Source: Acidobacteriota bacterium (lineage in GTDB: Bacteria; Acidobacteriota; UBA6911; RPQK01; JACQSY01). Taken from it: a stretch of 64,000 nt of DNA. The position numbers were made by a program, and so were the translations under genes. Numbering within the stretch: position 1 is the stretch's first letter; every line of letters begins with the position of its first letter. Shown here piece after piece: positions 1 to 64,000 of this stretch. A model generated the notes under the pieces. It saw only the letters and a list, made by a program, of their open reading frames with translations. It was not told where the DNA came from and did not search any database. The DNA lies in contig JACQSY010000043.1 in the NCBI GenBank assembly GCA_016211085.1, positions 22,845 through 86,844 of the forward strand, read 5' to 3'.

Positions 1-1
1 A

Positions 2-199
2 ATGCCGACTCAGATCGAAAGCATTTTTATTGAATCGAACGAGCCCACCGGACCCTTCGGAGCCAAAAGCCTGGCTGAGCCGTGTGTGATTGTCCCTGCT
101 CCAGCCATTGCGAACGCTATTTATAACGCAACCGGGGCCCGAGTCAGGCAACTCCCCATCACGCCTGAAAGGGTGCTCGCTGCGCTCGGCAAGCTGTAA
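2..199 (+). CDS. C-terminal fragment of molybdopterin-binding large subunit of xanthine dehydrogenase/CO-dehydrogenase (CoxL) family; 5' end lies outside window
   Basis: Translation ...AKSLAEPCVIVPAPAIANAIYNATGARVRQLPITPERV matches the conserved C-terminus of the CoxL/XdhB family; followed by coxE/coxD-like accessory genes. Confidence 0.55.
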   Translation: MPTQIESIFIESNEPTGPFGAKSLAEPCVIVPAPAIANAIYNATGARVRQLPITPERVLAALGKL

Positions 200-207
200 G
201 TCTGAAT

Positions 208-1359
208 ATGGTGTCGCGCTCAGGCGGCCACCGGGCAGCGCTGGACGGCGAATCTCACTTCCATCGCAATCTTGTGAGATTCGCAGCGCTGCTGCGAAGG
301 CTGGGCCTGGGCGTGACCACCTCCCAAATCCTTACACTGACTGATGCCCTGTGGCACATCGATCCCTTTGAGCGCGCCGACTTTAAAAACACTGCCTGCA
401 TCGCACTGATCAGCCGCGTCGAAGATATTCCCCTCTTTAACCGTGCCTTCGATGCTTTCTGGCGCCTGTCCGCTTCACCTCTGAAGAGTACACCGCCGGA
501 GGTGCCGAGACCCTCAGCAGAGTCCCCCCTGGTCTCCTCGGCTCACAACACTACCGGCCTGGGAGATCTGTCGGAAAATCTGAGTACGAGGCGCTCGCTC
601 TATAGCCCGGAAGAAGCACTTTTCGATCGTGATTTTGCCGAATTGACTGAGGAGGAGCGCCAGGCATTGCTGCGTCTGCTTGAGAGGAGCCTGTGGTTTC
701 CTCCCGACTTGCCGAGCCGCCGATTCAGACCCACTGGCCATCGCGGCCGGATCGATTTGCGCCGCACCCTAAGAAAGAGCTTGCAATATGGATCGGAGGC
801 GTTTTGGTTGCGGCGCAGGAGCCGAAAGCTGAAGCAGCGCCAGTTGGTTTTTTTCTGTGATGTCAGTGGATCGATGGAGCCCTACTCCAGGATGCTTCTT
901 CAATTCATGCGCGCCGCTTCGGTGCGGCTGCGTAACTGTGAGATCTTTGCCTTCAGCACGCAACTCAGCCACTTGACGCGAAGACTTCGCAGCGGTTCTG
1001 TTGAAGAGGCTCTCAGGAATACGGCCCGTGCGCTGCCGGATTGGGGAGGAGGAACGCGAACCGGACGCGCGCTACGCACGTTTAACGCCTCCTGGGGCCG
1101 CGCGGTCTCCAGCGGCGCCGTAGCCATTTTAATCAGCGACGGTTGGGATTGCGGAGATATAGAACTGCTGAAAAGAGAGATGCAACACCTGTGCCTGCGA
1201 GTATCGCGGATTGTCTGGTTGAATCCGCTCCTGGGCTCCACGGATTACGAACCGCTCACGCGCGGAATGCAGGCGGCGCTGCCTTTCGTTGACGATTTCC
1301 TGCCCATTCACAATTTTCGATCGCTGCTGCAACTAAAAAGATTGTTGGAAAATCTTTAA
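208..1359 (+). CDS. VWA-domain CoxE-like accessory protein
   Basis: 383 aa; contains FFCDVSGSM (VWA MIDAS DxSxS motif); immediately follows CoxL-like gene end. Confidence 0.65.
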   Translation: MVSRSGGHRAALDGESHFHRNLVRFAALLRRLGLGVTTSQILTLTDALWHIDPFERADFKNTACIALISRVEDIPLFNRAFDAFWRLSASPLKSTPPEVPRPSAESPLVSSAHNTTGLGDLSENLSTRRSLYSPEEALFDRDFAELTEEERQALLRLLERSLWFPPDLPSRRFRPTGHRGRIDLRRTLRKSLQYGSEAFWLRRRSRKLKQRQLVFFCDVSGSMEPYSRMLLQFMRAASVRLRNCEIFAFSTQLSHLTRRLRSGSVEEALRNTARALPDWGGGTRTGRALRTFNASWGRAVSSGAVAILISDGWDCGDIELLKREMQHLCLRVSRIVWLNPLLGSTDYEPLTRGMQAALPFVDDFLPIHNFRSLLQLKRLLENL

Positions 1360-1410
1360 GACCCAGAATTTCGCAAAGAGTGGGCCGGCCGGCGCACTGC
1401 GAGGAGCCCA

Positions 1411-2304
1411 TTACTTTGCTTGAGCACTGGACAGAGCCCCCCACAGCGTCTTTAGCCTTTGTCCGCGGGTTGCCTCCAGATCTTCACGGTATTTCAAAAG
1501 GGCACCCAGGGTACTCTCGATGTGGACTTCATCAAGTGTTTGGCGATCGAGGACCATCAAGGCGTTGACCCAGTCAATGGTTTCTGCAAGGCCCGGTCGT
1601 TTGTAAAGATCTTCCTTGCGAAGCGCTTGAACGAATTCAACCGCCTGCCGGGCTAGAGCGTGGGGCAGGTCAGGAACACGTGCCATCAAAACCTGGTATT
1701 CCTTCTCAAAATCGGGGTAATTAATCCAGTGATAGAAGCAGCGTCGTTTCAACGCGTCATGAATTTCCCTGGTGCGATTCGAGGTCAAAATTACGTGAGG
1801 CGGGTGCTCCGCTCTCAACGTTCCAATCTCTGGAATGGTGATTTGAAAATCAGAAAGGAACTCCAACAGAAAAGCCTCAAACTCCTGGTCGGCCCGATCG
1901 AGTTCGTCAATTAGCAGAACCGGAGGAGATTGCGAACCCGGCTCGATCGCAAGCAGCAGCGGACGCTTCAACAAGAAATCAGGTCCGAACAGGTCTGACT
2001 CCTTGGCTTGTTCACCCGATTCCAGAAAGCGAATGTGCAAGAGTTGGCGCGTATAGTTCCATTCGTAGACGGCCGTGTTTATGTCCAGCCCTTCATAGCA
2101 CTGGAGGCGGATCAGCTTTCGGCCCAGTAATTCGGCCAGCACCCGGGCCACTTCGGTTTTTCCGACACCGGCCTCGCCTTCGAGGAACAAGGGTTTCTGC
2201 ATCCGCAGCGATAGGAAAATGGCTGTGGTTAAAGCGCGGTCGGCGACATATTTCCGGTCAAGAAGTGCCGCCTGAAGAGTGTCTATTGTTTCCAATTGCT
2301 TCAT
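1411..2304 (-). CDS. MoxR-family AAA+ ATPase (CoxD-like)
   Basis: Walker A GEAGVGKT and the MoxR-typical region LIRLQCYEGLD...LLIDELDRA; start chosen at internal MKQLETID (upstream extension of ORF lacks homology). Confidence 0.8.
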   Translation of the reverse strand: MKQLETIDTLQAALLDRKYVADRALTTAIFLSLRMQKPLFLEGEAGVGKTEVARVLAELLGRKLIRLQCYEGLDINTAVYEWNYTRQLLHIRFLESGEQAKESDLFGPDFLLKRPLLLAIEPGSQSPPVLLIDELDRADQEFEAFLLEFLSDFQITIPEIGTLRAEHPPHVILTSNRTREIHDALKRRCFYHWINYPDFEKEYQVLMARVPDLPHALARQAVEFVQALRKEDLYKRPGLAETIDWVNALMVLDRQTLDEVHIESTLGALLKYREDLEATRGQRLKTLWGALSSAQAK

Positions 2305-2523
2305 TGCCGAAAATCCGTGATTTAAGCGAGGGCATTCATGCACGAAGCATGCCCTAAATCCCTTTGGAGAGTGGTAATTGACTTCATCAACTATTTGGAA
2401 AGCAGCAACCCCAAGATTACATCGACTGCGCATCGACCGTAAGCCGGTATCTGTTCTGGAGAAAGCACGGTTTAGAAGTATGGCGTATGTTTTGCTGCAA
2501 ACTCGGGTCTGAAAGGAGTCGTT

Positions 2524-3441
2524 ATGAGGCGCATTAATCTTTGGGTTTTTTTAGTCTGGTTTGTAGCCGGTGCGCAAGCATTTGCGCAAATGGGTCCCCC
2601 GGGCTTTGGGCAGGGCCGGCTGCAGGGTTACCAGCAACATGAGCTGGATCACAATTTGATTGTTCCTCAGTTGGCGGTGGGCGATCATTATCAAACTTCC
2701 CTGGTTATTTTAAATCTCGGCAACATGGTTCGCATGGCTAACGTAAGCGCGCAAGCGCAATCGCTGGATGCGGCTGCCGTGGTGTACTTTTTCCAGCAGG
2801 ACGGCACACCCTTGCTGCTGAGCGTTAATGGGGCCCCCGCTGCCTCGGAGTGGGCCTTCACCCTGTCCGCGGGTGAGATGGGCGTTTTTGAACTTTCGAA
2901 AAGTGGAGCCGATGTACCTGGATGGGCTTTGATAGAGGTCGAGGAGTCTATAAGCGGACGAGAGTCGTGGGGAATGATGGATGGGCACGAGATTGTTGGG
3001 GGAGATCGCCTTTCTGCAACCGTCTTCTATACGCTTCGCGAGCGGGGACAGATCCGCTCGCGCGTCGCTGTGCTCCCCAGCCTCTACGAAATGGGCCGAT
3101 TTTTTAATTCAGTAGTGCCGGTGCAGTTTGGAGCCGAGTTGAACACGGGCGTAGCCATTGTGAATTCAAGCAGCCGTGCCGTAAGCCTGCGTCTGAATCT
3201 GCGCAATCAAAAAGGCCAGCTCATCGTGTCACGGTTGCTGGAGTTGGAGGCTGGACACCAAACGGCTCGGTTCATCGATGAGCTTTTCCGAGGGTGGGTT
3301 CCGTTCGGATTTCACGGCTTTCTTGAGGTAGTCTCTCCTGCAGAGGGGGTGGTCACACTGGGGCTTCTGATGTCTGAAGGTGTGCTGACTTCGGTGCCCA
3401 CTCACCATCACGGGATCTGGAACGGTTCGTCCCAGCAATAG
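2524..3441 (+). CDS. secreted hypothetical protein (signal peptide, two beta-rich repeats)
   Basis: N-terminal signal MRRINLWVFLVWFVAGAQAFAQ; no recognisable catalytic motif. Confidence 0.45.
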   Translation: MRRINLWVFLVWFVAGAQAFAQMGPPGFGQGRLQGYQQHELDHNLIVPQLAVGDHYQTSLVILNLGNMVRMANVSAQAQSLDAAAVVYFFQQDGTPLLLSVNGAPAASEWAFTLSAGEMGVFELSKSGADVPGWALIEVEESISGRESWGMMDGHEIVGGDRLSATVFYTLRERGQIRSRVAVLPSLYEMGRFFNSVVPVQFGAELNTGVAIVNSSSRAVSLRLNLRNQKGQLIVSRLLELEAGHQTARFIDELFRGWVPFGFHGFLEVVSPAEGVVTLGLLMSEGVLTSVPTHHHGIWNGSSQQ

Positions 3442-3510
3442 CCCAATGGATAGAGAACTTCGAGTCAAGCTCGGGGTCCCGAGGGCTGGGCCAAATGGCT
3501 CCCATCAGAG

Positions 3511-4668
3511 GTGATTTTCACCCAGAGTAGTTACAATCAGCAAACAAGGAAGCTGGGGGCTTCTCTCCTGGCCACAACAAAGATGACGGTTGGGGCTTTT
3601 CCCAAATTTCGGTCGCGACTGTTCGTGTTCCTGGGGGGAGTCTCTCTCGTTGCAGGTATTTACTCTGGACTTGCCCGTATCGGCTGGTACGTGCCGTTGC
3701 GGTCGGAGTTGATGGAGACCGTCCACGGACCGCTCATGCTAAGCGGCTTCCTGGGGACCGTGATCAGCCTGGAACGCGCGGTGGCATTGAGGCACGTTAC
3801 AGCCTTCCTCATACCAGCCATGTCGGGAACAGGAGCGTTTTTGCTCTTATTTGAGCCTCTTTATTCGGTGGGTCAACTGCTGCTCCTCGGAGCTTCTTTA
3901 GGTCTGGTGGTCTTGTTTTTGTATTTGGTGAGGTCTCATGGCGGGTTTCATGTGGGGGTCATGGCTGTGGGAGCCGTTTTGTGGCTGGTGGGCAATTATT
4001 TGTGGAGGGAGGGCAACCTGCTTTACCAGTGTGTTCCATGGTGGGCAGGATTCTTGCTGTTGACGATTGCGGGAGAGCGTCTGGAGCTCTCGCGTTTACT
4101 GTCTCTCCCGCCCACGACTCGCAAAGTCTTTCTGGGCAGCGTACTCTTGTTTTTGGCCGGGCTGGCGAGTAGCCGATTTTTCTTCGCCGAGGGCCTCCGT
4201 GCTAGTGGAGCAGCCATGTTGCTCGTGGCGTTTTGGCTGCTTCGTCATGATATGGCGCGCTTGAATTTACGGCAGCAAGGCCTTCCCCGTTTCATGGGCC
4301 GGACGCTGATGGGGGGCTATGCCTGGCTGGCAGTTTCGGGAGTGTTGTGGTTGTTTTTTGCCGCCCGCTTTGATACTGGGCCCTTCTATGATGCCATGAT
4401 CCATACTTTCTTTCTGGGTTTTGTGTTTTCAATGATTTTCGCCCACGCTCCCATCATCCTTCCTCCGGTGCTCGGCTTCAGGATGGCTTTTGCCCCCTCC
4501 TTCTATGTTCATGTGGGTCTTTTGCACGCGTCGCTGCTACTGAGATCCGGAGGCGTCCTGCTGGCGTCGCAGGAGGCTCAACAATGGGGAGCGCTTTTCA
4601 ACGCTTTCTCGATACTCGTCTTCGTCCTGGTGAGCGTTCGGGCCGTCAGTTCTGCCACACCCCGGTAA
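3511..4668 (+). CDS. polytopic integral membrane protein (about 9-10 TM), unknown function
   Basis: 385 aa, alternating hydrophobic helices throughout; true start may be internal Met (MTVGAF..., nt 3580). Confidence 0.45.
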   Translation: MIFTQSSYNQQTRKLGASLLATTKMTVGAFPKFRSRLFVFLGGVSLVAGIYSGLARIGWYVPLRSELMETVHGPLMLSGFLGTVISLERAVALRHVTAFLIPAMSGTGAFLLLFEPLYSVGQLLLLGASLGLVVLFLYLVRSHGGFHVGVMAVGAVLWLVGNYLWREGNLLYQCVPWWAGFLLLTIAGERLELSRLLSLPPTTRKVFLGSVLLFLAGLASSRFFFAEGLRASGAAMLLVAFWLLRHDMARLNLRQQGLPRFMGRTLMGGYAWLAVSGVLWLFFAARFDTGPFYDAMIHTFFLGFVFSMIFAHAPIILPPVLGFRMAFAPSFYVHVGLLHASLLLRSGGVLLASQEAQQWGALFNAFSILVFVLVSVRAVSSATPR

Positions 4669-4914
4669 AAACCAGCGGCACAGATTTTGCTTCCAGGTGG
4701 GGGCGGCCGTGATCGGCCGCGAGGGGATGTTTCCTCTTGGAAACCACACTTTTAAAGAGGCGGGGCCTGACAGGGAAAAGAGCCCATTCCACTGATGTGA
4801 CGTCAAAACCTTGCAAGCTTTGACTATTCGGTTGGGCTCGGCTCATTCTCACTTCGTTTAAACGGGTGTTGGCCACAGACAGGAACGCCTGATTGCATGC
4901 AGGAGTGAACAGAT

Positions 4915-5691
4915 ATGGCAATCTTAAAGCAGACACCGCACTTTCGAATTGACGCCGAAGCGGAAGGGGTGGTGTCGATTGTCCTCGACCGTCCTCCCTG
5001 GAATATTCTGGATACCGAAACACTGTCGGAGCTCTCAGGTCTTCTGGATTCAGAAGTCTTCCAGAAGGCGCGAACCGTGCTCCTGCGTGGGGAAGGTAGA
5101 GGCTTTTGTGCAGGCGCCGCCGTCGAAGACCATCTTCCCATCAAAGCGCAATCAATGCTGGAGAGCTTCTGTTCTGTTCTGGAAAAACTGCGCGAGATTC
5201 CTGTTCCGACGATTGCGGTGGTGCACGGAGCGGCGCTCGGTGGAGGACTGGAATTGGCGTGTGCTGCCGATCTGCTGTTTGCAGCCGAAGAAGCGCGTCT
5301 GGGCCAGCCGGAGATCCGTCTGGGAGCCATTGCTCCAGCGGCACTGCTGTTCCTTCCGGAGCGATTGGGCTACCACCGCGCCGCCGATTTGCTGCTCTCA
5401 GGCCGGGAGGTAAACGGCCTGGAGGCGAGGACCATAGGTCTTGCTGATTACGTTTATCCTGGATCGGCGCTCCTCGAGGAAGCCGTGCGCTATGCGGATC
5501 GATTGGCTTCTTTAAGCGGGCCCGTACTGCGCGCCTGCAAGGAAGCGTTGCGCCGCAACACTCTCTGTTTGCCGACCCAGCTCAAGTCAATTGAAGAATT
5601 TTATATGAGACGCATTGTCCCGCTGGAGGACTACACGGAAGGGCTGAATTCGTTTCTGGAAAAACGAAAGCCCGTCTGGAAGCACCAATAA
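4915..5691 (+). CDS. enoyl-CoA hydratase/isomerase (crotonase) family protein
   Basis: Crotonase fold hallmarks GFCAGAAV ... oxyanion-hole region; 258 aa typical length. Confidence 0.8.
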   Translation: MAILKQTPHFRIDAEAEGVVSIVLDRPPWNILDTETLSELSGLLDSEVFQKARTVLLRGEGRGFCAGAAVEDHLPIKAQSMLESFCSVLEKLREIPVPTIAVVHGAALGGGLELACAADLLFAAEEARLGQPEIRLGAIAPAALLFLPERLGYHRAADLLLSGREVNGLEARTIGLADYVYPGSALLEEAVRYADRLASLSGPVLRACKEALRRNTLCLPTQLKSIEEFYMRRIVPLEDYTEGLNSFLEKRKPVWKHQ

Positions 5692-5711
5692 CCAGCGACA
5701 GGAGAAAACGC

Positions 5712-6734
5712 ATGAAAGCAGCCGTACTGACGACGCCGCCTCCCACACTCAGCATTGCAGACATGCCCACGCCCGTTCCCAAGGGCGGCGAGATCCTCGT
5801 CAAGGTCGCAGCATGTGGAATCTGCCATACCGATTTGCATTACCTGGATCATGGTGTTCCCACTTTTCAACAGCCTCCCCTGATTCTTGGACATGAACCG
5901 GCTGGAGTTGTCGTGGAGTGTGCTCCCGATGTCCGAGGTTGGAAGGAAGGCGATCGGGTGTTGATTCCCGCTATTTTCAGCTGCGGTCATTGTTATTACT
6001 GTCGCCGTGGGCGCGAGAATCTTTGCCAAAATCTGGAGATGCTGGGGAATCACCGCCATGGCGGATTCGCGGAGTTTGTATCGGTACCGGCTCGCGACTG
6101 TGTCCCTCTCCCCGAAGAGATATCCATGGAGGGCGGCTGCCTGATTGCGGACGCACTGACTACCGCTTTTCATGCCGTTGACCGTAGTGGCATCGGCCCT
6201 GGCGATACTGCAGTAGTCATTGGCTGCGGCGGTATGGGTGTCAATCTGGTGCAGTGCGCCACGCTGGCCGGCGCCAAAGTGATCGCTGTCGATCGCGTGG
6301 CAGCAAAACTTGAGCGGGCACGCAGCCTGGGGGCCGAAGAGCTGGTCGATGCTTCGCAAATAGGCGCCCCCCTCTCAAAGGTGTTGCGCCAGCTGTCGCA
6401 CGGAGGAGCCGACGTTGTTTTCGAGGCTATTGGCTTGACCGAGACAGTTCAGCAAGGTTTGGGGGCCCTTCGCAAAGGCGGCACCTTGATGGCTGTGGGT
6501 TACTGCTCTAAAGATGTGGCGCTCCCTGTTTCCCGCGTCATGTTTTACGAGCTGGAAATCCGTGGCAGCCTCGGTTGTCCGCCGGCAAAGTATCCAACCG
6601 TGGTGGAGTTGGTCCGTCGCAAGAAGCTGGATGTGGACTGTCTGGTTTCAGGGGTGCTGCCGCTTTCGGAAATCAGCCAGGGCCTCGACAGGCTTCGAAT
6701 CGGCGAGGGATTCCGATGGGTGATCAGCCCTTAG
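5712..6734 (+). CDS. zinc-dependent alcohol dehydrogenase (MDR family)
   Basis: GICHTDLH catalytic Zn motif, GHEPAGVV, structural-Zn Cys cluster CGHCYYC, Rossmann GCGGMG. Confidence 0.85.
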   Translation: MKAAVLTTPPPTLSIADMPTPVPKGGEILVKVAACGICHTDLHYLDHGVPTFQQPPLILGHEPAGVVVECAPDVRGWKEGDRVLIPAIFSCGHCYYCRRGRENLCQNLEMLGNHRHGGFAEFVSVPARDCVPLPEEISMEGGCLIADALTTAFHAVDRSGIGPGDTAVVIGCGGMGVNLVQCATLAGAKVIAVDRVAAKLERARSLGAEELVDASQIGAPLSKVLRQLSHGGADVVFEAIGLTETVQQGLGALRKGGTLMAVGYCSKDVALPVSRVMFYELEIRGSLGCPPAKYPTVVELVRRKKLDVDCLVSGVLPLSEISQGLDRLRIGEGFRWVISP

Positions 6735-6834
6735 CACCCAATTCATCAATACGGTAACGTTTGTTGCGAGCGCGATGGCGGCCAGATCGAGGCGCGACGA
6801 GAAACGAGGGCCCGCCGGCATGCAGGTCAAATAG

Positions 6835-7152
6835 TTATAACTGCTTCAGCTCATCATCGATCCAGGAGAGCGCGGCGATCGCTCCGGACCACCCGATGGT
6901 GGTGATTGCCAGCAGTGCCACGTGGTAAATCTCTTCGGGGCTCACACCGCTTTTCCGACACTTGCGCGCATGAGAGTGTACTGCTCCCTGGCGCCCAGCC
7001 CCCACTGCGATGCCCAGCTTTACCAGACGCTGTGATCTCTCGTCCAAACCTTTGGCTGCTCCTACTGCTTCGCTGAGTGCGCCGTAACGCTCCCAAACCT
7101 GCGGGTAGCGTTCAATAACTTTCTTTAGAAACTCCGGCAATTCTTCTTTCAT
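6835..7152 (-). CDS. carboxymuconolactone decarboxylase / AhpD-like family protein
   Basis: 105 aa; AhpD-core like segment with conserved Cys/His (HSHARKCRKSG...); size typical of CMD family. Confidence 0.6.
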   Translation of the reverse strand: MKEELPEFLKKVIERYPQVWERYGALSEAVGAAKGLDERSQRLVKLGIAVGAGRQGAVHSHARKCRKSGVSPEEIYHVALLAITTIGWSGAIAALSWIDDELKQL

Positions 7153-7266
7153 CTACTCCTCTCCTTCAGCCACTTGAAATGGATAACCCAACCAAAATGC
7201 ACGTATGCTACATGAAGTAAGGTCCCAAAGAAAACCATGGATGGGAATTCAGAGCCAAGCTTCGGA

Positions 7267-8697
7267 TCAAGAACCGTTGGCCCGATTCAACACGGTTTCT
7301 TCTTTGATCTTGAAGCCGGTGGCGGACTCAAGCAGCCGCTGCGTCGTTTCTTCTGCGCGCCGCACGCAGTCAGGAACGCCGACTCCCCCATAGTAAGCGC
7401 CGGCCAGAAAAAGACCGGGATGGCCCAAAAGAATTTGATTGATGTGATCGATTCTCCGGCGATGTCCGACGCTCATCTGGGGCATTGCTTTGCGGGCATT
7501 GTAAATTCTCCAGAAAATAGGCTGGCAGCTCAAACTCAGAATGCGGCTGATCTCGGCATGGACTTTTTCAACAACGCTCTCGTCTTTTTCAAAGGTACGC
7601 TTCCTTCTTCCGTCGTGCAGCGCACAGCGAAGCAGGACTCTGTCGGGGGGACATCGATGTTCAAATTTGCTGCTCACCCACGTACAGGCGTCCAGCACTT
7701 GAGACTCTTGTTCGGGAAAAACAAAACCGGAACCCTGCAGGGAATGCGAAAATTCTGATTTGCGGTAGGCCAGGTATACGATTCTTGTCGAACTGTAATG
7801 GATTCCTTTCAGGAGCGACGATAGTTCAGAAGAGAGTGGCTCCACCATGTCCGCTGCTGCGGGCGCCGGAGTGGCAAGGATTAGAAAATCGAAACGTCCT
7901 TCAAAATTCGATCCTCTGACCCGGTAACCCCTTTCATCCGTTCTGATGGTTAGATCGCCCACTGCCCGGTAAATCGCAGCCTCCAGGGCCGAGGCGAGTT
8001 GCTCAGTCAAGGTACTCATTCCACGGCGGAAAGTAAGAAACGGTGAGCTTCTTCCGGGTTGTGCTGAAGCCAGTGATCGCAACCCTTTGAAAAAATTACC
8101 GTACTTTTGTTCGAGTTGATACAGCTCCGGTAGGCAACTAGGTGCGCTCAGTTCATTGACATTGCCGCCATAAATTGCGGAGACCAGCGGCTCGGCCACC
8201 TTGGAGTAAAGTTCCCCTCCCAGACGCCTTTTTAGAAAAGCTCCGACGCTTGGCTCTCCCTTGCAGGCGGGTATCAAAGGTTCCACCATGGCCCGCAATT
8301 TACCCCGCGCACTGATCAGACTCGTGCTGCAAAAGCTGGAGAATCTTACGGGGGCCAGAAATACCATACCTGGAGGAAGCGCCTCGAGCTTCCCTGACTG
8401 GACGACGAAGACCTGTCGCCCTTCCGGGCGGGTCTCAATAATCTCTTCAGTAAGGCCCAGCTCCTCAGCCAGTCGAAGTGCGGCGGTTTTGGAAGAAATG
8501 AAGCATTCCGGGCCTGCTTCAAGGAGCAACCCCTGAACGCTTTCACTGCGAATCACTCCGCCCAGATCGGGAGATTTTTCGAGCAGCGTGATCTGTAGAT
8601 CGAGATTGTGGTGTCGGCTCTCCTTTTGAAGAAAATAAGCGCCGGCCAATCCGGAAATGCCGGCTCCAACGATTCCGACACGTATTGCTTGAGTCAA
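7267..8697 (-). CDS. hemY: protoporphyrinogen/coproporphyrinogen oxidase, FAD-dependent (HemY/CgoX type)
   Basis: N-terminal dinucleotide fold VGIVGAGISGLAGAY, 476 aa, overall HemY-like profile. Confidence 0.7.
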   Translation of the reverse strand: MTQAIRVGIVGAGISGLAGAYFLQKESRHHNLDLQITLLEKSPDLGGVIRSESVQGLLLEAGPECFISSKTAALRLAEELGLTEEIIETRPEGRQVFVVQSGKLEALPPGMVFLAPVRFSSFCSTSLISARGKLRAMVEPLIPACKGEPSVGAFLKRRLGGELYSKVAEPLVSAIYGGNVNELSAPSCLPELYQLEQKYGNFFKGLRSLASAQPGRSSPFLTFRRGMSTLTEQLASALEAAIYRAVGDLTIRTDERGYRVRGSNFEGRFDFLILATPAPAAADMVEPLSSELSSLLKGIHYSSTRIVYLAYRKSEFSHSLQGSGFVFPEQESQVLDACTWVSSKFEHRCPPDRVLLRCALHDGRRKRTFEKDESVVEKVHAEISRILSLSCQPIFWRIYNARKAMPQMSVGHRRRIDHINQILLGHPGLFLAGAYYGGVGVPDCVRRAEETTQRLLESATGFKIKEETVLNRANGS

Positions 8698-8928
8698 TTA
8701 AAGTCTCCGCTTTCTCAAATTCTTGAGGACCCTAGTATAACTGATCCCATGGCGCGCCCCGCGGATGCTCATCATTGTCACCGGTCGTGGGCGCCCGCTG
8801 AAGTACCCATCTCCTTGCTCCTCACCGCATTTGAAACGCGTGGCTGGGCTCTCATAAGTTTCGAACACGTTCTCCAGACTGGGCTTCGGTGTTGCTGAAC
8901 ATGAGCCAGGATGAATGCGGCGACAACT

Positions 8929-9669
8929 CTAAATCAATCCTGCCCGCTCCGCGCGGCGAATAGCTTCCAGGCGTGTGTGTGCATCTAATTTCTGCAGCAG
9001 ATGCTGCACGTGGTTGTTGACGGTGGTACGGCTAATATGAAGTTCTTGGGCGATTGACGCCGTTGACGCCCCTCGAGCCAGCCAGCATAAGACTTCCCGT
9101 TCACGGGGCGTGAGTTCCACGTGACGGGCTGCAGCCCGGCGAGAATGGATCAGTGCCCGTACCTGCTCCCCGGAAAGATCGGTCTGGGAAATAAGGAAAT
9201 CGCGAACTAACAGTTCCAAACGTTTTGGAAAGTCGACAGAATGAATGATGTGGATCGAGTACGGTGGCCTGGAATTCCCTGCCTTGACAAGCAGGACTGA
9301 AATGTTGCACCAGATCTTTCTCGCCCGAGTGTTTACCTGGATGTCGGAGTTGGCAACCGGCCGCTTATTGTGAACTTCCCGGCGAATAACACAGTCGGCT
9401 GAGCATATTGGTCCGCTCTCATCTGTTCCCCCCACCAGCTCCCAACAGGGTTGGCCTATAGCCTCTGAAGCTGCGATGCCGAAAAAAATCTCGGCCGCCT
9501 GATTCCAGGCCACAATCAACCCAGAAACATCGATAGCGAACGCGGGGTCAGCGGTGCTTTCGATGAGTTCGCGAATTTCTTCAAGGTGCATCTCGAACCC
9601 ATCACAGAAATGATGTTGATTGATTATTGCCTTCACAGCCGGAAAGCGCAAGTCTGAAATCAGATTCAC
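8929..9669 (-). CDS. PAS-domain LuxR-family transcriptional regulator
   Basis: C-terminal LuxR HTH (LTPREREVLCWLARGASTASIAQELHISRTTVNNHVQHLLQKL); N-terminal PAS-like fold; divergent from molybdoenzyme operon. Confidence 0.7.
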   Translation of the reverse strand: MNLISDLRFPAVKAIINQHHFCDGFEMHLEEIRELIESTADPAFAIDVSGLIVAWNQAAEIFFGIAASEAIGQPCWELVGGTDESGPICSADCVIRREVHNKRPVANSDIQVNTRARKIWCNISVLLVKAGNSRPPYSIHIIHSVDFPKRLELLVRDFLISQTDLSGEQVRALIHSRRAAARHVELTPREREVLCWLARGASTASIAQELHISRTTVNNHVQHLLQKLDAHTRLEAIRRAERAGLI

Positions 9670-9741
9670 AAGTCCGATTTCAAAAAACCTTGAGGGGGCG
9701 CATCAGCGTGTACATTTGACGATTGAGCCTGTGGAGAAGCC

Positions 9742-11403
9742 ATGAGTCTTGATCTTACAACTAAGTCGAAGCAGCACCCGAGTTGTTCGGCAAGAAAACT
9801 CATCGTCTTTGGTTTGCTTGGGAGTGTTTTTTCAGCTGGTTGCATGCGGCCGCGGGAAGGCAGCCAAGTAACAGGAAATCTGACACCTGAGACAAGGACG
9901 GCGTCTTCTGCGAGATTATTGGAACTCGGGAAAACCGCCTACGAGAAGAACTGTGCTCCGTGTCATGGGTTGCAAGGGGATGGGCAGGGAGCAGCTTCTT
10001 ATCTGCTCTATCCGAAGCCTCGCAATTTCATCCTAGCTAAATACCGGCTTGTGTCCACCTGGGACTACGCTCCCGCCGATGAAGATCTCTTCCGAACGAT
10101 TTCGCGTGGCATGCCGGGCTCAGCCATGCCCTCCTGGGCGCATCTGCCGGAAGAGACGCGATGGGGGTTGGTTCATTACATAAAGTCATTTGCGCAAAAC
10201 CCCATTGAGATTGGCCCGGACCGTCAACCCACAGGTGTGGGCGACACACCTAGCGGCCGCATCAAGGTCCCCCCTGAGACACCCTATACCCCAGAAGCGA
10301 AGGTGCGCGCCCAGCAACTCTTTAAGACCAGTTGTGCTCCTTGCCATGGGCCGGAGGGCAAAGGAGATGGTCAGCAGGAACAAGAGGATTCGGAAGGTTT
10401 CCGCCTTCGGCCCCGCGACTTGACAGCGGGCATTTTTAAAGGGAGTCCTGACCCTTCAGAAGTGTATAAGCGGATTGTGGCCGGGCTGCCGGGTTCACCT
10501 ATGCCCGCAAGCCTGCATCTCTACGGGAATGCCGCGTGGGACGTAGTCCATTTCATTCTGGAGATGTCGAGCCCCGAACAAAGAGCAAGGATGGAGATGA
10601 AGCGTTTTCAGATTCCCGCCACGCGTGTTGACAGACTGCCTGACCATCCGGGTGACTCCATCTGGAGAAGCACCCCTGCGGTTAACCTGCACCTCATGCC
10701 GTTATGGTGGCGCAATAACCGTCCCGAAGTCGCTGCCGTGCAGGCCCTGCATAATGGGAAGGAAATCGCGATTCAGATAATCTGGTCCGATCCAACGCAC
10801 GATCATACCGCGATGCGACCTCAGGACTTCAGGGACGCCGCGGCTATTGAGTTTTCGCTGACTCCTGATCCTCCGTTCTTTGGCATGGGCGGGGAAGCCG
10901 CACATGCGGAGTCGGTTAATATCTGGATGTGGAAGTCCGAACGGCAGGCCGACCTGGAGCCTGCTTTTCAGGATCTGGACAAGATTTACCCCAACATCGG
11001 TATTGATTCGTACCCCAACCTGCTGCGTTCACCCCTGGAGCAGCCGACGCGCCGTGCGCTGACGCTCGAGTCAGACCCAACGTTTGTTACCGGCTGGGGG
11101 ACAAAAAACATCGTCTCGGACCCTACGCGGAAGAGTTCAGTTGAAGACCTTGCCGCTAGGGGATTTGGCACTCTCAAGGCTCGTCCCATGGTTGACCAGC
11201 AGGTGACCGCCACCGGAGTGTACATGACTGGATCTTACCGCGTTGTTTTCAGAAGGACGCTGGCCGGTAAAGGAAAGAGCGCAGTGTCACTTCGACCCGG
11301 AAGCCGAATTCCTGTCAGCTTTGCTGTTTGGGACGGCAGCGCTGGCGATCGTGACGGTAAAAAGTCGATCACAATTTGGCAAGAGCTTTCTATATCGAAT
11401 TAG
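9742..11403 (+). CDS. gamma-type subunit: probable lipoprotein with two class-I cytochrome c domains fused to an EB_dh (ethylbenzene-dehydrogenase gamma/NxrC/DdhC-like) heme-b domain
   Basis: Signal + candidate lipobox (VFSAGC); two CAPCHG heme-c motifs each in a cyt c551/c552-like context; C-terminal ~230 aa resembles EB_dh domain (…MPLWWRNNRPEVAAV…IWSDPTHDH…GMGGEAAH…NIWMWKSE…). Confidence 0.55.
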   Translation: MSLDLTTKSKQHPSCSARKLIVFGLLGSVFSAGCMRPREGSQVTGNLTPETRTASSARLLELGKTAYEKNCAPCHGLQGDGQGAASYLLYPKPRNFILAKYRLVSTWDYAPADEDLFRTISRGMPGSAMPSWAHLPEETRWGLVHYIKSFAQNPIEIGPDRQPTGVGDTPSGRIKVPPETPYTPEAKVRAQQLFKTSCAPCHGPEGKGDGQQEQEDSEGFRLRPRDLTAGIFKGSPDPSEVYKRIVAGLPGSPMPASLHLYGNAAWDVVHFILEMSSPEQRARMEMKRFQIPATRVDRLPDHPGDSIWRSTPAVNLHLMPLWWRNNRPEVAAVQALHNGKEIAIQIIWSDPTHDHTAMRPQDFRDAAAIEFSLTPDPPFFGMGGEAAHAESVNIWMWKSERQADLEPAFQDLDKIYPNIGIDSYPNLLRSPLEQPTRRALTLESDPTFVTGWGTKNIVSDPTRKSSVEDLAARGFGTLKARPMVDQQVTATGVYMTGSYRVVFRRTLAGKGKSAVSLRPGSRIPVSFAVWDGSAGDRDGKKSITIWQELSISN

Positions 11404-11454
11404 GCGCAGGCGCCCGTGGAGGCTGAAGGGTCGTCTTAAGAAGGAGAATGATCC

Positions 11455-14400
11455 ATGCCGGATGAATCTCAGAAAACCGATCGCAAATTAACCCGGCGTA
11501 ACTTCTTGCAATGGGTTGGAGTTGGAACAGGAGGCGCCCTATTGGCACTGGAGCCCGGGTGTCGTTTATTGCAACCTGTGGTTACGGACGAAAATCCCCT
11601 TCACAGAGAGGTGGCCCGTGATTGGGAAAAAATTTATCACGACCAGTACAAATATGATCATTTCTTCGACTGGGTGTGCTCCCCTAATGACACCCACGCA
11701 TGCCGCATTCGCGCCTATGTCCGGAACGGAATTGTCGTGCGCTCTGGTGAGACTTACAACTACCACCAATACGCAGATCTCTATGGTAACCACGCTACCA
11801 GCAATTGGGAACCTCGACAATGCGCCAAAGGTTACACCTTTCACCGTGTCATTTACGGTCCCTACCGCCTGCGCCACCCCATCGTCCGGAAGGGGTGGAA
11901 GGCCTGGGAGGAGGCGGGATTTCCCGAGCTGACGCCTGAACTCCGGTCCAAATATATGTTTGACGCACGCGGTCAGGACGAGTTCATTCAGATCACCTGG
12001 GAAGATGCTTTCCACTGTATCGCCAAAGCACTGGTGGCTATTTCGAAGCGGTATAGCGGCGAGAACGGGAAGAAAAGGTTGCTGGCCCAAGGCTACCAGC
12101 CCGAGATGGTTGAAGCCGCGGGCGGGGCCGGCACCCGATGCATCAAGATGCGGGGAGGCATGGGGCTGCTCGGGGTGTTAGGGAAATACGGAATGTACCG
12201 GTTTAACAACTCCCTGGCATTGTTGGATTCGCTCATCCGAAACGTCGGTCCCGACAAGGCGCTGGGAGGCCGGAACTGGTCCAACTACACTTGGCACGGC
12301 GATCAGGCGCCAGGTCACCCTTGGATCCATGGCCTGCAGGCATCGGACTGCGACTTCAACGACCTTCGATTCTCCAAGCTGATTATCATGGACGGCAAGA
12401 ATCTGGTCGAAAACAAATTGACCGATTCGCACTGGTTTATCGAGTGCATGGAGCGGGGCGGTAAGGTCGTCGTCATTGCACCCGAATACGGCCCTCCGTC
12501 GACGAAGGCTGACTACTGGGTCCCCATCCGTCCGGCTACCGACGCGGCACTCTGGCTTGGCATCACCCGACTCCTGATTGAACGCAAGGCTTATGACGAA
12601 GACTTTCTAAAACGATTTACTGATTTCCCCCTATTGGTGCGCACCGACAACCTACGGCGGTTGCGCGCGCACGAAGTTTTTGCCAACTACAAGAGTTCCC
12701 TGTCGCCCGATGGCCCCTCGATGAAAATTCAGGGCCTGACGCAGCAACAACACGAGGCGCTCGGTGATTTTGTTATCTGGGAGACCGAAGCGAACGCGCC
12801 CCGGCCCGCGACCCGAGATCAAGTCGGAAAATCAATGCCCTTCAAACCGGCCCTGGAAGGGAGTTGGCAAGTGCGTCTGGCTAAAGGCGGCACAGTACGA
12901 GTGGCCACACTATGGACGTTGTATCAAACACACTTGAAGGACTACCACCTCGACACCGTCTGTGAAATCACTCGAGCGCCTCGCCATCTGATTGAGCAAC
13001 TGGCCGACGACATTGCTACCATGAAGCCGGTAGCCATCCATCAGGGAGAGGGGATTAATCACTGGTTCCACGCCACGGAAATGAATCGCGCCGCCTATCT
13101 TCCCTTGATGCTCACGGGCAACATTGGCAAACCGGGAGCGGGGTGCCACACCTGGGCGGGCAATTATAAGGCAGCCGTTTTCCAGGGATCCGCTTGGTCT
13201 GGTCCAGGTTTTAAGGGCTGGGTGGCCGAAGACCCCTTCCATCCCAATTTGGACCCGAATACTTCCGGCAAGGACATCCCCGCCCACGCTTACACGAAGG
13301 ACGAGGAGCCGGCTTATTGGAACCATGGTGATCTTGCTCTGGTAGTGGACACTCCCAAGTTTGGCCGCAAGAATTTCACCGGAACGACGCACATGCCCAC
13401 CCCTACCAAGGCGATACTCTTTACCAACGTCAACCTGATTAACAATGCCAAGTGGGCCTACGGGGTAATCAAAAACGTCAACCCCAACGTCGAGATGATC
13501 GTTTCCTTCGACATCCAAATGACCGCCTCGATCGAGTACTCCGACATCGCCCTGCCTGCCAATTCCTGGCTCGAGTTTGAAGATCTGGAAGTGACGGCCA
13601 GTTGTTCCAACCCGTTTCTGCAAATCTGGAAAGGCGGCATCACGCCGGTATTCAACAGCAAGGATGATCTGACGATCATTGCCGGCATCGCCGCAGCTCT
13701 CTCGGAGGTAATGGGGGACAAACGCTTTCGGGACTATTTTAAGTTCGAACTGGAAGGAAAGCGAAGTGTCTACCTGCAGCGATTGCTGGATTCTTCCACG
13801 ACCACTGCCGGCTACAAAGTCGAAGACGTCATGGCTGGAAAGTACGGCCCTCCGGGAGCCGCGCTGATGAACTTCCGCACCTATCCGCGGATCCCGTTTT
13901 ACGAGCAGATTCACGATAGCGAACCATTCCAGACCGACACCGGCCGCCTGAATGCCTATGCGGATATCCCAGAAGCAATCGAATACGGCGAAAACTTCAT
14001 CGTGCACAGAGAGGGACCGGAAGCAACCCCCTATCTCCCCAATGTCATTATCAGCAGCAATCCGTACGTACGACCGGAAGACTACGGGATCTCCCCAAAA
14101 GCTGAGCACTGGGACGCGCGCACCATTCGAAATATCAAGATGCCGTGGAGCCAAGTCAAGGAGACCCGGAACTTTCTGTGGGAGAAAGGCTACCAGTTCT
14201 ATTGCCTGACGCCCAAGACTCGCCACCGGGTCCACAGTTCTTGGTCCAATGTCGACTGGCACATGCTCTACGACTCAAACTTCGGCGACCCGTTCCGCCT
14301 GGACAAGCGTGCCCCATCCGTCGGAGAGCATCAGTTGCACATCAATCCTGCCGCGGCTCGAGATCTAGGAATCAACGATGGCGACTACGTCTTTGTCGAC

Positions 14401-14916
14401 GCTAATCCAGCCGATCGTCCTTACCTGAATGCCAACCCCGCGGATCCTTTCTACCGGGTATCGCGTTGCATGCTGCGGGTTAAGTACAATCACGCCTACC
14501 CGTACAACGTCGTGATGATGAAGCACGCGCCCTTTATCGCTACCGAGAAGAGCGTCAAGGCGCATGAGACCCGTCCGGACGGCAGGGCCCTATCGGAAAA
14601 CACTGGCTACCAGGCCAACCTGCGATATGGCTCGCAGCAGTCCATTACGCGCAACTGGCACATGCCTATGCACCAGACCGACAACCTGTTTCACAAGGCC
14701 AAGGTCTCCATGGCATTCATTTTCGGCGGCGAAGCCGACAACCACGCGCTCAATACAGTTCCCAAAGAGACCCTGATCCGGATCACCAAGGCGGAAGATG
14801 GAGGGCTCGGTGGAAAAGGGATTTGGAAGCCAGCCACCACCGGACATACACCGGATAACGAAAGCGAAACAATGAAGCTTTATCTGGAAGGTGGACTGAC
14901 TAGGGTGAGCAAATGA
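11455..14916 (+). CDS. Tat-exported molybdopterin oxidoreductase alpha subunit, NarG/NxrA-like (type II DMSO reductase family)
   Basis: Twin-arginine signal (TRRNFLQWVGVGTGGALLA); 1153 aa; N-terminal FS0 region aligns to NarG HGVNCTGSCSWKIYVKNG as CSPNDTHACRIRAYVRNG (C-x3-D-x3-C) followed by downstream Cys (PRQCAKG); length and motifs match periplasmic NXR/pNAR lineage. Confidence 0.85.
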   Translation: MPDESQKTDRKLTRRNFLQWVGVGTGGALLALEPGCRLLQPVVTDENPLHREVARDWEKIYHDQYKYDHFFDWVCSPNDTHACRIRAYVRNGIVVRSGETYNYHQYADLYGNHATSNWEPRQCAKGYTFHRVIYGPYRLRHPIVRKGWKAWEEAGFPELTPELRSKYMFDARGQDEFIQITWEDAFHCIAKALVAISKRYSGENGKKRLLAQGYQPEMVEAAGGAGTRCIKMRGGMGLLGVLGKYGMYRFNNSLALLDSLIRNVGPDKALGGRNWSNYTWHGDQAPGHPWIHGLQASDCDFNDLRFSKLIIMDGKNLVENKLTDSHWFIECMERGGKVVVIAPEYGPPSTKADYWVPIRPATDAALWLGITRLLIERKAYDEDFLKRFTDFPLLVRTDNLRRLRAHEVFANYKSSLSPDGPSMKIQGLTQQQHEALGDFVIWETEANAPRPATRDQVGKSMPFKPALEGSWQVRLAKGGTVRVATLWTLYQTHLKDYHLDTVCEITRAPRHLIEQLADDIATMKPVAIHQGEGINHWFHATEMNRAAYLPLMLTGNIGKPGAGCHTWAGNYKAAVFQGSAWSGPGFKGWVAEDPFHPNLDPNTSGKDIPAHAYTKDEEPAYWNHGDLALVVDTPKFGRKNFTGTTHMPTPTKAILFTNVNLINNAKWAYGVIKNVNPNVEMIVSFDIQMTASIEYSDIALPANSWLEFEDLEVTASCSNPFLQIWKGGITPVFNSKDDLTIIAGIAAALSEVMGDKRFRDYFKFELEGKRSVYLQRLLDSSTTTAGYKVEDVMAGKYGPPGAALMNFRTYPRIPFYEQIHDSEPFQTDTGRLNAYADIPEAIEYGENFIVHREGPEATPYLPNVIISSNPYVRPEDYGISPKAEHWDARTIRNIKMPWSQVKETRNFLWEKGYQFYCLTPKTRHRVHSSWSNVDWHMLYDSNFGDPFRLDKRAPSVGEHQLHINPAAARDLGINDGDYVFVDANPADRPYLNANPADPFYRVSRCMLRVKYNHAYPYNVVMMKHAPFIATEKSVKAHETRPDGRALSENTGYQANLRYGSQQSITRNWHMPMHQTDNLFHKAKVSMAFIFGGEADNHALNTVPKETLIRITKAEDGGLGGKGIWKPATTGHTPDNESETMKLYLEGGLTRVSK

Positions 14917-14966
14917 GGGACAACGAATGCCTGATCTTTATCCGGCTCGGAAGTAGAGGGAGAAAA

Positions 14967-15329
14967 ATGCCCTACAACGATCCTGATCCGAAGGATCCGA
15001 CGATGCTGGTTGGCGTTGAAATACCTGCTGAGCAGGATGCAGACCTCGAAATGGCATACGCTTTCGCTGAAGAGTTCGCCGCCATGGGGTTTTCGGAAAA
15101 GCGTCTGCTGTCTCTCTTCCACCAGCCCTTTTATTCCGCTGCTTATCGCGCATGCAAGAACTTGGGCGAGGAGAAAATCAAGTCCGTCATTCGGGAAGCT
15201 CTCCATGTGTGGGGCGGTTCCCGGTTCGTCATCCAAGAGAAGCGCGACAGCCTCGACACATCGAGGGATAGTCATGGAGCAGCAGAAACCGGGCCGCGCA
15301 TCGGAAGAAATGAGGCCGGCTATGAGTAA
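14967..15329 (+). CDS. small acidic hypothetical protein between alpha and beta subunit genes
   Basis: 120 aa ORF from MPYNDPDPKD; stop overlaps the beta-subunit start in an ATGAGTAA arrangement (translational coupling); no recognised domain. Confidence 0.35.
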   Translation: MPYNDPDPKDPTMLVGVEIPAEQDADLEMAYAFAEEFAAMGFSEKRLLSLFHQPFYSAAYRACKNLGEEKIKSVIREALHVWGGSRFVIQEKRDSLDTSRDSHGAAETGPRIGRNEAGYE

Positions 15330-16590
15330 AGTGTACAACTGGCAACTCGGGCGTGAAATGAGTTACCCGTATGAGGCGAAATTTCCCGAACGTCAGTTCG
15401 CCTTTGTGTTCAACATCAACCGTTGCATTGCCTGTCAAAGCTGCACCATGGCATGCAAATCCACGTGGACCTTCAGCAAAGGCCAGGAACACATGTGGTG
15501 GGCTAATGTGGAGACGAAGCCCTACGGCGGCTACCCCCAGTTCTGGGATGTAAAGATCCTTGAATTGCTGGAGAAGGCAAACCCTGAAGGTCAGCGATGG
15601 ACCGGCCCGACTTCCGACAATGCAACGTCGTTGTATGGACGCTTTGCCGGACAGACCATTTTTGAGGCGGCGGAAAAAACACTGGACCCTCCAAGTTCTC
15701 GCGTCTTGGGATATCTGCCTGCGGACGAGGAGTGGAACTCACCGAATATTTATGAAGACAACCCGGTAGGCAAGAGGGGCGTCCGCGACAGGCTGCACGA
15801 GACGGGCGAACAACTTCCGGTCCATAATACTTGGTTCTTCTACCTGGCGCGGATCTGTAATCACTGCACCTACCCGGCTTGCCTAGCCGCTTGCCCGCGC
15901 AAGGCGCTCTACAAACGGCCGGAAGACGGCATCGTGCTGCTGGATCAAAGCGAGTGCCGCGGCTACCGAAAGTGCGTAGAGGCGTGTCCCTACAAGAAGA
16001 CCATGTATCGTGGCAACACCCGTGTCTCCGAGAAGTGCATCGCTTGTTATCCGCGAGTCGAGGCGACCGACCCCGAGAGCGAAGGCGAGCCAATGGAGAC
16101 CCGATGCATGACGGCCTGCATTGGGCAGATCCGGATGCAAGGATTGGTGAAACTGAACCCTGACGGAACTTGGGCGGAGGACCGGTACCACCCCCTGTAT
16201 TATTTGGTTCAAGTGGCCAAAGTAGCCTTGCCACTTTATCCCCAGTTGGGGACTTCGCCGAACGGCTACTACATCCCGCCGCGCTGGGTTCCCCGGGAAT
16301 ATTTGCGGCAGATGTTTGGCCCTGGAGTCGACCGCGCATTGGAACGTTATAACAATCCCGACCGGGAACTGCTGGCAGTGTTGCAGCTGTTCCGGCGCTC
16401 CAACCGGATTATTTACCGTTATGAAATCAAGGAAGGTCCGCTGGTTTATGAAGGCACCTATCGGGGCAGACCCGTACGCATTTACAACGATACAGCGATC
16501 GCGTTTGGCAAAAACGGCACGGAACTGTTTCGCACCAGCGTGGAGGAACCAGTGCATGTGCGTCCCGGCAAGCACCAGAATTCGATTTGA
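15322..16590 (+). CDS. iron-sulfur beta subunit, NarH/NxrB-like (four Fe-S clusters)
   Basis: Ferredoxin-type Cys clusters CIACQSCTMAC, CNHCTYPACLAACP, CRGYRKCVEACP, CIACYPRV…CMTAC in NarH order; start at MSKVYNWQ (alternative upstream Met at 15274). Confidence 0.85.
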   Translation: MSKVYNWQLGREMSYPYEAKFPERQFAFVFNINRCIACQSCTMACKSTWTFSKGQEHMWWANVETKPYGGYPQFWDVKILELLEKANPEGQRWTGPTSDNATSLYGRFAGQTIFEAAEKTLDPPSSRVLGYLPADEEWNSPNIYEDNPVGKRGVRDRLHETGEQLPVHNTWFFYLARICNHCTYPACLAACPRKALYKRPEDGIVLLDQSECRGYRKCVEACPYKKTMYRGNTRVSEKCIACYPRVEATDPESEGEPMETRCMTACIGQIRMQGLVKLNPDGTWAEDRYHPLYYLVQVAKVALPLYPQLGTSPNGYYIPPRWVPREYLRQMFGPGVDRALERYNNPDRELLAVLQLFRRSNRIIYRYEIKEGPLVYEGTYRGRPVRIYNDTAIAFGKNGTELFRTSVEEPVHVRPGKHQNSI

Positions 16591-16619
16591 CAACCCCGCA
16601 GACTGAAGGAACCAAAGGA

Positions 16620-17447
16620 ATGACTCCCAGTGACGATCAACGCCTTGGGGACGAAGCTCTCTGTCGCAGTGTTTTTTACAATCTGCTGTCGCTGGCATTG
16701 CACCCCCCGACAGCGGAAATTTGCAGTGCCATAAAATCAGAAAGTGCGGACCTTGCCCTGCGAGAGGCTGCGGCTGTACTCGACGCGTCCCCCATAGATC
16801 AGACTTCCACAGGGGGGTCCGAAAAGGGGAATCGCCGTCCGGATCTGGGCTCGCGGGTTGATCAATGGATCGCGACTTTTGACGGTCTCTCCCTGCAACT
16901 GTTGCTCTCTTCATATGGACAGCTGTTCGGCCATACAACCAGAGGGCCGGTTTGCCCTTATGAGACGGAATACGGTCAGGAAGCAGTTTTTCAGCAGCCG
17001 CGTCAGCTGGCGCAAATTACAGGGTTTTATCGCGCCTTCGGACTTGCCACACGAAGCGCTGAGCGCGAGCGGCCCGATCACATCAGCTGCCAACTGGAAT
17101 TCCTACAGTTTCTTTCCCGCAAGGAGGCCTATGCGCTGGGATGCGGAGGTTTCCCGATGCTGGAGGAGACCCGGAAGGCGACTCGACTCTTCCTGCGGGA
17201 TCACCTGGGCCGGTATGGAAGGGCCTTTGCGCATATGCTTCGAGAACACGAGCCGGAAGGCTTTTTCGGCAGACTGGCCGACCTGATGTTCGACTTTATT
17301 ACTTTCGAATGCCGGCGCCTGCGAATTGAGGCGGGTCCGCCCCTGCTGCAGCTCCGGACGGACGGGGAGGGCCATGTGCCAATGGCCTGCGGCAGCGGGG
17401 AATCCGAACTGGTGCAGCTGGAAACTCCCTTTTCATCCGCCAGGTGA
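16620..17447 (+). CDS. TorD/NarJ/DmsD-family redox enzyme maturation chaperone (delta subunit)
   Basis: TorD-like signature region (…CRSVFYNLLSLALHPP…); positioned after alpha/beta as in narJ/serD/ddhD; start at ATG preceded by AAGGA (a TTG at 16587 overlapping the beta stop is an alternative). Confidence 0.65.
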   Translation: MTPSDDQRLGDEALCRSVFYNLLSLALHPPTAEICSAIKSESADLALREAAAVLDASPIDQTSTGGSEKGNRRPDLGSRVDQWIATFDGLSLQLLLSSYGQLFGHTTRGPVCPYETEYGQEAVFQQPRQLAQITGFYRAFGLATRSAERERPDHISCQLEFLQFLSRKEAYALGCGGFPMLEETRKATRLFLRDHLGRYGRAFAHMLREHEPEGFFGRLADLMFDFITFECRRLRIEAGPPLLQLRTDGEGHVPMACGSGESELVQLETPFSSAR

Positions 17448-17555
17448 GACCGAAAAAGATGCCCGAGCTTCAACTTGCCGTGGTTTGAGCGCCGAAGCGG
17501 CAGTAGGAGACTACGAAGAGAGGCCCTTGCGGCAATTGGAGATAAAGTTGACGCA

Positions 17556-18794
17556 ATGAAAGTTCATGACTCTGGCGGAAACCTCGCTCTTTCGTGCCGC
17601 ATCGACTACGATGCGCGACTGGTGGAAGAGGCCGTCCTGTTGAGGATGGCCAGCCATCCTGAAGAAGCCAGATTCCGCAAGAGCCGCAACCCAATCTATG
17701 AAGTGGTTGATAGCGAACAACGAGAAAAGCGCTTTCGAGAATTCCACAGCGAATGGTTTGTTCGCCTCAGGATGGGAGAGCCTATTGTCGCCGCGCTTGG
17801 GGAGCAACCGACGCTTGGCGAAGACGTCCTCATCTGTTGTGTTGTTCGGGCGCTGTCCTCTTACGAAGAAGGGGCAGATCTGCACCAGCGGCGCAGTAAC
17901 GGAGGCGTGGGAGAACAGGGTCATCCGAACCGTGACAGGTTGAGAACGAATGTTCGGTCTCATTGCGTGGGGCCATCCACCAACGAGGCTCTCTCAGGTT
18001 CGATGAAAACACCCCGCCAGGACGCACATATGTATGCGAGCACGCTTCGGACACAGACTTCCCAAGACACTTCCATTGCAGGGGACAGTTCTAAGACGGA
18101 AAACGCCTCGAACCGGGCCGCCGCGGAAAAGATCATCGTAGTTAAACTCCAGCCTGCCTCCTTTTTAAATTCCGATCGCCTGCGGGCATTCCTCCGGCAC
18201 GAATTTATGCATATTGTCGATATGCTGGATCCCCGGTTTGGCTACCAGCCGGTGTTGCCCAAATCGGAATACGGCCCGGCTTATGACCATCTGGTGAAAG
18301 ATCGATACGGGGTTCTCTGGGACACCTGGATCGACGGACGATTGCAACGCCGAGGCTGGGCAGGCGGCCACGTTTGCGGGCAGCGACGCGCGGAGTTCAT
18401 CGCGACTTTTCCCATGTGCGGGGATGAGGTGGAAGAAAAATTTGCGCAGTTCTTCAACGCCGATTTCCTGACTCACGGGGCTTTGGCGGCATTCGCTTTA
18501 AATCCAGGGGGGGGCTCCAAGGTAGGAGTTGGGCGGGGCCGGGCGCAACCGTGTCCGCTCTGCCGATTCCCTACATCAGATTTCATCGATGGCACACGCC
18601 AGTTAACAAAGGAGGCAAAACAACAGATCGCGGTGGATTTTCCCAACTGGCGACCCGGGCACGGACTTTGCCGTCAATGTTCCGATTTGTACTTGGCCCG
18701 CGGATTATCCCAGAGCGCGGAAGCTGGGCTGCCGGGAACCCAGCGCCGCCAGGCGGATAACCTCGCCGCCTATGAAATCAATAAAAAAGCCTGA
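17556..18794 (+). CDS. hypothetical protein with HExxH motif and C-terminal CxxC…CxxC zinc-ribbon
   Basis: 412 aa from MKVHDSGG (RBS GGAGA 14 nt upstream); contains RHEFMHIVD (HExxH) and CPLCRF…CRQCSDLY; no family recognised. Confidence 0.45.
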   Translation: MKVHDSGGNLALSCRIDYDARLVEEAVLLRMASHPEEARFRKSRNPIYEVVDSEQREKRFREFHSEWFVRLRMGEPIVAALGEQPTLGEDVLICCVVRALSSYEEGADLHQRRSNGGVGEQGHPNRDRLRTNVRSHCVGPSTNEALSGSMKTPRQDAHMYASTLRTQTSQDTSIAGDSSKTENASNRAAAEKIIVVKLQPASFLNSDRLRAFLRHEFMHIVDMLDPRFGYQPVLPKSEYGPAYDHLVKDRYGVLWDTWIDGRLQRRGWAGGHVCGQRRAEFIATFPMCGDEVEEKFAQFFNADFLTHGALAAFALNPGGGSKVGVGRGRAQPCPLCRFPTSDFIDGTRQLTKEAKQQIAVDFPNWRPGHGLCRQCSDLYLARGLSQSAEAGLPGTQRRQADNLAAYEINKKA

Positions 18795-18872
18795 TAACGT
18801 GTTGTTTGTGTCCAGCTGATTTTGTTCCGAAGGCAGCTAACCCTGAAGGTCTATCCCTAGGACGTCAATAGG

Positions 18873-19271
18873 GTGATCTTTTCAACGAAGTGCCAACACG
18901 CCATTCGGGCATTGACCTACCTGGCCCGGTCGGGCAAGTCCTGCGCCCGAGAAATCAGTCGCAATCAGAAGTTGCCCTACCATTTTACTGGAAAGATACT
19001 TCAGGTCCTGCAGAAGACGGGCTTTGTGAGATCGGTAAGAGGTGCCGGTGGAGGGTTTGTTCTTACGCGGCCGGCAAGCAAAATCCGTCTTATCGACGTC
19101 TGGTCAGCTATAGATGGAACTGAGAAATTTGAGGGGTGCCTCTACGGTTTGAACCAATGCTCAGAGCTGAAACCCTGTCCTTTGCATGAGAATTGGACAA
19201 TCATGCGCCGTCACATAGAAAAGAACTTGAGCAACCAGAGCATTGCAGATCTGACTTACCCCAAGACATGA
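18873..19271 (+). CDS. Rrf2-family transcriptional regulator (NsrR/IscR-like, three-Cys Fe-S ligand set)
   Basis: N-terminal Rrf2 wHTH (MIFSTKCQHAIRALTYLA…ISRNQKLPYHFTGKILQVLQKTGFVRSVRGAGGGFVLTRPA) and C-x6-C-x5-C cluster (CLYGLNQCSELKPC); GTG start. Confidence 0.8.
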   Translation: MIFSTKCQHAIRALTYLARSGKSCAREISRNQKLPYHFTGKILQVLQKTGFVRSVRGAGGGFVLTRPASKIRLIDVWSAIDGTEKFEGCLYGLNQCSELKPCPLHENWTIMRRHIEKNLSNQSIADLTYPKT

Positions 19272-19433
19272 AATCTGAACCCGCTGAAAGTTGCGGCGGA
19301 CCTCTCAGAGAAACAAACACCTGCTTTCTGTCGGCGTAATCCCAACTTCACAGACTTTCAAAAACAGTAGCTTCAGGCCGAAACACCCTTTCTCTGGAGT
19401 GACCCCTATGGGCAGGGCTACACCTAATTATAA

Positions 19434-19868
19434 TTAATGGTGCCTGTCATGCCTCCCGTTGAGTGGGACCGCAGCTCTTCGCTCCCTCTCTATCAAAAAG
19501 TCGTCGACGACTTCGACAATCGGCAGTAGGTAAGCGTCAAGAGCGCAGTGCCCCTCACGCCGAAGATCACATCCAGTCCTGGGAAACAACGGGTTGCGGC
19601 AGGTGGAGCAGACTTCATCGCGCACTTTTTGGACGTAGTGTTCCATCCGATCGCTGTGAACCGAACTGACGATGTGTACCAAACCGTCCAGGTGGATGGA
19701 AATTGGGCACCGATCGAGTTTTTTAAGGCCGCAAAGACTATTGGGCTGCAGTTCGGGGCAGATAGGACAGATAAGGCTCTTTAATCTATCCTCCAGCTCC
19801 CGTGACTCCTGGCTCGTAAGCATATTAATCCATTCCTCCTTGCTAGCCGTCTGCGTTCGAAAAGGCAA
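19434..19868 (-). CDS. Cys-rich hypothetical protein (8 Cys, incl. CPICP and CSTC pairs)
   Basis: 144 aa ORF, convergent with Rrf2 gene; no recognised family. Confidence 0.3.
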   Translation of the reverse strand: MPFRTQTASKEEWINMLTSQESRELEDRLKSLICPICPELQPNSLCGLKKLDRCPISIHLDGLVHIVSSVHSDRMEHYVQKVRDEVCSTCRNPLFPRTGCDLRREGHCALDAYLLPIVEVVDDFLIERERRAAVPLNGRHDRHH

Positions 19869-20743
19869 GATTTATGCCATAGGCGCATCGCTCAAATCGC
19901 GAACACTCAAGCATTGGCGCTTACTGCTTGGCCGGCGTCTACAAAGACGAACGCAGACCGAGCGTTCCTGTTAGCGCCATCGGAAAGGATCCGCAAAAAT
20001 CATCTCTGAATGTGCAGTGCGGAAGAAATCAGAGAGGCCCGGCCCCGACTAGGAGCTTGGGGCAAATTGCTGTCGAGACCGGTTAAGAGCGAACTGAGGA
20101 AGGAGGCCCGTCTTCGGCGCGATTACTCCTGGGGCATGTCCGTCGCCGATTTCGAGCCTCCCGAGTTGGAGGTGTGACTCTGTTTTTCTGTCCTTTTACT
20201 CACGCAAGTTTCGGGCCAAAACTAGGATCCTTTTTGACACGGCGAAAAAAGGCTGAAAGCATAGCTGCTTGCGTGACAAAACGAGCTATGGCTACGAAAA
20301 GACACTCCGTCTGAAAACGCTGGCGCGTAAATTCTTGCGAGATTTGCCCCAGAGGAGTTGGCTTTGCGACCCAACTTTGCCGGCGGCGCTTGAGTCGAGC
20401 CATGGCCTTGATCTTCTAAGGGCGAGAACTCGAAAAGGATTCCACTCAAGAATTCCCGGCAAGTTTGACGGGGCAACAGGAGGCTTGGTGCGCTGTTTGC
20501 ACCGTTAAGGTTCTTTGAAGATGCGGGTAGAGTGTACTATTGACACCTGCAGAAGAAATGCCCGCGCCAGGCAAGCTCAGCGCGGTCTGACATCGGAGCC
20601 GCGGCGTGAGCGAGCGGCCACTGAGTGCTGAGGACTGAGCAACGATACTCGCTCAGCACTCAGTCCTGAAAGTGCCTGTCTCTATCAGGCACCGCGGAGG
20701 ACATTACTTGTGCAGGATGCAATACGTAGCCAGTGAGGAGCCA

Positions 20744-22036
20744 ATGAGGCCATCCGTATTTCAATCACTTCTTCCGGAGCGGGGGGACTTTTATTTTTTG
20801 TTCCTGCGCATTTTCACCCTGCTGGGGGGGATAGCATGGTACCTGCTGGTCCCCTATGAGGCCGAACGCCGCAATTTTCTCGCTTGGCTCCTGGGGGCGT
20901 ATGCCTTCTACACCGTATGTCTTTATGCATTGGTGATCCTTCGTCCCGCGGCCATTCGCATTCTCTACCTGGTGACCCTCGCAGTTGATCTCGGTTTTGT
21001 CTACATGCTGATTCTGCATGTTGGCCGGCTGAGGGGGAGTTTTTTCATCGCCTACTATCTCTTGACTGCAGTTCACTCGTTTTATTTTGGTCTGAAAGTC
21101 GGACTCCCTTCGGCACTGGTCATATCTGCCTTATACCTTTCCAGCTATTATCGCTTGAATGGTCCAGTGGTGATTCCGTGGCCTGATCTCATCTTGAGAA
21201 TCTCTTTCTTATTTCTCATCGCGCTCTCGTTGGGTCTTTTGTCCGACCGCGAAAAACGAATGCGGAAAAAACTGCTCGAGCTCAATCAGGAACTGAGCCG
21301 CAAGAATGCCATCCTGGAGCAAACATATCGACACCTTTCAATAGGAAAGTTGATTGGCGAGATTGCAGAAGGTATCAACGGTCCCCTCGGCACCATTTCG
21401 CTACGTTCGGAATTTTTGATGGCCGAAGCGCGCGACCGCAAGATGCCTGCTGAGTTCGCGCGCGGGCTTGAGGTGATGCATCGCTGCAGTCACCAGGTGG
21501 CGCAGGTGGTAAGAAGTCTCCTGGCATTTTCCAAACAGGAGTACGAGCAGCAAGCGCTGAACTTTAACGAGCTGGTGGAGGATGCGCTGTTATTAACGGA
21601 GCGAGGTTTCAAGGGAAAGAATATCACCGTTCAAAAGCAGCTGGAGCCACAGTTGCCCTCCGTTCTGGGAGATTCCTCCGAACTTAAGGGGGTATTGATC
21701 AGCCTCATAAGCAACGCCATCGACGCTTTGCCGAAGGGAGGGACGATCAGGCTGTATACCCGCACCAGTTTTGCTGAGGGCCGATCGGTTATCTGTGAGG
21801 TGCACGATAACGGAACCGGTATTCCGGAAGAGGACCTGGAAATAATTTTTAATCCTTTCTTCACTACCAAGGCCAAAACGGGGGGGATCGGGCTTGGCTT
21901 GTCCACCAGCCTCAGCGTGATGAAAAAGCATAATGGGCTCATTGCGGTGCGCAGCCTTCTTGGGAAGGGTTCGGTGTTCACTATGTCGCTGCCGGCTTTT
22001 CGTCCGGCGCTTCCTGTTCGCAAGGGCGCAGCCTGA
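20744..22036 (+). CDS. membrane-embedded sensor histidine kinase (polytopic N-terminus, HisKA + HATPase_c)
   Basis: Five to six N-terminal TM helices, H-box (…IAEGINGPLGTI…), N/G boxes (HDNGTGIPEE…GGIGLGLS); start uncertain (ORF opens at 20672). Confidence 0.8.
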   Translation: MRPSVFQSLLPERGDFYFLFLRIFTLLGGIAWYLLVPYEAERRNFLAWLLGAYAFYTVCLYALVILRPAAIRILYLVTLAVDLGFVYMLILHVGRLRGSFFIAYYLLTAVHSFYFGLKVGLPSALVISALYLSSYYRLNGPVVIPWPDLILRISFLFLIALSLGLLSDREKRMRKKLLELNQELSRKNAILEQTYRHLSIGKLIGEIAEGINGPLGTISLRSEFLMAEARDRKMPAEFARGLEVMHRCSHQVAQVVRSLLAFSKQEYEQQALNFNELVEDALLLTERGFKGKNITVQKQLEPQLPSVLGDSSELKGVLISLISNAIDALPKGGTIRLYTRTSFAEGRSVICEVHDNGTGIPEEDLEIIFNPFFTTKAKTGGIGLGLSTSLSVMKKHNGLIAVRSLLGKGSVFTMSLPAFRPALPVRKGAA

Positions 22037-22041
22037 AAGTG

Positions 22042-23397
22042 ATGGCAGAAAAAAGCAGAGTTTTGATCCTGGACGAAGCCGACATGGCGGAATCAATCGG
22101 GCTGATGCTGGCGCGTAAGGGATTTGATTGCAACGTTTGTGTGAACCGCAGCGAGCTCGGACGCGTCATTGCATCCACCCGACCAGACATAGTAGTCACC
22201 GGGGTACGGCCGTCGGGTGCGAAGTCCTGGACCATTCTCGAGGTCATCAAGAAGCAAAATCCCGATCTTCCTGTAGTTATTGTCACTGGGTTCGCGACCG
22301 TGGATGCGGCTGTCGAAGCCATGAAAAGGGGGGCTGCTGACTTCATCTGCAAACCCTTCCACGCGGACGAACTGTTTTTGAAAATTCAACGAGCCCTTAC
22401 CCACGTGCAAACTCAAGCGGAAAATTCGCTGCTTCGTCATCAGCTGTATGCCGACGATCACGTATTCCCGGAGCTTCTCGGCCGAAGCAGCGCTATGAAG
22501 CGCGTTTTCGAGATGCTGGAAAGAGTGCACGCCTCGGAGAGCTGTGTTTTTCTTACCGGCGAGAGCGGAACCGGAAAAGAACTGGTCGCACGGGTGATTC
22601 ATCGCATGAGTGCCCGACGCCACGAAAAATTTTTTCCGGTGAATTGCGCGGGAATGGCAGAGAACCTGTTGGAGAGGGAGGTATTCGGACACGAAAAGCA
22701 AGCGTATGCCGGCGCGGCCAGTGCCCGGAGGGGCCTCCTTGAAATGGCGGAACATGGGACCCTTTACCTGAAAGAGGTGGGTGAGACCTCGCTTTCCTTT
22801 CAGGCTAGCCTGCTGAACGTCCTGGAGCACAACGAATTTCATCGCGTAGGAGGGAACAGGGTACTCCACGCCGACGTGCGAGTGATTGCTTCCTCCAGAA
22901 ACAATCTGGACGATCGCATCGCTTCGGGCGCTTTCCGCAAAGACCTGTACTACCGACTGTGCGTGGTACGCATTCATCTGCCTTCCTTACGAGAACGTAA
23001 AGAGGACATTCCTCTGCTGGTGGACCATTTTCTTCACAAGCATGGGCGAAAGATTTCCAAACGGATCACCGGAGTCAGCGCTGAAGCGCTCCAGAAACTG
23101 GAGGCACATTCCTGGCCTGGGAATATCCGGGAACTTGAGAACGTGCTCGAGCGCGCCGTTATCATGGCCGCGGGACAATCAATCACTCCCGCAGATTTGC
23201 TTCTGGAAAGAGCTTCCGAGATCTCAGAACCAGGGCGCCTTACCACGCTGGAGGCCATGGAAAAACAACTGATTGAACGGACTCTGGTCGAGTGTAGGTG
23301 GAATAAGAGCGTAGTGGCCAAAAAGCTTGGCATTGGAAGACGGACGCTTTATGACAAGGCGTCTCGTTTCGGAATTGGCCTCAAACCTGCAGAGTAA
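22042..23397 (+). CDS. sigma-54-dependent response regulator (NtrC family: receiver + AAA+ + Fis-type HTH)
   Basis: Receiver Asp region, Walker A GESGTGKE, GAFTGA-like ESELFGHEKGAYAGA, C-terminal HTH; adjacent to kinase. Confidence 0.85.
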   Translation: MAEKSRVLILDEADMAESIGLMLARKGFDCNVCVNRSELGRVIASTRPDIVVTGVRPSGAKSWTILEVIKKQNPDLPVVIVTGFATVDAAVEAMKRGAADFICKPFHADELFLKIQRALTHVQTQAENSLLRHQLYADDHVFPELLGRSSAMKRVFEMLERVHASESCVFLTGESGTGKELVARVIHRMSARRHEKFFPVNCAGMAENLLEREVFGHEKQAYAGAASARRGLLEMAEHGTLYLKEVGETSLSFQASLLNVLEHNEFHRVGGNRVLHADVRVIASSRNNLDDRIASGAFRKDLYYRLCVVRIHLPSLRERKEDIPLLVDHFLHKHGRKISKRITGVSAEALQKLEAHSWPGNIRELENVLERAVIMAAGQSITPADLLLERASEISEPGRLTTLEAMEKQLIERTLVECRWNKSVVAKKLGIGRRTLYDKASRFGIGLKPAE

Positions 23398-23565
23398 TGG
23401 CTCACGAATCCAATGAACAAATGGGCTGCCGTGTCCGATGCGTTCATTGAGTACGCGTTAGTTTAGACATTCATTAATGCCATGAGGGACGCACCAAAGC
23501 CCGGCTTCGATGGGCCACTGGAGCGCCACTCCGAATCAATGGGCGAGCTAGACCTCGTCTGATTT

Positions 23566-23931
23566 TTGGGTTCACCCATGCTCTACCAAGCTTATGTGCC
23601 AGGCGCTTCAAACAGCACAGCCAAGAAAAAAATTGTATACCTCACACTGGTCACTGAATCGGATGCCGAAATCATGAGCGCTCAAGGTCTTGCTGCTTTG
23701 CGGCGCGAGCGCATGATGCGCCTTTGCCAGGAAGCTCAAGCGCAGGGAGCGCTCCTCGGCTATGAGGATCTGGTTCAGCTTCTCCTGAGCAGTCTCAGCA
23801 CCCTCAAAAGAGATCTGAGATTGCTGCGCAATCAGGGGCAAAGCGTGCCACTCTACCGCAAACGCCAGCGATCCCTGCTGCCACGCCAGATCGGCATTGA
23901 AAAACGTGCCGAGGCTGAAAGCACGCCTTAA
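23566..23931 (+). CDS. hypothetical protein
   Basis: 121 aa ORF between regulator and cytochrome operon; no motif recognised; weak. Confidence 0.25.
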   Translation: MGSPMLYQAYVPGASNSTAKKKIVYLTLVTESDAEIMSAQGLAALRRERMMRLCQEAQAQGALLGYEDLVQLLLSSLSTLKRDLRLLRNQGQSVPLYRKRQRSLLPRQIGIEKRAEAESTP

Positions 23932-24140
23932 GTTGTACTTTCAGAACCCTCGTCTTGGGCTCAAAAGGCCGCACAGACTGTGCAAAAATCACACACTTTG
24001 CCGTCTGTTTGAAAGCGGGTTTTCACCCATAACTGGTTCTAACCTCCCATCTTGGAATGGCTGTTCGAGTTCACACCCGGTCTCCTATTCAGGGCTAATC
24101 CAGAGAGAAACCGCTGCCTGGGCATGCCGCAATGCGCCAG

Positions 24141-24155
24141 GGCACGGGAATTGCT
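24141..24155 (+). promoter_or_regulatory. sigma-54 (-24/-12) promoter candidate upstream of decaheme cytochrome operon
   Basis: GGCACG-GGAA-TTGCT matches TGGCACG-N4-TTGCW with correct GG/GC spacing, ~140 nt upstream of ATG at 24294, next to a sigma-54 activator gene. Confidence 0.6.
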
Positions 24156-24293
24156 CAAGAAGTGAGGGACTTTTTAAAAAAGGAATCGATCAGGAGTGGC
24201 TGCTGGAAGGATCAAGCCAGGCAAACGCGGCCGGTATTGGCAGCCTGGTGATGCAGCGATTAACCACTTCAGTTCACCGTCGAAGGGGGTTTT

Positions 24294-26330
24294 ATGAAAA
24301 TTAAAGGACGCTTTCAAATCTGGGTCGTCGGCTCAGTAATGGTCCTTGGATTCCTCAGTGTCTTTCTTGCCGCCCGCCTGGAAGTGGATCAACAGTATGG
24401 TCCGCTCGATAAGGAATTTTATTTATCTGATACCCAAGTCCAATTCATCAGGCCGGGTTTGGAGTTTCAAATTCTTGAAGTGACCATTGGAGCCGATCGC
24501 AAGCCGGTCGTAAAGATTTCACTCAAGGATCCCAAAGGCTTGCCTCTGGACCGCGATGGCATTTTTACGCCGGGACCGATTTCAACTACGTTCGTTATTG
24601 GCTACATTCCTGCTAACGCCACTCAGTACACGAACTACAATATTCGGAATGTTGCCAGCACGATAACCGGAAAAACCGCCACTCAGGCTACCAGTGATTC
24701 CGGGGGAAAATGGGCCAAGGTGGAAGACGGCGTGTACACGTACACTTTTGGAAATGCGCTGCCGGCAGGCTTCGACGGAAGCCTCACCCACACCATTGCT
24801 GCTTATGCCCGGCGCGACCTGACGGAATTCAATTTGGATCGCTACGTAAAGAACGCCGTATTTCACTGGGTGCCCAACGGGGGGGAAGTGAAGCAATGGC
24901 GCGATGTCGTTCGCACTGCGAATTGTAACGAGTGCCATAACCCGCTTGCTCTGCACGGAGGGGCGCGGCAAGAAGTAGGGTTGTGCATCCTGTGCCATCA
25001 GCCGCAGACCTCCGACCCTGATACAGGTAACACCGTGGATTTCAAGGTCATGATTCACAAGATCCACATGGGTCCCAATCTCCCCAGCGCCAAGGCTGGA
25101 AAACCGTACCAGATTATCGGAAACCAGGGTAGGGTATTTAACTTTTCCGAACACGTGCTCTTTCCGCAAGACATCCGTAATTGTGAAAAATGTCATAAGA
25201 ACGCCACCCAGGGCCTTGCGTACCTGCTGAAACCATCCGCAGCCGCCTGCGGCTCCTGCCATGATGACGTGAACTTTGCTACGGGTGTAGGCCACCCTGG
25301 CGGACCCCAGGCTTCCGACAATCTGTGCGCCACCTGTCATATTCCCGAGGGGGAGCTGGAGTTTGACGCCTCCATTAAAGGTGCGCACAAGATCCCAGCG
25401 AAATCAGCAGAGCTGAAGGGCCTTCAGTTGAAGATTTTAGGGGTCAGCAATACGGCGCCCGGCCAAAGTCCCACAGTTCTCTTTACGGTTACTGAAAAGG
25501 ATGGAACGGCTGTTGCTCCGAGTTCTCTCAACTTCTTACAGCTGGTGCTAAGCGGGCCGACCAAGGACTATGAGAATCTGATCATTGAGCCGGCACGCGA
25601 TGCGGTTCCCACGGCGGATGGCTACACGTACACTTTCAAAGGGAAAATTCCCGAAAACGCCAAGGGGAGCTTCATGGTTGGCGGGGAAGCTTATCGCATG
25701 GTCACGCTGGCTGCTGGAACTACCAAGGAACGACAGGTCCGCGAAACCGCCAATAACCCCGTGCAGTACGTTGCCGTCACGGATGCGAACGCAGTACCGC
25801 GCCGCCAGGTGGTTGCCACCGCCAACTGCAACCGTTGTCACGATGAGATGGTGATGCACGGAACCATCCGGCACGATCCGGAGAAATATTGCGTCGTCTG
25901 TCATATTCCATCAGGTACGGACGCGGCACGCCGGCCTGCAGACCAAATGCCGCCTCAATCTCGTGATTTCCGCTTCATGGTGCACCGCATCCACACGGGT
26001 GCGGATTTGACGCGGGAGTTCTCAATTTACGGCTTTGGCGGAGCCCTGGAGGCGAACGAGATTAACTTCCCGGGCGACCGGCGCGATTGCGAAAAGTGCC
26101 ACGTGAATAACTCCTATCGGCTGCCTCTGGCATCCGGCCTGCAACCGGTGCCGGTGCAGCGGGAATTCTTTACTCCCTATCCTCCCACGACAGCCGCGTG
26201 CCTGGGCTGCCATGACGGCGAAGCCGCGGCCGCTCATGCTTACACCATGATCACGCCGTTTGGTGAAGCGTGCGCTGCGTGCCACGGTACGGGTAGAGAA
26301 TTCGCTGTCGAGAGGGTTCATGCCCGTTAA
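24294..26330 (+). CDS. MtrC/OmcA-like decaheme c-type cytochrome (two pentaheme halves)
   Basis: Ten CxxCH motifs (CNECH, CILCH, CEKCH, CGSCH, CATCH | CNRCH, CVVCH, CEKCH, CLGCH, CAACH) split 5+5 over 678 aa; N-terminal hydrophobic signal/anchor. Confidence 0.65.
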   Translation: MKIKGRFQIWVVGSVMVLGFLSVFLAARLEVDQQYGPLDKEFYLSDTQVQFIRPGLEFQILEVTIGADRKPVVKISLKDPKGLPLDRDGIFTPGPISTTFVIGYIPANATQYTNYNIRNVASTITGKTATQATSDSGGKWAKVEDGVYTYTFGNALPAGFDGSLTHTIAAYARRDLTEFNLDRYVKNAVFHWVPNGGEVKQWRDVVRTANCNECHNPLALHGGARQEVGLCILCHQPQTSDPDTGNTVDFKVMIHKIHMGPNLPSAKAGKPYQIIGNQGRVFNFSEHVLFPQDIRNCEKCHKNATQGLAYLLKPSAAACGSCHDDVNFATGVGHPGGPQASDNLCATCHIPEGELEFDASIKGAHKIPAKSAELKGLQLKILGVSNTAPGQSPTVLFTVTEKDGTAVAPSSLNFLQLVLSGPTKDYENLIIEPARDAVPTADGYTYTFKGKIPENAKGSFMVGGEAYRMVTLAAGTTKERQVRETANNPVQYVAVTDANAVPRRQVVATANCNRCHDEMVMHGTIRHDPEKYCVVCHIPSGTDAARRPADQMPPQSRDFRFMVHRIHTGADLTREFSIYGFGGALEANEINFPGDRRDCEKCHVNNSYRLPLASGLQPVPVQREFFTPYPPTTAACLGCHDGEAAAAHAYTMITPFGEACAACHGTGREFAVERVHAR

Positions 26331-26379
26331 TCTCAGGTTGCGGGCGGGGGGCTGCAGAGCCGCGAACATTACCCGCGAT

Positions 26380-27270
26380 ATGATCCCCCCGCTCGTTTTT
26401 CATAATCGCGGTTCTGTAGCGTTTCTTTGGGGACCGGTCACAGTGCTGTTACTACTGATCCTGGCGCTGGGCGCCGGTCCCGCCCGCGCTCAGGCGCCGC
26501 CGGAAAAAGTCGGTAACGAGACTTGCCTCAGCTGTCACGATGTGGAACCGACGCTCTCCAGAACCCCTCATGCTGCCAAAGAATGTGAAAACTGCCACGG
26601 GCCGGGAAGCACTCACGTTGAAAACGGCGGAGATCTGAGCCTGAGCTTTCGGGCCAATCCAGCCCCATGGGCCGTGACGCAGTGTCTTTCCTGCCATCAG
26701 TCCAACACACACCTCACCGCCTTTCGTGCTTCCGCTCATGGAAGAAATTCCGTCGCATGCGTTTCCTGCCACCAGGTTCACCAGGAGCGTGCGGAGTTTG
26801 GACTCCTGAAAAAAGACCAGGCTGCTGTTTGCACGGATTGTCACCCGGCGACTCGGGCAGAGCTGCGCAAACCGTTCCATCACCCGGTTCTGGAAGGGGC
26901 AATGCGTTGCAGCGACTGCCATCAGCCGCACCTGGAAGAACGCAGGCCGCTGCGACGCCTCGTGCATGGATCTGACGATAGTTGCCTCTCGTGTCACTCT
27001 GATAAGAAAGGTCCTTTTATTTTCGAGCACGCTGCGGTAACGGTGAGTGGCTGTGAAACATGCCATCAGCCGCACGGCTCGGTCAATGCGAAGCTGCTCA
27101 GACGAACGCAAGTGCACCAACTTTGCCTGGAATGTCATAGCCGGACCCCGGGAGTGGCCGGCAAACAGCCTCCCGCATTTCACGATATAAGGACCGCGCG
27201 TTTCCGGAACTGCACGACCTGCCACCGTGAAATCCATGGTTCAAATGCCAGCCGGATCTTCTTCAGATAA
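26380..27270 (+). CDS. MtrA/PioA/MtoA-like periplasmic decaheme c-type cytochrome
   Basis: Ten CxxCH in ~300 aa (CLSCH, CENCH, CLSCH, CVSCH, CTDCH, CSDCH, CLSCH, CETCH, CLECH, CTTCH), signal peptide; size/heme density of MtrA. Confidence 0.7.
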   Translation: MIPPLVFHNRGSVAFLWGPVTVLLLLILALGAGPARAQAPPEKVGNETCLSCHDVEPTLSRTPHAAKECENCHGPGSTHVENGGDLSLSFRANPAPWAVTQCLSCHQSNTHLTAFRASAHGRNSVACVSCHQVHQERAEFGLLKKDQAAVCTDCHPATRAELRKPFHHPVLEGAMRCSDCHQPHLEERRPLRRLVHGSDDSCLSCHSDKKGPFIFEHAAVTVSGCETCHQPHGSVNAKLLRRTQVHQLCLECHSRTPGVAGKQPPAFHDIRTARFRNCTTCHREIHGSNASRIFFR

Positions 27271-27281
27271 TCGAGGACCCT

Positions 27282-29216
27282 ATGCGCCACGCCTCACTCT
27301 TGTTTCGAGCCGGACTGATCGCTGCCCTGAGCATCGCGCAGTTGACCGCAACGCTTTTCGGAAAGGACGAGCGCTATCGATTCAATCTGGATTTTGGCTA
27401 CCGCTGGAAAGCCGGCTTCCGTGGAAGTAAGGACCTCTACCGCAGCCAGTTGGACCTTGGCGAAGGCCCCAAACTTCTGGCGGGTGACTTTTTCGTCTCG
27501 GCGCCGAAAGGATCCAACCGCTGGTTCGATCGTGTGGAACTGCGAATGAACAGTTGGGGGGGCGAGCCCTATAATTCGGCGCAGCTGAGAGCCGCCAAGG
27601 CAGAGCTCTATGAGCTGTTCTTTAGCCATAGAAATGTCCAGTATTTCAACGCCATTCCTTTTTTTGCCAATCCCCTGTTTGAGCAGGGAGTGGCGGCTAC
27701 GCAGCACCATTTCGACATCTCGCACCGCTTCATCAGCACGGATCTGCGCCTGAGACCCCAAAAAGCGGTGGTGCCGTTTCTCTCTTACCATCGCGCCGTG
27801 CGACAGGGACCCGTCCGCACCAGCCTGGTTGCGCAAGGTGATGAGTTCGTCATCCACTCTCAGATTGAAACGCATTCGGATGATTTCAGCGGCGGCGTGG
27901 AATTGAAGTTTGATGCTCTCTCCCTGCTTTTGGAACAGGGGATGCGCCGCTATCGTGACAAGAGCGCTTTTGATTCGCTTGGATTTCAAGGCGGCAATTC
28001 GCCGCGACCGGTGCTGGGCCGCGACATCACGCTGGAACGCTACCTGGCTCGGAATGACTGGGAAACGGATGTCCCCTTCACCAATGTCGTGCTCGCCGCG
28101 CAACCGCATGCAGACCTCAATGTCCGGGGGAAATTCTCTTATAGCATGTCCGATCTGGAGGGCTTGTTCCGGGATGAGGCAATCGGAACCTTCTTTGGAC
28201 GCCCCGAATCTGCGTTCTTCAAGCAGGAAATTCAGAATGTCTCAGGACGTTCCAAGCAGCCGTCCTTGTTCGCGGACGTGTCCGCAGACTGGCGGGTCAC
28301 AGATCGAATTCAAATACTCGAGCATTTTTATACCCGGCGGCTTCACATTTCAGGTTCTGCGGTTTTGGATCGTGTGCTCTTGCAAACGGAGCCGTTGCTG
28401 GGTCCGCCTGCAAGTCAGATCCAACAACGGAGTCTACTCGACGCGTTCCTTGCCTTCGATCAGGATGTTCAGGAGTTACAAGGCATTGTTTATTTCGCTC
28501 CTCGCCTCTCATTTCGAGTAGGCCATCGCTTCGAACAAAGAAACGTAGAGCTTGCGGAGGAATTTTCCTACAACCGCAACGTGGCGATCGCAGGCGTGAC
28601 CTATGAACATTCTGCGACCAACAGGATTTCCGCCGAATACGAATACGGCCACACCACTCAGGCGGTTTTTCGTCTCGACCCGGTGGATTTTCATCGTGCA
28701 CGGGTGCGCGGACGTCTTTCTCCCATAAATTGGCTGGAGCTGAACGGAAGCATTACCTTGTTTGATAACCGTGATCCACAACGCGAAATCGATTGGACCT
28801 CCCGAGATCGAAACTACACGCTCCAAGTCGGCTTCACGCCGCACCAGAGGGTGACGTTTACGGCGGAATATGAACGAAGCAATTTAAGAAGCAACATTAT
28901 TATCATCGTTCCGCAAACGTTCACGCAGGACCGTTCTGTATACCGGGAGAGAGGTGATTATGGTTCGGCCCTGCTTTCAGTGCAGGTGGTACGCGGCGCA
29001 CAGATCGATCTGGGTTATTCTGTCTGGGGGACAGTGGGCAGTTTCCCCATGAGCTATCATCAGCCCATGGCTCGGCTGGAAATCCCGGTCCACAAGAGGC
29101 TGGTGGTGTACGGCCAGTGGAATCACTACGACTACAACGAAAAGCAACTGCTTCTGCCGCAAGACTACCGTGTCCATCTCGCTCTATTCGGGCTTCGAAT
29201 CTTGTTCGAAAACTGA
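27282..29216 (+). CDS. MtrB/PioB-like outer-membrane beta-barrel (porin partner of decaheme cytochrome)
   Basis: Signal peptide, 644 aa with alternating amphipathic beta-strand pattern, aromatic-rich C-terminus; gene order C-A-B as in mtrCAB. Confidence 0.5.
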   Translation: MRHASLLFRAGLIAALSIAQLTATLFGKDERYRFNLDFGYRWKAGFRGSKDLYRSQLDLGEGPKLLAGDFFVSAPKGSNRWFDRVELRMNSWGGEPYNSAQLRAAKAELYELFFSHRNVQYFNAIPFFANPLFEQGVAATQHHFDISHRFISTDLRLRPQKAVVPFLSYHRAVRQGPVRTSLVAQGDEFVIHSQIETHSDDFSGGVELKFDALSLLLEQGMRRYRDKSAFDSLGFQGGNSPRPVLGRDITLERYLARNDWETDVPFTNVVLAAQPHADLNVRGKFSYSMSDLEGLFRDEAIGTFFGRPESAFFKQEIQNVSGRSKQPSLFADVSADWRVTDRIQILEHFYTRRLHISGSAVLDRVLLQTEPLLGPPASQIQQRSLLDAFLAFDQDVQELQGIVYFAPRLSFRVGHRFEQRNVELAEEFSYNRNVAIAGVTYEHSATNRISAEYEYGHTTQAVFRLDPVDFHRARVRGRLSPINWLELNGSITLFDNRDPQREIDWTSRDRNYTLQVGFTPHQRVTFTAEYERSNLRSNIIIIVPQTFTQDRSVYRERGDYGSALLSVQVVRGAQIDLGYSVWGTVGSFPMSYHQPMARLEIPVHKRLVVYGQWNHYDYNEKQLLLPQDYRVHLALFGLRILFEN

Positions 29217-29446
29217 GGATCTTCTCTTTCGGCGGTTCGTTTATCAATCCTTACACACCCACGATTGTTTAGTATCTCGTCGTTGAAGAAAAAATAATCC
29301 ACGAGTGAATGGTTAGTAGCGAAAGGGTTTTTTTGGGGGAGATTGGCTCATTTATTGGGTGAAATACCATGGGCGCATTGGCCTCTTTCACCTTTAGTTA
29401 ACTTAAAGTTTTTTATGCACAGCAAGTTAGGAGATTGGCCATCGTA

Positions 29447-29462
29447 TGGCGATTCCCTTGCA
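29447..29462 (+). promoter_or_regulatory. possible sigma-54-type promoter (TGGC-N8-TTGCA) before cytochrome c gene
   Basis: tGGCgattcccTTGCAt with canonical GG/GC spacing; lies only ~22 nt before the ATG, so TSS geometry is tight. Confidence 0.3.
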
Positions 29463-29483
29463 TCAACCAACATGGAGGAAATT

Positions 29484-29828
29484 ATGAAGAAAGAATTCCT
29501 GCTCTCCTTAATCGCACTTCTCATTTTCAGCTATTCAATCTTGCTGGCAGCGGATGATGGAGCCGCCGTTTACAAAGGCACCTGTTTGAAATGCCACGGC
29601 GAACTCGGAAAAGGGGATGGCCCGGCCTCCAAGATGTTTAAGCAGGGCCTGGGCGATCTTTCAAGCAAGGCCGGAATGGCAAAGTATTCGGATGAAGATC
29701 TTCAAAAGCTCATCTCCGAAGGCGGCCCCGCCATTGGGAAGTCCAAGGTCATGGCCCCTCAAAAAGGGAAGCTAACCGATGCGCAGATCAGAGCGCTGGT
29801 CGCTTATGTGAAAGGGCTCCAAAAATAG
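29484..29828 (+). CDS. monoheme class-I cytochrome c (periplasmic)
   Basis: Signal peptide then CLKCHG heme motif, distal Met candidate, 114 aa; RBS GGAGGA upstream. Confidence 0.7.
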   Translation: MKKEFLLSLIALLIFSYSILLAADDGAAVYKGTCLKCHGELGKGDGPASKMFKQGLGDLSSKAGMAKYSDEDLQKLISEGGPAIGKSKVMAPQKGKLTDAQIRALVAYVKGLQK

Positions 29829-29950
29829 TCGGATCTCGCGTCGGAAACGGAGAGGACCCGCTTTATGGGAGACATTAGAAATTCGCAAAATACCTCCTCG
29901 CTTTTAAGCAGACGGCTTCTCCGTTCCGTCTTTCGTATTGGGAGCATCAA

Positions 29951-30439
29951 ATGAAATGGTTCCTGAGTGGGCTGGTGATCGCCTTTGTTGTGGGAATTGC
30001 CGCACTGCCGCCCGACCTCCTGCAAAAAAAGGTACAGCAGCCGATCGCTTTTAATCATCTTGTGCATAAGGATTTGGATTGCGCCTCGTGTCACGAGTTT
30101 GTCAAAGAACAGGCCTTCGCCGGATTGCCTTCACTGGATGTTTGCCTGGGTTGTCACGAATCCGCTGTGACGGAGAACCCGGAAGAAGAGAAGATTCGCC
30201 AGTTGGCAGCCGAGGGGAAACCGGTGGTCTGGCAAAGGCTGTTTCGCCAGCCAAGCCACGTGTTTTACTCGCACCGGCGGCACGTCACCATCGCCAAACT
30301 CGACTGTCAAAATTGCCACGGCAAGATGGGGGAGAGTCAGTCGCCTCCCCAATCCGTGCACAACCTCACCATGGAAGAGTGTATTTCCTGCCATGAAGCA
30401 AAAGGGGTTCGTGCTGGTTGCGTCGATTGCCATAGGTAG
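29951..30439 (+). CDS. membrane-anchored pentaheme cytochrome c (ActA/QrcA-like)
   Basis: N-terminal TM helix then five CxxCH (CASCH, CLGCH, CQNCH, CISCH, CVDCH) in 162 aa. Confidence 0.7.
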   Translation: MKWFLSGLVIAFVVGIAALPPDLLQKKVQQPIAFNHLVHKDLDCASCHEFVKEQAFAGLPSLDVCLGCHESAVTENPEEEKIRQLAAEGKPVVWQRLFRQPSHVFYSHRRHVTIAKLDCQNCHGKMGESQSPPQSVHNLTMEECISCHEAKGVRAGCVDCHR

Positions 30440-30558
30440 CAATCTGTTCGAGTAGCTTGCTTGACGCGGGTTCGTGGGGATGGGGAAACGTGGATCGAGC
30501 GATGCGAAGAGCCAGGATTTCTCAGCGAGGATTGAGTAAAACACGCAGGGGGTAAGTA

Positions 30559-32898
30559 ATGAAGTTTAGCCGTAGAGGGTTCGTCAAATTTTCCGCAGGC
30601 TCGGCGGCGGGGTTAGGCCTTGCGGGTGTTTCGCTGAAGACTTTAAGCGATCTGACCGCCGCCACGACAGAAGAGAACTATCCTTCCAAAGGTCCGGAGT
30701 CTTTCCTGAATTCGATTTGCCAGCTTTGCCCGGGCGGTTGTGGTGTCACCGTACGCAAAGTCGGCGATCGTGTGGTTCGCGTCCAGGGAAACAGAAACAG
30801 TCCCATCAACCGGGGCGGTCTGTGCCCGATTGGAGTCGCTTCGCTGCAATATCTCTATCACCCTGCCCGCCTGCGGTCGCCTCTCAAGAGAGAAGGCAGT
30901 TCATGGACCAAGATAAGTTGGGACAGCGCGCTCGGCGAAATCGGGTCCAAACTGAGCTCGACTGTCGGCAGAGGGGAAGGCAGCCACGTAGTGATGCTTT
31001 CGCAGGAACTGCAAGGAGTGTTGCGACAGGTAGCCTCCGATTTTTTGGGCAAGCTGGGATCGAACAATTTGATTGAGACCAGCGGGCCGGGTGATGGAAC
31101 GGGAGTAGCTGTTCGGTTAATGCAAGGTGTACAGAGCCGTCCTGCCTACGACCTCACGAACAGCAATCACATTCTTTGTATTGGGTGTGAGTTGCTGGAA
31201 GGCTGGTCGTCTCCGGTGTGGGTGATGAAGGGCTACTCGCAATTCCGAGGCAAGCGCCCCAGGGGAAGGCTGACCTACGCGGGTTCTCGACAATCCGTGA
31301 CTGCTACCAAGGCGGACACTGCGGTTCAAATCCGACCGGGAACAGAAGGGCTCTTGGCCCTGGGCATCGCTTACGTCTTGATCTCAGAGCGCTTGTACGA
31401 TTTCGAATTCGTCCAATCCCATTGTCAGGGTTTCGAAGATTGGCGGGACGAGAATGGGAGGTGGCACCTCGGGTTTCGCAACATGGTGCTGGAGCGCTAC
31501 CCGTTGAACCTGGTCTCGGAAGTAACCGAGGTTCCCACGGAAAGAATTCTCAAGATTGCCCGTGAGTTCGGGGGAACGCGTCCCGCTCTGGCTCTGGCGG
31601 GTCCAATCGATTCAGTGACCGCCAACAATATTCTGGCAGCGCTCTCGGTTCACGCGCTCAATGCACTCGTAGGAAGCATCGACCGCCGGGGCGGGGTTTT
31701 GCTCCAGTACCCCGATCCGCTGGATACTTCTGAACCTGCTCAAAGCACTCCCTCTTTCCTCGGCAATTTTGCGCAACTTCTCCGGCTGGGCAAGGACCCT
31801 CTGGAAGCGGTAGAGCAGGCATTTGAGTCGGGAAAGCCTTATCTTCCCTCTGCCCTGATTACGCTGGACGCTGATCCCGTCTCTGACTCACATGATGCCA
31901 AAGCGCTTTCAGAAAAATTTCAGCAGGTTCCATTGATTGTCAGTGTTTCCTCTTTTCTAACCGCCACTGCTCAGCTGGCACACTACGTATTGCCCTCAGC
32001 CAGTTTCCTGGAATCTTGGGTGGAGCAGGAAAGCCCGTCGGGAATCCCCTTCCTTTATCACGGACTGGCACAGCCCGCGACCAGCGCGTTTGCAGAGAGT
32101 CGCGCGACCGGTGATATTCTTCTGGGGCTGACGCGATCTTTAGGCGTTCCGGTAAGTGATGAAGATTACGGCGCTCTGCTCAAGAAGAAAATTGCAGGGT
32201 TGTATGAGCGTAAGAGTGGCGCTGTGGCCGGGACGGTTTTCGACCAGCTGTGGCACCAATTGATGGAACAGTCCGGCTGGTGGGCGCCCACTTATGAATC
32301 GCCTGATCAGCTCGTCGAGCAGGTAGCGGCAAAAGGTGGTTGGTGGGACTCCTTTTATCGTTATGAAGATTGGTCCCGAACCCTGAGGAATCCTACAGGA
32401 AAATTCCATTTTAGCGTTTCTGGAATTGAGAGTCTGGTGGGAGGGGAGGCAGCAGGACAACTGGGCAGCTTGCCGCATTTCCAGCCGCCCGCGGAAGGGC
32501 CCGCCTCTGAAAAGTATCATTTTCTGGTCCGCTTCTTTGACCCCCTGGTGGCGGTCTCTCATCAGCCTCCTCTTCCGTTTGTAAGGGAAATTGCAGGAGG
32601 TCTCGTTCAGAATAACGCCGGCATCTGGGTGGAGATCAATGAAGCGGATGCCGAGGAGCTGGGGATCCATAGTGGCGAACTGGTGTGGGTGGAATCCATA
32701 CGAAATCGACTGCAGGTGTTTGCACGGGTCAGCACGGGCGTACTTCCCGGGGTGGTGAATATACCGAGAGGAGTCAGCGGCTGGAGCGGCGACCCCTGGA
32801 GCGTCGGTTCTCCTGTAGCCAGTGCCACACTGGCTGAGCACGGAGCGGATTTCATGCCGAAATGGGGGGAGACTCGAGTGCGGCTCCTCCGTTCGTAG
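30559..32898 (+). CDS. Tat-exported molybdopterin-oxidoreductase-fold subunit (ActB1/QrcB/PsrA-like) with N-terminal [4Fe-4S] motif
   Basis: Tat motif SRRGFVKFSAGSAAGLGLAGV; C-x2-C-x3-C-x(n)-C (CQLCPGGC…C) typical of MopB N-terminus; 779 aa. Confidence 0.75.
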   Translation: MKFSRRGFVKFSAGSAAGLGLAGVSLKTLSDLTAATTEENYPSKGPESFLNSICQLCPGGCGVTVRKVGDRVVRVQGNRNSPINRGGLCPIGVASLQYLYHPARLRSPLKREGSSWTKISWDSALGEIGSKLSSTVGRGEGSHVVMLSQELQGVLRQVASDFLGKLGSNNLIETSGPGDGTGVAVRLMQGVQSRPAYDLTNSNHILCIGCELLEGWSSPVWVMKGYSQFRGKRPRGRLTYAGSRQSVTATKADTAVQIRPGTEGLLALGIAYVLISERLYDFEFVQSHCQGFEDWRDENGRWHLGFRNMVLERYPLNLVSEVTEVPTERILKIAREFGGTRPALALAGPIDSVTANNILAALSVHALNALVGSIDRRGGVLLQYPDPLDTSEPAQSTPSFLGNFAQLLRLGKDPLEAVEQAFESGKPYLPSALITLDADPVSDSHDAKALSEKFQQVPLIVSVSSFLTATAQLAHYVLPSASFLESWVEQESPSGIPFLYHGLAQPATSAFAESRATGDILLGLTRSLGVPVSDEDYGALLKKKIAGLYERKSGAVAGTVFDQLWHQLMEQSGWWAPTYESPDQLVEQVAAKGGWWDSFYRYEDWSRTLRNPTGKFHFSVSGIESLVGGEAAGQLGSLPHFQPPAEGPASEKYHFLVRFFDPLVAVSHQPPLPFVREIAGGLVQNNAGIWVEINEADAEELGIHSGELVWVESIRNRLQVFARVSTGVLPGVVNIPRGVSGWSGDPWSVGSPVASATLAEHGADFMPKWGETRVRLLRS

Positions 32899-32913
32899 CA
32901 GAAGGGCAATTTT

Positions 32914-33597
32914 ATGTCACGTTGGGGAATGATCATTGATCTCGACAAATGCACAGCCTGTCAGGCCTGTGTGGTGGCGTGTAAGGTAGAGAATAACATT
33001 CCATCTCCTCCTGAGGGTGAAGCGCTTAAGAATCGCACCATCTCGTGGATGAAGCTGATTCCACTGCGGAGCGAAGGTTCTGAATCAGAGCGCACGACCT
33101 ACGCACCGGTCGCGTGCCAGCATTGCGACAATCCGCCGTGCATCAAGGTTTGTCCGGTGGATGCGACCAATATTTCCGACGAAGGAATCGTACGCCAGGT
33201 GTATTCGCGCTGCATCGGATGCCGTTACTGCACCAACGCATGCCCTTACACCGTGCGCTACTTCAATTGGTCTGCGCCGCAGTGGCCTGAAGAGAGCAAG
33301 TCTTACTTGAATCCGGATGTCTCTCTGCGGCCTAAAGGCGTGGTTGAAAAATGTACCTTCTGCAATCATCGTTTGCAGAAAGCAAAAGAAATCGCTCGCC
33401 TCGAAGAACGAGAGCTTCACAGCAGTGATTATGTGCCAGCTTGTGTGGAAATCTGCCCGGCCGACGCCTTGGTATTCGGCGACCTTGAAGACTCTGCCTC
33501 GGAAGTTTCCCAACTGGCTAGAAGCCCCCGCGCCTTCCGGCTGCAGGAAGATCTCGGGACAGAGCCCAAAGTAATTTATCTCAGCCAGGGAGAATAG
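32914..33597 (+). CDS. four-cluster 4Fe-4S ferredoxin-type subunit (PsrB/ActB2/QrcC-like)
   Basis: Cys clusters CTACQACVVAC, CQHCDNPPCIKVCP, CIGCRYCTNACP, CTFC…CVEICP. Confidence 0.8.
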   Translation: MSRWGMIIDLDKCTACQACVVACKVENNIPSPPEGEALKNRTISWMKLIPLRSEGSESERTTYAPVACQHCDNPPCIKVCPVDATNISDEGIVRQVYSRCIGCRYCTNACPYTVRYFNWSAPQWPEESKSYLNPDVSLRPKGVVEKCTFCNHRLQKAKEIARLEERELHSSDYVPACVEICPADALVFGDLEDSASEVSQLARSPRAFRLQEDLGTEPKVIYLSQGE

Positions 33598-33600
33598 AAG

Positions 33601-34971
33601 ATGTCGAATGCAACCACTGTACTCGGTCCCGACGAGATATTGCTCGATCCCATCACCAGAACGGGAAAAGGATTTTATTGGCTGGTTGCCGTCTTGGCCT
33701 TGATTGGATTCGGAGGACTGGGAGCCTGGGTTTACCAGCTTATGTTTGGCCTGGGGGTTACCGGATTGAATCGCCCGGTGTATTGGGGAGTGTACATTAC
33801 GAATTTTGTTTTTTTCATCGGGATCAGCCATGCAGGAACCCTGATTTCAGCGATTTTGCGCCTTTGCCATGCGGAGTGGCGTCGGCCCATTACCCGGGCT
33901 GCAGAGGTTATCACCGTCATGGTGCTTTTTTTCGGGGCAGGAAGTGTGATTCTGGATCTGGGACGCCCCGACCGAGCGTTGAATGTTATCTTTCACGGCC
34001 AGGTGCGCTCGCCGCTAATCTGGGACGTGTTGAGCATTTCCACTTATTTAACCGGGAGTATTATTTATCTTTATCTGCCGCTGATCCCCGATATCGCTCT
34101 CCTAAGGGATCGGATGCCCCACCGCCGCATCTATCGCCTGCTGGCGGTTGGTTGGCAAGGTACGCCCAAACAGCATCGCGTGCTTGAGAAAGCCATTGCC
34201 ATCATGGCCGTCATCATCGTTCCCATTGCGGTAAGCGTGCACACCGTGGTGTCCTGGGTCTTTGCAATGACCGTGCAGCCCATGTGGCACAGCACTATTT
34301 TTGGTCCTTACTTTGTCGTGGGCGCGATTTTCTCGGGTATCGCCGCACTGATTGTAGCCATGGCCCTGATCCGGCACTTTTATCATCTGGAAGATTATTT
34401 GAAGCCGGTTTCCTTTAACAATCTTGGTTTGTTGCTGTTAGTGATGAGCCTGCTTTGGCTCTATTTCACCTTCGCGGAATATCTGACCACTTACTATGGA
34501 GCCGAGCCTTTTCACATGACCGTATTTTCCAGCAAGGTTACCGGCCGTTTTGCCATTCCCTTCTGGAGCATGTTTGTTCTGTGTTTTGTGATTCCGGCTG
34601 CAATTCTGGGGAATAAGAAGACCCGGACTGTCAAAGGCTGTGTGATCGCTTCTATTGCCGTGATCATTGGCATGTGGCTGGAGCGCTACATCATAGTGGT
34701 TCCGACGCTTTCACGACCGCGTCTTGCAGTAGAGGTTGTCCCCTACGCCCCCACCTGGGTCGAAATGGCCATGACGGCGAGCTTCTTTTCCCTGTTTATT
34801 CTCCTGTACCTCCTATTTACTAAGTTCTTCCCAATTATTTCCGTCTGGGAAATTAAAGAGGGTAGAGAGAAATCCGTTTCGGACGTAGTGGAGCGGGTTC
34901 AGGGATACCTGCCGGGGGATTCGAGCAACCGCAAAATAGAAACGTTAAAGTCGCAGCTGGGGCATTCATAA
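33601..34971 (+). CDS. NrfD/PsrC-family quinone-interacting integral membrane subunit (ActC/QrcD-like)
   Basis: 456 aa, ~10 TM, NrfD-like N-terminal region (…LNRPVYWGVYITNFVFFIGISHAGTLISA…). Confidence 0.8.
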   Translation: MSNATTVLGPDEILLDPITRTGKGFYWLVAVLALIGFGGLGAWVYQLMFGLGVTGLNRPVYWGVYITNFVFFIGISHAGTLISAILRLCHAEWRRPITRAAEVITVMVLFFGAGSVILDLGRPDRALNVIFHGQVRSPLIWDVLSISTYLTGSIIYLYLPLIPDIALLRDRMPHRRIYRLLAVGWQGTPKQHRVLEKAIAIMAVIIVPIAVSVHTVVSWVFAMTVQPMWHSTIFGPYFVVGAIFSGIAALIVAMALIRHFYHLEDYLKPVSFNNLGLLLLVMSLLWLYFTFAEYLTTYYGAEPFHMTVFSSKVTGRFAIPFWSMFVLCFVIPAAILGNKKTRTVKGCVIASIAVIIGMWLERYIIVVPTLSRPRLAVEVVPYAPTWVEMAMTASFFSLFILLYLLFTKFFPIISVWEIKEGREKSVSDVVERVQGYLPGDSSNRKIETLKSQLGHS

Positions 34972-34991
34972 GAGCCAAGAGGCATTGATCG

Positions 34992-36185
34992 ATGATTTTT
35001 TCAAAATCTTTAGCACGTTTTTCGATTTTCACTTTGGCCATTCTGCCGGCTTCTTTGCTAGCTCAGGAAAAAGAAGAGAACCTGCTCGACGGTAACCCGG
35101 TACACGGCCGAGAGCTTTTCGTTTCCAAGAGCTGCATTGAATGTCACTCGGTGAGGGGCGCGGGGGGGTCTGTCGGTCCGGATCTCGGATTGAAAGTCTT
35201 CAATCGCAGTGTGTACGAGATCTCGGGAATTTTGTGGAATCACTCTCCTTACATGAGCCGCAAGATGCGGCAAATGGGAGTAAGACGGCCGCAGTTTGAA
35301 CCGAGCGAAATGCTCGACCTAGTTTCGTTTTTGTATTTCTTGAATTATTTTGACCCCCCGGGAGACGTCCAGTTGGGACGTCAGCTGTGGGTTGAAAAAA
35401 AATGCTCCAGTTGTCACCCGGTGGAAGGCGAAGGCCCCAAGCTGGCACCCGGGCTGGATAAGATGCAGAGCCCCACAACCTCTGTGTTTCTTGCCCAAAG
35501 TATGTGGAACCACGGTTCGCAGATGCTGGAGACTTTGCGACGCATGAATCTGGATCCGCCTGCTTTTCGTGGAACTGAAATGGTGGACCTAGTGGCTTAC
35601 ATTCGACACATTAACCGCAATCCGAGCCGTCAGCTTTTTAGTCTGGGTGAGCCTCGCCAGGGTGAGAGATTGTTTCGCATTAATGGTTGTGCCTCATGCC
35701 ATGCCGCACAAGGAGCAGCGCGAGCCTCAGCTCCCGACCTGCGAGCGGCACGATTGCAAGCCAGTGTAAGCCAGATTGCCGGCTTGATGTGGAACCATCT
35801 CCCGAACATGCTTTCCAGAATGAGGCAGCAGCAGATGCGTTTCCCGACTTTCTCGGGCCAGGACATGAATCATTTGATTTCCTACCTCTATTCGCTGGCT
35901 TATGTAGGGAAACCGGGAGATCCGCAGAAAGGCGCCACTGTTTATCGCGAGAAGCAATGCCTGAGTTGTCATGGGGAGCCGGGAAAACCTGGGCAGCGCA
36001 TTGGTCCCGACCTGGCGAAGGCCACCCTGCAATCGCCGTTAGGGGCAGCCCCGTTCATGTGGAACCATGCTGTCGAGATGGAAGGTTACATGAAGGAGCG
36101 TAATATCCTGTGGCCTCGATTCGAAGGTACTCAGATGGCTGACCTGCAGGCCTATTTAAAAGCTTCAGCTGCCAAATCGAAATAG
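34992..36185 (+). CDS. tetraheme cytochrome c built from four tandem class-I domains
   Basis: Signal peptide; four ~95-aa repeats each with CxxCH (CIECH, CSSCH, CASCH, CLSCH) and a conserved MWNH…DLV/AYL pattern. Confidence 0.75.
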   Translation: MIFSKSLARFSIFTLAILPASLLAQEKEENLLDGNPVHGRELFVSKSCIECHSVRGAGGSVGPDLGLKVFNRSVYEISGILWNHSPYMSRKMRQMGVRRPQFEPSEMLDLVSFLYFLNYFDPPGDVQLGRQLWVEKKCSSCHPVEGEGPKLAPGLDKMQSPTTSVFLAQSMWNHGSQMLETLRRMNLDPPAFRGTEMVDLVAYIRHINRNPSRQLFSLGEPRQGERLFRINGCASCHAAQGAARASAPDLRAARLQASVSQIAGLMWNHLPNMLSRMRQQQMRFPTFSGQDMNHLISYLYSLAYVGKPGDPQKGATVYREKQCLSCHGEPGKPGQRIGPDLAKATLQSPLGAAPFMWNHAVEMEGYMKERNILWPRFEGTQMADLQAYLKASAAKSK

Positions 36186-36716
36186 GTGGCGCCCACATTT
36201 GTGCGTAAGCTTTCACGAACTTTGCACTGGGGCGGGCATCGGCCTCTGCGCCCCAGCCCTCCCCGAAAAGTGGCACCTATTGCTCTACCCCGAAACCTCT
36301 CGCTCCGCATCTACTGACCTCTCGGCGGCCACAGACGGCGGCTTTATAAGCTAGAAAATCTCCTTCAAAGTGCCTGCGCATGCCGGGGTAAGCGCTGCTG
36401 TTCATTGCTTCAGGAGCGCTCCTTTCAGTCGCGCCTCTGAGAGAGGTGCTGCTTTCAGCCACGATCTGAGGCGCGCACGGAGCGTCCAAGGAGTAAGCGC
36501 GCGATTACCGATACCCTGCTTTGGGCAAGGCGACCAGAGTAGCGACAGGCGAAGCCCTGGGAGCGTCGTCACCCACCCGAGCCCGCCGCTTTCGCGCGGA
36601 CGGCGAGACCTCCACGGGCCTCTAAACTAAGGGCTTGCCGGGAGTGCTGCGCGAAGCGAGTGCGAGACTGAATGGAGATATTTGCAGTTGACGTCCCGTG
36701 CGTGTCAGCCGTGAAG

Positions 36717-36739
36717 AGGAGCGACGGGACCTGTCGCTC
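36717..36739. terminator. GC-rich hairpin (GGAGCGAC-N7-GTCGCTCC) just downstream of minus-strand NrfD-like gene
   Basis: 8-bp perfect stem visible directly in sequence at the 3' end of gene 36762..38060(-); no strong U-tract, so intrinsic-terminator status uncertain. Confidence 0.3.
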
Positions 36740-36761
36740 CTCGTGGGGGGGGGAACAGAGG

Positions 36762-38060
36762 TTAACCTTTGCTGGCTTCGATCCCGATGACGCCGGGTTG
36801 AAACTGCCGCACTTCCGCAGTACTGACTTCCAGACGTGCCAGAGTGCTCGTGAAGATGCAGAAGATCAGGCCGCCCAAGGCGTAGACGGCGGCCACCATG
36901 GTGATTTCCGGAATGGAAGGCACATAGATGGCCTCGCCTCTTAATGGTTCAAAACGCATTAAAGAAGGCAGGAGAATGTTCACGCGTTCAGCCGCCACGC
37001 CGATCACTGCAAAAAACGAGGCGGTGTGAATTGCCCAGAGTGAGCGCCGCCAGAATCCCAGCAGGAAAAAGGGAATCAAAATCCCAATCAGCATGTCAAA
37101 CCAGAAGAATCCGGAGAAACGGCCCCATATGATCTCCTGCATCATCCGCTGATGGCTGAGACCTCCCGTGTAGCTGATGGTCAAGAACTCACTAAAGAGC
37201 AAGTAAATCAGCAGGGGAAGCAGGAAGAAGAGATAGCGTCCCAGCTTCTCGATGGCCTCTCGGGGCAGCGAAATTCCAAAAAATCGGCGTGCCGCCCCGG
37301 CTCCAAGGATAACGGCACCGATGCCGGACACCATAGCGGAAGCAATAAACAACGGGGCAAGAATGGCGGTGTTCCAGCCGGGTTGCCCCTTGGCCAATCC
37401 GAGAATCCAAGCCGTTACTGAGTGGAGCGCTACTGCGCCGGGCAGGGAGACGATCGAAAGCAACCGCAGCCGCCGGCGATTTTTTTGCTGCGCTTCTTCG
37501 GTTCTGGGCCCAGCCACCCACTCCAGAAACCTCCCCAAGCGATGACGGGGATCCAGTGTGTGCAGCTCCGCGCGCAGGCTGCTCCAAAGCAATGCGATGC
37601 AGAGCACCAGGTAAAGGCTGATGACAGTGACATCCCACAGCAGCGGAGAACGGATATTGGCGTGCATCAAGACGAACAGGGCCCTTTCTGGATGGCCCAT
37701 GTCGAGAATAACGCAGGTTGCCGCCATCAAAAGGAAGGCTAAGGCCAGCACTTCCGCAATGAAAGCAACCGGGCGTAATTCTCGAATCTGAAAAGCGTGA
37801 ACCAGAGCAGAGACAACTATTCCTCCGGCGCTGAGCCCAATGCAAAAGATAAAATTGACGATGTAAATTCCCCAGGTCACGTTAAAATTGAGCCCGGTCA
37901 CCATGAGCCCGTCCTGGAGTTGGCGCTGGTAAAAAAATAATCCCGCGGCCATTATGGCGATGAAAATGATGGGGGCGACCTTGGGGACCAGTGATCCCTT
38001 TGAAGCCGTCCTCCGTCCTGGAAGCGGAACCCAATCGTGAAATTCTCTATCTTGTTTCAT
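36762..38060 (-). CDS. second NrfD/PsrC-family integral membrane protein (ActF-like candidate)
   Basis: 432 aa, polytopic; N-terminal region parallels the NrfD-like protein at 33601 (…VTGLNFNVTWGIYIVNFIFCIGLSAGG…HPERAL…IRSPLLWDV…). Confidence 0.7.
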   Translation of the reverse strand: MKQDREFHDWVPLPGRRTASKGSLVPKVAPIIFIAIMAAGLFFYQRQLQDGLMVTGLNFNVTWGIYIVNFIFCIGLSAGGIVVSALVHAFQIRELRPVAFIAEVLALAFLLMAATCVILDMGHPERALFVLMHANIRSPLLWDVTVISLYLVLCIALLWSSLRAELHTLDPRHRLGRFLEWVAGPRTEEAQQKNRRRLRLLSIVSLPGAVALHSVTAWILGLAKGQPGWNTAILAPLFIASAMVSGIGAVILGAGAARRFFGISLPREAIEKLGRYLFFLLPLLIYLLFSEFLTISYTGGLSHQRMMQEIIWGRFSGFFWFDMLIGILIPFFLLGFWRRSLWAIHTASFFAVIGVAAERVNILLPSLMRFEPLRGEAIYVPSIPEITMVAAVYALGGLIFCIFTSTLARLEVSTAEVRQFQPGVIGIEASKG

Positions 38061-38080
38061 GACTTCTTTCTATAACCTCT

Positions 38081-38254
38081 TCAAGCGCGGTACTGCAGAT
38101 AACCGATCAACACCGCGAGCGACGTGAACAAAAAAAGTACAACCACGACACCCACCGCCGACCAAACAAACCATTCAAACATGGTGCGCGGTTCCTTGGT
38201 TGTCTTGGAAGTTGCCGCCGCAAGACACCCGGCATCAGCGACGATGCTTTTCAT
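38081..38254 (-). CDS. tiny single-TM protein (57 aa; or 33 aa from internal Met)
   Basis: Reverse-strand ORF MKSIVADAG…MFEWFVWSAVGVVVVLFLFTSLAVLIGYLQYRA, 3-nt spacing from upstream gene and 20 nt before NrfD-like start; below 60-aa ORF-track cutoff. Confidence 0.25.
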   Translation of the reverse strand: MKSIVADAGCLAAATSKTTKEPRTMFEWFVWSAVGVVVVLFLFTSLAVLIGYLQYRA

Positions 38255-38257
38255 AAA

Positions 38258-38500
38258 TCACCTCACTGTGATGCGCTCATTTTTTTGCTCAACAGAAACT
38301 TCCCGGGCATCTGGCTGAACACCGAGGAGCAGATAGGACCCCAACGCGACAATCACCGGGGGCAGGCTGATTAGCCCCATTTCCCACAGGATTTCCACAT
38401 CCAGGTAACCAAAATACCCCCAGCTGAGCCCGATCGCGACCAGGTTGATCATCAGAAAAATTCCGGTTCCCCATAAGATGAATTTTTGTGCCTGCTTCAT
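38258..38500 (-). CDS. small two-TM membrane protein (80 aa)
   Basis: Start MKQAQKFILWGTGIF… preceded by AAGGAGAG RBS; first gene of minus-strand mini-operon with NrfD-like gene. Confidence 0.4.
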   Translation of the reverse strand: MKQAQKFILWGTGIFLMINLVAIGLSWGYFGYLDVEILWEMGLISLPPVIVALGSYLLLGVQPDAREVSVEQKNERITVR

Positions 38501-38745
38501 AATCTCTCCTTTTCCACTCTCCCTATAGCAAAGGCCAAGCCACAAAGTTGCTCTATTTAAATAGCTTAAAATCAATGACTTGTAATTTTGAAGACGCCAC
38601 AGAGCATTTCAAAATAGCACGAGTTTTTTAATAGAATACGAGCAACTGCTTATTTTTCAATAGGGTAGAGGCCGTTTCAATTTGAAAGGGATGTTTTCAA
38701 AATGAAAAGGATTTTTCGGGTAACTCGTGATAAGCGTGAAAAAAC

Positions 38746-40128
38746 TTATTCAGGCAGGTTTTCTTTTAGTTTTCGCCACAGCGTGGTTTGCGAGATGCCG
38801 AGGATTTTGGCCGCTTGCGAGCGGTTGCCTTCGCAAAGGCCGAGAATGCTTCGAATGTGGGCTTCTTCAATCTCGCGCAATGACATTTTCTTGTCTGCAC
38901 CCGAGGATGCGTCCCGCCCTCGCAAATACGCCGGCAGGTGAGACACTACCAACGTTCCGTCGTTTCCGGCGAAAATGACCGCTCGCTCCATGACGTTGCG
39001 TAACTCGCGGACATTTCCCGGCCAGGAGTGGGTCAGCAGAATTTGAAGAGCTTCGGGTGAGATGTTGCTGATATGTTTCTTGAGTTCTCGAGAGAACAGT
39101 TGCAGGAAGTATTTGACCAAGGGCTCGATATCTTCCATTCGCTCCCTCAGCGGCGGCAGCGTCAGGGTCACGGCGCTGATCCGATAGAAAAGATCCTTCC
39201 GAAAGGCTCCTTTCTCGATCTCTTCGCTTAGATTGCGGTTGCTGGCGGCAATCAGGCGCACATCAACCGGGACCTGAGTTTCAGATCCAAGTCGCTTGAT
39301 TTCTTTCTGCTCCAGGGCCCTCAGGAGTTTGCCTTGGACTTCGAGTTTCATTTCCCCAATTTCATCGAGGAACAAGGTGCCTTTGTTTGCTACTTCGAAA
39401 CTGCCACGGTGAACGGCAACGGCCCCTGTAAAGGCACCTTTGACGTGACCGAATAACTCGCTTTCCACCAGAGTCTCCGGCAAAGCGGCACAGTTCACGG
39501 CCACAAAGGGTCCTTCCTTGCGTGTACTGGCTTCATGTATGGCGCGTGCGAGCAGCTCTTTCCCGGTGCCGCTTTCCCCGAGCAGAAGTACGGGGACATT
39601 CTGCTCGGAGACAACCAGAGCTTCCTCGAGCAACCTTCTCATGGTTGGATTGCCGCCGGTAATCATCGTTCCTTGAATCCGTCTCAACTCGCTTTTCAAG
39701 AGGGTATTTTCCTCGGCAAGTCTCTTGCGGTTGAGAATCTTAGCTACCGTGGCGCGTAGTTCAGTGGGTCGGAAAGGCTTGCTGATGTAATCGTCTGCGC
39801 CGGCTTTTATGGACGCCACGGCTGATTCGATAGAGCCATAGCCGGTGATGACCACGACTGAGATGGAACGATCAGCTTCTTTGATTCTCTTCAGCAGTTC
39901 CAGGCCATCCATACCCGGCATGCGGAGGTCGCAGAGCACCAGATCGGCGGTATGATCTTCCAACCATCGGAGTGCCTGGTGTCCGTCAGACGAAACCGCC
40001 ACATCGTAACCGGTGCGGGTCAAAGCCTTGCGCACCGCGTCGCAAATATTCGTCTCGTCGTCCACGACCAGGATATTTCCTTGGTGCTCAAGCGGACTGT
40101 CAGACGTTAGCGGTTCTTCAAGCGACAC
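38746..40128 (-). CDS. sigma-54-dependent response regulator (NtrC family)
   Basis: Receiver (…ILVVDDE…DLVLCDLRMPGMDG…), AAA+ GESGTGKE, ESELFGHVKGAFTGA (GAFTGA), C-terminal Fis HTH. Confidence 0.85.
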   Translation of the reverse strand: MSLEEPLTSDSPLEHQGNILVVDDETNICDAVRKALTRTGYDVAVSSDGHQALRWLEDHTADLVLCDLRMPGMDGLELLKRIKEADRSISVVVITGYGSIESAVASIKAGADDYISKPFRPTELRATVAKILNRKRLAEENTLLKSELRRIQGTMITGGNPTMRRLLEEALVVSEQNVPVLLLGESGTGKELLARAIHEASTRKEGPFVAVNCAALPETLVESELFGHVKGAFTGAVAVHRGSFEVANKGTLFLDEIGEMKLEVQGKLLRALEQKEIKRLGSETQVPVDVRLIAASNRNLSEEIEKGAFRKDLFYRISAVTLTLPPLRERMEDIEPLVKYFLQLFSRELKKHISNISPEALQILLTHSWPGNVRELRNVMERAVIFAGNDGTLVVSHLPAYLRGRDASSGADKKMSLREIEEAHIRSILGLCEGNRSQAAKILGISQTTLWRKLKENLPE

Positions 40129-41677
40129 TTTCGTTCTCCCCTCTCCCGGCGAGCGGCAAGAAGATGGTAACCGTTGTGCCGTGGTCAGTGGCTAACTCCG
40201 GAGTCTTGCTGTCGATTTCAAGAGATCCGCCATGTTCGGCCACAATGCCATAGCACAGCGAGAGGCCCAGCCCTGTGCCGCGGGGTTTGGTCGTGAAAAA
40301 AGGATCAAAAACCCTGGAAAGGTATTCAGCGGGGATGCCGCATCCTGAATCGGTGAACTGCAGCAGGGCCAGCCCGTCCTTTTTCTTAATCCGGGTTCTC
40401 AAGGTGCCTCCTTGAGGCATGGCGTCAGCAGCGTTGAGAATAATGTTTGTAAATACCTGCTGAATCCTGCCCGGATCACATCGGACTGTCAATCCTTCTT
40501 CCGACTGTTCGTGAATTACCTTGATTTTTCTCTTAGCCAGCATCATGTCAGAGAGCCGCAGCGTGCGTAAAAGCAGGTCTTGCACATCGGTTTCGGTTTT
40601 GGTGAAAACCTTTTCCCTTGAAAATTCGTGTAAATCATCAATGATGCGTTTGCAGCGCTCCGCATCCTCGACAATCTTGCCCAGTTCTTCGGAGTAACGG
40701 TCGGCGGCTTTCTCGTCTTCCATCAGGAGATTGATATTCATCAGGATGCTGGTGAGGGGATTATTGATCTCGTGGGCAATTCCGCTGGTCAGCAAACCGA
40801 TCGATGCCAGTCGTTCAGACCGGTAAAGCACTTCGTGGCTGTGCTTCAGCTCTTCGGTGCGATCGTGAACGCGTTGCTCCAGAGTTCGGTTTGCTTCTTC
40901 AAGTTCGCTTCGATAACGTTGCAGCCGGGCGACCATTTGGTTAAAGGAATCGGCCAGTTGCCTGATTTCATCCGTGCCCTGCACTTCGACCCGCTGGGGA
41001 ATCTCACCGGCGCCGACGCTGCGAATGGCAACCAGGAGGCGTCCAATCGGCTGCAATAAACGGCTGGTGCTGAAGCTTGCGACTGCCCAGGCCAGTCCCA
41101 CCCCGGCAACCAGCAAGAGTAGGAAGCTCCGGCGGGCCCGGGCCGGCACATCTTGAGATTCCTTCCTGAGCTCTTCAACTCTCGTAAGCAAGACCGAAGA
41201 CATTCGCTCGATCTTCTCATCCGTTTCCTCAATAAGGAGGACGGAGTCGGAACTCCAGGCAGCTATTTGTTCGGGAGTGACCTGGCCCGTTCCAAAGAGA
41301 ACATTAAAATTCTGAGCCACCTTGAAGAAACTTGGCGTGATGGACTCCACCATTTGCTTGGGTTGAGTGCCTGCTCCATGACAACTGGAAGAGGCGCACT
41401 TCGCCAGCTTTCGATGCATTGCCGCTAGGCTCTGGCGCACCGTGGCAGTAGCTCCGGGCTCGTCCGGAAGCTGCTTGGAAAAGACCAGAAGGCGTGACAG
41501 TTCGCGACTGAGTTCGCGCGTGGCGTCCAGAGATCGAGTGATTTCTACTAACTGAGAGTTGAGATCAGACAGGGCGTACATAGCCCAAAAGCTGGCAGCC
41601 CACATGCCGATGGCCACCGCCACCGCGACCATAAAAAACCCAATGGTTAACCGTCTTAACAGAGTATCGCCGTGCAT
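40118..41677 (-). CDS. sensor histidine kinase with periplasmic domain, HAMP, HisKA, HATPase_c
   Basis: Two TM helices bracketing ~150-aa periplasmic segment (contains CASSSCH), HAMP, H-box HEINNPL, N/G boxes; overlaps downstream regulator start. Confidence 0.8.
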   Translation of the reverse strand: MHGDTLLRRLTIGFFMVAVAVAIGMWAASFWAMYALSDLNSQLVEITRSLDATRELSRELSRLLVFSKQLPDEPGATATVRQSLAAMHRKLAKCASSSCHGAGTQPKQMVESITPSFFKVAQNFNVLFGTGQVTPEQIAAWSSDSVLLIEETDEKIERMSSVLLTRVEELRKESQDVPARARRSFLLLLVAGVGLAWAVASFSTSRLLQPIGRLLVAIRSVGAGEIPQRVEVQGTDEIRQLADSFNQMVARLQRYRSELEEANRTLEQRVHDRTEELKHSHEVLYRSERLASIGLLTSGIAHEINNPLTSILMNINLLMEDEKAADRYSEELGKIVEDAERCKRIIDDLHEFSREKVFTKTETDVQDLLLRTLRLSDMMLAKRKIKVIHEQSEEGLTVRCDPGRIQQVFTNIILNAADAMPQGGTLRTRIKKKDGLALLQFTDSGCGIPAEYLSRVFDPFFTTKPRGTGLGLSLCYGIVAEHGGSLEIDSKTPELATDHGTTVTIFLPLAGRGENESVA

Positions 41678-42549
41678 CTAAATGTGCGCCATTTCAGTAC
41701 TATGCAACAGCCATGCCGCTAGGGTCCCCTCTCCAACATAGGTTGAATTCTGCCAATGGTGCTCGCTGCTGCAATCGTGAAGCGAGAAAGAGCCGGAGGT
41801 GAGCCACCGGCACGACGACGGATGACGAGAGTCTCCGGCCGACCGTAACCCAAACCGGTCTGAGGGGTTGCGGCGATACGGCCTCTTTTTTTCTCCCTCC
41901 GCCTCTGCGATGACTCCGCATTGCCTTCGTCTTCGCTTCGCGGAATCCAGGCCGTTGCGATGCAGCAAAATTCAACGCATTTCGGGACGTGACCGTATTG
42001 CAAACAAGTCGACATCCCGCAGCAACCGGCAAAGAGAAGCTTTAGCAAGAACTCCGTGGCCGGGCAGCCTTTTTTGCTGGCAGGCGGGTTTGGCTCCGGG
42101 CGGTTTCCCCAATTAAATGGGGCAAATGACAAGCCCCGTCTAAAGATCCGGGAACCGGAGAATCACAAAAATTCCGTGCGCCAGTCATCATCAAAGAAAA
42201 ATTTCCGCCGTAAACCTACCGACCGCTAACACAAATGAGCTTAACTTGTTGCGAGCGTGCCTGCGATCAGGTCGAGGCACGACGACAATCGATAGCAGGC
42301 TCATCGGCGGCGAAGCGTGATGGCACGATGACGGGGCATTCCGCCGCAACCCTTCAGGCGAGTGGGGGTTGCGAACGAACGCGGCGTCGCTTTCGCCGAC
42401 AACGAAGGACCTCAATTCCTTCCTTGTCCTGGACTCGCCTCCAAGCCCAATTCGGCAAAGGCATACTTATTTCTGACGCCAGGCCTTGGCTGAAATTGTA
42501 TCCCGAGTTGATTTGCGCAGAGCTCATGCACCCATCGTCTACGTTTTCG

Positions 42550-42564
42550 GGTACGAATGTTGCA
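42550..42564 (+). promoter_or_regulatory. sigma-54 (-24/-12) promoter candidate upstream of octaheme cytochrome operon
   Basis: GGTACG-AATG-TTGCA: one mismatch to GGCACG-N4-TTGCA, correct spacing, ~105 nt upstream of ATG 42669, divergent from sigma-54 activator/kinase pair. Confidence 0.5.
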
Positions 42565-42668
42565 AAGCCCTCTCCAGGGTAAAGCCAAGAGCAGAGGGAT
42601 CTGTATTTGCGCCTTCAGGGGCTGATCGACCCGATAGCCTCTCGACTAAACAATCTCGAGGCAACTTG

Positions 42669-43430
42669 ATGTGCGGCGCAAACAAGAAATCCTTCTGGCG
42701 TAATATTCCTGATCAAATAATCAGATTAGCCGTTGTGACAGTCCTGCTGGTGGGTGGGGCTGGGGCAATATACATTCTTCTTCCGGCTTCATTGACCAGC
42801 ACCAAACTACATCGGGAGCTCACGGTCACAGCCGAGACGGAAAAGCCGATCCGATTCGCGGGATCCACTCTGTGTGGTGATTGTCATCAGATCGAGTACG
42901 AAAAGAAGATTGTCGGCTATCACAAGAGTCTTTCCTGTGAAACCTGTCATGGTGCGGCGGCCGCGCATGTGGATGATCCGATGGCGGCCACTCCATTCGT
43001 CCCCCGAGAAAGAGAAGTCTGTCCGGTGTGTCACGAATACGATCCCTCTCGCCCCACCGGATTTCCTCAGATCAACCCAACCATTCACAATCCGCTGCAG
43101 TCATGCGCCAATTGCCATAACCCGCACGATCCGGTGCCACCTACCACCCCTCAAGAATGCTCAGCATGCCATGCCGGAATCATGAGAACAAAGTCTGTGT
43201 CTTCACATGCTCTCATCGCGTGTACTACGTGTCATAAGGTGCCGGAGCAGCACAAGATCTTTCCTCGCATTGTGCGAGCCACCAAACCAGAAAGCAGAGA
43301 CTTCTGCGGCACGTGTCATTCACAAGGTTCGTCGGAAAGATCAGCGCCCAAGATTGACCTTTCACGGCATGAAGAAAGATACGTGTGCTGGCAATGTCAT
43401 TATCCTCATCTCCCCGCGGAAAGGCTTTAG
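42669..43430 (+). CDS. membrane-anchored octaheme cytochrome c
   Basis: Start at MCGANKK… with TM helix (VVTVLLVGGAGAIYILL), eight CxxCH (CGDCH, CETCH, CPVCH, CANCH, CSACH, CTTCH, CGTCH, CWQCH). Confidence 0.7.
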   Translation: MCGANKKSFWRNIPDQIIRLAVVTVLLVGGAGAIYILLPASLTSTKLHRELTVTAETEKPIRFAGSTLCGDCHQIEYEKKIVGYHKSLSCETCHGAAAAHVDDPMAATPFVPREREVCPVCHEYDPSRPTGFPQINPTIHNPLQSCANCHNPHDPVPPTTPQECSACHAGIMRTKSVSSHALIACTTCHKVPEQHKIFPRIVRATKPESRDFCGTCHSQGSSERSAPKIDLSRHEERYVCWQCHYPHLPAERL

Positions 43431-43448
43431 AGCGGAAAGATTCCAGTT

Positions 43449-44195
43449 ATGAAAAGAAGAGACTTGCTGAAGAACTTGATTGTCTTTTTGCCGGTCAGCC
43501 GGAGTTTTTTCTCATGTGCTGCCCAGGCTTCAGGAACTGCGCCGATCCAGGGTTACGATCCCGATAACCATCTCTACGGCATGGGCATAGAAGTTTCGAA
43601 ATGTATCGGTTGCGGAAAGTGCATCGAAGCTTGTAAGACCGAAAACAATGTTCCCCAGGAACCCTTTTTTTGCCGCACCTGGGTTGAACGGTACATAGTC
43701 AGGAACGATAAATCCGTTGCTGTAGAAACCGTGCGGACTACCCAGAAGGAAACAAGGGCCGCTCCGAACGAAAAAGACATACTGAGAAGCTTTTTCGTGC
43801 CCAAGCTGTGCAATCAGTGTGAGCACCCTCCCTGTGTTCAGGTATGCCCGGTGGGTGCCACCTTTCAAACCCGTGACGGAGTCGTGCTCGTGGACTCGGA
43901 TCGGTGCATTGGCTGCCGGTACTGTATTCAGGCCTGTCCCTTCGGAGCGCGTTACCTGCACCCGGAAAAACGCACCGCCGACAAGTGCACTTTTTGTTAC
44001 CACAGGGTTGTAAAGGGATTGCTGCCGGCCTGCGTTGAAGTGTGTCCCACGCAGGCGCGGATTTTCGGGGACTTGAAGAGCAAAGCCAGCCAACTGGTGA
44101 GATTCCAGCGCATGAACAATGTTCATGTGCTGAAGCCCCACCTGAACACCGAACCCAAGGTTTACTATTCAGATCTCGACGGAGTTGTCACGTGA
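43449..44195 (+). CDS. Tat-signal 4Fe-4S ferredoxin-type subunit (NrfC/PsrB/HybA-like)
   Basis: MKRRDLLKNLIV Tat-like N-terminus; clusters CIGCGKCIEAC, CNQCEHPPCVQVCP, CIGCRYCIQACP, CTFC…CVEVCP. Confidence 0.8.
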   Translation: MKRRDLLKNLIVFLPVSRSFFSCAAQASGTAPIQGYDPDNHLYGMGIEVSKCIGCGKCIEACKTENNVPQEPFFCRTWVERYIVRNDKSVAVETVRTTQKETRAAPNEKDILRSFFVPKLCNQCEHPPCVQVCPVGATFQTRDGVVLVDSDRCIGCRYCIQACPFGARYLHPEKRTADKCTFCYHRVVKGLLPACVEVCPTQARIFGDLKSKASQLVRFQRMNNVHVLKPHLNTEPKVYYSDLDGVVT

Positions 44196-45388
44196 ACTCA
44201 GAACTGACCCATCGGTTGAGCGAACTCTTAGAGCAGGTTACTGGTTTTATTTACCCTAATGAGATTGAAATCCACTGGTCGATTCTGATCGTGGTGTACC
44301 CGTATGTGACAGGATTGGTTGCGGGCGCTTTCATCCTGGCTTCTCTGGTTAAAGTGTTCAATGTAGTGGAGGTCCGGCCGACTTACCGCCTCTCCCTGCT
44401 CACTGCCCTGGCTTTTCTCCTGATCGCCCCTTTGCCGCTGGTGCTTCATCTAGGTCGTCCGGAGCGCGCGTTCGAGATTTTTCTGAGCCCCAATCTGAGT
44501 TCGGCGATGGCTATGTTCGGGTTTGTCTATGCATGGTATCTCATGGGGATCCTCTTGTTGGAAATCTGGTTCGAGTATCGGCGCGACCTCATCGTGTGGG
44601 CACGTCAGAAAAGGTTCCCCATGAGCTTTCTTTATCGTGTGCTGGCCCTGTTCTCAACGGACATCAGTGATAAAGCAGTTGAATTGGATAGCAGGGCTGC
44701 GAAGATCATCACCATGATTGGAATACCGTCGGCGTTCCTGCTTCACGGCTACGTTGGGTTTATTTTTGGATCCGTCAAGGCAAATCCATGGTGGAGCAGC
44801 GTTCTGATGCCGATTGTGTTCCTGATGTCGGCGATTGTGTCGGGAATCGCGTTGGTGACTCTCTTGTACATGATCATCACACCTTTGCGCGGAAAGCCCA
44901 TCGATATCCGCTGTCTGGACAAGATTACCTCCTATCTGTTTTATGCTGTAATCGTCGACTTTGCTCTGGAAGGTCTCGATTTTATTCATCGTCTATATGA
45001 GAGCGAGGAATCGGTTAAGATTCTTTCCGCACTCATTGATCAGAAGCTGTTCATCAGTGTGTTGGTAATGCAGGTGGTCTTGGGGATGATCGTTCCCTTG
45101 ATCATGCTTGTGGCGGTCAAGGCGGGAAGGCTGAATGAAGATCTGAGAAAGTTGTTTTACTTTACTTCCTGTATTTTGATTCAAATAGGCATCTTCAGCA
45201 TGCGCTGGAATGTAGTCATTGGAGGACAGCTATTTTCGAAAAGCTTCCGCGGGCTGATGACTTACAAGATGGAAGTGGTAGGCGTCGAAGGGTTACTGAT
45301 GGCGGCGGCATTGCTGATAGCACCTTTTCTGGTCCTGGCAGTTTTGCTCAAGCTGCTTCCCGCCTGGAAAGAGGCCGAGGAACACTGA
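44192..45388 (+). CDS. NrfD/PsrC-family integral membrane quinol-interacting subunit
   Basis: GTG start overlapping upstream stop (GTGA); ~9-10 TM; NrfD-like HLGRPERAFEIF motif region. Confidence 0.75.
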   Translation: MNSELTHRLSELLEQVTGFIYPNEIEIHWSILIVVYPYVTGLVAGAFILASLVKVFNVVEVRPTYRLSLLTALAFLLIAPLPLVLHLGRPERAFEIFLSPNLSSAMAMFGFVYAWYLMGILLLEIWFEYRRDLIVWARQKRFPMSFLYRVLALFSTDISDKAVELDSRAAKIITMIGIPSAFLLHGYVGFIFGSVKANPWWSSVLMPIVFLMSAIVSGIALVTLLYMIITPLRGKPIDIRCLDKITSYLFYAVIVDFALEGLDFIHRLYESEESVKILSALIDQKLFISVLVMQVVLGMIVPLIMLVAVKAGRLNEDLRKLFYFTSCILIQIGIFSMRWNVVIGGQLFSKSFRGLMTYKMEVVGVEGLLMAAALLIAPFLVLAVLLKLLPAWKEAEEH

Positions 45389-45583
45389 GCCAGGAGGAAG
45401 GGTGCGCCAGGGAAGAAACGCTGGTTGTCATAATAATTCGCCTTTTGCGCCAAACCGCGCAGAACGTGGTGGCAATTACCCAACGGCCTTCCGGATACCC
45501 AGGTTAACTGTTAGATTTTAAGTGTCTTTTGCGTTGGCACCGGCTGTGCGTACAGTGCAAACGTTGCCATAGAGCTGCGAGCC

Positions 45584-46678
45584 ATGGGTATCGAATTTCT
45601 AGCGCTGGGTCTGAACCATCGTACTGCCTCAGTTGAGCTTCGGGAAAAGTTTTCAATGGTCCCTGACCGGCAGAAAGCATTTCTCTCCAGACTCCTGCAC
45701 GAGGGTTTGTTTGACGAGGCGGCCATACTCTCGACCTGTAACCGTCTGGAGATTTATGGTGTTGCGCAGGGTCGCAACATTGTGTCACGGCAAATTGCGA
45801 CCTTTTTAACAGAGTGGGCGGCATTGGGACGGGCGGAGGCTCCATTTTACGCTCACCAAGGTGGGGAGGCGTTACGGCACCTTTTTCGTGTTGCTTCCAG
45901 CCTGGATTCTCAAATCGTGGGGGAAACCCACATCCTGGGTCAGGTGAAGGATTGTTACGATCAGGCGCGCGCTTGCGGCAGTGCCGGGCGCTGGCTGAAT
46001 TTGTTTTTTCAGAAATCCTTTCAGGTGGCCAAGCGCGTCCGCACAGAAACCACTATAACCGCCCTTCCCGTTTCTACCGGAAGCTGTGCGGTGGCACTGG
46101 TACGCAGAATCTTTGGAGATCTGGGCGGGCAGAAAGTTTTATTAATCGGGGCCGGCAGTATAGGCGCCACCGTGGCAAGGCATTTTTCCAAGCATCATGT
46201 CGAGTTGTGGGTCTCCAACCGCAACCGTGAAAAGGCAGAGGTTCTGGCTGCAGAAGTCGGGGGGAAAGTCGTGGCTTTTGAAAACTGGGCCGGGATGCTG
46301 GACAGCGTTGAAATCGGAATCTTCGCAACGGCCTCCGAACAGCCTCTACTGTCCCTCACGCAGGCCGCAAGAATCATGCACTCTCGCAAACAGCGCCAGC
46401 TATTGCTGCTTGATCTGGCAATTCCTCGAAATGTCGAAGCCAATAGTGCGAATCTGGAATCCCTGTTTTTATATGATATCGATCGCGTCCAGTCTCTGGT
46501 GGATGCGCACTATACAGTGAGGCTTAAGGAGGCGGAGAAGGCGGAGTCAATTATTGCAGGACGTGCTGCCTCGGTTTGGAGTGGGATTGGCGATCGCCAA
46601 GCACGCGGCATGCCGCAGGAAAGCGGGGAAATGGCCAGAGATTTTGCGAAACCTGGCATTCTTGTGAGGACTACATGA
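45584..46678 (+). CDS. hemA: glutamyl-tRNA reductase
   Basis: N-terminal GLNHRTA…CNRLEIYGV…HLFRVASSLDSQIVGE…, Rossmann LLIGAGSIGA. Confidence 0.85.
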   Translation: MGIEFLALGLNHRTASVELREKFSMVPDRQKAFLSRLLHEGLFDEAAILSTCNRLEIYGVAQGRNIVSRQIATFLTEWAALGRAEAPFYAHQGGEALRHLFRVASSLDSQIVGETHILGQVKDCYDQARACGSAGRWLNLFFQKSFQVAKRVRTETTITALPVSTGSCAVALVRRIFGDLGGQKVLLIGAGSIGATVARHFSKHHVELWVSNRNREKAEVLAAEVGGKVVAFENWAGMLDSVEIGIFATASEQPLLSLTQAARIMHSRKQRQLLLLDLAIPRNVEANSANLESLFLYDIDRVQSLVDAHYTVRLKEAEKAESIIAGRAASVWSGIGDRQARGMPQESGEMARDFAKPGILVRTT

Positions 46679-47130
46679 AGGGACTTCCTAAGACAAGATT
46701 CGTCATCGCTATTCTTCTCATCGTGGGTTCCGTGGCTTACCTGATGTTCAGTGGGGTGAAGAACTCGATGGTTTACTACTACGGCTTGTCCGAGTTACAC
46801 GCCAAGTCTACGGAGCTTGCGGGGAGTGGGGTTCGCCTTACGGGCCTAGTGTCTGCTGGAACTATAGAACGCGACAACCTGTCGTCGACAGTTAACTTTT
46901 CGCTTTATGAGAAGAGCAGCGGCAAATCGATGCCGATCCGGTACCAGGGGGTGATTCCCGACACCTTCAAGGATGATGCCGAGGTGGTTGTGGAAGGCGT
47001 TTATCGTCCTGAGGAATCATACTTTCTCGCTACCACGTTGCTGGCAAAATGTCCTTCAAAATATGAAGCTCAAGGGGAGGAACATCCCGAGGAGATCTCG
47101 TTGCAAAACCGCGTTCCCTCACAGCAATGA
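46675..47130 (+). CDS. ccmE: cytochrome c maturation heme chaperone CcmE, Cys-variant (CxxxY instead of HxxxY)
   Basis: N-terminal TM, OB-fold-like body (…VRLTGLVSAGTIERD…), C-terminal LLAKCPSKYE where canonical CcmE has LAKHDEKY; start ATG overlaps hemA stop (ATGA). Confidence 0.7.
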   Translation: MKGLPKTRFVIAILLIVGSVAYLMFSGVKNSMVYYYGLSELHAKSTELAGSGVRLTGLVSAGTIERDNLSSTVNFSLYEKSSGKSMPIRYQGVIPDTFKDDAEVVVEGVYRPEESYFLATTLLAKCPSKYEAQGEEHPEEISLQNRVPSQQ

Positions 47131-47132
47131 AC

Positions 47133-47720
47133 TTAGCAAGAAATCCTGGAAAATTCTTCGGGGGTGTTGATATTAATAAAGTAGCGCTCAGGAATCCCCA
47201 GTTGCCGCGCTTCAAGGACCAACGAACGGAGTTCCGAACTTCGGATAATCTTCTCTACTTTACGTTGGTTTTCCCGAAGTGCTCGCTCAATCACCTCCAG
47301 GCACGCCTTAGAGTAGTAGGCGCACAACGTGTGGATGCGACCTGCGCTGTCGCGGGCCACTACGGCATCGTGCGCCTGGCTGTAATGGGCCAGGATCTCG
47401 TAAAAACGCGCCTCCATAAAAGGAAGATCACAGGGAAGAAAATAGTTTTCAAGGGAGGTGGAAGCTTTCAGGGCCGTCAGCAAAGCCACCAGCGGACCTC
47501 TTCCTTCGGGCTGATCATAAAGCACCGGAACCGTGAGTTGCTCCAGACGGCTGGGGGTGTTGTTTTCCGGATTTCCCACAACGGTGACCTTCAAGCCGGC
47601 GGAACGGAGAATCTCGACGGCATGTTCGACCAGGGTCATTCCACGGAAGGGAAGGAAAGCTTTTTCCGCACCCATGCGAGAACTCTTGCCGCCGGCCAGT
47701 ACAAAGCCGTTACCCGTCAC
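47133..47720 (-). CDS. mobA: molybdenum cofactor guanylyltransferase
   Basis: N-terminal GFVLAGGKSSRMG…KAFLPF signature, 195 aa. Confidence 0.8.
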   Translation of the reverse strand: MTGNGFVLAGGKSSRMGAEKAFLPFRGMTLVEHAVEILRSAGLKVTVVGNPENNTPSRLEQLTVPVLYDQPEGRGPLVALLTALKASTSLENYFLPCDLPFMEARFYEILAHYSQAHDAVVARDSAGRIHTLCAYYSKACLEVIERALRENQRKVEKIIRSSELRSLVLEARQLGIPERYFININTPEEFSRISC

Positions 47721-47863
47721 AGCCCCAGGATACCTGTTTTTCGGGGCGCGGCGCCTTAGTTTCCCTCATTCACGGAGGTTTCTCTTTTCCGGTTTAAATT
47801 CCCGGGAGAAGGTGGTAGGCTGCTGTTGAAATTGAAATTCGTTATCAACAAGGGAGAGGCGGG

Positions 47864-49816
47864 TTGGCATTGGGTCTAAGAAAAGTTGCTTTGGTGGGAC
47901 ATCCCAACGCCGGTAAGTCGGCGATCTTTTCGCATCTGACGGCACGTTATGCAGCGGTGTCAAACTATCCCGGCACCACGGTGGACATCTTCCGAGGACG
48001 CACCACAGTCAAAGGACAGCCTTATGAAATTCTGGACACACCCGGGATCAATGGCCTGGAGGCACGTTCCGAAGATGAACGCGTCACGTTAGATATTCTG
48101 CAGAAAGACCGTCCCGACCTGATTGTCCAGGTAGCGGACGGGAAAAACCTCCGCCGTACGCTCTACCTGACGGCACGGCTAGCTGAGTTGAAGATCCCGC
48201 TGCTGCTGGATCTGAATATGAAGGATGAGTCGCAGCGCAAGGGGATCTCGGTGGATGTGGAGACTTTGTCTCGATGCATTGGAGTGCCGGTCGTGGAGAC
48301 AGTGGGCACCACCGGCCAAGGTCTCCAGCAAATCCGCGATGCCCTGGATACCCACGCGCTTTGCATGCGCAACGGCGAGACACCCATTCAATGGGTCGAA
48401 TCCATCTTGCACCAGGTCGGTTACCAGGAAGCTGCGCAGGAGCGCTGGACGACGCTTGAGACCACCTTGTGGACGGTGGCAATTCTGGTGGGGGCATTTT
48501 TTCACCTGGAGAACTATTTTGGAGCCGCACTGGGTTGGCCCACTCTTTACGGATGGATCATTTCATCTTTTTCCAGCACGAGCCAGAGCGCGCAACCTGG
48601 ACTTTTGGCTACGGCGGCTGCACTGGTGGGAGGCTATTTGTTTCCAGTCCTGTTACCCTTTTTGTGGGCGGTTCGCGCTGATACCTCCTTCAACGAAAAA
48701 TTCGGGGTGTGGGCAAGGAAATTCGCCACCGGCAGCGTGATCTTGGTGATTGCCCTTTCGCTTCTGTATCAACTTGTTGGCAATCTTGGAGCGCAGGTCT
48801 TCGTCGGTCTTCTTGAAACACAATTGTTTGCGACCTACTTCATCCCCTGGCTACAGCTTCTCTTACCCGCGGGATTTTTCTACGACCTGTTGGTCGGCCA
48901 ATATGGCGTGATTTCCGTGGGACTCACCTATGGCATTGCGATTGTGTTGCCGGTGGTCTTCACGTTTTTTATAGCGTTCAGTTTTCTGGAGGACAGCGGT
49001 TATCTGCCCCGGTTGGCGATCTTAAGCGACAAGCTGTTTCGCAGTATGGGACTGAATGGGAAAGCCCTATTGCCAATGGTGCTGGGTCTGGGCTGTGTCA
49101 CTATGGCGACCATGACCACACGCATCCTGAACACCAAGAAAGAACGGCTGATTGCCACCGTGCTCCTGGCTCTTGGTGTGCCCTGCTCGGCACAGTTGGG
49201 AGTCATCATGGGAATCGTTGCGGGAGCCTCGCCTCAAGCGACCGTGGTTGTTTTCGGCACCGTTTTCACTCAGCTGCTGGTTGTCGGCTACGTGTTGTCG
49301 CGGATACTCCCGGGCCATCGCAGTGACTTCGTTCTGGAGATTCCACCCATTCGTTGCCCTCTTTGGTCGAATATTCTGAAGAAAACTTCACTTCGTGTGC
49401 GATGGTTTTTGAAAGAAGCACTACCCTTGTTTGTATTGGGGACGTTGATTTTGTTCTTACTGGATCGCATCGCTCTGCTGGACCGAATGATCGAGCTCGT
49501 GGAGCCCGTGGTTACAGGGATCCTGCAGTTACCAAGGGAAACTGCTACGGTTTTTTTGCTGGGCTTCCTGCGCAGAGACTACGGAGCCGCTGGACTTTTT
49601 GACATGGCGCGCAGCGGTACGCTGAGTTCTCTGCAAACCGTGGTAAGCCTCACGGTTATGACGCTTTTTGTGCCCTGCATTGCAAATTTTTTTGTCCTCA
49701 TTAAAGAGCAAGGTCTGAAAATTTCTCTGGTCATAACCTTCTTTATTACGGCCTACTCAGTGTCGGTGGGAGCACTGCTAAACCTTCTGCTTCGGTTTTT
49801 GGAGGTGACTGTTTAA
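47864..49816 (+). CDS. feoB: ferrous iron transporter FeoB (copy 1)
   Basis: G-domain VALVGHPNAGKS…DTPG…, followed by polytopic permease domain. Confidence 0.85.
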   Translation: MALGLRKVALVGHPNAGKSAIFSHLTARYAAVSNYPGTTVDIFRGRTTVKGQPYEILDTPGINGLEARSEDERVTLDILQKDRPDLIVQVADGKNLRRTLYLTARLAELKIPLLLDLNMKDESQRKGISVDVETLSRCIGVPVVETVGTTGQGLQQIRDALDTHALCMRNGETPIQWVESILHQVGYQEAAQERWTTLETTLWTVAILVGAFFHLENYFGAALGWPTLYGWIISSFSSTSQSAQPGLLATAAALVGGYLFPVLLPFLWAVRADTSFNEKFGVWARKFATGSVILVIALSLLYQLVGNLGAQVFVGLLETQLFATYFIPWLQLLLPAGFFYDLLVGQYGVISVGLTYGIAIVLPVVFTFFIAFSFLEDSGYLPRLAILSDKLFRSMGLNGKALLPMVLGLGCVTMATMTTRILNTKKERLIATVLLALGVPCSAQLGVIMGIVAGASPQATVVVFGTVFTQLLVVGYVLSRILPGHRSDFVLEIPPIRCPLWSNILKKTSLRVRWFLKEALPLFVLGTLILFLLDRIALLDRMIELVEPVVTGILQLPRETATVFLLGFLRRDYGAAGLFDMARSGTLSSLQTVVSLTVMTLFVPCIANFFVLIKEQGLKISLVITFFITAYSVSVGALLNLLLRFLEVTV

Positions 49817-49817
49817 G

Positions 49818-50129
49818 ATGAGCAGGTACCTGTTCTGCCCGCGTGAACGAATGTCCGGATCGAACGGCAACGGGAACGGTGACTACGCCCAGCAAAGCGG
49901 GGAAACTCACCCATTACGGTTGACCTACCTCCCGCTGGAAACGCCCGCGCGCGTCGCCCGCATTGATGCTGCAGGTGAGTCACTGGTCTTAAATTTCGGA
50001 ATCTATCCGGGTGTCTCTGTCCAGGTGCGTCAAAGATATCCATGCTACGTCATCAAGTGTGAGGAAACCGAAGTAGCTTTGGAGGGCCGATTAGCCTCCC
50101 AGATCTGGGTCTACTACCCGCACGCCTAA
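49818..50129 (+). CDS. feoA: FeoA-domain protein (copy 1)
   Basis: SH3-like FeoA pattern (…LTYLPLETPARVARIDAAGESLVLNFGIYPGVSVQV…); true start may be internal Met. Confidence 0.55.
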   Translation: MSRYLFCPRERMSGSNGNGNGDYAQQSGETHPLRLTYLPLETPARVARIDAAGESLVLNFGIYPGVSVQVRQRYPCYVIKCEETEVALEGRLASQIWVYYPHA

Positions 50130-50207
50130 GCCTGCTTTCCCGGTCGCTCTTTTTCCTCCTCTGGCATTGATTTTGCATCATCTAAAATTACTTTTAAGGT
50201 TACCAAA

Positions 50208-50468
50208 ATGGCGAGACACGTTTCTGGGGTATTTCCGCTTTGTGATTTAAGAGGAGGGGAAGAAGCGGAAATAGTGCGTATTGGGACCTCTTGTGAGGGA
50301 TTATCCAGGATGCGTCTTCTCGAACTAGGGGTCACACCCGGTACTCGAGTACGCCGGGAGTTGAGTAATCTTTTTGGGGACCCCGCAGCCTATCGCATCC
50401 GCTCAACGTTGATTGCGCTGCGCCGGGAGCAAACTTCTGACATCTGGGTGCAAATCCCCACCAGCTGA
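50208..50468 (+). CDS. feoA: FeoA-domain protein (copy 2)
   Basis: 86 aa, FeoA pattern (…EEAEIVRIGTSCEGLSRMRLLELGVTPGTRVRR…). Confidence 0.65.
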   Translation: MARHVSGVFPLCDLRGGEEAEIVRIGTSCEGLSRMRLLELGVTPGTRVRRELSNLFGDPAAYRIRSTLIALRREQTSDIWVQIPTS

Positions 50469-50472
50469 GCCA

Positions 50473-52377
50473 ATGAACTGCGCTGAACGTTGTTCACACA
50501 GGCGACAAGGGCAGGAACAGCAGGAACGGGTAGTGGCGCTTGCTGGCAATCCCAACACGGGGAAATCCACGCTCTTTAATGCGCTTACGGGATTTCGGCA
50601 GCACACAGGAAACTGGCCGGGGAAAACCGTGAGCAAACGGGAGGGGCGTGTAGTGCTTGGCTCGACCGTCTGCCGTCTGGTGGACCTCCCGGGGACCTAT
50701 TCGCTTCACGGTACCTCGCCTGAAGAAGAAATCGCTCAGACCTACCTGAGAACCTCTGAGCCCTCTTGCACCGTGGTTGTAGTGGACGCAACCGCCCTGG
50801 AACGTAATCTTTATCTGGTGCTGCAGATACTCCAAATCACGCGTCGCGTGGTCGTGTGTGTGAACCTCATTGATGAGGCGAAACGTCGAGGAGTCGCTAT
50901 TGATGCAGGAGAATTGAGTCGTGAGCTGGGAGTGCCGGTGGTCCTGACGGCAGCGCGGAGGCGGAAGGGCCTTGCTGACTTGCTGTATGCCGTGGCGGGC
51001 GTGCTGGACCTCGATTGTGATGACTGGGAGAAGTGTACTGTGCCTACCAATGCTTTGGGGCATACAGAAGAGGCGGGCATTTGCGACACCTATGAAGCCG
51101 CCGCAGCCCTGGCTTCACGAACCCAGCATCGGTTGGCAAAACCGCGCCTCCCCGATTCATGGGTTGACCGGGTGCTGACGTCTCCGTGCTTCGGGTTTCC
51201 GCTGATGATTCTGCTGCTGGGCATGATTTTTTGGATAACCATTGTAGGTGCAAATTACCCGTCACAACTGTTAAGTGACTTTTTTTTCAAGGTGGAACAA
51301 CATCTCGAATTGCTTTTTGTGCACGCAGGCGCGCCTTGGTGGTTGGTTGGTTTTTGCCTAAAAGGAGTACTTCGGGGCGTTGGGTGGGTGGTCAGTGTCA
51401 TGTTGCCTCCCATGGCAATCTTTTTCCCGCTTTTTACCTTTCTGGAGGACCTGGGCTACCTACCCCGGGTTGCATTTAACCTGGATTGGCTTTTTAAAAA
51501 GTCGGGCGCTCACGGGAAGCAGGCTCTGACGATGGCGATGGGATTTGGGTGTAATGCCGCCGGCGTCGTCGCGGCACGTGTAATAGACTCACCGCGAGAA
51601 CGTCTGATCGCCATTCTGACCAATACTTTTGTGCCCTGCAACGGGCGCTTTCCTACCTTGTTTCTGATCACGACACTTTTCGTAGGGCCCCTGGTGGCGA
51701 GTCCGTTCTTTTCCCTGGCGTCGGCGGCAGCCGTGACCGCCCTGGTGTTGATCGGGATATTGGTCACGCTGGGACTCTCCTGGCTGCTTTCGCGGACACT
51801 ACTAAGGGGAAAGCCCTCCGCCTTTGCGCTGGAATTGCCACCTTATCGGCGACCTGATCTCTGGCAAATCGTGATCACCTCGATGAGGGACCGCACTATG
51901 TTTGTGCTGGGCCGCGCTGCTTCAATAGCAGCCCCCGCCGGAGGGCTGATCTGGATCATTGCAAACGTCTCCTGGGACGGAGAGGCTTTCGCCCGCATTG
52001 TAAGTGGCTGGTTAGACCCTCTGGGCCATATCCTGGGTTTGGACGGCGTGATTTTGTTGGCTTACCTGATCGCTTTTCCAGCCAATGAAATTGTCGTGCC
52101 CGCAATGCTCATGCTTTATACGGGGGGGCAAGCCATGGAATCTTTGCCACCGCTGGGCAACCTTCGTGCAATATTGGTCCAGGATCATGGATGGACATTT
52201 CTCACCGGTTTGAACATCATGCTCTTTTCGCTCCTCCACAATCCTTGTGGCACCACCCTCGTCACGGTGTGGAAAGAAACACGGCAGTGGCAATGGACTC
52301 TGCTTTCCGGTTTGCTGCCTTTGGGATTTGCATTTTTGTTCTTGCTCGCCACAACCTATGTAGCGCGTCTTTTTTAG
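50473..52377 (+). CDS. feoB: ferrous iron transporter FeoB (copy 2)
   Basis: G-domain VALAGNPNTGKST…DLPG…; membrane domain; start at Met 21 of ORF. Confidence 0.85.
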   Translation: MNCAERCSHRRQGQEQQERVVALAGNPNTGKSTLFNALTGFRQHTGNWPGKTVSKREGRVVLGSTVCRLVDLPGTYSLHGTSPEEEIAQTYLRTSEPSCTVVVVDATALERNLYLVLQILQITRRVVVCVNLIDEAKRRGVAIDAGELSRELGVPVVLTAARRRKGLADLLYAVAGVLDLDCDDWEKCTVPTNALGHTEEAGICDTYEAAAALASRTQHRLAKPRLPDSWVDRVLTSPCFGFPLMILLLGMIFWITIVGANYPSQLLSDFFFKVEQHLELLFVHAGAPWWLVGFCLKGVLRGVGWVVSVMLPPMAIFFPLFTFLEDLGYLPRVAFNLDWLFKKSGAHGKQALTMAMGFGCNAAGVVAARVIDSPRERLIAILTNTFVPCNGRFPTLFLITTLFVGPLVASPFFSLASAAAVTALVLIGILVTLGLSWLLSRTLLRGKPSAFALELPPYRRPDLWQIVITSMRDRTMFVLGRAASIAAPAGGLIWIIANVSWDGEAFARIVSGWLDPLGHILGLDGVILLAYLIAFPANEIVVPAMLMLYTGGQAMESLPPLGNLRAILVQDHGWTFLTGLNIMLFSLLHNPCGTTLVTVWKETRQWQWTLLSGLLPLGFAFLFLLATTYVARLF

Positions 52378-52598
52378 CGGAAGAGCCTGTTCTGCAGTTT
52401 GCTTATGGAACATCCTCCCAGTCTCCCGTCCCTGAAATACGTTGGATTTTGGCGATGGGGGGCTTGCCCGTCGAAATCGCGAAGCCACGAGGCGCCAGTT
52501 GTGAGCCATCGGCGACGACGGCGACAAAAAGTTCTGGCCGCAACAGAATTCAACATATTGCAGAGGCGGGACCCTGGCACTTTGAGAGAACACCAACT

Positions 52599-54314
52599 AT
52601 GAAAACAAGTAAACGGGGATCATTTTCTTTTTCAAAACCTCTGTTAGTGCTTGTCTGCCTGTTTTTCTTGGCAGCAGCCTGGGCGCCGTTGTCCGCCTAT
52701 GCGGGAGGCGATGGGCCCATTTCATTGGAAGCCACCCTGGAGCAAATCGATCGTCTTGAGCAGCAGATAATCGCGATGCAGCGAGAGATCGAGGCATTAC
52801 GAAAGAGGGTGGGTGTGACGCAAAGCACTTCGGCGCCACCCTCAACTGCGGTAGCTCCCACGGCTGCTCTCAAGGCTGATTCAGCGAAGGAGGACCTCAC
52901 CTTTGATTTGCTCCTTTCCGGCGCGTGGTCTACGGATATTTATTCTCAGAACCACTTCACGCTGGGGAAATCGGCCTATAAGGACCAGTATGCTTGGCAA
53001 GGGTTGTTGCTGCGTCCCCAGCTTCAGTTTGGGAAAAACGTCCGGGTAATCACCAGAACGTATCTTGGGAAGGGCGTCTGGGGACTTGACAATGAGCCTG
53101 CCGATCGCACGGGAGGGTTTAGCAGGCAGTTTAACAATAAGGAAACAAAATTCCTCTTTCACACCTTGTGGCTCTACGTCGACGTGAACCTTCCCGGCAG
53201 CGACACTAATTTGAAAATCGGGCGGCAAAAATTCGGATTGGGCAACTTACTGGCGCTCGATACCAATTTCGATGGTATCCAGGCGACGCAGAGCTTGGGA
53301 AAGAAAGGCGGACAGCTGACGCTGGGCTGGGCGAAGGTACACGAAGGAGCGGACAGCTTGAGTGATGCCGTTACCGGAACGCTTGATGCCAGGGATGCCA
53401 CACTTTATTTGGCTTCGTACCAGTTCAAGAAGGGGACCTATTTGGTTAACCCGTTTTACGCTTTTTACAACGATGCGGCGCGCCAGGATGTTCGGACCTT
53501 TGTGCCTGAAAGGCTGGCGTATCAACGCGCGCGTTTTCGTCCCCAGATCAGCAATGTCGGCCTTTTCGGGCTGATGGCCCAGACAGAGCAGAAGGGAATT
53601 GTGCTCAAGGGAGAATTCGATTTGCTGCGTGGGCGAGATGCTATTGCTAATTCCGACTCGGGCCCCGCGGAGTTGCTTGACATCAACGATGGCCGGTTGC
53701 GCGGCTACAACCTCCTACTTGATGCCAAGTATTCTAGAGGACGTTCTTCGATCGGCGCCCTGTTCGGGCGCGGGTCGGGAGATCGTGATGTCGCCTCCGG
53801 TTCCGGCAATGTGAACGGAATCGTGACACAGGGATTTTGGTATGCAACCGAGGTATGGGAAGATTCCATTATGCCCGATGAGGAAGGGATTACGCCCCAA
53901 GGTATGGGCTCGCCCAGCGTGCGTGGTTATCGGGAACTGGAGAACACGACGCTGATTCAGCTGAGTGCGGGACGGAGCTTAATGGGCCAGCTTCGCCTGA
54001 GTGGTGCCTATAATTATTTGCACGCAACGCGGCCGGTTCGCGCTTGGAGCGATTTAAACGGTGATGGCAGAATCAGTGCGGGCGAGTTTCTGGCGCCGAG
54101 ATCGCAAAAGCTGGGTCAGGAATTTTGGGGAAGAGCAGATTACACGATCTCTCCGGGCCTGACCGCCACGCTACGGGGAGGCATTTTTCGTCCTGGGGAA
54201 GCCGCCTCCATCCTCATCAACGGCAGCCCTGCATACCACCGGTCTGCCTGGGAGTTGAGAGGAACTATTTTTTACTTGTTCGAGGACATCTCTTTCAGAA
54301 AGCTGACCCAGTAA
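52599..54314 (+). CDS. putative outer-membrane porin-like protein with N-terminal coiled coil
   Basis: Signal peptide (MKTSKRGSFSFSKPLLVLVCLFFLAAAWAPLSAYA), coiled-coil segment (LEQIDRLEQQIIAMQREIEALRK), beta-rich remainder; upstream part of ORF (52191-52598) overlaps feoB and is rejected. Confidence 0.45.
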   Translation: MKTSKRGSFSFSKPLLVLVCLFFLAAAWAPLSAYAGGDGPISLEATLEQIDRLEQQIIAMQREIEALRKRVGVTQSTSAPPSTAVAPTAALKADSAKEDLTFDLLLSGAWSTDIYSQNHFTLGKSAYKDQYAWQGLLLRPQLQFGKNVRVITRTYLGKGVWGLDNEPADRTGGFSRQFNNKETKFLFHTLWLYVDVNLPGSDTNLKIGRQKFGLGNLLALDTNFDGIQATQSLGKKGGQLTLGWAKVHEGADSLSDAVTGTLDARDATLYLASYQFKKGTYLVNPFYAFYNDAARQDVRTFVPERLAYQRARFRPQISNVGLFGLMAQTEQKGIVLKGEFDLLRGRDAIANSDSGPAELLDINDGRLRGYNLLLDAKYSRGRSSIGALFGRGSGDRDVASGSGNVNGIVTQGFWYATEVWEDSIMPDEEGITPQGMGSPSVRGYRELENTTLIQLSAGRSLMGQLRLSGAYNYLHATRPVRAWSDLNGDGRISAGEFLAPRSQKLGQEFWGRADYTISPGLTATLRGGIFRPGEAASILINGSPAYHRSAWELRGTIFYLFEDISFRKLTQ

Positions 54315-54549
54315 AGGGCCAAGCTGAAGCGCCACGGTTTTTTTGTTAATGTGTCTGCTTCTTCTGCCATCTCATGGTCGCCCCATTTGAAACCTTCAGG
54401 GCGACTACTGGCGGATCTGGCGTAAAATTGCGTCATTTCACTCATCTTCTGGGAAAAATCCCATTTTTCGCTACCGTTAAGTTATTGATTCTCTAACAAG
54501 TAGTTTCTGGAATGGAAATTGTTTTCACTTTTAGCGGGAGGTGGCCGTG

Positions 54550-55518
54550 ATGCAAACAGAGTTAGGCAGCGGTGTCGACTTTTACGTTAACAAAGCGATC
54601 GGCTCGGCTATGGAAAGTCCTGGGGTGGAAGCCATAGGAGCCGAGTTGGTGGAAGTGCGTTGGCATGGCCGGGGGGGGCAAGGCGCCGTGACAGGCGCCA
54701 AGATTTTGGCCAGGGCAGCGACCAAAGAAGGCCTCTGGATTCAGGCATTCTCTGAATTTGGTCCGGAGCGGCGCGGCGCCCCGGTGCTGGCTTTCAATCG
54801 CATCGGTGCGAATGAGATTCGCACTTATGCTCCAGTGGAAGAACCGGACGTTGTGGTAGTGATTGATCCTGCTCTACTGGAACGAGCAGTTCTCAGAGGC
54901 TTGAAAGCGGAGGGATGGCTGGTGGTCAATACGCCGTTCTCACCCCGCCAGGTGGCTCGGAACGTTTCTTTTAGCGGTACGGTGGCGACTCTGGACGCGG
55001 CAGCCGTTTCCCGTGAAGCATCCTTACCCCCTCTGGCCAACATCCCCATGCTCGGTGCACTGGCTGCGGCGACTGGATTGATCCAGCGTTCCGCTCTGGA
55101 AGAGGCGGTTTTCGAAACCTTCCGAGCCTCCCTTGGTGAAGAAACTGCCCGCAAGAACGTCAGGGCGGTTAATCTGGCATGGTCGCAGGTCCGCATTGGC
55201 CATTACCTGGATCCCGGTTCCACTGAAGAAGAAAATGAATGCGCACTGCCTTCATGGCAAGAGCTTGAGCCTGGGGGGACCCTGTACCAGCCCGGCTCTG
55301 CGCGCGATTACCTGACAGGTATGTGGCGTTCTTCTTACCCCCTGTTTAAAAGAGAAGAATGCAACGACTGTTTACGCTGCTGGGTTTTTTGTCCGGACAC
55401 TTCGATCATGACGAACGAAGGTAAGGTGACCGGAATCGATCTCCAGTACTGCAAAGGTTGCGGAGTTTGTGCTGCTGTATGCCCGAGAGACGCCCTTAAA
55501 ATGGTACCCGAGAATTGA
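54550..55518 (+). CDS. porGD: 2-oxoacid:ferredoxin oxidoreductase gamma-delta fusion (PorG + 2x[4Fe-4S] PorD)
   Basis: PorG-like N-terminal body; C-terminal CNDCLRCWVFCP and CKGCGVCAAVCP ferredoxin motifs; GGAGG RBS upstream. Confidence 0.75.
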   Translation: MQTELGSGVDFYVNKAIGSAMESPGVEAIGAELVEVRWHGRGGQGAVTGAKILARAATKEGLWIQAFSEFGPERRGAPVLAFNRIGANEIRTYAPVEEPDVVVVIDPALLERAVLRGLKAEGWLVVNTPFSPRQVARNVSFSGTVATLDAAAVSREASLPPLANIPMLGALAAATGLIQRSALEEAVFETFRASLGEETARKNVRAVNLAWSQVRIGHYLDPGSTEEENECALPSWQELEPGGTLYQPGSARDYLTGMWRSSYPLFKREECNDCLRCWVFCPDTSIMTNEGKVTGIDLQYCKGCGVCAAVCPRDALKMVPEN

Positions 55519-56771
55519 GCATTAAGATGCAGCAAGAGACTCGGACTCTGACTGGGAATGAGGCCGTGGCATTGGCGACAAAGCAGCTGCGACCGCATGT
55601 AGTCGCGGCTTACCCTATCACTCCGCAGACCGGAATCATCGAAACCTTTTCGGAGTATGTCAGCAATGGTGAGGTGGACACTGAGTTGGTGCTTGCCGAG
55701 TCCGAGCACAGTGCGATGAGCATTTGCGTAGGGGCTGCTGCAGCAGGCTCACGAGTTGCCACGGCTACCTCATCGCAGGGCCTCGCCCTCATGGCTGAGA
55801 TTGTCTACATTGCAGCCGGTATGCGTCTTCCCATGGTCATGGCGGTGACCAATCGAGCTCTCTCGGGTCCCCTGAATATTCACTGCGACCATTCCGATTC
55901 AATGATGGTGCGCGACTCGGGATGGATACAGATATTCTGCCGCGATGCACAGGAAGCCTACGACAGCATACTGATTGCCACCCGTCTGTCGGAGAAGCAA
56001 TCGGTTCGCTTGCCGGCAATGGTCTGTTACGACGGTTTCTTCGTTTCACACAATCTTACTCCCGTGCAGATCCTCACGGATGAGTCGGTCTTCTCTTTTG
56101 TGGGGCCCTTCAAAGCAGGCGTGGACTTACTGGACACATTGCATCCAGCAACGATGGGGGCGTTGGCTCTACAAAACTACTACCTGGAGTTCAAGCGAGC
56201 TCAAGCTGAGGCAATGAGGCAGGCTTTGGATTGGGCTCCTCAAATACAAGAAGAGTTCCGCCTCGTGAGTGGCCGCTCCTATGGCATGTTCCAGCAATAC
56301 AGGCTGGAAGACGCGCAGTTGGTGCTCATTGCGCTAGGGTCGGTCAGCCGGACTGCGGAGGTGGTGGTGGATCGGTTGCGCAGTGCGGGATGGAAAGTGG
56401 GAATTCTGGCGCCGCGGTTTTACCGTCCTTTCCCAAGGGCGGAATTGAGCAGTGCGCTGGTCGGGAAGCGCGCGATAGCGGTACTGGACCGGGCTGATTC
56501 CTGTGGCGCCTTTACTGGTCCCTTGGGACTTGAGGTGAAATCCGCGCTCTTTGACCACGGCGTCACGGTTCCAGTGTGGAACATGATCTATGGCCTGGGG
56601 GGGCGGAATATCACCGAACAGGATATTGAAGGGATTTTTTTCCAGCTTCTCAAAATCGTGCAGACCGGAACAGCACCGCCTGAGGACGCGGATTATTTTG
56701 GTGTCCGAGAAGGGCCTGCAGAAGCAGGGGGTAGTCAAAAATGGGTCGAAGTCTCAACCTTAAGGAACTAA
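55515..56771 (+). CDS. porA: 2-oxoacid:ferredoxin oxidoreductase alpha subunit
   Basis: PorA-like N-terminus (…LTGNEAVALA…AAYPITPQT…), 418 aa. Confidence 0.8.
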   Translation: MSIKMQQETRTLTGNEAVALATKQLRPHVVAAYPITPQTGIIETFSEYVSNGEVDTELVLAESEHSAMSICVGAAAAGSRVATATSSQGLALMAEIVYIAAGMRLPMVMAVTNRALSGPLNIHCDHSDSMMVRDSGWIQIFCRDAQEAYDSILIATRLSEKQSVRLPAMVCYDGFFVSHNLTPVQILTDESVFSFVGPFKAGVDLLDTLHPATMGALALQNYYLEFKRAQAEAMRQALDWAPQIQEEFRLVSGRSYGMFQQYRLEDAQLVLIALGSVSRTAEVVVDRLRSAGWKVGILAPRFYRPFPRAELSSALVGKRAIAVLDRADSCGAFTGPLGLEVKSALFDHGVTVPVWNMIYGLGGRNITEQDIEGIFFQLLKIVQTGTAPPEDADYFGVREGPAEAGGSQKWVEVSTLRN

Positions 56772-57670
56772 CGCGTGAAACTCCGCCTTTAGGTCCCGGG
56801 CACCGGCTCTGCGCGGGTTGCACGGCTTCGGCCATCGTACGCCTGGTGCTCATGGCTGCCGATCGTCCTGTGGTGGTGGTCAACGCAACAGGGTGTCTGG
56901 AAGTCGCCACCACGGTGTATCCCTACACGGCATGGAACATGCCCTGGATGCACAATGCTTTTGAGAATGCTGCCGCGACGGTCTCGGGGATAGAAGCCGC
57001 CTACCGTGTGCGCATGCGGCGAGGGGAATTGCGCGAGCCCCTGTATTTTGTGGCCTTCGGAGGTGATGGAGGCACCTACGACATCGGACTCCAGTCACTT
57101 TCGGGCGCGCTCGAACGAGGGCACCGCTTTGTCTATGTTTGCTACGACAATGAAGCCTACATGAATACGGGAATCCAGCGCTCCAGCTCTACTCCATTGG
57201 GAAGCTGGACCACCACCACGCCGGTTGGAAGCGTTACGGTTGGCAAGAGCACTCGACGCAAAGATCTCACGGCAATCATCAGCGCCCATCGCATCCCCTA
57301 CGTGGCTCAATGCGCGATTTCCCATCATATGGACCTGATGCGAAAAGCCCGTAAGGCCTTTGACGCCACAGGTCCTGCCTTCTTGAATATTCTTTCCCCC
57401 TGTGTGCCAGGCTGGCGTATCGAACCCTCCGACACCGTTCGGGTATCACAAATGGCCGTAGATACCTGTTTCTGGCCCCTCTTTGAATGTGAGGAGGGGA
57501 AGCTGCGCGTGACGGTACAACCCAAAGAGAAGAAACCGGTGCAGGAGTATTTTCAGATTCAGGGTCGCTATCGGCATTTACTGCGGCCCGAACATGAAGC
57601 ATTGGTGGCCAAGATGCAGCAGGAGGTGGACCAGGATTGGCAGCGTCTGAAGGAGGGTCGAATACTTTAG
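56741..57670 (+). CDS. porB: 2-oxoacid:ferredoxin oxidoreductase beta subunit (TPP-binding)
   Basis: Cys set for Fe-S (CAGCTAS…), TPP motif region GGDGG…YDN, 309 aa. Confidence 0.8.
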   Translation: MGRSLNLKELTRETPPLGPGHRLCAGCTASAIVRLVLMAADRPVVVVNATGCLEVATTVYPYTAWNMPWMHNAFENAAATVSGIEAAYRVRMRRGELREPLYFVAFGGDGGTYDIGLQSLSGALERGHRFVYVCYDNEAYMNTGIQRSSSTPLGSWTTTTPVGSVTVGKSTRRKDLTAIISAHRIPYVAQCAISHHMDLMRKARKAFDATGPAFLNILSPCVPGWRIEPSDTVRVSQMAVDTCFWPLFECEEGKLRVTVQPKEKKPVQEYFQIQGRYRHLLRPEHEALVAKMQQEVDQDWQRLKEGRIL

Positions 57671-57863
57671 TGTCTTCTGACAGTCAAAGCTTGGTTATCT
57701 CTCTGGACAGTCACCTGCTTGCAGAATACCGTTTTCCAACCGTCGCGCTGAGGAAAAATTTTTTCGACTCAGCGGCCGCACGATATTCAGATGCCATATA
57801 CCCCTACATAGGGTTATTCTAGAATAAGTCCAGCATAAGCTTGCCCGGCTACGGAGGTTCCTT

Positions 57864-59366
57864 ATGAGACGTGTAATACCCCGAGCCTTTTTTAACCCCT
57901 TAAGCCTGTTTGGAGCGGGCCTTTCGTTTCTCAGCCTTGCAATCATCATTTTTCTCATCCTTTTTGAAGCTGTATCGGGAGGAGAAACCCCACCTTACAG
58001 TGGCATTCTCACCCTGGTGGTGATCCCCGGCTTCTTGGTGTTAGGACTCTTCATAGTCCTGCTGGGAATGCTGTGGGAGCGGCGCCGTGTTCGCAGAGGA
58101 GGAACCGAGCGCAGCCGTTATCCTCAAATCGATTTCAACGATCCTCGGCAGAGAGCTGTTTTCGCATTTGTCATAGCAATAATCGTAGTTTTCGTCCTTG
58201 CCTCGGTACTGGGTGCCTACAACGCCTACGAGTATACCGAGTCGACGGAATTTTGCGGGCTTGCCTGTCATTCCGTGATGAAACCCCAGCACGTATCCTT
58301 TCAGCACTCGCCCCATGCGCGGATCATGTGTGTAAACTGCCACGTGGGAGAAGGAGCAGGACGCTATATTCAATCCAAGCTGCTGGGGGTCCGCCAACTT
58401 TTCCTCCTGGCGCGAGGCAACTACCCCCGCCCCATCGATACTCCCGTAAAAAATATGCTTCCCGCTCGGGACACTTGTGAACGGTGCCATTGGTCACGTC
58501 ACTTTCAGGGATCACAGCTAAAAACGATCAATTATTTTTTGCCGGATGAGCAGAATTCGCCGTGGTCCACCGTCCTGCTGATGAGAATCGGAGGCGGGGA
58601 AAGCAGCGAAATGGGCCCCACGTCTGGGATTCACTGGCATATGAATCTGGAGCATGAGGTGAGCTATGTTGCGACCGATCCGGACCGTCAGGTGATCCCG
58701 TGGATACGTTCGAAGGCGCGCGATGGAAAGGTGACCGAATACTTGAGCAAGGACAGCGAACTCACCACAGAGCGGATTGAAAGCGCTCCTAAGCGGCGGA
58801 TGGATTGTATGGACTGCCACAATCGCCCGAGCCACGTTTTTAGGTCGGCCAACGAAGCGGTCAACGAGTTCATGAGCCTGGGGTTGATCGATCCGAAACT
58901 GCCTTCTGCCAAAAGTATCTCGGTAGAGGCATTGGAGCAGCCTTATACGACGGAAAAGGAAGCCTTGAAGGGGATCGGGGAATTCGTGCGGCAGAAGTAT
59001 GCTGAAGGATACCCTCAACTCAGCCCGGAACAGAAAGCTGCAATGGAAAGAGCCATTCTCGAATTACAAACAATCTACAGCCGAAATTATTTCCCAGAGA
59101 TGAAAGTCTCGTGGAAGACGTACCCGGATCACATCGGTCATTTTACGAGTCCTGGCTGTTTCCGTTGTCACGACAACAATCACGTCAGCAAGGACGGGAA
59201 GGTTTTGTCGCGTGACTGCAATCTTTGCCACACCATCATGGCCCAAGGTCCTGATATATCACAAGCGCCTCCCGTTCCTCAGCCGTTGCCCTTTGAGCAT
59301 CCGGAAGACATCGGTGAAATGTGGATGGAATCAAATTGCAGTGACTGCCACGGTCCTGCCGAGTAA
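57864..59366 (+). CDS. inner-membrane multiheme c-type cytochrome, NapC/NirT family, ImcH-like (3 TM + ~7 hemes)
   Basis: Three N-terminal TM helices, NapC/NirT-like first site FCGLACHSVM (CX3CH), then CVNCH, CERCH, CMDCH, CFRCH, CNLCH, CSDCH; 500 aa. Confidence 0.55.
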   Translation: MRRVIPRAFFNPLSLFGAGLSFLSLAIIIFLILFEAVSGGETPPYSGILTLVVIPGFLVLGLFIVLLGMLWERRRVRRGGTERSRYPQIDFNDPRQRAVFAFVIAIIVVFVLASVLGAYNAYEYTESTEFCGLACHSVMKPQHVSFQHSPHARIMCVNCHVGEGAGRYIQSKLLGVRQLFLLARGNYPRPIDTPVKNMLPARDTCERCHWSRHFQGSQLKTINYFLPDEQNSPWSTVLLMRIGGGESSEMGPTSGIHWHMNLEHEVSYVATDPDRQVIPWIRSKARDGKVTEYLSKDSELTTERIESAPKRRMDCMDCHNRPSHVFRSANEAVNEFMSLGLIDPKLPSAKSISVEALEQPYTTEKEALKGIGEFVRQKYAEGYPQLSPEQKAAMERAILELQTIYSRNYFPEMKVSWKTYPDHIGHFTSPGCFRCHDNNHVSKDGKVLSRDCNLCHTIMAQGPDISQAPPVPQPLPFEHPEDIGEMWMESNCSDCHGPAE

Positions 59367-59503
59367 TGTCTTCGGCCCCAGGGGCTAGAGTGGACATAAA
59401 GGTAGGAATCACGGTAGCGTCATTAGAAGCAGAAGCCGGCTTTCGGCTCTTGCCACGGCAGCTTGCCATTGCTCTGAACTTCCGATGAACTGAGGAAAAC
59501 TTC

Positions 59504-60778
59504 GTGAAGAAAAAACGGCCCGTTCGCCTGCAGGGAAAAGATTTGCGTCCAGAAAGCCTCATGATGACCTACGGGTACCATCCCGAATGGTCGGAAGGAG
59601 CCTTAAAGTGCCCCATTTTTCAGACCTCGACGTTTGTTTTCAAAAGCGCAGAGGAGGGGAAAAAATTCTTCGAGTTTGCGTGGGGTTTGCGAAAAAAAAG
59701 TGCTCGAGCGGAACCCGGCTTGATCTATAGCAGGCTGAACAATCCTGATCTGGAAGTACTGGAGGATCGTTTGACATTGTGGGACGAAGCTGAGGCTTGT
59801 GTGGTGTTTGAAAGCGGCATGGCGGCAATCAGCACCACTCTGCTGGAATTCCTTCGTCCAGGAGATACCGTCCTGTACAGCGAACCGCTTTATGGCGGCA
59901 CCGACTACCTCTTGAAGCAGGTCCTGACACGTTTTGGGATCCGTCCCGTGGGCTTTAGAGCAGAGAGCAGCCTGGAGGAAATCGAGAAGATCCTTCGCCA
60001 TGGGGGAACCTCTGAAAAGCTGGGAATGATCTACGTGGAGACTCCCTCAAACCCCACCAACGCTATCGTGGATATTGCCGCCTGCGCGGAAGCCGCCCGA
60101 CGGCATTCCACGCGCAAACGGCGTGTGTTGGTGGCAGTCGACAACACCTTCCTGGGACCGCTCTGGCAGCAGCCGTTAAAGCATGGAGCAGACCTGGTGC
60201 TTTATTCGGCAACAAAGTACATGGGAGGCCATAGCGATCTGATTGCCGGAGTTTGCCTGGGCTCAAGCGAGCTCATTGATCGCATTAAAGGGTTGCGCAG
60301 TTTTTTGGGGACCATGGCCGGACCCTGGACCGGTTGGCTTCTCATGCGCAGCCTGGAAACACTGAAGCTCCGAATGACCTGCCAGATGAAGAATGCCCGT
60401 TACGTTGCTGATTTTCTGGTAGACCATCCGAAGGTGGAACGGGTTTATTACCTGGGACATCTTCCTGCTCAGGATCCACAACACCGGGTCTACAGAAAGC
60501 AGTGCACTGCTCCTGGAGCAATGATTTCAATTGACATCATCGGAGGGGAGTCGGCGGCTTTCAAGTTTCTCAACAATCTGAAGCTTTTCAAGCTTGCCGT
60601 CAGTCTTGGCGGGACGGAATCGCTGGCTGAGCATCCTTCAAGCATGACTCATTCGGAGTTGGTCCCGGAGACCCGCCACCGCCTGGGAATCACCGACAAA
60701 ATGGTACGGCTTTCAATTGGCGTGGAACATCCTGAAGATCTGATAGCCGATCTCAAGCAGGCCTTGGATGCCGTCTGA
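59504..60778 (+). CDS. PLP-dependent Cys/Met metabolism enzyme (methionine gamma-lyase / cystathionine gamma-synthase family)
   Basis: Family-typical N-terminal …FQTSTF…, PLP-Lys region SATKYMGGHSD(L)IAG, 424 aa. Confidence 0.8.
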   Translation: MKKKRPVRLQGKDLRPESLMMTYGYHPEWSEGALKCPIFQTSTFVFKSAEEGKKFFEFAWGLRKKSARAEPGLIYSRLNNPDLEVLEDRLTLWDEAEACVVFESGMAAISTTLLEFLRPGDTVLYSEPLYGGTDYLLKQVLTRFGIRPVGFRAESSLEEIEKILRHGGTSEKLGMIYVETPSNPTNAIVDIAACAEAARRHSTRKRRVLVAVDNTFLGPLWQQPLKHGADLVLYSATKYMGGHSDLIAGVCLGSSELIDRIKGLRSFLGTMAGPWTGWLLMRSLETLKLRMTCQMKNARYVADFLVDHPKVERVYYLGHLPAQDPQHRVYRKQCTAPGAMISIDIIGGESAAFKFLNNLKLFKLAVSLGGTESLAEHPSSMTHSELVPETRHRLGITDKMVRLSIGVEHPEDLIADLKQALDAV

Positions 60779-60896
60779 AAGTCGTGGCTTTGACTTTCAC
60801 CTGTTCCTTTCGCGAGCTCCCAGCATGTAGCCAAGAGCAAAAATGGCAACAACGGCAACGATGTGAAAGATTAATAGACCCATTTCTAGGGACAGT

Positions 60897-61394
60897 CTAC
60901 ACGTTTCCGCTTTCCCCAGGGAATAAGAGCGCGCGTTCCTCTGTGGTAGTGATTTGGTCAAGACGGGGATATAAGATATTCTTCTCCCGTTCGTCGTGGT
61001 GTTCGGCCAAGCGTTTAAACATGGCCTCCTGGTCAAGGAGAGCGATGATCTTGCGCCGCCTTTGTAAGCCACTCTCCTCCGCTATCCGCTTTAACGCCTC
61101 TTGAATCTCATCCAACATTTGCCGCATGCGCCGGTGCTCAGCCAGAAACAGTTCAACTCCCCCGCCCGGGACATTGGCGTTTCTTTCCTGGAAGATCGGA
61201 AGCAGCCGTTGCTCCTCTTCTGTCATATGAGCCAACAATCGCCGACGAAACTGACTCAGGAGTTGCTGAGCCGCATCTAGATCAGCGTCCAACAACGCTT
61301 CCTGATGTGTCAGGAAAAGTTCGGTGAGCGCTTCGTGCACCCGGAGCAGAGCCAAGAAAGAAGTCTTACTCTGGCCGTGATCAAAAGGGCTCAT
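60897..61394 (-). CDS. hemerythrin-like (HHE cation-binding) domain protein
   Basis: Repeated H…E…H/HxxxE helices (…LAEHRRMRQMLDEI…, …FKRLAEHHDEREKNILYPRL…); start at Met 16 preceded by GAGG. Confidence 0.6.
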   Translation of the reverse strand: MSPFDHGQSKTSFLALLRVHEALTELFLTHQEALLDADLDAAQQLLSQFRRRLLAHMTEEEQRLLPIFQERNANVPGGGVELFLAEHRRMRQMLDEIQEALKRIAEESGLQRRRKIIALLDQEAMFKRLAEHHDEREKNILYPRLDQITTTEERALLFPGESGNV

Positions 61395-61643
61395 TTTGCC
61401 TCGGTGAGTCACACATTTTTCATGAACTGAAGTGTACACATTATCACTATTTAAGTTTTGTGGTGAGTGACCCGAGTATGGATGGAGGATGCTGCGGCTT
61501 TATGGGGCATAATGCGCAGAAAGCGGAGTCTCTACGCCTGATCTCCGGGCGTGTCTGAAGCGGCTTTCTCTTTAGCGTCAGACGATTTGTCAAGACCCCT
61601 AGCGGCATTTAAATAATGGCACCGAGCATGCACGAAATTCGGC

Positions 61644-61991
61644 GTGCGCAGGATCGCCATTATCAGTCCGGACGAAGGTTTCCTCAAACAGTGGCATTGG
61701 AATCTGGAGCAAGCCGGGTACGCTATTTCGCTGGCCGGCTCCCTTGAGGAGGCTTTCTTGGAAATGAATCAAATAGATCCTTTTCTGATCATTGTGGATT
61801 CGGCGGCGATGCGGGACAAGGTATGGCAAGCGCAAAAGATTCTTACTTGGTTCAACAGACGTTCCGCTCTAGTGTGCCTGGGCGACGAGTCAGGGGCCCA
61901 ATCGCAAGGGATGTTTGACCAGATCTTTCCCAGAAATACTAGCAAGTCTAAACTACTGGCCTGGATCGAATTACATCGTGCTCCTCTATAG
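61644..61991 (+). CDS. receiver-like (CheY-fold) single-domain protein, possibly degenerate
   Basis: IAIISPDEG…FLIIVDSAAM… pattern resembling receiver beta1/beta3 strands; weak. Confidence 0.35.
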   Translation: MRRIAIISPDEGFLKQWHWNLEQAGYAISLAGSLEEAFLEMNQIDPFLIIVDSAAMRDKVWQAQKILTWFNRRSALVCLGDESGAQSQGMFDQIFPRNTSKSKLLAWIELHRAPL

Positions 61992-62133
61992 GGGCAAAAT
62001 ACCCACTCGTTTAGTTTTCTCCCCCCACCCGCAGAGCCCTGGAACACTCCCATTTCGTTGAACTCTTGTCCCAGCATTACTTAGACGTCCCGGTCTGGGA
62101 GTTGCACCACTTAGGCACGGTTGAGGAATAAAG

Positions 62134-62676
62134 GTGAGTACCCAGACTGAGAGCTATCCTTCAAGAGAGATAACGCTTGCTGATGGAACCGTTTTGAGGT
62201 TGCGGAAAACCGAAGGTTCCGAGATGGCGCGGCTAGAGCGATCGCTTGCGGAATCGTCCCATCCGGAAGTGGAGCCGTTTCGCAGCTTGGGCGGGATCTG
62301 TCCCATTCAGCTGTTTACGGCTTCTGGAGAGAAAGATGCGGTGGCCGCCTTCGTGATAGTTAACGGCCGAGAGGAACTGGCGGGACTTGGCCGGTTCCAC
62401 CGTTTGCCGGGTTCGGATCTAGCGGAGGCCTACGTTTATGTGAAAAAAGCGTTTCGAAATCGGGGAATCGGCTTGCAGTTGGTACAACGACTCACGGTTC
62501 AAGCTCACGAAAAGAATTTGGCGGGTTTTGTCGGGACAGTAAACGCGCGGGGACTTCACGTGCTGCAGGTCCTGCGTCACCACGGCGAGGGGATTATCAG
62601 GACAGAAGTCCGTGATCCGGAGTACTTGGTTTTCTATTGCTGGAAAGGGTCAGGTCCACGGCACGGTCGTCAATAG
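62134..62676 (+). CDS. GNAT-family N-acetyltransferase
   Basis: Acetyl-CoA binding motif A (…RNRGIGLQLVQRL…), 180 aa, GTG start after GAGGAA. Confidence 0.7.
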   Translation: MSTQTESYPSREITLADGTVLRLRKTEGSEMARLERSLAESSHPEVEPFRSLGGICPIQLFTASGEKDAVAAFVIVNGREELAGLGRFHRLPGSDLAEAYVYVKKAFRNRGIGLQLVQRLTVQAHEKNLAGFVGTVNARGLHVLQVLRHHGEGIIRTEVRDPEYLVFYCWKGSGPRHGRQ

Positions 62677-62692
62677 CTAGCGAGGAAAAATC

Positions 62693-63232
62693 ATGAACGA
62701 AGCCATGAACAATCTCATTCAGTGTCACGATCGGATACTGGCACAGATGGAGCAGCTCAAGCAGATCGTTGAAGAAATAGCCAGCTCGTGTTTCCCGCTG
62801 AATCCGTTTCAGGCCAATCGTGAGAGACTGGAAGAATTCTTCCGGTTTATGGCAACACGTGGCGTGCTGCACACCCGCCAAGAGGAGGAGGCTCTCTTCC
62901 CGATTCTCCTACGCCGCTTTCTTGAAGCTGGAATTCGGCCTGGCGAGACGCCGGCCGACGTCATGGAATCGGAGCACCGTGAAGCTGAGGAGATCTTGCA
63001 ACTCCAGAAGAAACGATTTGCCGAACTGCTTGAATTAAAGTCGGACCGGCCGGAGGATTATCTCTCCTTTTGTGCGTTGATGCTGGAGCTGGTTAACAGA
63101 TACCGGCGGCACATTTGGAAAGAAAACAATGTGTTATTCCCCATGGCAGACACCCTGCTGTCGGAGGAAGAATTCGAAGAGGTTTGGAACAGGATGCAGG
63201 CTGCGGCGATAGGGGTTCAGATCAAGATATAA
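62693..63232 (+). CDS. hemerythrin-like domain protein
   Basis: H/E-rich four-helix pattern (…IQCHDRIL…, …HTRQEEEALFP…, …ESEHREAEEIL…, …RYRRHIWKENNVLFP…). Confidence 0.5.
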   Translation: MNEAMNNLIQCHDRILAQMEQLKQIVEEIASSCFPLNPFQANRERLEEFFRFMATRGVLHTRQEEEALFPILLRRFLEAGIRPGETPADVMESEHREAEEILQLQKKRFAELLELKSDRPEDYLSFCALMLELVNRYRRHIWKENNVLFPMADTLLSEEEFEEVWNRMQAAAIGVQIKI

Positions 63233-63244
63233 GGTGGATGAAAT

Positions 63245-64000
63245 ATGCTTGAACTTGGCTACTATTCTCTGATTTTCGCATGGCCGGTTACGCTTTTTGC
63301 TCTACTGGCGCTCGTACTGGCGCCCAGGCGATCAGAAGCACTCCGGCTCAGTGCTTATCGGGCCGCAGAATCTTCTTTTCTGCTGGTAACAGCCTCGTCG
63401 GTGGCTCTTTTGTACCTGCTGATTTTTCGCGATTTTCGACTCGAGTACGTCGCATCTTACGTGAGCAAGGATCTGTCGGCCGTGTATGCAGCCAGCGCCT
63501 TTTGGGGTGGGCAGGCAGGATCCTTATTGTTATGGACGCTCTTTTTGGGATTCTTTGGAATTATCGTTATTCGGCAGAACCAAAGCCGCCGTCCTGACGT
63601 TCTCCCCTATGTCACAGCCACCATCCAAGGAGTACAACTCTTTTTCCTGACCTTGATGCTGTATTCCGCAAATCCCTTTGCCCGTGTGGCCGAGGTTCCG
63701 GCCGATGGACAGGGCTTGAATCCTCTTTTGCAGAACTTCTTCATGATTTTGCACCCGCCTTTTCTTTATCTCGGATACGTGGGATTTACGATTCCTTTCG
63801 CTTTTGCTCTAGCGGCGCTGTTACTGCGCAAAACTGACCCGGAATGGATCCGCGCCACGCGGCGATGGACTCTTGTCAGTTGGTTCTTCTTAACCGCGGG
63901 GATTTTGCTGGGTAGCTATTGGGCGTATCTGGAGCTGGGATGGGGAGGGTACTGGGCGTGGGATCCTGTTGAAAACGCATCCTTGCTGCCCTGGCTGACT
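63245..64000 (+). CDS. ccmF: cytochrome c-type biogenesis heme lyase CcmF (N-terminal part; gene continues beyond window)
   Basis: Polytopic; tryptophan-rich WWD motif WGGYWAWDPVEN near the window end. Confidence 0.8.
   Translation, partial: MLELGYYSLIFAWPVTLFALLALVLAPRRSEALRLSAYRAAESSFLLVTASSVALLYLLIFRDFRLEYVASYVSKDLSAVYAASAFWGGQAGSLLLWTLFLGFFGIIVIRQNQSRRPDVLPYVTATIQGVQLFFLTLMLYSANPFARVAEVPADGQGLNPLLQNFFMILHPPFLYLGYVGFTIPFAFALAALLLRKTDPEWIRATRRWTLVSWFFLTAGILLGSYWAYLELGWGGYWAWDPVENASLLPWLT

Follow-up and report, generated by a model that had tools for sequence, protein, structure and literature searches.

A sigma-54-type promoter and a candidate enhancer before an MtrCAB-type cytochrome operon, beside a kinase-like and NtrC-like pair without phosphotransfer residues

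How is a multihaem cytochrome operon controlled when the genes beside it resemble a two-component system that lacks the residues for phosphotransfer? Beyond Shewanella and Geobacter, hardly anything is known of the regulation of extracellular-electron-transfer conduits. The window studied here (the whole 64-kb stretch of DNA that was analysed) carries an operon of this kind behind three regulatory genes. A first-pass annotation had read the arrangement as a kinase that phosphorylates an NtrC-family activator, which in turn fires a sigma-54 promoter. The features concerned are as follows.

20744..22036, + strand: histidine-kinase-like pseudokinase with six N-terminal transmembrane helices, a Glu-bearing DHp domain and an intact CA domain
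22039..23397, + strand: NtrC-family enhancer-binding protein (EBP) homologue with REC, Sigma54_activat and HTH_8 domains
23566..23931, + strand: DUF1670 protein of 121 aa with a DeoR-like winged HTH (Pfam DUF1670, 51 bits)
23969..23984, no strand assigned: candidate enhancer (UAS), palindrome CCGCACAGACTGTGCA, unique in the window and a conserved block in alignment A4
24140..24155, + strand: sigma-54 type -24/-12 element GGGCACGGGAATTGCT, identified by GG-N10-GC geometry, matrix rank and alignment A4
24294..26330, + strand: OmcA/MtrC-family decahaem cytochrome, first gene of the operon (TIGR03507, Pfam)
26380..27270, + strand: MtrA/DmsE-family periplasmic decahaem cytochrome (TIGR03508, 225 bits; cut-off 192)
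27282..29216, + strand: 644-aa protein in the position of MtrB (porin), no family match

The operon and the elements in front of it

The operon proved to be a genuine OmcA/MtrC-MtrA one, in line with its first description as mtrC-like. The mtrC product scored 494 bits against TIGR03507 (cut-off 209) and 179 bits against MtrC-MtrF_II-IV and contains 10 CXXCH motifs, and the start of mtrA was placed at the ATG preceding its signal peptide. The 644-aa protein gave no hit in Pfam or NCBIfam. We infer its porin role from operon position only. In loci L100, L103 and L104, mtrC and mtrA are also followed by genes for proteins of 645, 687 or 696 aa.

The -24/-12 motif proposed at 24141-24155, about 140 nt before the decahaem gene, lies exactly there (GGCACG, GGAA and TTGCT in succession); its GG doublet occupies 24141-24142 and its GC doublet 24153-24154, and the distance to the mtrC ATG at 24294 measures 138 nt. 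GGGCACGGGAATTGCT differs from TGGCAC-N5-TTGCW only in having G in place of the first T, and precisely 10 nt separate its GG from its GC. A match to the bare consensus is, on its own, not significant against chance: TGGCACN5TTGCW with one mismatch was found 6 times in the window against 2.85 expected. A sigma-54 matrix trained on 37 promoters, all of them from relatives, gave GGGCACGGGAATTGCT 18.0 bits, which is rank 2 of ~128,000 positions when both strands are counted; each of the matrix's three best hits was intergenic and correctly oriented, and a score of 18 bits was attained in one of 20 shuffled windows. Moreover, sigma-54 motifs occur at four orthologous intergenic positions in ~14 related loci, and alignment A4 of the promoter region contains two conserved blocks only, the -24/-12 element and the palindrome upstream of it. 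Judged by sequence and conservation, the sigma-54 promoter predicted before this MtrCAB-type cytochrome operon is real, and the original claim is borne out to that extent. The predicted transcript would start near 24166 with a leader of ~128 nt, in which we found neither an Rfam match nor any unusual folding. Neither rpoN nor any RpoN-box protein is encoded within the 64-kb window.

The search for NtrC-type inverted repeats that the first-pass annotation suggested was run and yielded a conserved palindrome. Its core, GCACAGACTGTGC, occupies 23971-23983, which places it ~165 nt before the -24 GG, and the 64-kb window has a single match to the pattern GCACA-N(0-4)-TGTGC where 0.40 are expected. 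In 8 related loci the equivalent promoter is preceded, at a distance of 119-153 nt, by an enhancer of the form CCGCACA-N-TGTGCGG, and CGCACA-N-TGTGCG is essentially unique in each ~20-kb locus of these 8 relatives. The spacer is 3 nt in the window versus 1 nt in the relatives and one half-site is weaker (TGTGCAA); binding to the window palindrome may be impaired for these two reasons. The palindrome could also be the site of the DUF1670 protein instead of that of the EBP.

The DUF1670 gene, overlooked in the first reading, sits between the activator gene and the promoter. The promoter had been placed directly downstream of the activator; the 121-aa ORF intervenes. Its product is 47% identical to the N-terminus of an L003 protein, its L001 ortholog matches HTH_DeoR (23.6 bits, cut-off 21), and the gene is present in every related locus that extends that far.

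The kinase-like and activator-like proteins

The gene order of kinase homologue, EBP and, further on, DUF1670, adjoining multihaem cytochrome genes, is kept in related loci, where the adjoining cytochromes show no homology to the window's. Comparative genomics ties the pair to multihaem-cytochrome clusters, which supports the first-pass annotation on this point. The activator gene is adjacent to that of the kinase homologue and apparently translationally coupled to it. At protein level the relatives are only 55-60% identical. Some relatives combine a His-less kinase homologue and a canonical receiver with a His-containing paralogue that has the same membrane domain, and in these there may be a phosphorylation input; such partner kinases are absent near the window locus. 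The relatives also have an autoregulatory promoter directly upstream of the kinase gene, for which the window has no good counterpart. Upstream of the window's kinase gene, TGGTGCGCTGTTTGCA at 20486 falls outside the top 20 matrix hits.

The label "kinase" did not survive alignment. The protein matches HATPase_c with 76.6 bits and HisKA with 22.9, below the cut-off of 26.9, and in its segment IAEGINGPL a Glu occupies the position of the phospho-acceptor His, as aligned to ZraS and CckA. In alignments A1 and A3 this column holds E44/A7/Q7/G1/H10, so that 59 of the 69 family members have no His. The ATP-binding CA domain is intact, with invariant N, G1, F and G2 boxes (N324, D355, G357, G359, F372, G381, G383 and G385). 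Moreover, 86 of 88 family-invariant columns are kept and both changes are conservative, which suggests that the protein is still under selection. ZraS and CckA are the best structural and sequence matches of the DHp-CA part, and DivL is among the structural ones; the NifL model gave 81.6 bits, far under its cut-off of 242.

The description of the sensor as wholly membrane-embedded was confirmed. The AlphaFold model (pLDDT 87.8) has helices at 13-35, 40-66, 68-93, 100-115, 117-137 and 146-231 joined by loops of at most 8 residues, the sixth transmembrane helix running uninterrupted into the DHp helix; hydropathy agrees with this six-helix layout. The protein has no PAS, HAMP or extracytoplasmic domain. 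Its membrane domain is rare: 1.84 billion proteins yielded 146 representatives. That a cue is sensed within the membrane is plausible. The more specific suggestion of quinone redox state or a lipid found no particular support: the RegB-type quinone motif is GGxxNPF, and no match to it was noticed by eye in the protein.

The NtrC-family assignment of the second protein holds for its fold (Pfam: Sigma54_activat PF00158, 197 bits; PF25601, 97 bits; Response_reg, 56 bits; HTH_8 PF02954, 46 bits) but not for the residues of an activator. Its best PDB match is NtrC1 (E = 7e-93), and FleQ is among the hits. In the receiver segment DIVVTGVRP a Gly aligns with the phospho-acceptor Asp of NtrC1 and NtrC4, and the acidic pocket is also degenerate in the orthologue clade. 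A canonical two-component pair at 38746-41677 of the same window has both acceptor residues, His and Asp (DLVLCDLRM in the regulator at 38746-40128), and the aligned columns are therefore correctly identified. In the AAA+ domain, the GAFTGA loop reads QAYAGA, so that both F and T are absent, and Walker B reads GTLYLKEVGE with KE for DE (K245 for D); each is unique among 120 homologues. Sensor I has SR for TN. Walker A (GESGTGKE), FRKDLYYRL and GNIRELEN are intact. Changes at ortholog-invariant columns number 18, of which 17 fall in residues 169-287, the ATPase core (P = 1.7e-5), versus a single lineage-specific change in the receiver, lid and HTH; the clustering indicates that constraint on the core has been lifted. 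The Fis-type HTH (GIGRRTLYDKA) is identical across loci and orthologues, and an independent assembly (P0121) encodes an identical activator protein. One relative (P0170) has GAYTGA, showing that F-to-Y is natural in the family, and hence not every loop change need disable the protein.

Possible modes of control

Ordinary two-component switching is all but impossible for such a pair, because the phosphotransfer residues are missing and the activator is without the residues of ATP-driven activation. The reading that we prefer, tentatively and as somewhat short of probable when taken whole, combines sigma-54 and enhancer control, signalling by contact, and the local EBP as occupant of the enhancer. 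The genes mtrC, mtrA and the porin-like gene would be transcribed from the sigma-54 promoter at 24140-24155, served by the palindromic enhancer at 23969-23984. Promoter and enhancer belong to a regulatory module that uncultivated bacteria have conserved beside porin/multihaem-cytochrome clusters; it consists of the six-helix membrane protein of histidine-kinase fold, the NtrC-type EBP and the small DUF1670 HTH protein, with presumably no His-Asp phosphotransfer within it. Contact control of the EBP appears most likely because no acceptor His or Asp is present and yet the ATP-binding domain is fully conserved, and the coupling of the two genes lends it further, indirect support; by analogy with NifL-NifA, the membrane protein would respond to an intramembrane cue and act on the EBP by direct, nucleotide-modulated contact. 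The EBP most likely still binds the enhancer and probably cannot itself remodel sigma-54 polymerase. It may thus sit on the enhancer as a modulator that works either as a brake or as a mixed-ring partner, and for the promoter to fire an intact EBP encoded elsewhere would be needed. A more pointed version is doubtful: that the trio is a dedicated, widely conserved, phosphorylation-independent controller of porin-cytochrome conduits in uncultivated bacteria, with a local EBP that has become ATPase-dead, sigma-54-blind and either dominant-negative or an obligate hetero-oligomer partner.

The phosphotransfer route of the first-pass annotation has in its favour a domain architecture and gene order like those of AtoS/AtoC or ZraS/ZraR, but with Glu for the acceptor His and Gly for the acceptor Asp, in columns verified by the canonical pair, and with the AAA+ coupling residues lost, it is hardly credible that the kinase autophosphorylates and passes the phosphate on to turn the promoter on. 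Alternatively, the local regulator may still be an activator that is contacted by the pseudokinase, binds the palindrome and fires the promoter despite QAYAGA and KE. Its gene lies next to those of the kinase homologue, the enhancer and the promoter, with apparent translational coupling; Walker A, FRKDLYYRL and GNIRELEN are intact and the Y of the loop is a natural variant. No other candidate activator is visible. It speaks against the preferred reading that no second EBP sharing the recognition helix of the local protein is known, the canonical EBP at 38746-40128 having a different one. Work on PspF and NtrC has established, however, that sigma-54 engagement and Mg-ATP hydrolysis are lost upon changes of the type of T-to-A in GAFTGA and D-to-K in Walker B. 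Neither change occurs in any of the 119 other homologues; the sensor I change and the 17 clustered core replacements come on top, and GAFTGA mutants are stated in a review to be generally incapable of activation (PMC7175178). We consider continued activation by the local protein unlikely.

Two further explanations were weighed. The regulatory genes may be a decaying remnant of the joining of the module to mtrCAB, the operon being silent or driven otherwise, with which the AAA+ lesions, the altered palindrome spacing, the poor counterpart of the kinase-gene promoter (TGGTGCGCTGTTTGCA) and the missing partner kinases would agree. This is distinctly unlikely, as none of the three ORFs is disrupted, the kinase homologue retains its invariant residues, the changes in the regulator are confined to one domain (1 against 17 in the core) rather than spread as in uniform decay, and the -24/-12 element is near consensus although the relatives' proteins have diverged so far. 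It is very unlikely, in turn, that the regulator has become a sigma-70-type factor in the manner of VpsR, HupR, TyrR or the NtrC of Rhodobacter and Caulobacter, leaving a vestigial sigma-54 motif. ATP hydrolysis is dispensable for proteins of this group, and Caulobacter NtrC is reportedly an EBP homologue whose GAFTGA loop does not work. What marks these proteins is that GAFTGA residues have been lost (PMC6158489, on VpsR). Nevertheless, 23300-24400 contains no sigma-70-like -35/-10 pair (0.6 expected), the mtrC element matches in score the elements of relatives with intact regulators, and an enhancer ~165 nt upstream is at a typical looping distance, not that of class I/II sigma-70 activation.

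Comparison with known systems

The locus offers a testable cis design, a palindromic enhancer with a sigma-54 promoter, for uncultivated soil and sediment bacteria. It also illustrates that proteins given the automatic labels "sensor histidine kinase" or "sigma-54-dependent response regulator" can be conserved pseudo-enzymes, and that a prediction of phosphorelay wiring or of a "quinone-sensing kinase" would go wrong in this case if domain names were its sole basis.

In Geobacter sulfurreducens, multihaem cytochrome genes come under the control of sigma-54 and NtrC-type regulators (PMC2725144); that organism belongs to another phylum and uses other regulators, and no pair of pseudokinase and pseudo-receiver is described in that work. 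Systems of the NtrB-NtrC type (AtoS/AtoC, ZraS/ZraR, Aquifex NtrC1) share with the window the kinase-then-activator order, the DHp-CA fold, the REC-AAA+-Fis HTH architecture and a palindromic enhancer, here a candidate, lying over 100 nt ahead of a -24/-12 promoter, whereas the pair studied here has no acceptor His or Asp, a KE Walker B, a QAYAGA loop and a rare six-helix sensor. VpsR, TyrR, HupR and the Rhodobacter and Caulobacter NtrC proteins likewise keep the AAA+ scaffold and have lost sigma-54 contact residues, and FleQ/FlrA has a receiver-like domain without a phosphorylatable Asp. Proteins of the VpsR/FleQ type, however, work at sigma-70 promoters or have kept their ATPase, whereas here a near-consensus sigma-54 promoter and its candidate enhancer are kept beside the degenerate protein.

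For the kinase homologue, the pseudokinases DivL of Caulobacter and PsmA of Streptomyces provide a parallel, as they have DHp-CA domains with the acceptor His replaced and signal by binding a receiver domain. DivL differs in having Tyr at this position and in binding a phosphorylated single-domain regulator, whereas the present family has Glu, Ala or Gln and faces a receiver without the usual phosphorylation site. NifL is a histidine-kinase-like anti-activator that controls NifA by binding, not by phosphotransfer, and NifL-NifA offers the best functional analogy for the signalling that the pair might use. In both cases a kinase-fold protein with a nucleotide-binding GHKL domain and no phosphotransfer is encoded beside a sigma-54 activator gene. 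In contrast to the membrane-integral sensor and the receiver-fold partner found here, NifL is a soluble, PAS-containing protein, and NifA carries a GAF domain. If the contact mechanism is true, the locus would provide a membrane-anchored counterpart to NifL-NifA, and its EBP would be a natural example in which DNA binding is kept and the motor lost.

Organization of the locus and of related loci

The MtrCAB-type cytochrome operon and the genes upstream of it are arranged as follows.

20744-22036 (+), histidine-kinase homologue
22039-23397 (+), NtrC-family regulator
23566-23931 (+), DUF1670 ORF, 121 aa
23932-24293, intergenic region, 362 nt
24294-26330 (+), OmcA/MtrC decahaem cytochrome (TIGR03507, 494 bits; model cut-off 209)
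about 26380-27270 (+), MtrA/DmsE-family decahaem cytochrome (TIGR03508, 225 bits; model cut-off 192)
27282-29216 (+), 644-aa protein without an assigned family, in the MtrB position

For both the kinase homologue and MtrC, NCBI has MAG entries with 100% identity. Between the regulator stop codon and the DUF1670 start, positions 23540-23561 contain a terminator-like hairpin and T-run, which may indicate separate transcription of DUF1670. Just upstream of the locus lies a gene for an Rrf2-family (Fe-S type) transcription regulator (18873-19271, +; Pfam Rrf2, 101 bits). Downstream of mtrCAB, 29343-36185 (+) encodes a mono-haem cytochrome c, a c7-like pentahaem protein, a molybdopterin oxidoreductase, a 4Fe-4S protein, an NrfD membrane subunit and a tetrahaem cytochrome; this set resembles a quinol-linked (ACIII/Psr-like) module and may feed the conduit.

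About 70 full-length relatives of the kinase homologue (40-62% identity) were recovered, on contigs of a Deltaproteobacteria MAG (RIFCSPLOWO2_12_FULL_60_19) and of several metagenomes. The productive search was a metagenome scan with an alignment of the membrane domain; a genome-contig scan with the full kinase alignment picked the generic motif [IM]FxPFFTTK and returned almost exclusively unrelated kinases and zero syntenic loci. The relatives have one gene order in common: CarboxypepD_reg (a small protein), kinase homologue, regulator, NHL-repeat protein, tetrahaem cytochrome, DUF1670, barrel-like protein (~550 aa, with signal peptide), second NHL protein, 11-haem cytochrome and further cytochromes. 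The window retains three of these genes (kinase homologue, regulator and DUF1670). Neither the window MtrC and the 11-haem cytochrome, nor the 644-aa protein after mtrA and the barrel-like protein after DUF1670, showed homology, so the cytochrome cargo of the window differs from that of the relatives. The link of the regulatory module to cytochrome/porin clusters is well supported.

The DUF1670 ORF matches PF07900 (51 bits), and its orthologue in the related locus L001 passes a DeoR helix-turn-helix model. All related loci that reach far enough have DUF1670, placed immediately in front of the barrel-like gene. In relatives (L001 14828-16887, L003 15060-16997, L094 and L095) the 119-aa helix-turn-helix gene either overlaps the ~550-aa barrel-like gene, whose product carries a signal peptide of its own, by 4 nt or is in frame with it. 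The apparent DUF1670 fusions are probably read-through ORF calls. The literature searched contained no mention of DUF1670.

Promoter and candidate palindromic enhancer

The first-pass annotation predicted a sigma-54 -24/-12 element in front of the decahaem gene, and indeed GGGCACGGGAATTGCT at 24140-24155 has the GG-N10-GC spacing and lies 138 nt upstream of the mtrC ATG. It is not, as had been proposed, directly downstream of the activator gene: the DUF1670 ORF, which that annotation did not mention, intervenes. A one-mismatch consensus search alone gave 6 matches where 2.85 were expected, which is not significant. With a position matrix trained on 37 distinct sigma-54-like sites from related loci only, the mtrC promoter scored 18.0 bits and ranked second among all positions on both strands; 18 bits were reached in one of 20 shuffled windows, and each of the top three matches in the window is intergenic and has the right orientation. 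Relatives have sigma-54 motifs at four orthologous intergenic sites: upstream of CarboxypepD_reg, right in front of the kinase homologue, upstream of the tetrahaem cytochrome and upstream of the second NHL gene. The window promoter is the counterpart of the third.

The proposal to scan 23932-24140 for inverted repeats was also borne out. GCACAGACTGTGC at 23971-23983 is the sole GCACA-N(0-4)-TGTGC within the 64 kb (0.40 expected). In eight relatives the equivalent -24 element is preceded, at a distance of 119-153 nt, by CGCACA-N-TGTGCG, which is essentially the only copy in each locus of roughly 20 kb. In an alignment of ten promoter regions, the palindrome and the -24/-12 element are the only conserved blocks. 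The window palindrome has a 3-nt spacer compared with 1 nt in the relatives, and one of its half-sites is weaker (TGTGCAA). The recognition helix of the regulator (GIGRRTLYDKA) is identical at all loci, so there are no helix changes for the palindrome variants to track. In the relatives a half-palindrome, CCGCACATGCGCAA, abuts the kinase-gene promoter, of which the matrix scan found no good counterpart in the window. These cis elements, and via them sigma-54 control of the operon, are well supported.

Several other features were noted around these elements. An ORF at 23897-24304, overlapping the enhancer and promoter, is unsupported and was treated as spurious. A riboswitch or leader element was rejected: there was no Rfam match across 18500-24600, and the 135-nt stretch 24166-24300 (a leader of about 128 nt plus the first mtrC codons) does not fold better than shuffled sequences (z = 0.55). 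A perfect 13-nt inverted repeat, ACTGAGTGCTGAG ... CTCAGCACTCAGT (20620-20632 / 20652-20664), lies ~80 nt upstream of the kinase-homologue ATG. The best matrix match of the window is TGGCATAAATCTTGCC (18.5 bits; 19864-19879, -), 11 nt upstream of an ORF (19434-19868, -) that is divergent from the kinase homologue and encodes a Cys-rich protein of 144 aa without a Pfam or NCBIfam family. Two tandem FeoB ferrous-iron transporter genes (47864-52377) have the sigma-54-like motif TGGCATTGATTTTGCA between them (50162-50177), and other intergenic motifs of this kind occur at 4676, 2481 and 61617.

A pseudokinase and a degenerate regulator

By hydropathy and in an AlphaFold model (pLDDT 87.8), the kinase homologue has six transmembrane helices whose connecting loops are no longer than 8 residues, and the last helix continues straight into the DHp helix with PAS and HAMP domains absent, in agreement with the wholly membrane-embedded sensor described in the first-pass annotation. 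The membrane domain is rare, with 146 representatives at E <= 1e-3 among 1.84 billion proteins, always N-terminal; Foldseek with the kinase model gave only DHp-CA matches and none for this domain. The H-box reads IAEGINGPL, with Glu on the phospho-acceptor His in alignments to ZraS and CckA; across 69 family members this column is E in 44, H in 10, A in 7, Q in 7 and G in 1. The ATP-binding boxes are invariant in the family. In some relatives the opposite strand encodes a paralogue that shares this membrane domain but has a canonical H-box, LSHEVRTPL (L003 7230-8621, L094 3440-4801 and L095 5937-7367, all -), together with a further kinase, so that one locus contains both a true kinase and a pseudokinase form of the sensor. 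Neither the paralogue nor the further kinase was found in window positions 16000-37000, and besides the kinase homologue a single histidine kinase was identified in the window, an unrelated HAMP kinase (40118-41677).

The regulator has REC, Sigma54_activat, AAA lid and HTH_8 domains. Its receiver reads DIVVTGVRP, with Gly on the phospho-acceptor Asp in alignments to NtrC1 and NtrC4. In its orthologues this position is G, D or S and the acidic pocket is mostly degenerate (DT, SK, DK, DS, DN, HA); more distant homologues have a canonical receiver. A His-Asp phosphorelay from kinase to activator, as the first reading implied, is therefore contradicted by the residues at both acceptor sites, Glu for His and Gly for Asp. 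Among 120 homologues the window regulator alone has QAYAGA for GAFTGA and a Walker B D-to-K change (GTLYLKEVGE for GTLYLDEIGE). An identical protein was obtained from an independent Logan assembly (P0121). As an internal control, the window also encodes a canonical pair at 38746-41677 (-), a HAMP-HisKA kinase and a REC-AAA+-HTH sigma-54 activator, with GIAHEINNPL (His), DLVLCDLRM (Asp), GAFTGA and DE. This pair adjoins NrfD/FeS/multihaem clusters (36762-38060 and 42486-45388), and a sigma-54-like 16-mer (41718-41703) starts 41 nt upstream of its kinase start codon (41677).

Proposed mechanism and comparison with known systems

Given the invariant nucleotide-binding domain and the operon coupling to the regulator, direct nucleotide-modulated binding would be the most economical mechanism by which the pseudokinase controls the regulator, as in NifL-NifA or DivL-type pseudokinases. 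The pseudokinase would perceive its cue within the membrane. Nothing specific supports the quinone cue proposed earlier: GGxxNPF is the RegB-type quinone motif, and no GGxxNPF-like motif was seen on reading the sequence by eye.

At columns invariant among 35 orthologues the regulator has 18 replacements, compared with 0-6 in the others. Of the 18, 17 fall in residues 169-287 (clustering P = 1.7e-5), including sensor I TN to SR, and one in the receiver, lid and HTH together. This domain-specific loss of ATPase and sigma-54-contact residues, with the DNA-binding helix conserved, argues that the regulator would occupy the enhancer without being able to drive open-complex formation. GAFTGA mutants generally fail to activate (PMC7175178). 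On the predicted enhancer the regulator would then be a brake or a mixed-ring partner, a role requiring another intact activator, and none was identified. Alternatively, the regulator may still be active despite these changes. The module may instead be a decaying relic, a reading to be set beside the kinase homologue, which departs from only 2 of 88 family-invariant columns, both conservatively, and is thus a conserved pseudokinase rather than the product of a broken gene. A further alternative is that the regulator has become a factor of the sigma-70 type, like VpsR; no sigma-70-like promoter was found in 23300-24400, and sigma-70 scans were empty in either intergenic region. We favor the brake or partner reading.

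None of six MtrC-homologue loci from other genomes contains the kinase/regulator/DUF1670 module. In two of the six, sigma-54-like motifs lie 87-117 nt upstream of the ATG; the other four lack them. In L099 (1-960) the closest MtrC homologue (62% identity) has a different enhancer-binding-protein gene directly upstream, with canonical GAFTGA and DE, and is also preceded by direct repeats (TTCAGGCAAAATG) and, 87 nt from the ATG, by TGGCCCCGCATTTGCA; in the second locus, L100, TGGCGTCAAAATTGCT lies 117 nt upstream of mtrC. In Geobacter, electron-transfer cytochromes are under sigma-54 control (PMC2725144), and MtrCAB homologues have already been reported in Acidobacteria MAGs. Three elements are new here: a conserved module of pseudokinase, pseudo-receiver and DUF1670 protein together with its candidate palindromic enhancer, a rare sensor domain of six helices and, in this genome, a putatively motor-dead regulator.

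Follow-up and report, generated by a model that had tools for sequence, protein, structure and literature searches.

A diverged MtrCAB-like porin-cytochrome gene trio in an acidobacterial genome

Three adjoining plus-strand open reading frames in a 64-kb stretch of DNA from an uncultured acidobacterium (the whole of which is hereafter called the window) encode an MtrC-like decahaem cytochrome, an MtrA-like decahaem cytochrome and a large barrel protein (ORF1, ORF2 and ORF3, respectively). A sequence-only reading had placed genes in the order mtrC-mtrA-mtrB at 24294-29216, and our analysis confirms this arrangement. Judged by sequence and predicted structure, the trio is clearly related to Shewanella MtrCAB but has diverged far from it. 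We favor, with a probability of roughly 0.6, the reading that it specifies an Mtr-type porin-cytochrome conduit that would carry electrons outward.

A conserved gene trio

The trio does not reflect a chance arrangement, because both cytochromes exceed curated family cutoffs and because some 80 other genomes carry the same trio. When gene order was counted over about 80 species-level genomes, the MtrA-like gene was found directly upstream of the barrel gene in every barrel-family locus (79 of 79), and an MtrC-like gene lies 5′ of the MtrA-like gene in 53 of 64 loci. Members of the barrel family occur almost exclusively in Acidobacteriota. Mtr-like clusters from this phylum were reported in 2013, 2020 and 2026, and the earlier record includes MtrA and MtrC homologues (PMC3669403) and an MtrB-like PCC from Holophaga (PMC7399161). 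Since such systems are already known in the phylum from genome surveys, we regard the find as sound but fairly ordinary.

The two decahaem cytochromes

ORF1 aligns with nearly the entire TIGR03507 model (positions 5-672 of 672) at 493.9 bits, compared with a cutoff of 209.3, and PF22113 matches it twice. Its CXXCH motifs are located at residues 211, 231, 297, 319 and 345 and at residues 512, 533, 599, 636 and 660, a 5+5 arrangement that bears out the earlier description of a 678-residue protein with two pentahaem halves. The AF2 model (pLDDT 92) resolves two beta domains (57-192 and 378-494) that alternate with two haem domains (208-364 and 509-675). The top 16 Foldseek matches of this model are all Shewanella outer-membrane cytochromes (UndA, OmcA, MtrC and MtrF). 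Fifteen of these are full-length structures with TM scores of 0.58-0.68; the remaining one, ranked 16, is a fragment comprising domains I-II (TMq 0.33, TMt 0.74). By sequence, the strongest PDB match is MtrF (8e-33), and identity to Shewanella and Photobacterium homologues is about 16-27%.

ORF2 scores 224.6 bits with TIGR03508 (cutoff 192.2), matches the MtrA chain of the solved Mtr complex (PDB 6r2q_A) over residues 99-330 at 3e-39, and shares 32% identity with MtrA of Photobacterium (E 6e-43). Its reading frame is open from position 26260; gene callers begin the protein at 26320 (316 residues), and an ATG at 26380 would yield a 296-residue product with a signal-peptide-like N-terminus. Ten CXXCH motifs spaced 20-33 residues apart agree with the previous account of a protein of about 300 residues carrying ten closely spaced haems. 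This number of motifs, together with the presence of only two methionines, suggests that the haems are bis-His. By HMM cutoffs, and with MtrF and MtrA as their best solved relatives, the two cytochromes belong to the OmcA/MtrC and DmsE/MtrA families, rather than to an unrelated multihaem family, which would have spoken against the sequence-only reading.

The outer-membrane barrel

A confident structure prediction for the 644-residue ORF3 protein (mean pLDDT 91.1, pTM 0.82) is almost wholly beta, with 27 strand segments, well over the 20 strands below which the earlier reading would have failed. The closest solved structure is MtrB, which superposes over 541 residues. Moreover, comparison of the ORF3 profile with a genuine MtrB (PF11854 score of 510 bits) was end-to-end and specific. 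In contrast, the Pfam MtrB_PioB model fails outright with ORF3, neither Pfam nor NCBIfam assigns the protein to MtrB/PioB, BLAST, Pfam and HMM-to-sequence searches reveal no similarity between ORF3 and MtrB, and the ORF3 family profile has no match to solved MtrB at E≤10. The label “MtrB-like” therefore stands on the predicted fold, on profile comparison and on the order of the genes, although it is not one that Pfam or NCBIfam would have given. From the predicted fold and the profile comparison, we consider ORF3 to be a specific remote homologue of MtrB. The barrels of Mto and Pio clusters are presumably recognized by PF11854; in our computations ORF3 is not.

Neighboring genes

Directly upstream of the cluster, and on the same strand, is a histidine kinase gene whose position suggests that its product may regulate the trio. 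A predicted sigma-54-like site that matches GGCACGNNNNTTGCW precedes ORF1, beside the gene for a sigma-54 activator. This is the only sigma-54 core consensus in the window and the only exact match to that sequence on either of its strands, where 0.17 would be expected by chance. The site, a putative promoter, is not conserved among relatives, being present in 5 of 53 loci.

Features of the MtrCAB-like cluster and its surroundings in the window.
Feature	Coordinates	Strand	Evidence or remark
Membrane histidine kinase, probable sensor for the cluster	20672..22036	+	HATPase_c and HisKA domains
Sigma-54-dependent response regulator (receiver, AAA+ sigma-54 activator, Fis HTH)	22039..23397	+	Sigma54_activat 1.7e-58, Response_reg, HTH_8
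Sigma-54 promoter-like site, GGCACG-N4-TTGCT	24141..24155	+	139 bp upstream of ORF1 start codon
ORF1, MtrC/OmcA-family decahaem cytochrome, 5+5 haems, four domains, no lipobox	24294..26330	+	TIGR03507, PF22113, PDB, AF2, Foldseek
ORF2, MtrA/DmsE-family periplasmic decahaem cytochrome	26320..27270	+	TIGR03508, PDB 6r2q_A; alternative start 26380
ORF3, large outer-membrane beta-barrel, remote MtrB/PioB homologue, cysteine-free	27282..29216	+	Fold, profile comparison, gene order
Monohaem class I cytochrome c, signal peptide	29484..29828	+	Cytochrom_C and Cytochrome_CBB3 domains; 114-aa gene call
Pentahaem ActA/QrcA-like cytochrome	29951..30439	+	QrcA model, PDB ActA chains, five CXXCH
TAT-exported molybdopterin-family subunit, QrcB-like	30559..32898	+	QrcB model, Molybdopterin, Molybdop_Fe4S4 and Molydop_binding domains
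Four-cluster FeS subunit, QrcC/DsrO-like	32914..33597	+	QrcC and DsrO models
NrfD-family membrane quinone/quinol subunit, most similar to ActC (Alternative Complex III)	33601..34971	+	PDB, Pfam
Periplasmic cytochrome, four class I c-type domains, 4 CXXCH	34992..36185	+	Four Cytochrom_C matches

Downstream of the trio, on the same strand and with short gaps, is a complete quinol-to-periplasm module that resembles both Alternative Complex III (ACIII; ActABCDEF; PDB 6BTM, 6F0K, 6LOD) and Desulfovibrio Qrc (QrcABCD). Likeness to ACIII is strongest in the membrane subunit, which matches ActC chains over their full length (6f0k_C 1.6e-71, 6btm_C 3.4e-71, 6lod_C 2e-67; NrfD Pfam 3e-34), and in the pentahaem protein, whose best PDB matches are ActA chains (8k9e_A 3e-23, then 6btm_A and 6f0k_A). 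The molybdopterin-like and FeS subunits are also shared with these complexes. They are separate proteins here, as in Qrc, whereas they are fused as ActB in ACIII, and genes for ActD, ActE and ActF are absent. The module further differs in that every Qrc equivalog model scores below its cutoff (QrcA 119 of 180 bits, QrcB 288 of 440, QrcC 290.6 of 400, the last protein also scoring 195 bits with DsrO), and the QrcB-like protein, whose N-terminus carries the twin-arginine sequence RRGFVKF, retains a four-Cys FS0 motif (CX2CX3C...C). Of 80 relatives, none has the whole module beside the conduit, and a single one (locus L012) has it in part.

Direction of electron flow

In the favored outward reading, the adjoining ACIII/Qrc-like complex, with its ActC-, QrcC-, QrcB- and ActA-like subunits, would oxidize quinol at the inner membrane. 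Two class I cytochromes c, one a possible periplasmic carrier (29484-29828) and the other encoded at 34992-36185, would ferry electrons over the periplasm. After export to the periplasm, ORF2 would run through an ORF3 barrel of about 26 strands, its outer end touching ORF1, which would offer ten haems to the outside. Electrons would thus pass from the MtrA-like to the MtrC-like protein and end on acceptors that are either insoluble or large; Fe(III)/Mn(IV) oxides and humic or particulate organic matter are candidates. Expression would probably be driven from the sigma-54 promoter via the kinase and regulator directly upstream. For the related Bryobacterales system, multimer modeling is reported to give Mtr-like conduits (bioRxiv 10.64898/2026.05.27.727921). 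Outward flow is favored by the finding that a survey of 73 genomes of Fe(II) oxidizers detected no MtrC/OmcA homologues (PMC5566968), which makes an MtrC-type outer cytochrome typical of reducers.

Counting against outward flow are the linked class I cytochromes c and the ACIII-like membrane module, since class I periplasmic carriers and ACIII are features of proposed Fe(II)-oxidizer pathways (PMC4412085, PMC5566968). The same conduit could instead operate inward, an option that we judge unlikely on balance although it retains appreciable weight. Electrons donated by Fe(II) outside the cell, by reduced humics or by a cathode would then pass through the MtrC-like and MtrA-like proteins to the class I cytochromes c. 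A terminal oxidase or reductase would receive them next, perhaps the nearby type II DMSO-reductase-family enzyme (9742-17447), and a reversed ACIII-like complex would feed the quinone pool, much as in the Mto/Pio model. A homologue of the four-domain class I cytochrome is found directly 3′ of the barrel gene in 24 of 70 related loci, which makes it a recurrent conduit partner and parallels mtoD, a class 1 cytochrome (+155 mV) encoded in the mtoAB cluster (PMC4412085). The surroundings also encode a periplasmic Nar/Nxr-like enzyme and include two feoB genes. Furthermore, ORF3 differs from the Shewanella barrel in being cysteine-free, and thus lacks the N-terminal CXXC that occurs in Photobacterium MtrB and is described as required in Shewanella MtrB in a passage of PMC12175506 citing Wee et al. 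2014. This signature has been described only for Gammaproteobacteria, however, and so its absence says little in Acidobacteria. NrfD-type complexes work both ways, and haem potentials cannot be read from sequence. Canonical Mto and Pio clusters lack the MtrC-type outer decahaem (PMC5566968) that is encoded here and in most related loci.

Location of ORF1

All 20 cysteines of ORF1 lie inside CXXCH motifs, and consequently there is no lipobox cysteine. This absence, remarked upon earlier, is a real and clade-wide trait, extending to 113 of 115 relatives. Shewanella MtrC is placed on the surface by its lipid anchor (PMC12175506). Lacking one, ORF1 would have to be retained through protein contacts with the MtrA-barrel unit, unless it is released. 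It also differs from Shewanella MtrC in lacking the non-haem cysteine pair (disulfide) of domain III; Photobacterium MtrC has LLAAC and two cysteine pairs.

The missing lipid anchor could mean that ORF1 is a periplasmic or inner-membrane-tethered relay, with only the MtrA-like protein and the barrel forming an outer-membrane module as in MtoAB and PioAB. Its N-terminal hydrophobic stretch of about 21 residues (7-27) is longer than expected of a signal peptide that is cleaved, AF2 renders residues 2-34 as a single helix, and no secretion-system genes, including those for type II secretion, were identified among window ORFs of at least 150 residues scanned against Pfam. Nevertheless, we consider this placement improbable. 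The signal sequences of ORF2 and ORF3 are equally long, so the length of the stretch is not diagnostic, and many relatives of ORF1 have ordinary signal-peptidase I sites (for example VWA|Q, AWA|N and SAA|T). In addition, secreted multihaem cytochromes that are not lipoproteins are known in Geobacter. The whole four-domain fold of surface cytochromes is retained and the tight mtrC-mtrA-barrel order mirrors that of Shewanella, both of which count against a periplasmic relay.

A DmsEF-type system, in which the MtrA-like protein and barrel would feed an extracellular molybdoenzyme (the TAT-exported QrcB-like protein with the QrcC-like subunit) reducing a soluble or colloidal substrate outside, has in its favor the DmsE name of TIGR03508 and a TAT-signal molybdopterin protein with an FS0 motif and FeS partner 1.3 kb downstream, but it is very improbable given that QrcB and QrcC are the best family matches, that the flanking ActA-like and ActC-like NrfD genes give the layout of an inner-membrane ACIII/Qrc complex rather than DmsAB, and that nearly all relatives are missing this module beside the conduit.

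Comparison with known systems

Shewanella MtrCAB (PDB 6R2Q; MtrC 4LM8, MtrF 3PMQ, OmcA 4LMH, UndA 3UCP) shares with the outward conduit proposed here its gene order, an outer decahaem with 5+5 haems and the same four-domain fold, a periplasmic decahaem of about 300 residues and a similarly sized barrel. The predicted quinol link differs, with an ACIII/Qrc-like complex and class I cytochromes taking the place of CymA with STC/FccA, as does regulation, which here is probably via sigma-54.

Bryobacterales “EET2” (Fiorito et al. 2026, bioRxiv 10.64898/2026.05.27.727921), compared by its description, is from the same phylum and has the same MtrC-like/MtrA-like/porin layout, and its proteins likewise share little sequence identity with canonical Mtr proteins. 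ORF3 and the Bryobacterales barrels fall in one family, although identity between them is only 25-32%; the closer kin of ORF3 (40-55% identity) come from unclassified Acidobacteriota MAGs and make up a sub-clade of their own with it. Loci of the Bryobacterales type carry the four-domain class I cytochrome directly after the barrel, whereas here the ACIII/Qrc-like module intervenes.

As in MtoAB-MtoD/CymA of Sideroxydans and PioAB of Rhodopseudomonas, an MtrA-family decahaem adjoins a barrel of the MtrB/PioB superfamily, and a class I cytochrome c gene within the cluster recalls MtoD (PMC4412085). Geobacter porin-cytochrome complexes (OmaB-OmbB-OmcB, ExtABCD and others) follow the same general logic of a periplasmic multihaem protein, a porin and an outer multihaem protein. 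The trio described here differs in having MtrA- and MtrC-family cytochromes, the decahaem model of the GSU2203 family reaching 179 bits where its cutoff is 325, and a barrel that resembles MtrB in both size and fold.

A predicted Mtr-type conduit

The window derives from the MAG of an uncultured acidobacterium. The three consecutive genes at 24294-29216, which the sequence-only reading had likened to mtrC, mtrA and mtrB, are present as claimed and prove to be plus-strand ORFs. In the best-supported interpretation, the MtrA-like product of ORF2 would reside inside the barrel encoded by ORF3 and the MtrC-like product of ORF1 would lie outside, an arrangement that corresponds to an Mtr-type conduit.

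Features of the conduit cluster and its surroundings, in order of position
Feature	Coordinates	Strand	Description
Periplasmic type II DMSO-reductase-family gene set	9742-17447	+	Nar/Nxr/chlorate/selenate-reductase-like; begins with a cytochrome c-EB_dh haem-b fusion (9742-11403)
Rrf2-family regulator	18873-19271	+	
DUF1670 small ORF	23566-23931	+	85 aa per gene callers
Sigma-54-like site	24141-24155		139 bp before ORF1
ORF1, MtrC/OmcA-like cytochrome	24294-26330	+	678 aa; ten CXXCH
ORF2, MtrA/DmsE-like cytochrome	26320-27270	+	ten CXXCH
ORF3, MtrB/PioB-like barrel	27282-29216	+	644 aa
Monohaem class I cytochrome c	29484-29828	+	
ACIII/Qrc-like module	29951-34971	+	ActA-like pentahaem, QrcB-like, QrcC-like, NrfD (ActC-like)
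Four-domain class I cytochrome c	34992-36185	+	397 aa; four repeats, CXXCH...GPDL...WNH...M each
NrfD-family membrane protein	36762-38060	-	
Second sigma-54 response regulator and HAMP histidine kinase	38746-41677	-	
Second membrane redox module	42486-45388	+	314-aa multihaem cytochrome, 4Fe-4S protein, NrfD protein
Haem/iron supply genes	45584-52377	+	glutamyl-tRNA reductase (hemA), CcmE, two FeoB transporters (ferrous iron)
Multihaem cytochrome	57864-59366	+	500 aa; NapC/NirT-family N-terminal region

The proposed division of ORF1 into two pentahaem halves is borne out, with five CXXCH motifs at residues 211-345 and five at 512-660. The OmcA/MtrC family model TIGR03507 gives ORF1 493.9 bits against a cutoff of 209.3 and is covered from position 5 to 672 of 672, while PF22113 matches in two stretches (9.6e-53). 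Among PDB sequences MtrF is the first match (8e-33), followed by OmcA, UndA and MtrC, and the protein is already named as an OmcA/MtrC family member at NCBI, where a record from ‘Acidobacteria bacterium’ is 100% identical to it. An AlphaFold model built from 58 relatives (pLDDT 92, pTM 0.85) has four domains, in the order beta (57-192), haem (208-364), beta (378-494) and haem (509-675). Outer-membrane cytochromes of Shewanella (UndA, OmcA, MtrC, MtrF) occupy the first 16 places among the Foldseek matches of this model in the PDB, with TM scores of 0.58-0.68 for the 15 full-length structures among them. All ten CXXCH motifs are invariant in an alignment containing MtrC from the reference mtrCAB locus of Photobacterium sp. 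DA100, to which ORF1 is 23-27% identical in the haem domains.

The frame of ORF2 is open from 26260. The start chosen by gene callers (26320) yields 316 amino acids and an 11-nt overlap with ORF1, and an alternative ATG at 26380 yields 296 amino acids with a signal-like N-terminus. Across this range of lengths the protein carries ten CXXCH motifs, in agreement with the ten haems proposed for a product of about 300 residues; it has only two methionines, and its hydrophobic N-terminus ends ARA|QA. The DmsE/MtrA family model TIGR03508 scores 224.6 bits (cutoff 192.2), the match to MtrA of the Mtr complex (6r2q_A, chain A of 6R2Q) among PDB sequences reaches 3e-39, and identity to Photobacterium MtrA is 32%.

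With both family models above their cutoffs, the assignment of the two cytochromes to the MtrC-like and MtrA-like families stands. Membership in an OmcB-type or other multihaem family was rejected, as the GSU2203-family model reaches 179 bits against a cutoff of 325, and the OmcB/Pcc-type and DmsEFAB-type readings were dropped because family scores and gene layout speak against both.

A diverged member of the MtrB/PioB superfamily

ORF3 (100% identical to the NCBI record with locus tag HY645_05140, likewise from ‘Acidobacteria bacterium’) contains no cysteine, as is true of 135 of 169 members of the barrel family that comprises its relatives. No direct sequence route led from ORF3 to MtrB. Pfam and NCBIfam models, including PF11854 (MtrB_PioB), do not match ORF3 even at E<=10; phmmer finds no match among PDB sequences; a family profile of 48 relatives does not find the solved MtrB (6r2q_B) among PDB sequences at E<=10; and BLASTP detects no similarity to Photobacterium MtrB. 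Every relative of ORF3 is annotated as a ‘hypothetical protein’ and lacks Pfam domains, and nearly all of them come from Acidobacteria MAGs. Weak matches to PF11854 occur in eight of 46 distant family members, the best at 4e-5.

The link to MtrB was obtained only by fold search and profile alignment. To distinguish homology from mere fold resemblance, the barrel family profile A2 was compared by hhalign with MtrB from the genuine mtrCAB locus of Photobacterium sp. DA100, a barrel that scores 510 bits on PF11854. The probability is 83.5-93.6% (E 8e-6 to 2e-7), and the alignment extends collinearly from end to end over 509-536 columns. Controls are far lower: reversed MtrB gives 0.5%, eight shuffled sequences give at most 0.3%, and two large barrels, E. 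coli LptD (another 26-strand barrel) and FhuA, give 0.5% and 0.8%, respectively. The MtrB-like identity that had been proposed for the third gene is upheld by this specificity against controls. We therefore place ORF3 in the MtrB/PioB superfamily, as a very diverged member outside the reach of current family models.

One candidate for Rosetta-stone evidence was discarded. A 1065-aa protein (P0060), encoded on a 701-kb contig, appears to join the barrel to the four-domain cytochrome c. A signal peptide persists at the junction, however, and some 70 residues are missing from the end of the barrel, which makes a frameshift or an error in gene calling the probable origin of the fusion.

Distribution and gene order

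In a library of 1.84 billion proteins, a search at E<=1e-3 assigns 1,991 representative clusters to the barrel family. Members are encoded by no fewer than 102 species genomes of GTDB, nearly all from Acidobacteriota; hosts include Bryobacterales, Solibacteraceae, Terriglobia, Blastocatellia and unclassified Acidobacteriota, along with a few MAGs labelled otherwise. ORF3 is only 25-32% identical to barrels of the Bryobacterales type and falls in a separate sub-clade.

Gene order was read from 80 fetched loci. In every evaluable locus (79/79), the gene immediately preceding that of the barrel is MtrA-like. This invariable neighbour is the strongest contextual evidence that the barrel serves as a cytochrome sheath, and the same adjacency suggests that ORF2 may sit inside the barrel and span the outer membrane. 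The MtrA-like gene is itself directly preceded by an MtrC-like gene in 53 of 64 loci. Directly downstream of the barrel gene, a homologue of the four-domain class I cytochrome c is found in 24 of 70.

Additional MtrC-like genes occur at some loci. A closed 5.1-Mb Acidobacteriota MAG (CP070717.1; loci L001 and L030) has a second MtrC-like paralogue directly 3′ of the barrel gene (12139-14154 in L001), which recalls the omcA/mtrF duplications of Shewanella. Tandem MtrC-like genes lie upstream in three other loci (L011, L025 and L049).

Acidobacteria count among the commonest bacteria of soil, peat and groundwater, and their respiration is poorly known. The locus is a clean example of a whole sub-lineage predicted to have an Mtr-type conduit. 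Because the barrel is annotated as ‘hypothetical’ and only two of the three parts are named, HMM surveys that require an MtrB match may miss such conduits, and the barrel family together with its invariable MtrA-like neighbour could mark the potential for extracellular electron transfer in Acidobacteriota. Acidobacterial homologues of MtrA and MtrC were noted in 2013 (PMC3669403), and a porin-cytochrome cluster with an MtrB-like protein was reported from Holophaga in 2020 (PMC7399161). Acidobacteria are absent from the text of a large Mtr survey of 2022 (PMC8805035). For Bryobacterales, a preprint of 2026 presents structural models and transcription data on EET2, an ‘Mtr-like’ cluster of divergent sequence (10.64898/2026.05.27.727921). 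Particular to the present locus would be its predicted ACIII/Qrc-like coupling and putative sigma-54 control.

Departures from the Shewanella model

Shewanella MtrC is exported by type II secretion and then lipid-anchored on the outside of the cell (PMC12175506). Photobacterium MtrC carries the lipobox LLAAC, whereas ORF1 has no lipobox cysteine, as had been noticed from the sequence alone: all 20 of its cysteines lie inside CXXCH motifs. A lipobox is likewise missing from 113 of 115 full-length relatives. The lipobox is a Shewanella-type feature, and membership in TIGR03507 does not depend on it. ORF1 also lacks the conserved non-haem cysteine pair (disulfide) of domain III; Photobacterium MtrC has two pairs, C462/C472 and C499/C510, and 105 of 117 relatives similarly lack non-haem cysteines. 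In the barrels, the N-terminal CXXC that is a signature of metal-reducing Gammaproteobacteria is present in Photobacterium MtrB (C39-x2-C42) and absent from ORF3.

Ordinary signal-peptidase I sites are common among relatives of ORF1, and for this reason we expect the protein to be cleaved and soluble. Its N-terminus has a long hydrophobic segment (residues 7-27), which makes an uncleaved anchor possible. Among the window ORFs scanned against Pfam, no type II secretion genes were identified. The missing lipid anchor and the proposed ACIII-like coupling are concrete departures from the Shewanella model that are open to testing.

A downstream ACIII/Qrc-like module

The membrane module downstream of the conduit resembles both Alternative Complex III (ACIII) and Qrc. 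The best PDB matches of its pentahaem cytochrome are ActA chains (3e-23 to 4e-16), and its NrfD membrane protein matches ActC chains at 1.6e-71 to 2e-67. All Qrc equivalog models score below their cutoffs (QrcA 119 vs 180, QrcB 288 vs 440, QrcC 291 vs 400, QrcD 47 vs 570). The cluster has no ActD, ActE or ActF, and the part corresponding to ActB is divided between the QrcB-like and QrcC-like genes. On the basis of the subthreshold Qrc scores and the absence of ActD, ActE and ActF, the module is called an ACIII/Qrc-like hybrid.

The QrcB-like molybdopterin protein has a twin-arginine (TAT) signal and retains the FS0 motif CX2CX3C...C. The protein may therefore bind cofactors that Qrc and ACIII are not known to retain.

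In this genome the quinol link would be provided by the ACIII/Qrc-like module, in contrast to CymA in the Shewanella type. Together with ORF1-3, the module could make up an unbroken electron route that starts at the quinone pool and ends at the cell surface, replacing CymA. As a conserved neighbour of the conduit the module was dropped, since the 80 relatives include a single locus, L012, with part of it close by.

The four-domain class I cytochrome c that follows the module has no sequence relative in the PDB. Its homologues at other loci (L002, L021-L078) make it a recurrent, uncharacterised partner of the acidobacterial conduit.

Direction of electron flow

We favor outward flow through the conduit, with reduction of Fe(III), Mn(IV) or humics, at a probability of roughly 0.6. 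The main argument is the presence of an MtrC-type outer cytochrome in the cluster. No such cytochrome was found in 73 genomes of Fe(II) oxidisers (PMC5566968), an absence that weighs against electrons entering through the conduit here. Inward flow nevertheless has points in its favor, as the cluster includes class I cytochromes, comparable to MtoD with its potential of +155 mV (PMC4412085), and an ACIII-like module, and both components are part of models of Fe(II) oxidation (PMC5566968). On balance we regard inward flow as possible, if rather unlikely.

A broader proposal, which we hold to be doubtful as a whole, treats the cluster as a self-contained 12-kb high-potential pathway in which an anchor-free Mtr conduit is combined with class I cytochromes and a quinol:cytochrome c module of the ACIII type. 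Acidobacteria might run such a pathway in both directions or use it to take up electrons, passing them for instance from Fe(II) or reduced organic matter to oxygen or to the neighboring Nar/Nxr-like enzyme, and the unanchored MtrC-like protein could be a releasable extracellular cytochrome. That ORF1 is not extracellular, or that a molybdoenzyme is the terminal reductase, are explanations that share the small probability left over by outward and inward flow.

Regulation and neighboring genes

A histidine kinase and a sigma-54-dependent response regulator are encoded directly upstream of the conduit. The putative sigma-54 site before ORF1 is the sole exact match in the window to the core GGCACG-N4-TTGCW, with 0.17 expected. 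The site was rejected as a conserved feature of the family, being present in five of 53 loci against ~1.8 expected. A scan of 23300-36900 for terminators and promoters returned fewer matches than shuffled sequence, and is therefore uninformative on operon structure. The DUF1670 small ORF separates the response regulator gene from the sigma-54-like site.

An Rrf2-family regulator is encoded close to the conduit in the window and also at a Bryobacterales locus (L002, 9763-10224); it might be an iron or redox regulator that recurs. Farther downstream, the minus-strand NrfD gene has no adjacent FeS or catalytic partner, and is followed by the second sigma-54 response regulator with its HAMP histidine kinase. 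Genes for haem and iron supply are located by the cytochrome clusters.

The wider window abounds in redox genes, and two other loci encode possible redox partners. The DMSO-reductase-family set also includes a 1153-aa molybdopterin subunit, a 526-aa FeS subunit and a Nitrate_red_del chaperone; its enzyme could either accept electrons from the periplasmic cytochromes or supply them. The 500-aa multihaem cytochrome is possibly a CymA-like quinol dehydrogenase that would serve as an alternative inner-membrane partner of the conduit.

Follow-up and report, generated by a model that had tools for sequence, protein, structure and literature searches.

Which inner-membrane complex connects the quinone pool of Acidobacteria to their outer-membrane conduits? 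According to Baker et al. 2022 (PMC8805035), the mtrCAB clusters of Acidobacteria were without a neighbouring inner-membrane quinone oxidoreductase. Here we consider a 64,000-nucleotide stretch of an Acidobacteriota genome (the window), in which a first-pass annotation of the sequence had placed a five-gene ACIII/Qrc/Psr-like complex at 29951–36185, immediately downstream of mtrCAB-like genes. The five genes are present as five open reading frames at these positions, all on the forward strand, and are separated by gaps of 119, 15, 3 and 20 bp (Table 1).

Table 1. Genes and elements of the window discussed in the text
Feature	Coordinates	Strand	Characteristics
Second kinase and sigma-54 response regulator pair, upstream of mtrC	20672–23397	+	Pfam
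Sigma-54-like -24/-12 element GGGCACGGGAATTGC, candidate promoter	24140–24154	+	Pattern match, one mismatch
MtrC/OmcA-family decahaem, outer-surface cytochrome	24294–26330	+	TIGR03507 494 bits, PF22113 179 bits; 10 CxxCH
MtrA/DmsE-family periplasmic decahaem	about 26380–27270	+	TIGR03508 225 bits; 10 CxxCH
644-aa secreted protein, mtrB position	27282–29216	+	Signal peptide; presumed outer-membrane barrel
c1, monohaem class-I cytochrome c	29484–29828	+	Pfam Cytochrom_C, Cytochrome_CBB3; 1 CxxCH
ActA/QrcA-like membrane-anchored pentahaem cytochrome c	29951–30439	+	162 aa; one N-terminal TM helix; 5 CxxCH
Tat-exported MopB-fold subunit	30559–32898	+	779 aa; PF04879, PF00384, PF01568 (Molybdop_Fe4S4, Molybdopterin, Molydop_binding)
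16-Cys FeS electron-transfer subunit	32914–33597	+	227 aa; four ferredoxin-type Cys groups
ActC-type NrfD-family integral membrane subunit	33601–34971	+	456 aa; Pfam NrfD 119 bits
c4, secreted tetrahaem cytochrome	34992–36185	+	397 aa; four class-I domains (Pfam Cytochrom_C x4, 4 CxxCH); Sec signal peptide
NrfD2, second NrfD-family membrane protein	36762–38060	-	Pfam NrfD 147 bits; convergent with cassette
Sigma-54-dependent response regulator	38746–40128	-	Pfam
Sensor kinase	40118–41677	-	Pfam

A conserved cassette with its own regulators

The five-gene arrangement is a real unit and not a product of chance, because the same genes recur together in other species: among about 80 loci from many phyla, the MopB and FeS genes are present in 80 each, the pentahaem gene in 78, the NrfD gene in 73 and c4 in 65. 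Genes for the MopB subunit occur in at least 409 species representatives. Upstream of the cassette, 29 loci carry a sigma-54 response regulator and 21 a kinase. The window regulator at 38746–40128 is 45–50% identical to these cassette-adjacent regulators, and it and its kinase are likely to be orthologues of the two-component system that immediately precedes the cassette elsewhere; the regulator upstream of mtrC is 37–41% identical to the same proteins. The element GGGCACGGGAATTGC lies 140 bp upstream of mtrC and is suggestive as a promoter for its location alone, as the window holds 11 such matches against 6.0 expected by chance.

A relative of ACIII and Qrc

Comparisons with PDB entries and family models support the subunit identities proposed in the first-pass annotation. 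The pentahaem cytochrome (TM helix at residues 1–26) matches ActA (8k9e_A, 85 bits, E = 3e-23; also 6btm_A, 6f0k_A and 6lod_A), the FeS subunit matches the ActB2 domain of 6f0k_B (193 bits) ahead of ArrB (143 bits) and PsrB (106 bits), and the NrfD-family subunit matches ActC (6f0k_C, 245 bits, E = 1.6e-71, residues 23–419 aligned), with 40 bits for ActF. Among NCBIfam models, the best matches of the pentahaem, MopB and FeS subunits are QrcA (119 bits, cut-off 180), QrcB (288 bits, cut-off 440) and QrcC (290 bits, cut-off 400), all below their cut-offs; the FeS subunit also scores 195 bits against DsrO (cut-off 200), and the NrfD-family subunit 116 bits against DsrP and 47 bits against QrcD.

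Eight of 11 named ActC residues (numbering checked against PMC5928083) are kept in the NrfD-family subunit (W82, I86, F89, L166, D169, V250, S245 and R395), and H139, D253 and P136 are replaced by D119, V220 and V116. The same pattern of kept and replaced residues runs through the family, and the subunit presumably carries a quinone/quinol site. The 16 Cys of the FeS subunit would suffice for four [4Fe-4S] clusters. Its third Cys group reads CIGCRYC (CIGCKKC in ArrB), whereas in all four ACIII structures Thr takes the place of the second Cys (CIGTRYC in 6f0k and 6btm; CVGTKYC in 6lod and 8k9e). With four Cys ligands available, the quinone-proximal cluster is probably a [4Fe-4S] cluster, in contrast to the [3Fe-4S] cluster of ACIII and Qrc. 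The MopB subunit begins with a twin-arginine signal (MKFSRRGFVKF), followed by the FS0 motif C54-x2-C57-x3-C61-x27-C89. The FeS subunit has no signal peptide of its own and is presumably co-exported with MopB through Tat. The FS0 Cys and the Tat arginines are invariant in 118 of 118 MopB homologues, as are all 16 FeS-subunit Cys in 93 of 93 relatives, suggesting a working FeS wire.

B1 (MopB) and B2 (FeS) are separate genes and the cassette ends in a tetrahaem cytochrome, as had been annotated. The accompanying match to the Act core holds for the subunit likenesses but not for FS0 and the four-Cys proximal cluster, which the window proteins keep and which ACIII and Qrc lack. Homologues of ActD and ActF, both part of ACIII, are indeed missing from the cassette; the annotated absence of ActD, ActE and ActF in cis overlooked, however, the second NrfD-family gene, NrfD2, which converges on the cassette from just downstream. 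Finally, the terminal cytochrome has one haem in ACIII and four here. FS0, the four-Cys proximal cluster, the missing ActD and ActF and the four-haem terminus rule out a true ACIII or Qrc, and the cassette appears from its sequence to encode an uncharacterised relative of these two respiratory membrane complexes.

Cytochromes c1 and c4 and the second NrfD

Each repeat of c4 contains a conserved WNHxxxM motif. The protein, which has more than 3,400 homologues of about 400 aa, occupies the ActE position and has no ActE match by sequence or fold, its class-I cytochrome c likeness being at the domain level only; where it occurs in the related loci, it follows NrfD or precedes MopB. We took ATG 29484 as the start of c1 (it follows GGAGG and gives a signal peptide; the program-made ORF begins at 29343). 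In about 13 loci altogether a monohaem homologue immediately precedes the pentahaem gene, among them L003/L026, whose 10-kb flanks are free of Mtr genes. We assign c1 to the cassette rather than to mtr, probably as its soluble or anchored periplasmic carrier.

NrfD2 scores 74 bits against ActC and has no ActF match at E ≤ 0.01. Its orthologues (64–71% identity) are the only NrfD beside the cassette in L005, L006 and L084, and in L084 the gene lies within the operon, after c4. NrfD2 is possibly an alternative or additional membrane anchor.

Recurrent linkage to Mtr-type genes

Both decahaem proteins exceed the cut-offs of their models (209 for TIGR03507 and 192 for TIGR03508); the start of the MtrA-family gene, 26380, was set by a signal-peptide-like N terminus, the program-made ORF starting at 26260. 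The barrel candidate has no Pfam match (PF11854 included), but it has many alternating-hydrophobic stretches, and orthologues fill the equivalent position in L004 (51% identity) and L084 (44%).

Genes of the MtrC, MtrA or MtrB/PioB type lie within 10 kb of the cassette in ten further acidobacterial loci (L004, L012, L014, L017, L018, L024, L030, L040, L078 and L084), upstream in some and downstream in others, in at least three arrangements. Two of these loci encode true PF11854 porins (416 bits in L014 and 374 bits in L030). This recurrence strengthens the earlier proposal that the cassette is coupled to the adjacent conduit, a functional link that we infer. The 270-bp gap between the barrel gene and c1 holds a T-run and is a possible transcript boundary, so that mtr and the cassette may be transcribed separately.

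Direction of electron flow

The explanation that we favour, with about an even chance of being correct, is a quinol:cytochrome oxidoreductase that serves the conduit, oxidising quinol and sending electrons outward. The ActC-like subunit would bind menaquinol at the periplasmic face and pass its electrons to the proximal cluster of the 16-Cys subunit and from there to the membrane-anchored pentahaem cytochrome; a second route may run along the complete FeS wire to the retained FS0 of MopB and on to c4. Fe(III), Mn(IV), humic substances or similar compounds may be the final acceptors. Outward flow is suggested by the presence of MtrC in the window and by the four-Cys proximal cluster, a type found in quinol-oxidising CISM reductases (Arr, Psr, Nrf and Dms). 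The ActC-like NrfD argues the same way, as ACIII oxidises quinol (PMC5928083). The ArrA/NapA/PsrA-like fold of MopB, the 270-bp gap before c1 and the Mtr-free relatives of the cassette weigh against this reading. Class-I cytochromes with a conserved Met are usually of high potential, which makes c1 and c4 a poor fit for feeding low-potential MtrA-type haems. Also against outward flow, the neighbouring module in Terriglobales and Blastocatellia comprises MtrA, MtrB/PioB and a monohaem cytochrome, without MtrC, and resembles the Mto/Pio electron-uptake layout.

Flow in the opposite direction, which we consider rather unlikely, would make the complex a Qrc-like quinone reductase or a reversed ACIII; electrons from Fe(II), reduced minerals, humics or a partner cell would enter by the conduit, and c1 and c4 would relay them to the quinone pool and perhaps an oxidase. 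Three subunits have their best family matches in Qrc, a menaquinone-reducing complex (PMC6303296); c1 and c4 belong to the class-I cytochromes, like MtoD in the Mto uptake pathway; L012, L014, L018 and L030 have the MtrC-less Mto/Pio-type set (MtrA, MtrB/PioB porin and monohaem) beside the cassette; and in neutrophilic Fe(II) oxidisers the inner-membrane partner has been suggested to be ACIII (PMC5566968). However, the window encodes a full MtrC, c1 barely resembles MtoD (4xxl, E = 0.079), the NrfD-family subunit scores far lower against QrcD than against ActC, a four-Cys site stands where Qrc and ACIII have a [3Fe-4S] proximal cluster, and neither terminal oxidase nor carbon-fixation genes were found among the scanned window ORFs.

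It is less probable still that the complex is a general-purpose, ACIII-like quinol:cytochrome c oxidoreductase that feeds class-I cytochromes of the periplasm and, through them, respiration with oxygen or nitrogen oxides, its place beside mtr having no mechanistic meaning. Class-I cytochromes commonly pass electrons to haem-copper oxidases, the cassette has its own conserved sigma-54 two-component system, Rieske/cytochrome b complexes adjoin it instead in 15–21 loci, and a transcript boundary may precede c1. Moreover, at least 80 species from a wide range of phyla carry the cassette. Most family members (in Thermodesulfobacteriota, Aminicenantes, Planctomycetota and others) lack Mtr genes in their 10-kb flanks, so extracellular electron transfer cannot be what the family does in general. 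Against this stand the ten further Mtr-linked acidobacterial loci; in a genome of about 5 Mb, random placement would bring two loci into a common 20-kb span in roughly 0.4% of cases, a rough estimate from assumed sizes and not a computed value. In addition, no oxidase or N-oxide reductase gene recurs near the cassette in the neighbour clustering, in which the larger clusters were annotated, and the published 'qrcABCD' of a Terriglobia MAG, possibly of the same family, was transcribed under anoxic conditions (PMC10564751).

A MopB subunit that has probably lost molybdenum

Alignment of the Mo-ligand position, as suggested in the first-pass annotation, pairs Gly178 of the window MopB with the Cys ligand in NapA, acetylene hydratase and Fdh, and Pro177 with that in ArrA. 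Of 118 homologues, 70 have Leu in this column and only 8 have Cys. The window subclade has further changed CP[KR]G to CPIG, losing the K/R after the fourth FS0 Cys, [DE]PR to GSR and GxN to GCE, all motifs kept by most family members. Scores against the models of true Mo enzymes fall stepwise from ligand-Cys members (ArrA, 265–418; PhsA, 330–352) through SGL[DE] members (229–298 and 279–297) to the window subclade (111 and 176–181). As the ligand residue is gone, the window MopB has most probably lost Mo/W-bisPGD, in which case it would be a scaffold and electron-transfer subunit rather than a catalyst. Arsenite oxidase binds Mo-bisPGD without a protein ligand, and loss of the Cys is thus no proof of Mo loss. 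The genome also encodes another Mo enzyme and a NarJ-type chaperone, making a supply of Mo cofactor likely.

An ordinary sulfur-compound reductase with all Mo ligands, the outcome against which the annotation had set its reading, is ruled out by the Gly/Pro ligand site and the ActC, ActB2 and ActA best matches of the partners; the window MopB itself scores lower against PhsA (181 bits) and ArrA (111 bits) than against QrcB. We consider it very unlikely that the complex is a true Mo/W-bisPGD enzyme of the Psr/Phs/Arr lineage whose protein ligand is unusual or absent, with an unspecified substrate in the periplasm and the two cytochromes as extra points of electron entry or exit. In favour of such an enzyme, FS0 and the full 4x4-Cys wire are retained just as catalytic CISM enzymes have them, the predicted fold (AF2, pLDDT 80) is closest to ArrA (Foldseek, TM 0.74) and also resembles NapA and PsrA, with ActB absent from the top 50 matches, the eight ligand-Cys members score as high against ArrA and PhsA as against QrcB, most members keep the three motifs and the cofactor is probably available. 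However, the window protein has lost both ligand and motifs, it has the family's lowest ArrA and PhsA scores, the neighbour analysis of related loci shows no TorD/DmsD/NarJ-type chaperone conserved alongside the cassette, and ActA/ActC-type partners go with cofactor-less MopB domains (PMC5928083).

Under the favoured reading of outward quinol oxidation, the complex would be the inner-membrane partner of the MtrC/MtrA/barrel conduit in this acidobacterial lineage. The cassette is the best candidate yet for the missing inner-membrane link from the quinone pool to the conduit in Acidobacteria.

A putative quinone-oxidoreductase cassette beside mtr genes

The five open reading frames (ORFs) that the first-pass annotation assigned to a quinone-interacting complex were all recovered on the forward strand with identical boundaries (see table), and their short intergenic distances (119, 15, 3 and 20 bp) amount to tight packing. 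They encode a pentahaem cytochrome, a MopB-fold subunit that matches all three Pfam domains of Mo-bisPGD catalytic subunits, an iron–sulfur (FeS) protein, an NrfD-family membrane protein and a tetrahaem cytochrome (c4). Upstream of this cassette lie decahaem cytochromes of the OmcA/MtrC family (TIGR03507, 494 bits) and the DmsE/MtrA family (TIGR03508, 225 bits), a secreted protein of 644 amino acids in the position of mtrB and then a monohaem class-I cytochrome c (c1). A database record that is 100% identical to the MopB subunit comes from an Acidobacteria MAG. Candidates for additional small conserved cassette genes proved to be shadow ORFs that overlap real genes.

An A/T-rich stretch and a GGGTTTTTTTGG run occur in the gap that separates the presumed barrel gene from c1, and this gap may mark a transcript boundary between the mtr genes and the cassette. 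Scanning the window for sigma-54 promoters returned 11 matches against 6 expected, which is not significant overall, and the promoter and terminator scans showed no excess over shuffled controls.

Features of the cassette and of other parts of the window
Feature	Position	Strand	Remarks
Operon of the type II DMSO-reductase (Nar/Nxr/Ebd) kind	9742-18794	+	
Small DUF1670 protein	23566-23931	+	between upstream two-component system and mtrC
mtrB-slot protein, 644 aa	27282-29216	+	
Gap between barrel gene and c1, 270 bp	29217-29483		
Pentahaem cytochrome, 162 aa	29951-30439	+	5 CxxCH; one N-terminal hydrophobic helix, TM residues 1-26
MopB-fold subunit, 779 aa	30559-32898	+	twin-arginine signal; C54-x2-C57-x3-C61-x27-C89; Pfam
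FeS protein, 227 aa	32914-33597	+	16 Cys in four ferredoxin-type groups; no signal peptide
NrfD-family membrane protein, 456 aa	33601-34971	+	
Tetrahaem cytochrome c4, secreted, 397 aa	34992-36185	+	four class-I cytochrome c domains, one CxxCH each
NrfD2, NrfD family	36762-38060	-	convergent, just 3' of cassette
Tiny predicted membrane ORFs	38081-38254, 38258-38575	-	precede NrfD2, with a sigma-54 two-component system
Second quinone module	42486-45388	+	
hemA; ccmE	45584; 46576		3' of second quinone module
Tandem pair of FeoB ferrous-iron transporters	47864-52377	+	
2-oxoacid:ferredoxin oxidoreductase	54541-57670		3' of FeoB pair
NapC/NirT-like cytochrome, 500 aa	57864-59366	+	six CxxCH and one CxxxCH

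Subunits of the ACIII type with a complete FeS wire

[quoted passage not shown] The pentahaem cytochrome resembles the membrane-anchored ActA, and its best PDB matches are the four ActA chains (E values from 3e-23 to 4e-16; top score, 85 bits). As in ACIII, a Tat-exported MopB-like module is combined with a four-cluster FeS module; the highest score of the FeS protein is on the ActB B2 domain (193 bits), with ArrB and PsrB behind. The two modules are encoded separately, as are actB1 and actB2 in some ACIIIs according to the account of Refojo 2010 in PMC9386147. The long NrfD subunit is of the ActC type, matching ActC of all four structures (6f0k_C: 245 bits, E = 1.6e-71, residues 23–419); its match to ActF is weak, and there is none to PsrC at E ≤ 0.01. 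Most residues of the ActC quinol pocket are retained (W82, I86, F89, L166, D169 and V250, with S245 and R395 also having equivalents), whereas throughout the family Asp stands in place of H139 and Val in place of D253; P136 is also not kept. The pentahaem, MopB-fold, separate FeS and NrfD identities proposed in the first pass are upheld by the structure and NCBIfam matches.

Other features set the cassette apart from ACIII. ActB1 carries no prosthetic group (PMC5928083), whereas the MopB subunit retains the Cys residues of FS0, its [4Fe-4S] motif, and is predicted to bind that cluster. In all four ACIII structures, Thr occupies the second Cys position of group III of the FeS module (CIGTRYC or CVGTKYC), and because this Cys is missing, a [3Fe-4S] cluster sits beside the ACIII quinol site (the three other clusters are [4Fe-4S]). 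The cassette instead has four Cys residues at this proximal cluster (CIGCRYC, including Cys103), and all 16 Cys residues of the FeS protein are invariant in 93 of 93 relatives. The terminal subunit is a class-I cytochrome c in both complexes, but c4 is a tetrahaem protein with a Sec signal, whereas ActE is a monohaem lipoprotein. The likeness of c4 to ActE is confined to the class-I domain; neither sequence nor fold supports homology. No oxidase genes adjoin the cassette, and neither ActD, ActF nor an extra conserved membrane gene occurs in it in any of the approximately 80 loci compared. With FS0, a four-Cys proximal cluster, no ActD or ActF and no ActE-type terminus, a canonical ACIII was rejected. 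With FS0 and all 16 Cys residues retained alongside ActA- and ActC-type partners, the family thus joins haem and membrane subunits of the ACIII type to an FeS wire as complete as that of a catalytic molybdoenzyme.

The first-pass annotation stated that ActD, ActE and ActF are absent in cis. This holds in that no ActD or ActF homologue was found, but a second NrfD gene (NrfD2) lies close by on the 3' side. NrfD2 matches ActC weakly and retains the pocket motifs D-x-G-x-P and WD; its orthologues (64–71% identity) are the sole cassette-adjacent NrfD in three loci of other genomes (L005, L006 and L084), whereas locus L004 has the ActC type only. NrfD2 was accordingly rejected as a counterpart of ActF: its pocket motifs are intact, it has no ActF match at E ≤ 0.01 and it takes the place of the ActC-type subunit in those three loci. 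From these sequence comparisons, the ActC-type and NrfD2-type anchors look interchangeable, and the window genome has both. The NrfD2 region has no FeS partner gene of its own.

The gene order also recalls Qrc (QrcABCD), a menaquinone reductase that takes its electrons from type I cytochrome c3; there, too, a multihaem cytochrome is accompanied by a MopB-like, an FeS and a lone NrfD subunit, each with a gene of its own. In the FeS protein of the cassette, a Tyr residue (Y105) lies between two proximal-cluster Cys residues, as does Y113 of QrcC (PMC13059093). The pentahaem, MopB and FeS subunits score best on the NCBIfam models for QrcA, QrcB and QrcC, and yet every one falls under its equivalog cut-off (119 against 180, 288 against 440 and 290 against 400 bits), as does the NrfD subunit on QrcD (47 against 570). 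Other members of the MopB family score 237–370 bits on QrcB, likewise under the cut-off. According to published descriptions, on which the Qrc side of this comparison is based rather than on alignment, QrcB is devoid of cofactors and QrcC holds a single [3Fe-4S] cluster (PMC13059093 and PMC8076601), whereas the cassette has FS0 and 16 Cys residues. Its NrfD is ActC-like rather than QrcD/HybB-like, and it has two cytochromes beyond the Qrc set, one a class-I tetrahaem and the other a monohaem. Qrc belongs to sulfate reducers, whereas the host here is not a Desulfobacterota sulfate reducer; the ORFs scanned near the cassette include no cytochrome c3, hydrogenase or formate dehydrogenase. A canonical Qrc was rejected because all four subunits fall under the cut-offs and FS0 and the 16 Cys residues are kept. 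Genes annotated as ‘qrcABCD’, which may or may not be of the cassette family, are reported to be transcribed under anoxic conditions in a Terriglobia MAG (PMC10564751).

A published counterpart is cluster 4 of the MBNT15 bacterium SHF-111, reported as ‘ACIII-like’ with a tetrahaem ‘ActE-like’ subunit and a proposed role in iron reduction (Begmatov et al. 2022, PMC9386147); our literature search returned no other description of a tetrahaem variant. By its description, rather than by sequence, this cluster follows the same architectural idea as the cassette. It is said to include ActD, has no link to MtrCAB and was reported as a genome annotation without cofactor-motif analysis.

Stepwise loss of the molybdenum ligand

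The first-pass annotation left open whether the MopB subunit binds Mo. In pairwise alignments, C140 of NapA, C141 of acetylene hydratase and the ligand Cys of two formate dehydrogenases fall on Gly178 of the window protein, and the ligand Cys of ArrA falls on Pro177, leaving Gly or Pro at the ligand position and no Cys, Sec, Ser or Asp. Among 118 aligned homologues, this column holds Leu in 70, Cys in only 8 and Gly, Thr or Met in 7 each, whereas the four FS0 Cys residues and the Tat RR pair are invariant in all 118. Asp179 was rejected as a NarG-like ligand: members that keep the Cys read G-C-[DE], so the conserved acidic residue follows the ligand and does not substitute for it.

The subclade to which the window protein belongs (51–63% identity) has also changed motifs that are common to real enzymes and most MopB relatives, with CP[KR]G becoming CPIG, [DE]PR becoming GSR and GxN becoming GCE. 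Scores on true-enzyme models drop stepwise across the family, from members with the ligand Cys (ArrA, 265–418; PhsA, 330–352) through those reading SGL[DE] (229–298 and 279–297) to the subclade of the window (111 and 176–181). The eight Cys-type members (P0022, P0067, P0070, P0076, P0089, P0097, P0118 and P0119; for example, in locus L013) may be true molybdoenzymes within the same cassette; the four that were scanned (P0022, P0067, P0076 and P0097) score as high on ArrA and PhsA as on QrcB.

The cassette was also compared with the Psr/Phs/Arr reductases (PsrABC, 2vpw; ArrAB, 6cz7). Shared features are the FS0 motif, Tat export, and a beta subunit with four four-Cys clusters and no signal peptide of its own, the group III pattern being identical to that of ArrB (CIGCKKC). 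The MopB sequence aligns better with acetylene hydratase, ArrA, NapA and PsrA than with ActB1 (27–35 bits), and its AlphaFold model (pLDDT 80) is still real-enzyme-like, being closest to ArrA (TM 0.74), NapA, FdhH and PsrA (TM 0.68–0.74 for ArrA, NapA and PsrA). By contrast, the ligand column is empty of Cys, Sec, Ser and Asp, the pterin motifs are degraded in the window subclade, the NrfD has no PsrC match and these reductases lack the two cytochrome subunits of the cassette. An ordinary Psr/Phs/Ttr reductase, the alternative raised in the first pass, was rejected for the window, given its ActC- and ActA-type partners, the absent ligand Cys and scores far below the family cut-offs (PhsA, 181 against 694; ArrA, 111 against 1600; TtrA, 44 against 1750). 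Judged by its sequence, the MopB subunit has probably lost its pterin cofactor, and that the complex is a true molybdoenzyme seems very improbable. Arsenite oxidase binds Mo without any protein ligand, and for this reason the sequence is no proof of cofactor loss.

Distribution and linkage to Mtr conduits

Relatives of the MopB subunit occur in at least 409 species representatives (one genome scanned per species). Among the best 80 of these, to which the neighbourhood counts refer, are Acidobacteriota, Thermodesulfobacteriota/Syntrophales, Aminicenantes, Planctomycetota, Nitrospinota, NC10, Zixibacteria, Ignavibacteria and Binatia. MopB and the FeS protein are present in 80 loci, the pentahaem cytochrome in 78, NrfD in 73 and the tetrahaem cytochrome in 65; the tetrahaem gene lies 3' of NrfD or 5' of MopB, frequently in two copies. 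Upstream of the cassette, 29 loci have a sigma-54 response regulator and 21 a kinase. A Rieske/cytochrome b complex and a GltD-like subunit follow on the 3' side in 15–21 loci, mainly of Thermodesulfobacteriota. In these loci (L037, L039, L041, L055 and L063, among others), the Rieske/cytochrome b genes are on the same strand, 5–11 kb 3' of the MopB gene, together with a 594-amino-acid GltD-like FAD/NAD(P)-FeS protein, a multihaem cytochrome and, upstream, a further FeS–NrfD pair.

Mtr-type genes lie within 10 kb of the cassette in ten other loci (L004, L012, L014, L017, L018, L024, L030, L040, L078 and L084), all of them acidobacterial or unclassified. The arrangements differ: mtrC, mtrA and a barrel gene precede the cassette in the window, L004 and L084; mtrC is directly upstream in L024; MtrA, a true PF11854 porin (416 bits) and a monohaem cytochrome follow it in L014; and a monohaem cytochrome, MtrA and a PF11854 porin (374 bits) precede it in L030. 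The chief argument for a functional Mtr connection is that this linkage recurs while its layout varies, and the recurrence lends support to the first-pass proposal of a conduit-coupled quinol complex. A general respiratory role with no relation to Mtr accordingly seems improbable.

The mtrB-slot protein of the window has no Pfam match, including to MtrB_PioB (PF11854). Orthologues occupy the same position in L004 (1995–4022) and L084 (1555–3513), and these proteins may form a divergent barrel family; L084 additionally encodes a second MtrA together with a true PF11854 porin. The comparison with MtoD did not support c1 as its orthologue (E = 0.079).

Alone among Mtr groups, the acidobacterial mtrCAB clusters have been reported to have no inner-membrane quinone oxidoreductase nearby, neither CymA, NetBCD nor MtoC (Baker et al. 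2022, PMC8805035). On the basis of gene neighbourhoods, the cassette is a candidate for this inner-membrane partner in Acidobacteria. It would share with CymA, NetBCD and MtoC the proposed role of linking the quinone pool to a porin–cytochrome conduit, and its genes likewise adjoin the conduit, but the proteins are unrelated, CymA being a NapC/NirT tetrahaem cytochrome and NetBCD being Nrf-like.

Direction of electron flow

We propose that menaquinol would be oxidised at the ActC-like subunit, with electrons passing to the proximal four-Cys cluster and leaving through the pentahaem cytochrome; a further exit may run along the FeS wire to FS0 and on to the tetrahaem cytochrome. Periplasmic cytochromes would then carry the electrons to the conduit. 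A four-Cys proximal cluster is typical of quinol-oxidising reductases, and together with the presence of MtrC and the ActC-type NrfD it counts for outward flow. An outward quinol dehydrogenase is the reading that we favour, at about even odds. Two features count against outward flow: both c1 and c4 belong to class I and have a conserved Met (WNHxxxM in each c4 repeat), a type of cytochrome that usually has a high potential, and the partners in Terriglobales and Blastocatellia are without MtrC and look like uptake modules of the Mto/Pio type. That the same complex runs in reverse is rather unlikely.

The FeS2–4 wire of ACIII has no known partner and its role has been called elusive (PMC5928083). 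A more speculative reading, which we hold to be doubtful as a whole, joins these observations: the family would preserve a stage intermediate between molybdoenzymes with catalytic activity and the cofactor-less ACIII and Qrc, with a branched wire and a bidirectional Mtr module. FS0 would have outlasted the loss of Mo because electrons still use the entire FeS wire as a second branch, with the tetrahaem cytochrome at its end. In Acidobacteria, this branched complex, its ActC and NrfD2 types of anchor being interchangeable, would supply the inner-membrane module that Mtr lacks, and could work in either direction.

Other redox genes in the window

The operon of the type II DMSO-reductase kind encodes a 1,153-amino-acid MopB protein, a 526-amino-acid NarH-like FeS protein, a NarJ-type chaperone, a 553-amino-acid protein in which two class-I cytochrome c domains are fused to an EB_dh haem-b domain, and a 439-amino-acid protein with no Pfam match. 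This operon indicates that the window genome makes real molybdoenzymes. The second quinone module comprises an octahaem cytochrome (314 amino acids), a four-cluster FeS protein (248 amino acids) and an NrfD protein (448 amino acids). One homologue of the NapC/NirT-like cytochrome lies directly 3' of the cassette NrfD in L084 (15586–17073; 38% identity), and another is found in the Ignavibacteriales locus L067 (48% identity). The FeoB pair and the 2-oxoacid:ferredoxin oxidoreductase would fit an anaerobic life in Fe(II)-rich surroundings.

Implications

The cassette, an uncharacterised but widely distributed variant on the ACIII/Qrc theme, is nothing categorically new. With at least 409 species representatives, the family extends across phyla of soil, groundwater and sediment, where its genes are at present loosely annotated as ‘molybdopterin oxidoreductase’, ‘selenocysteine-containing dehydrogenase’ or ‘Qrc’, labels that distort metabolic reconstructions. 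Two open questions become testable. The window locus and the ten related loci provide a specific candidate for the missing quinone oxidoreductase of acidobacterial Mtr systems. The family, in which ACIII-type haem and membrane subunits accompany a complete FeS wire while the Mo ligand was lost in steps, offers a way to ask why ACIII retains its FeS wire and how catalytic subunits turn into scaffolds; were the intermediate reading true, it would supply a function for the ‘elusive’ FeS2–4 wire of ACIII.
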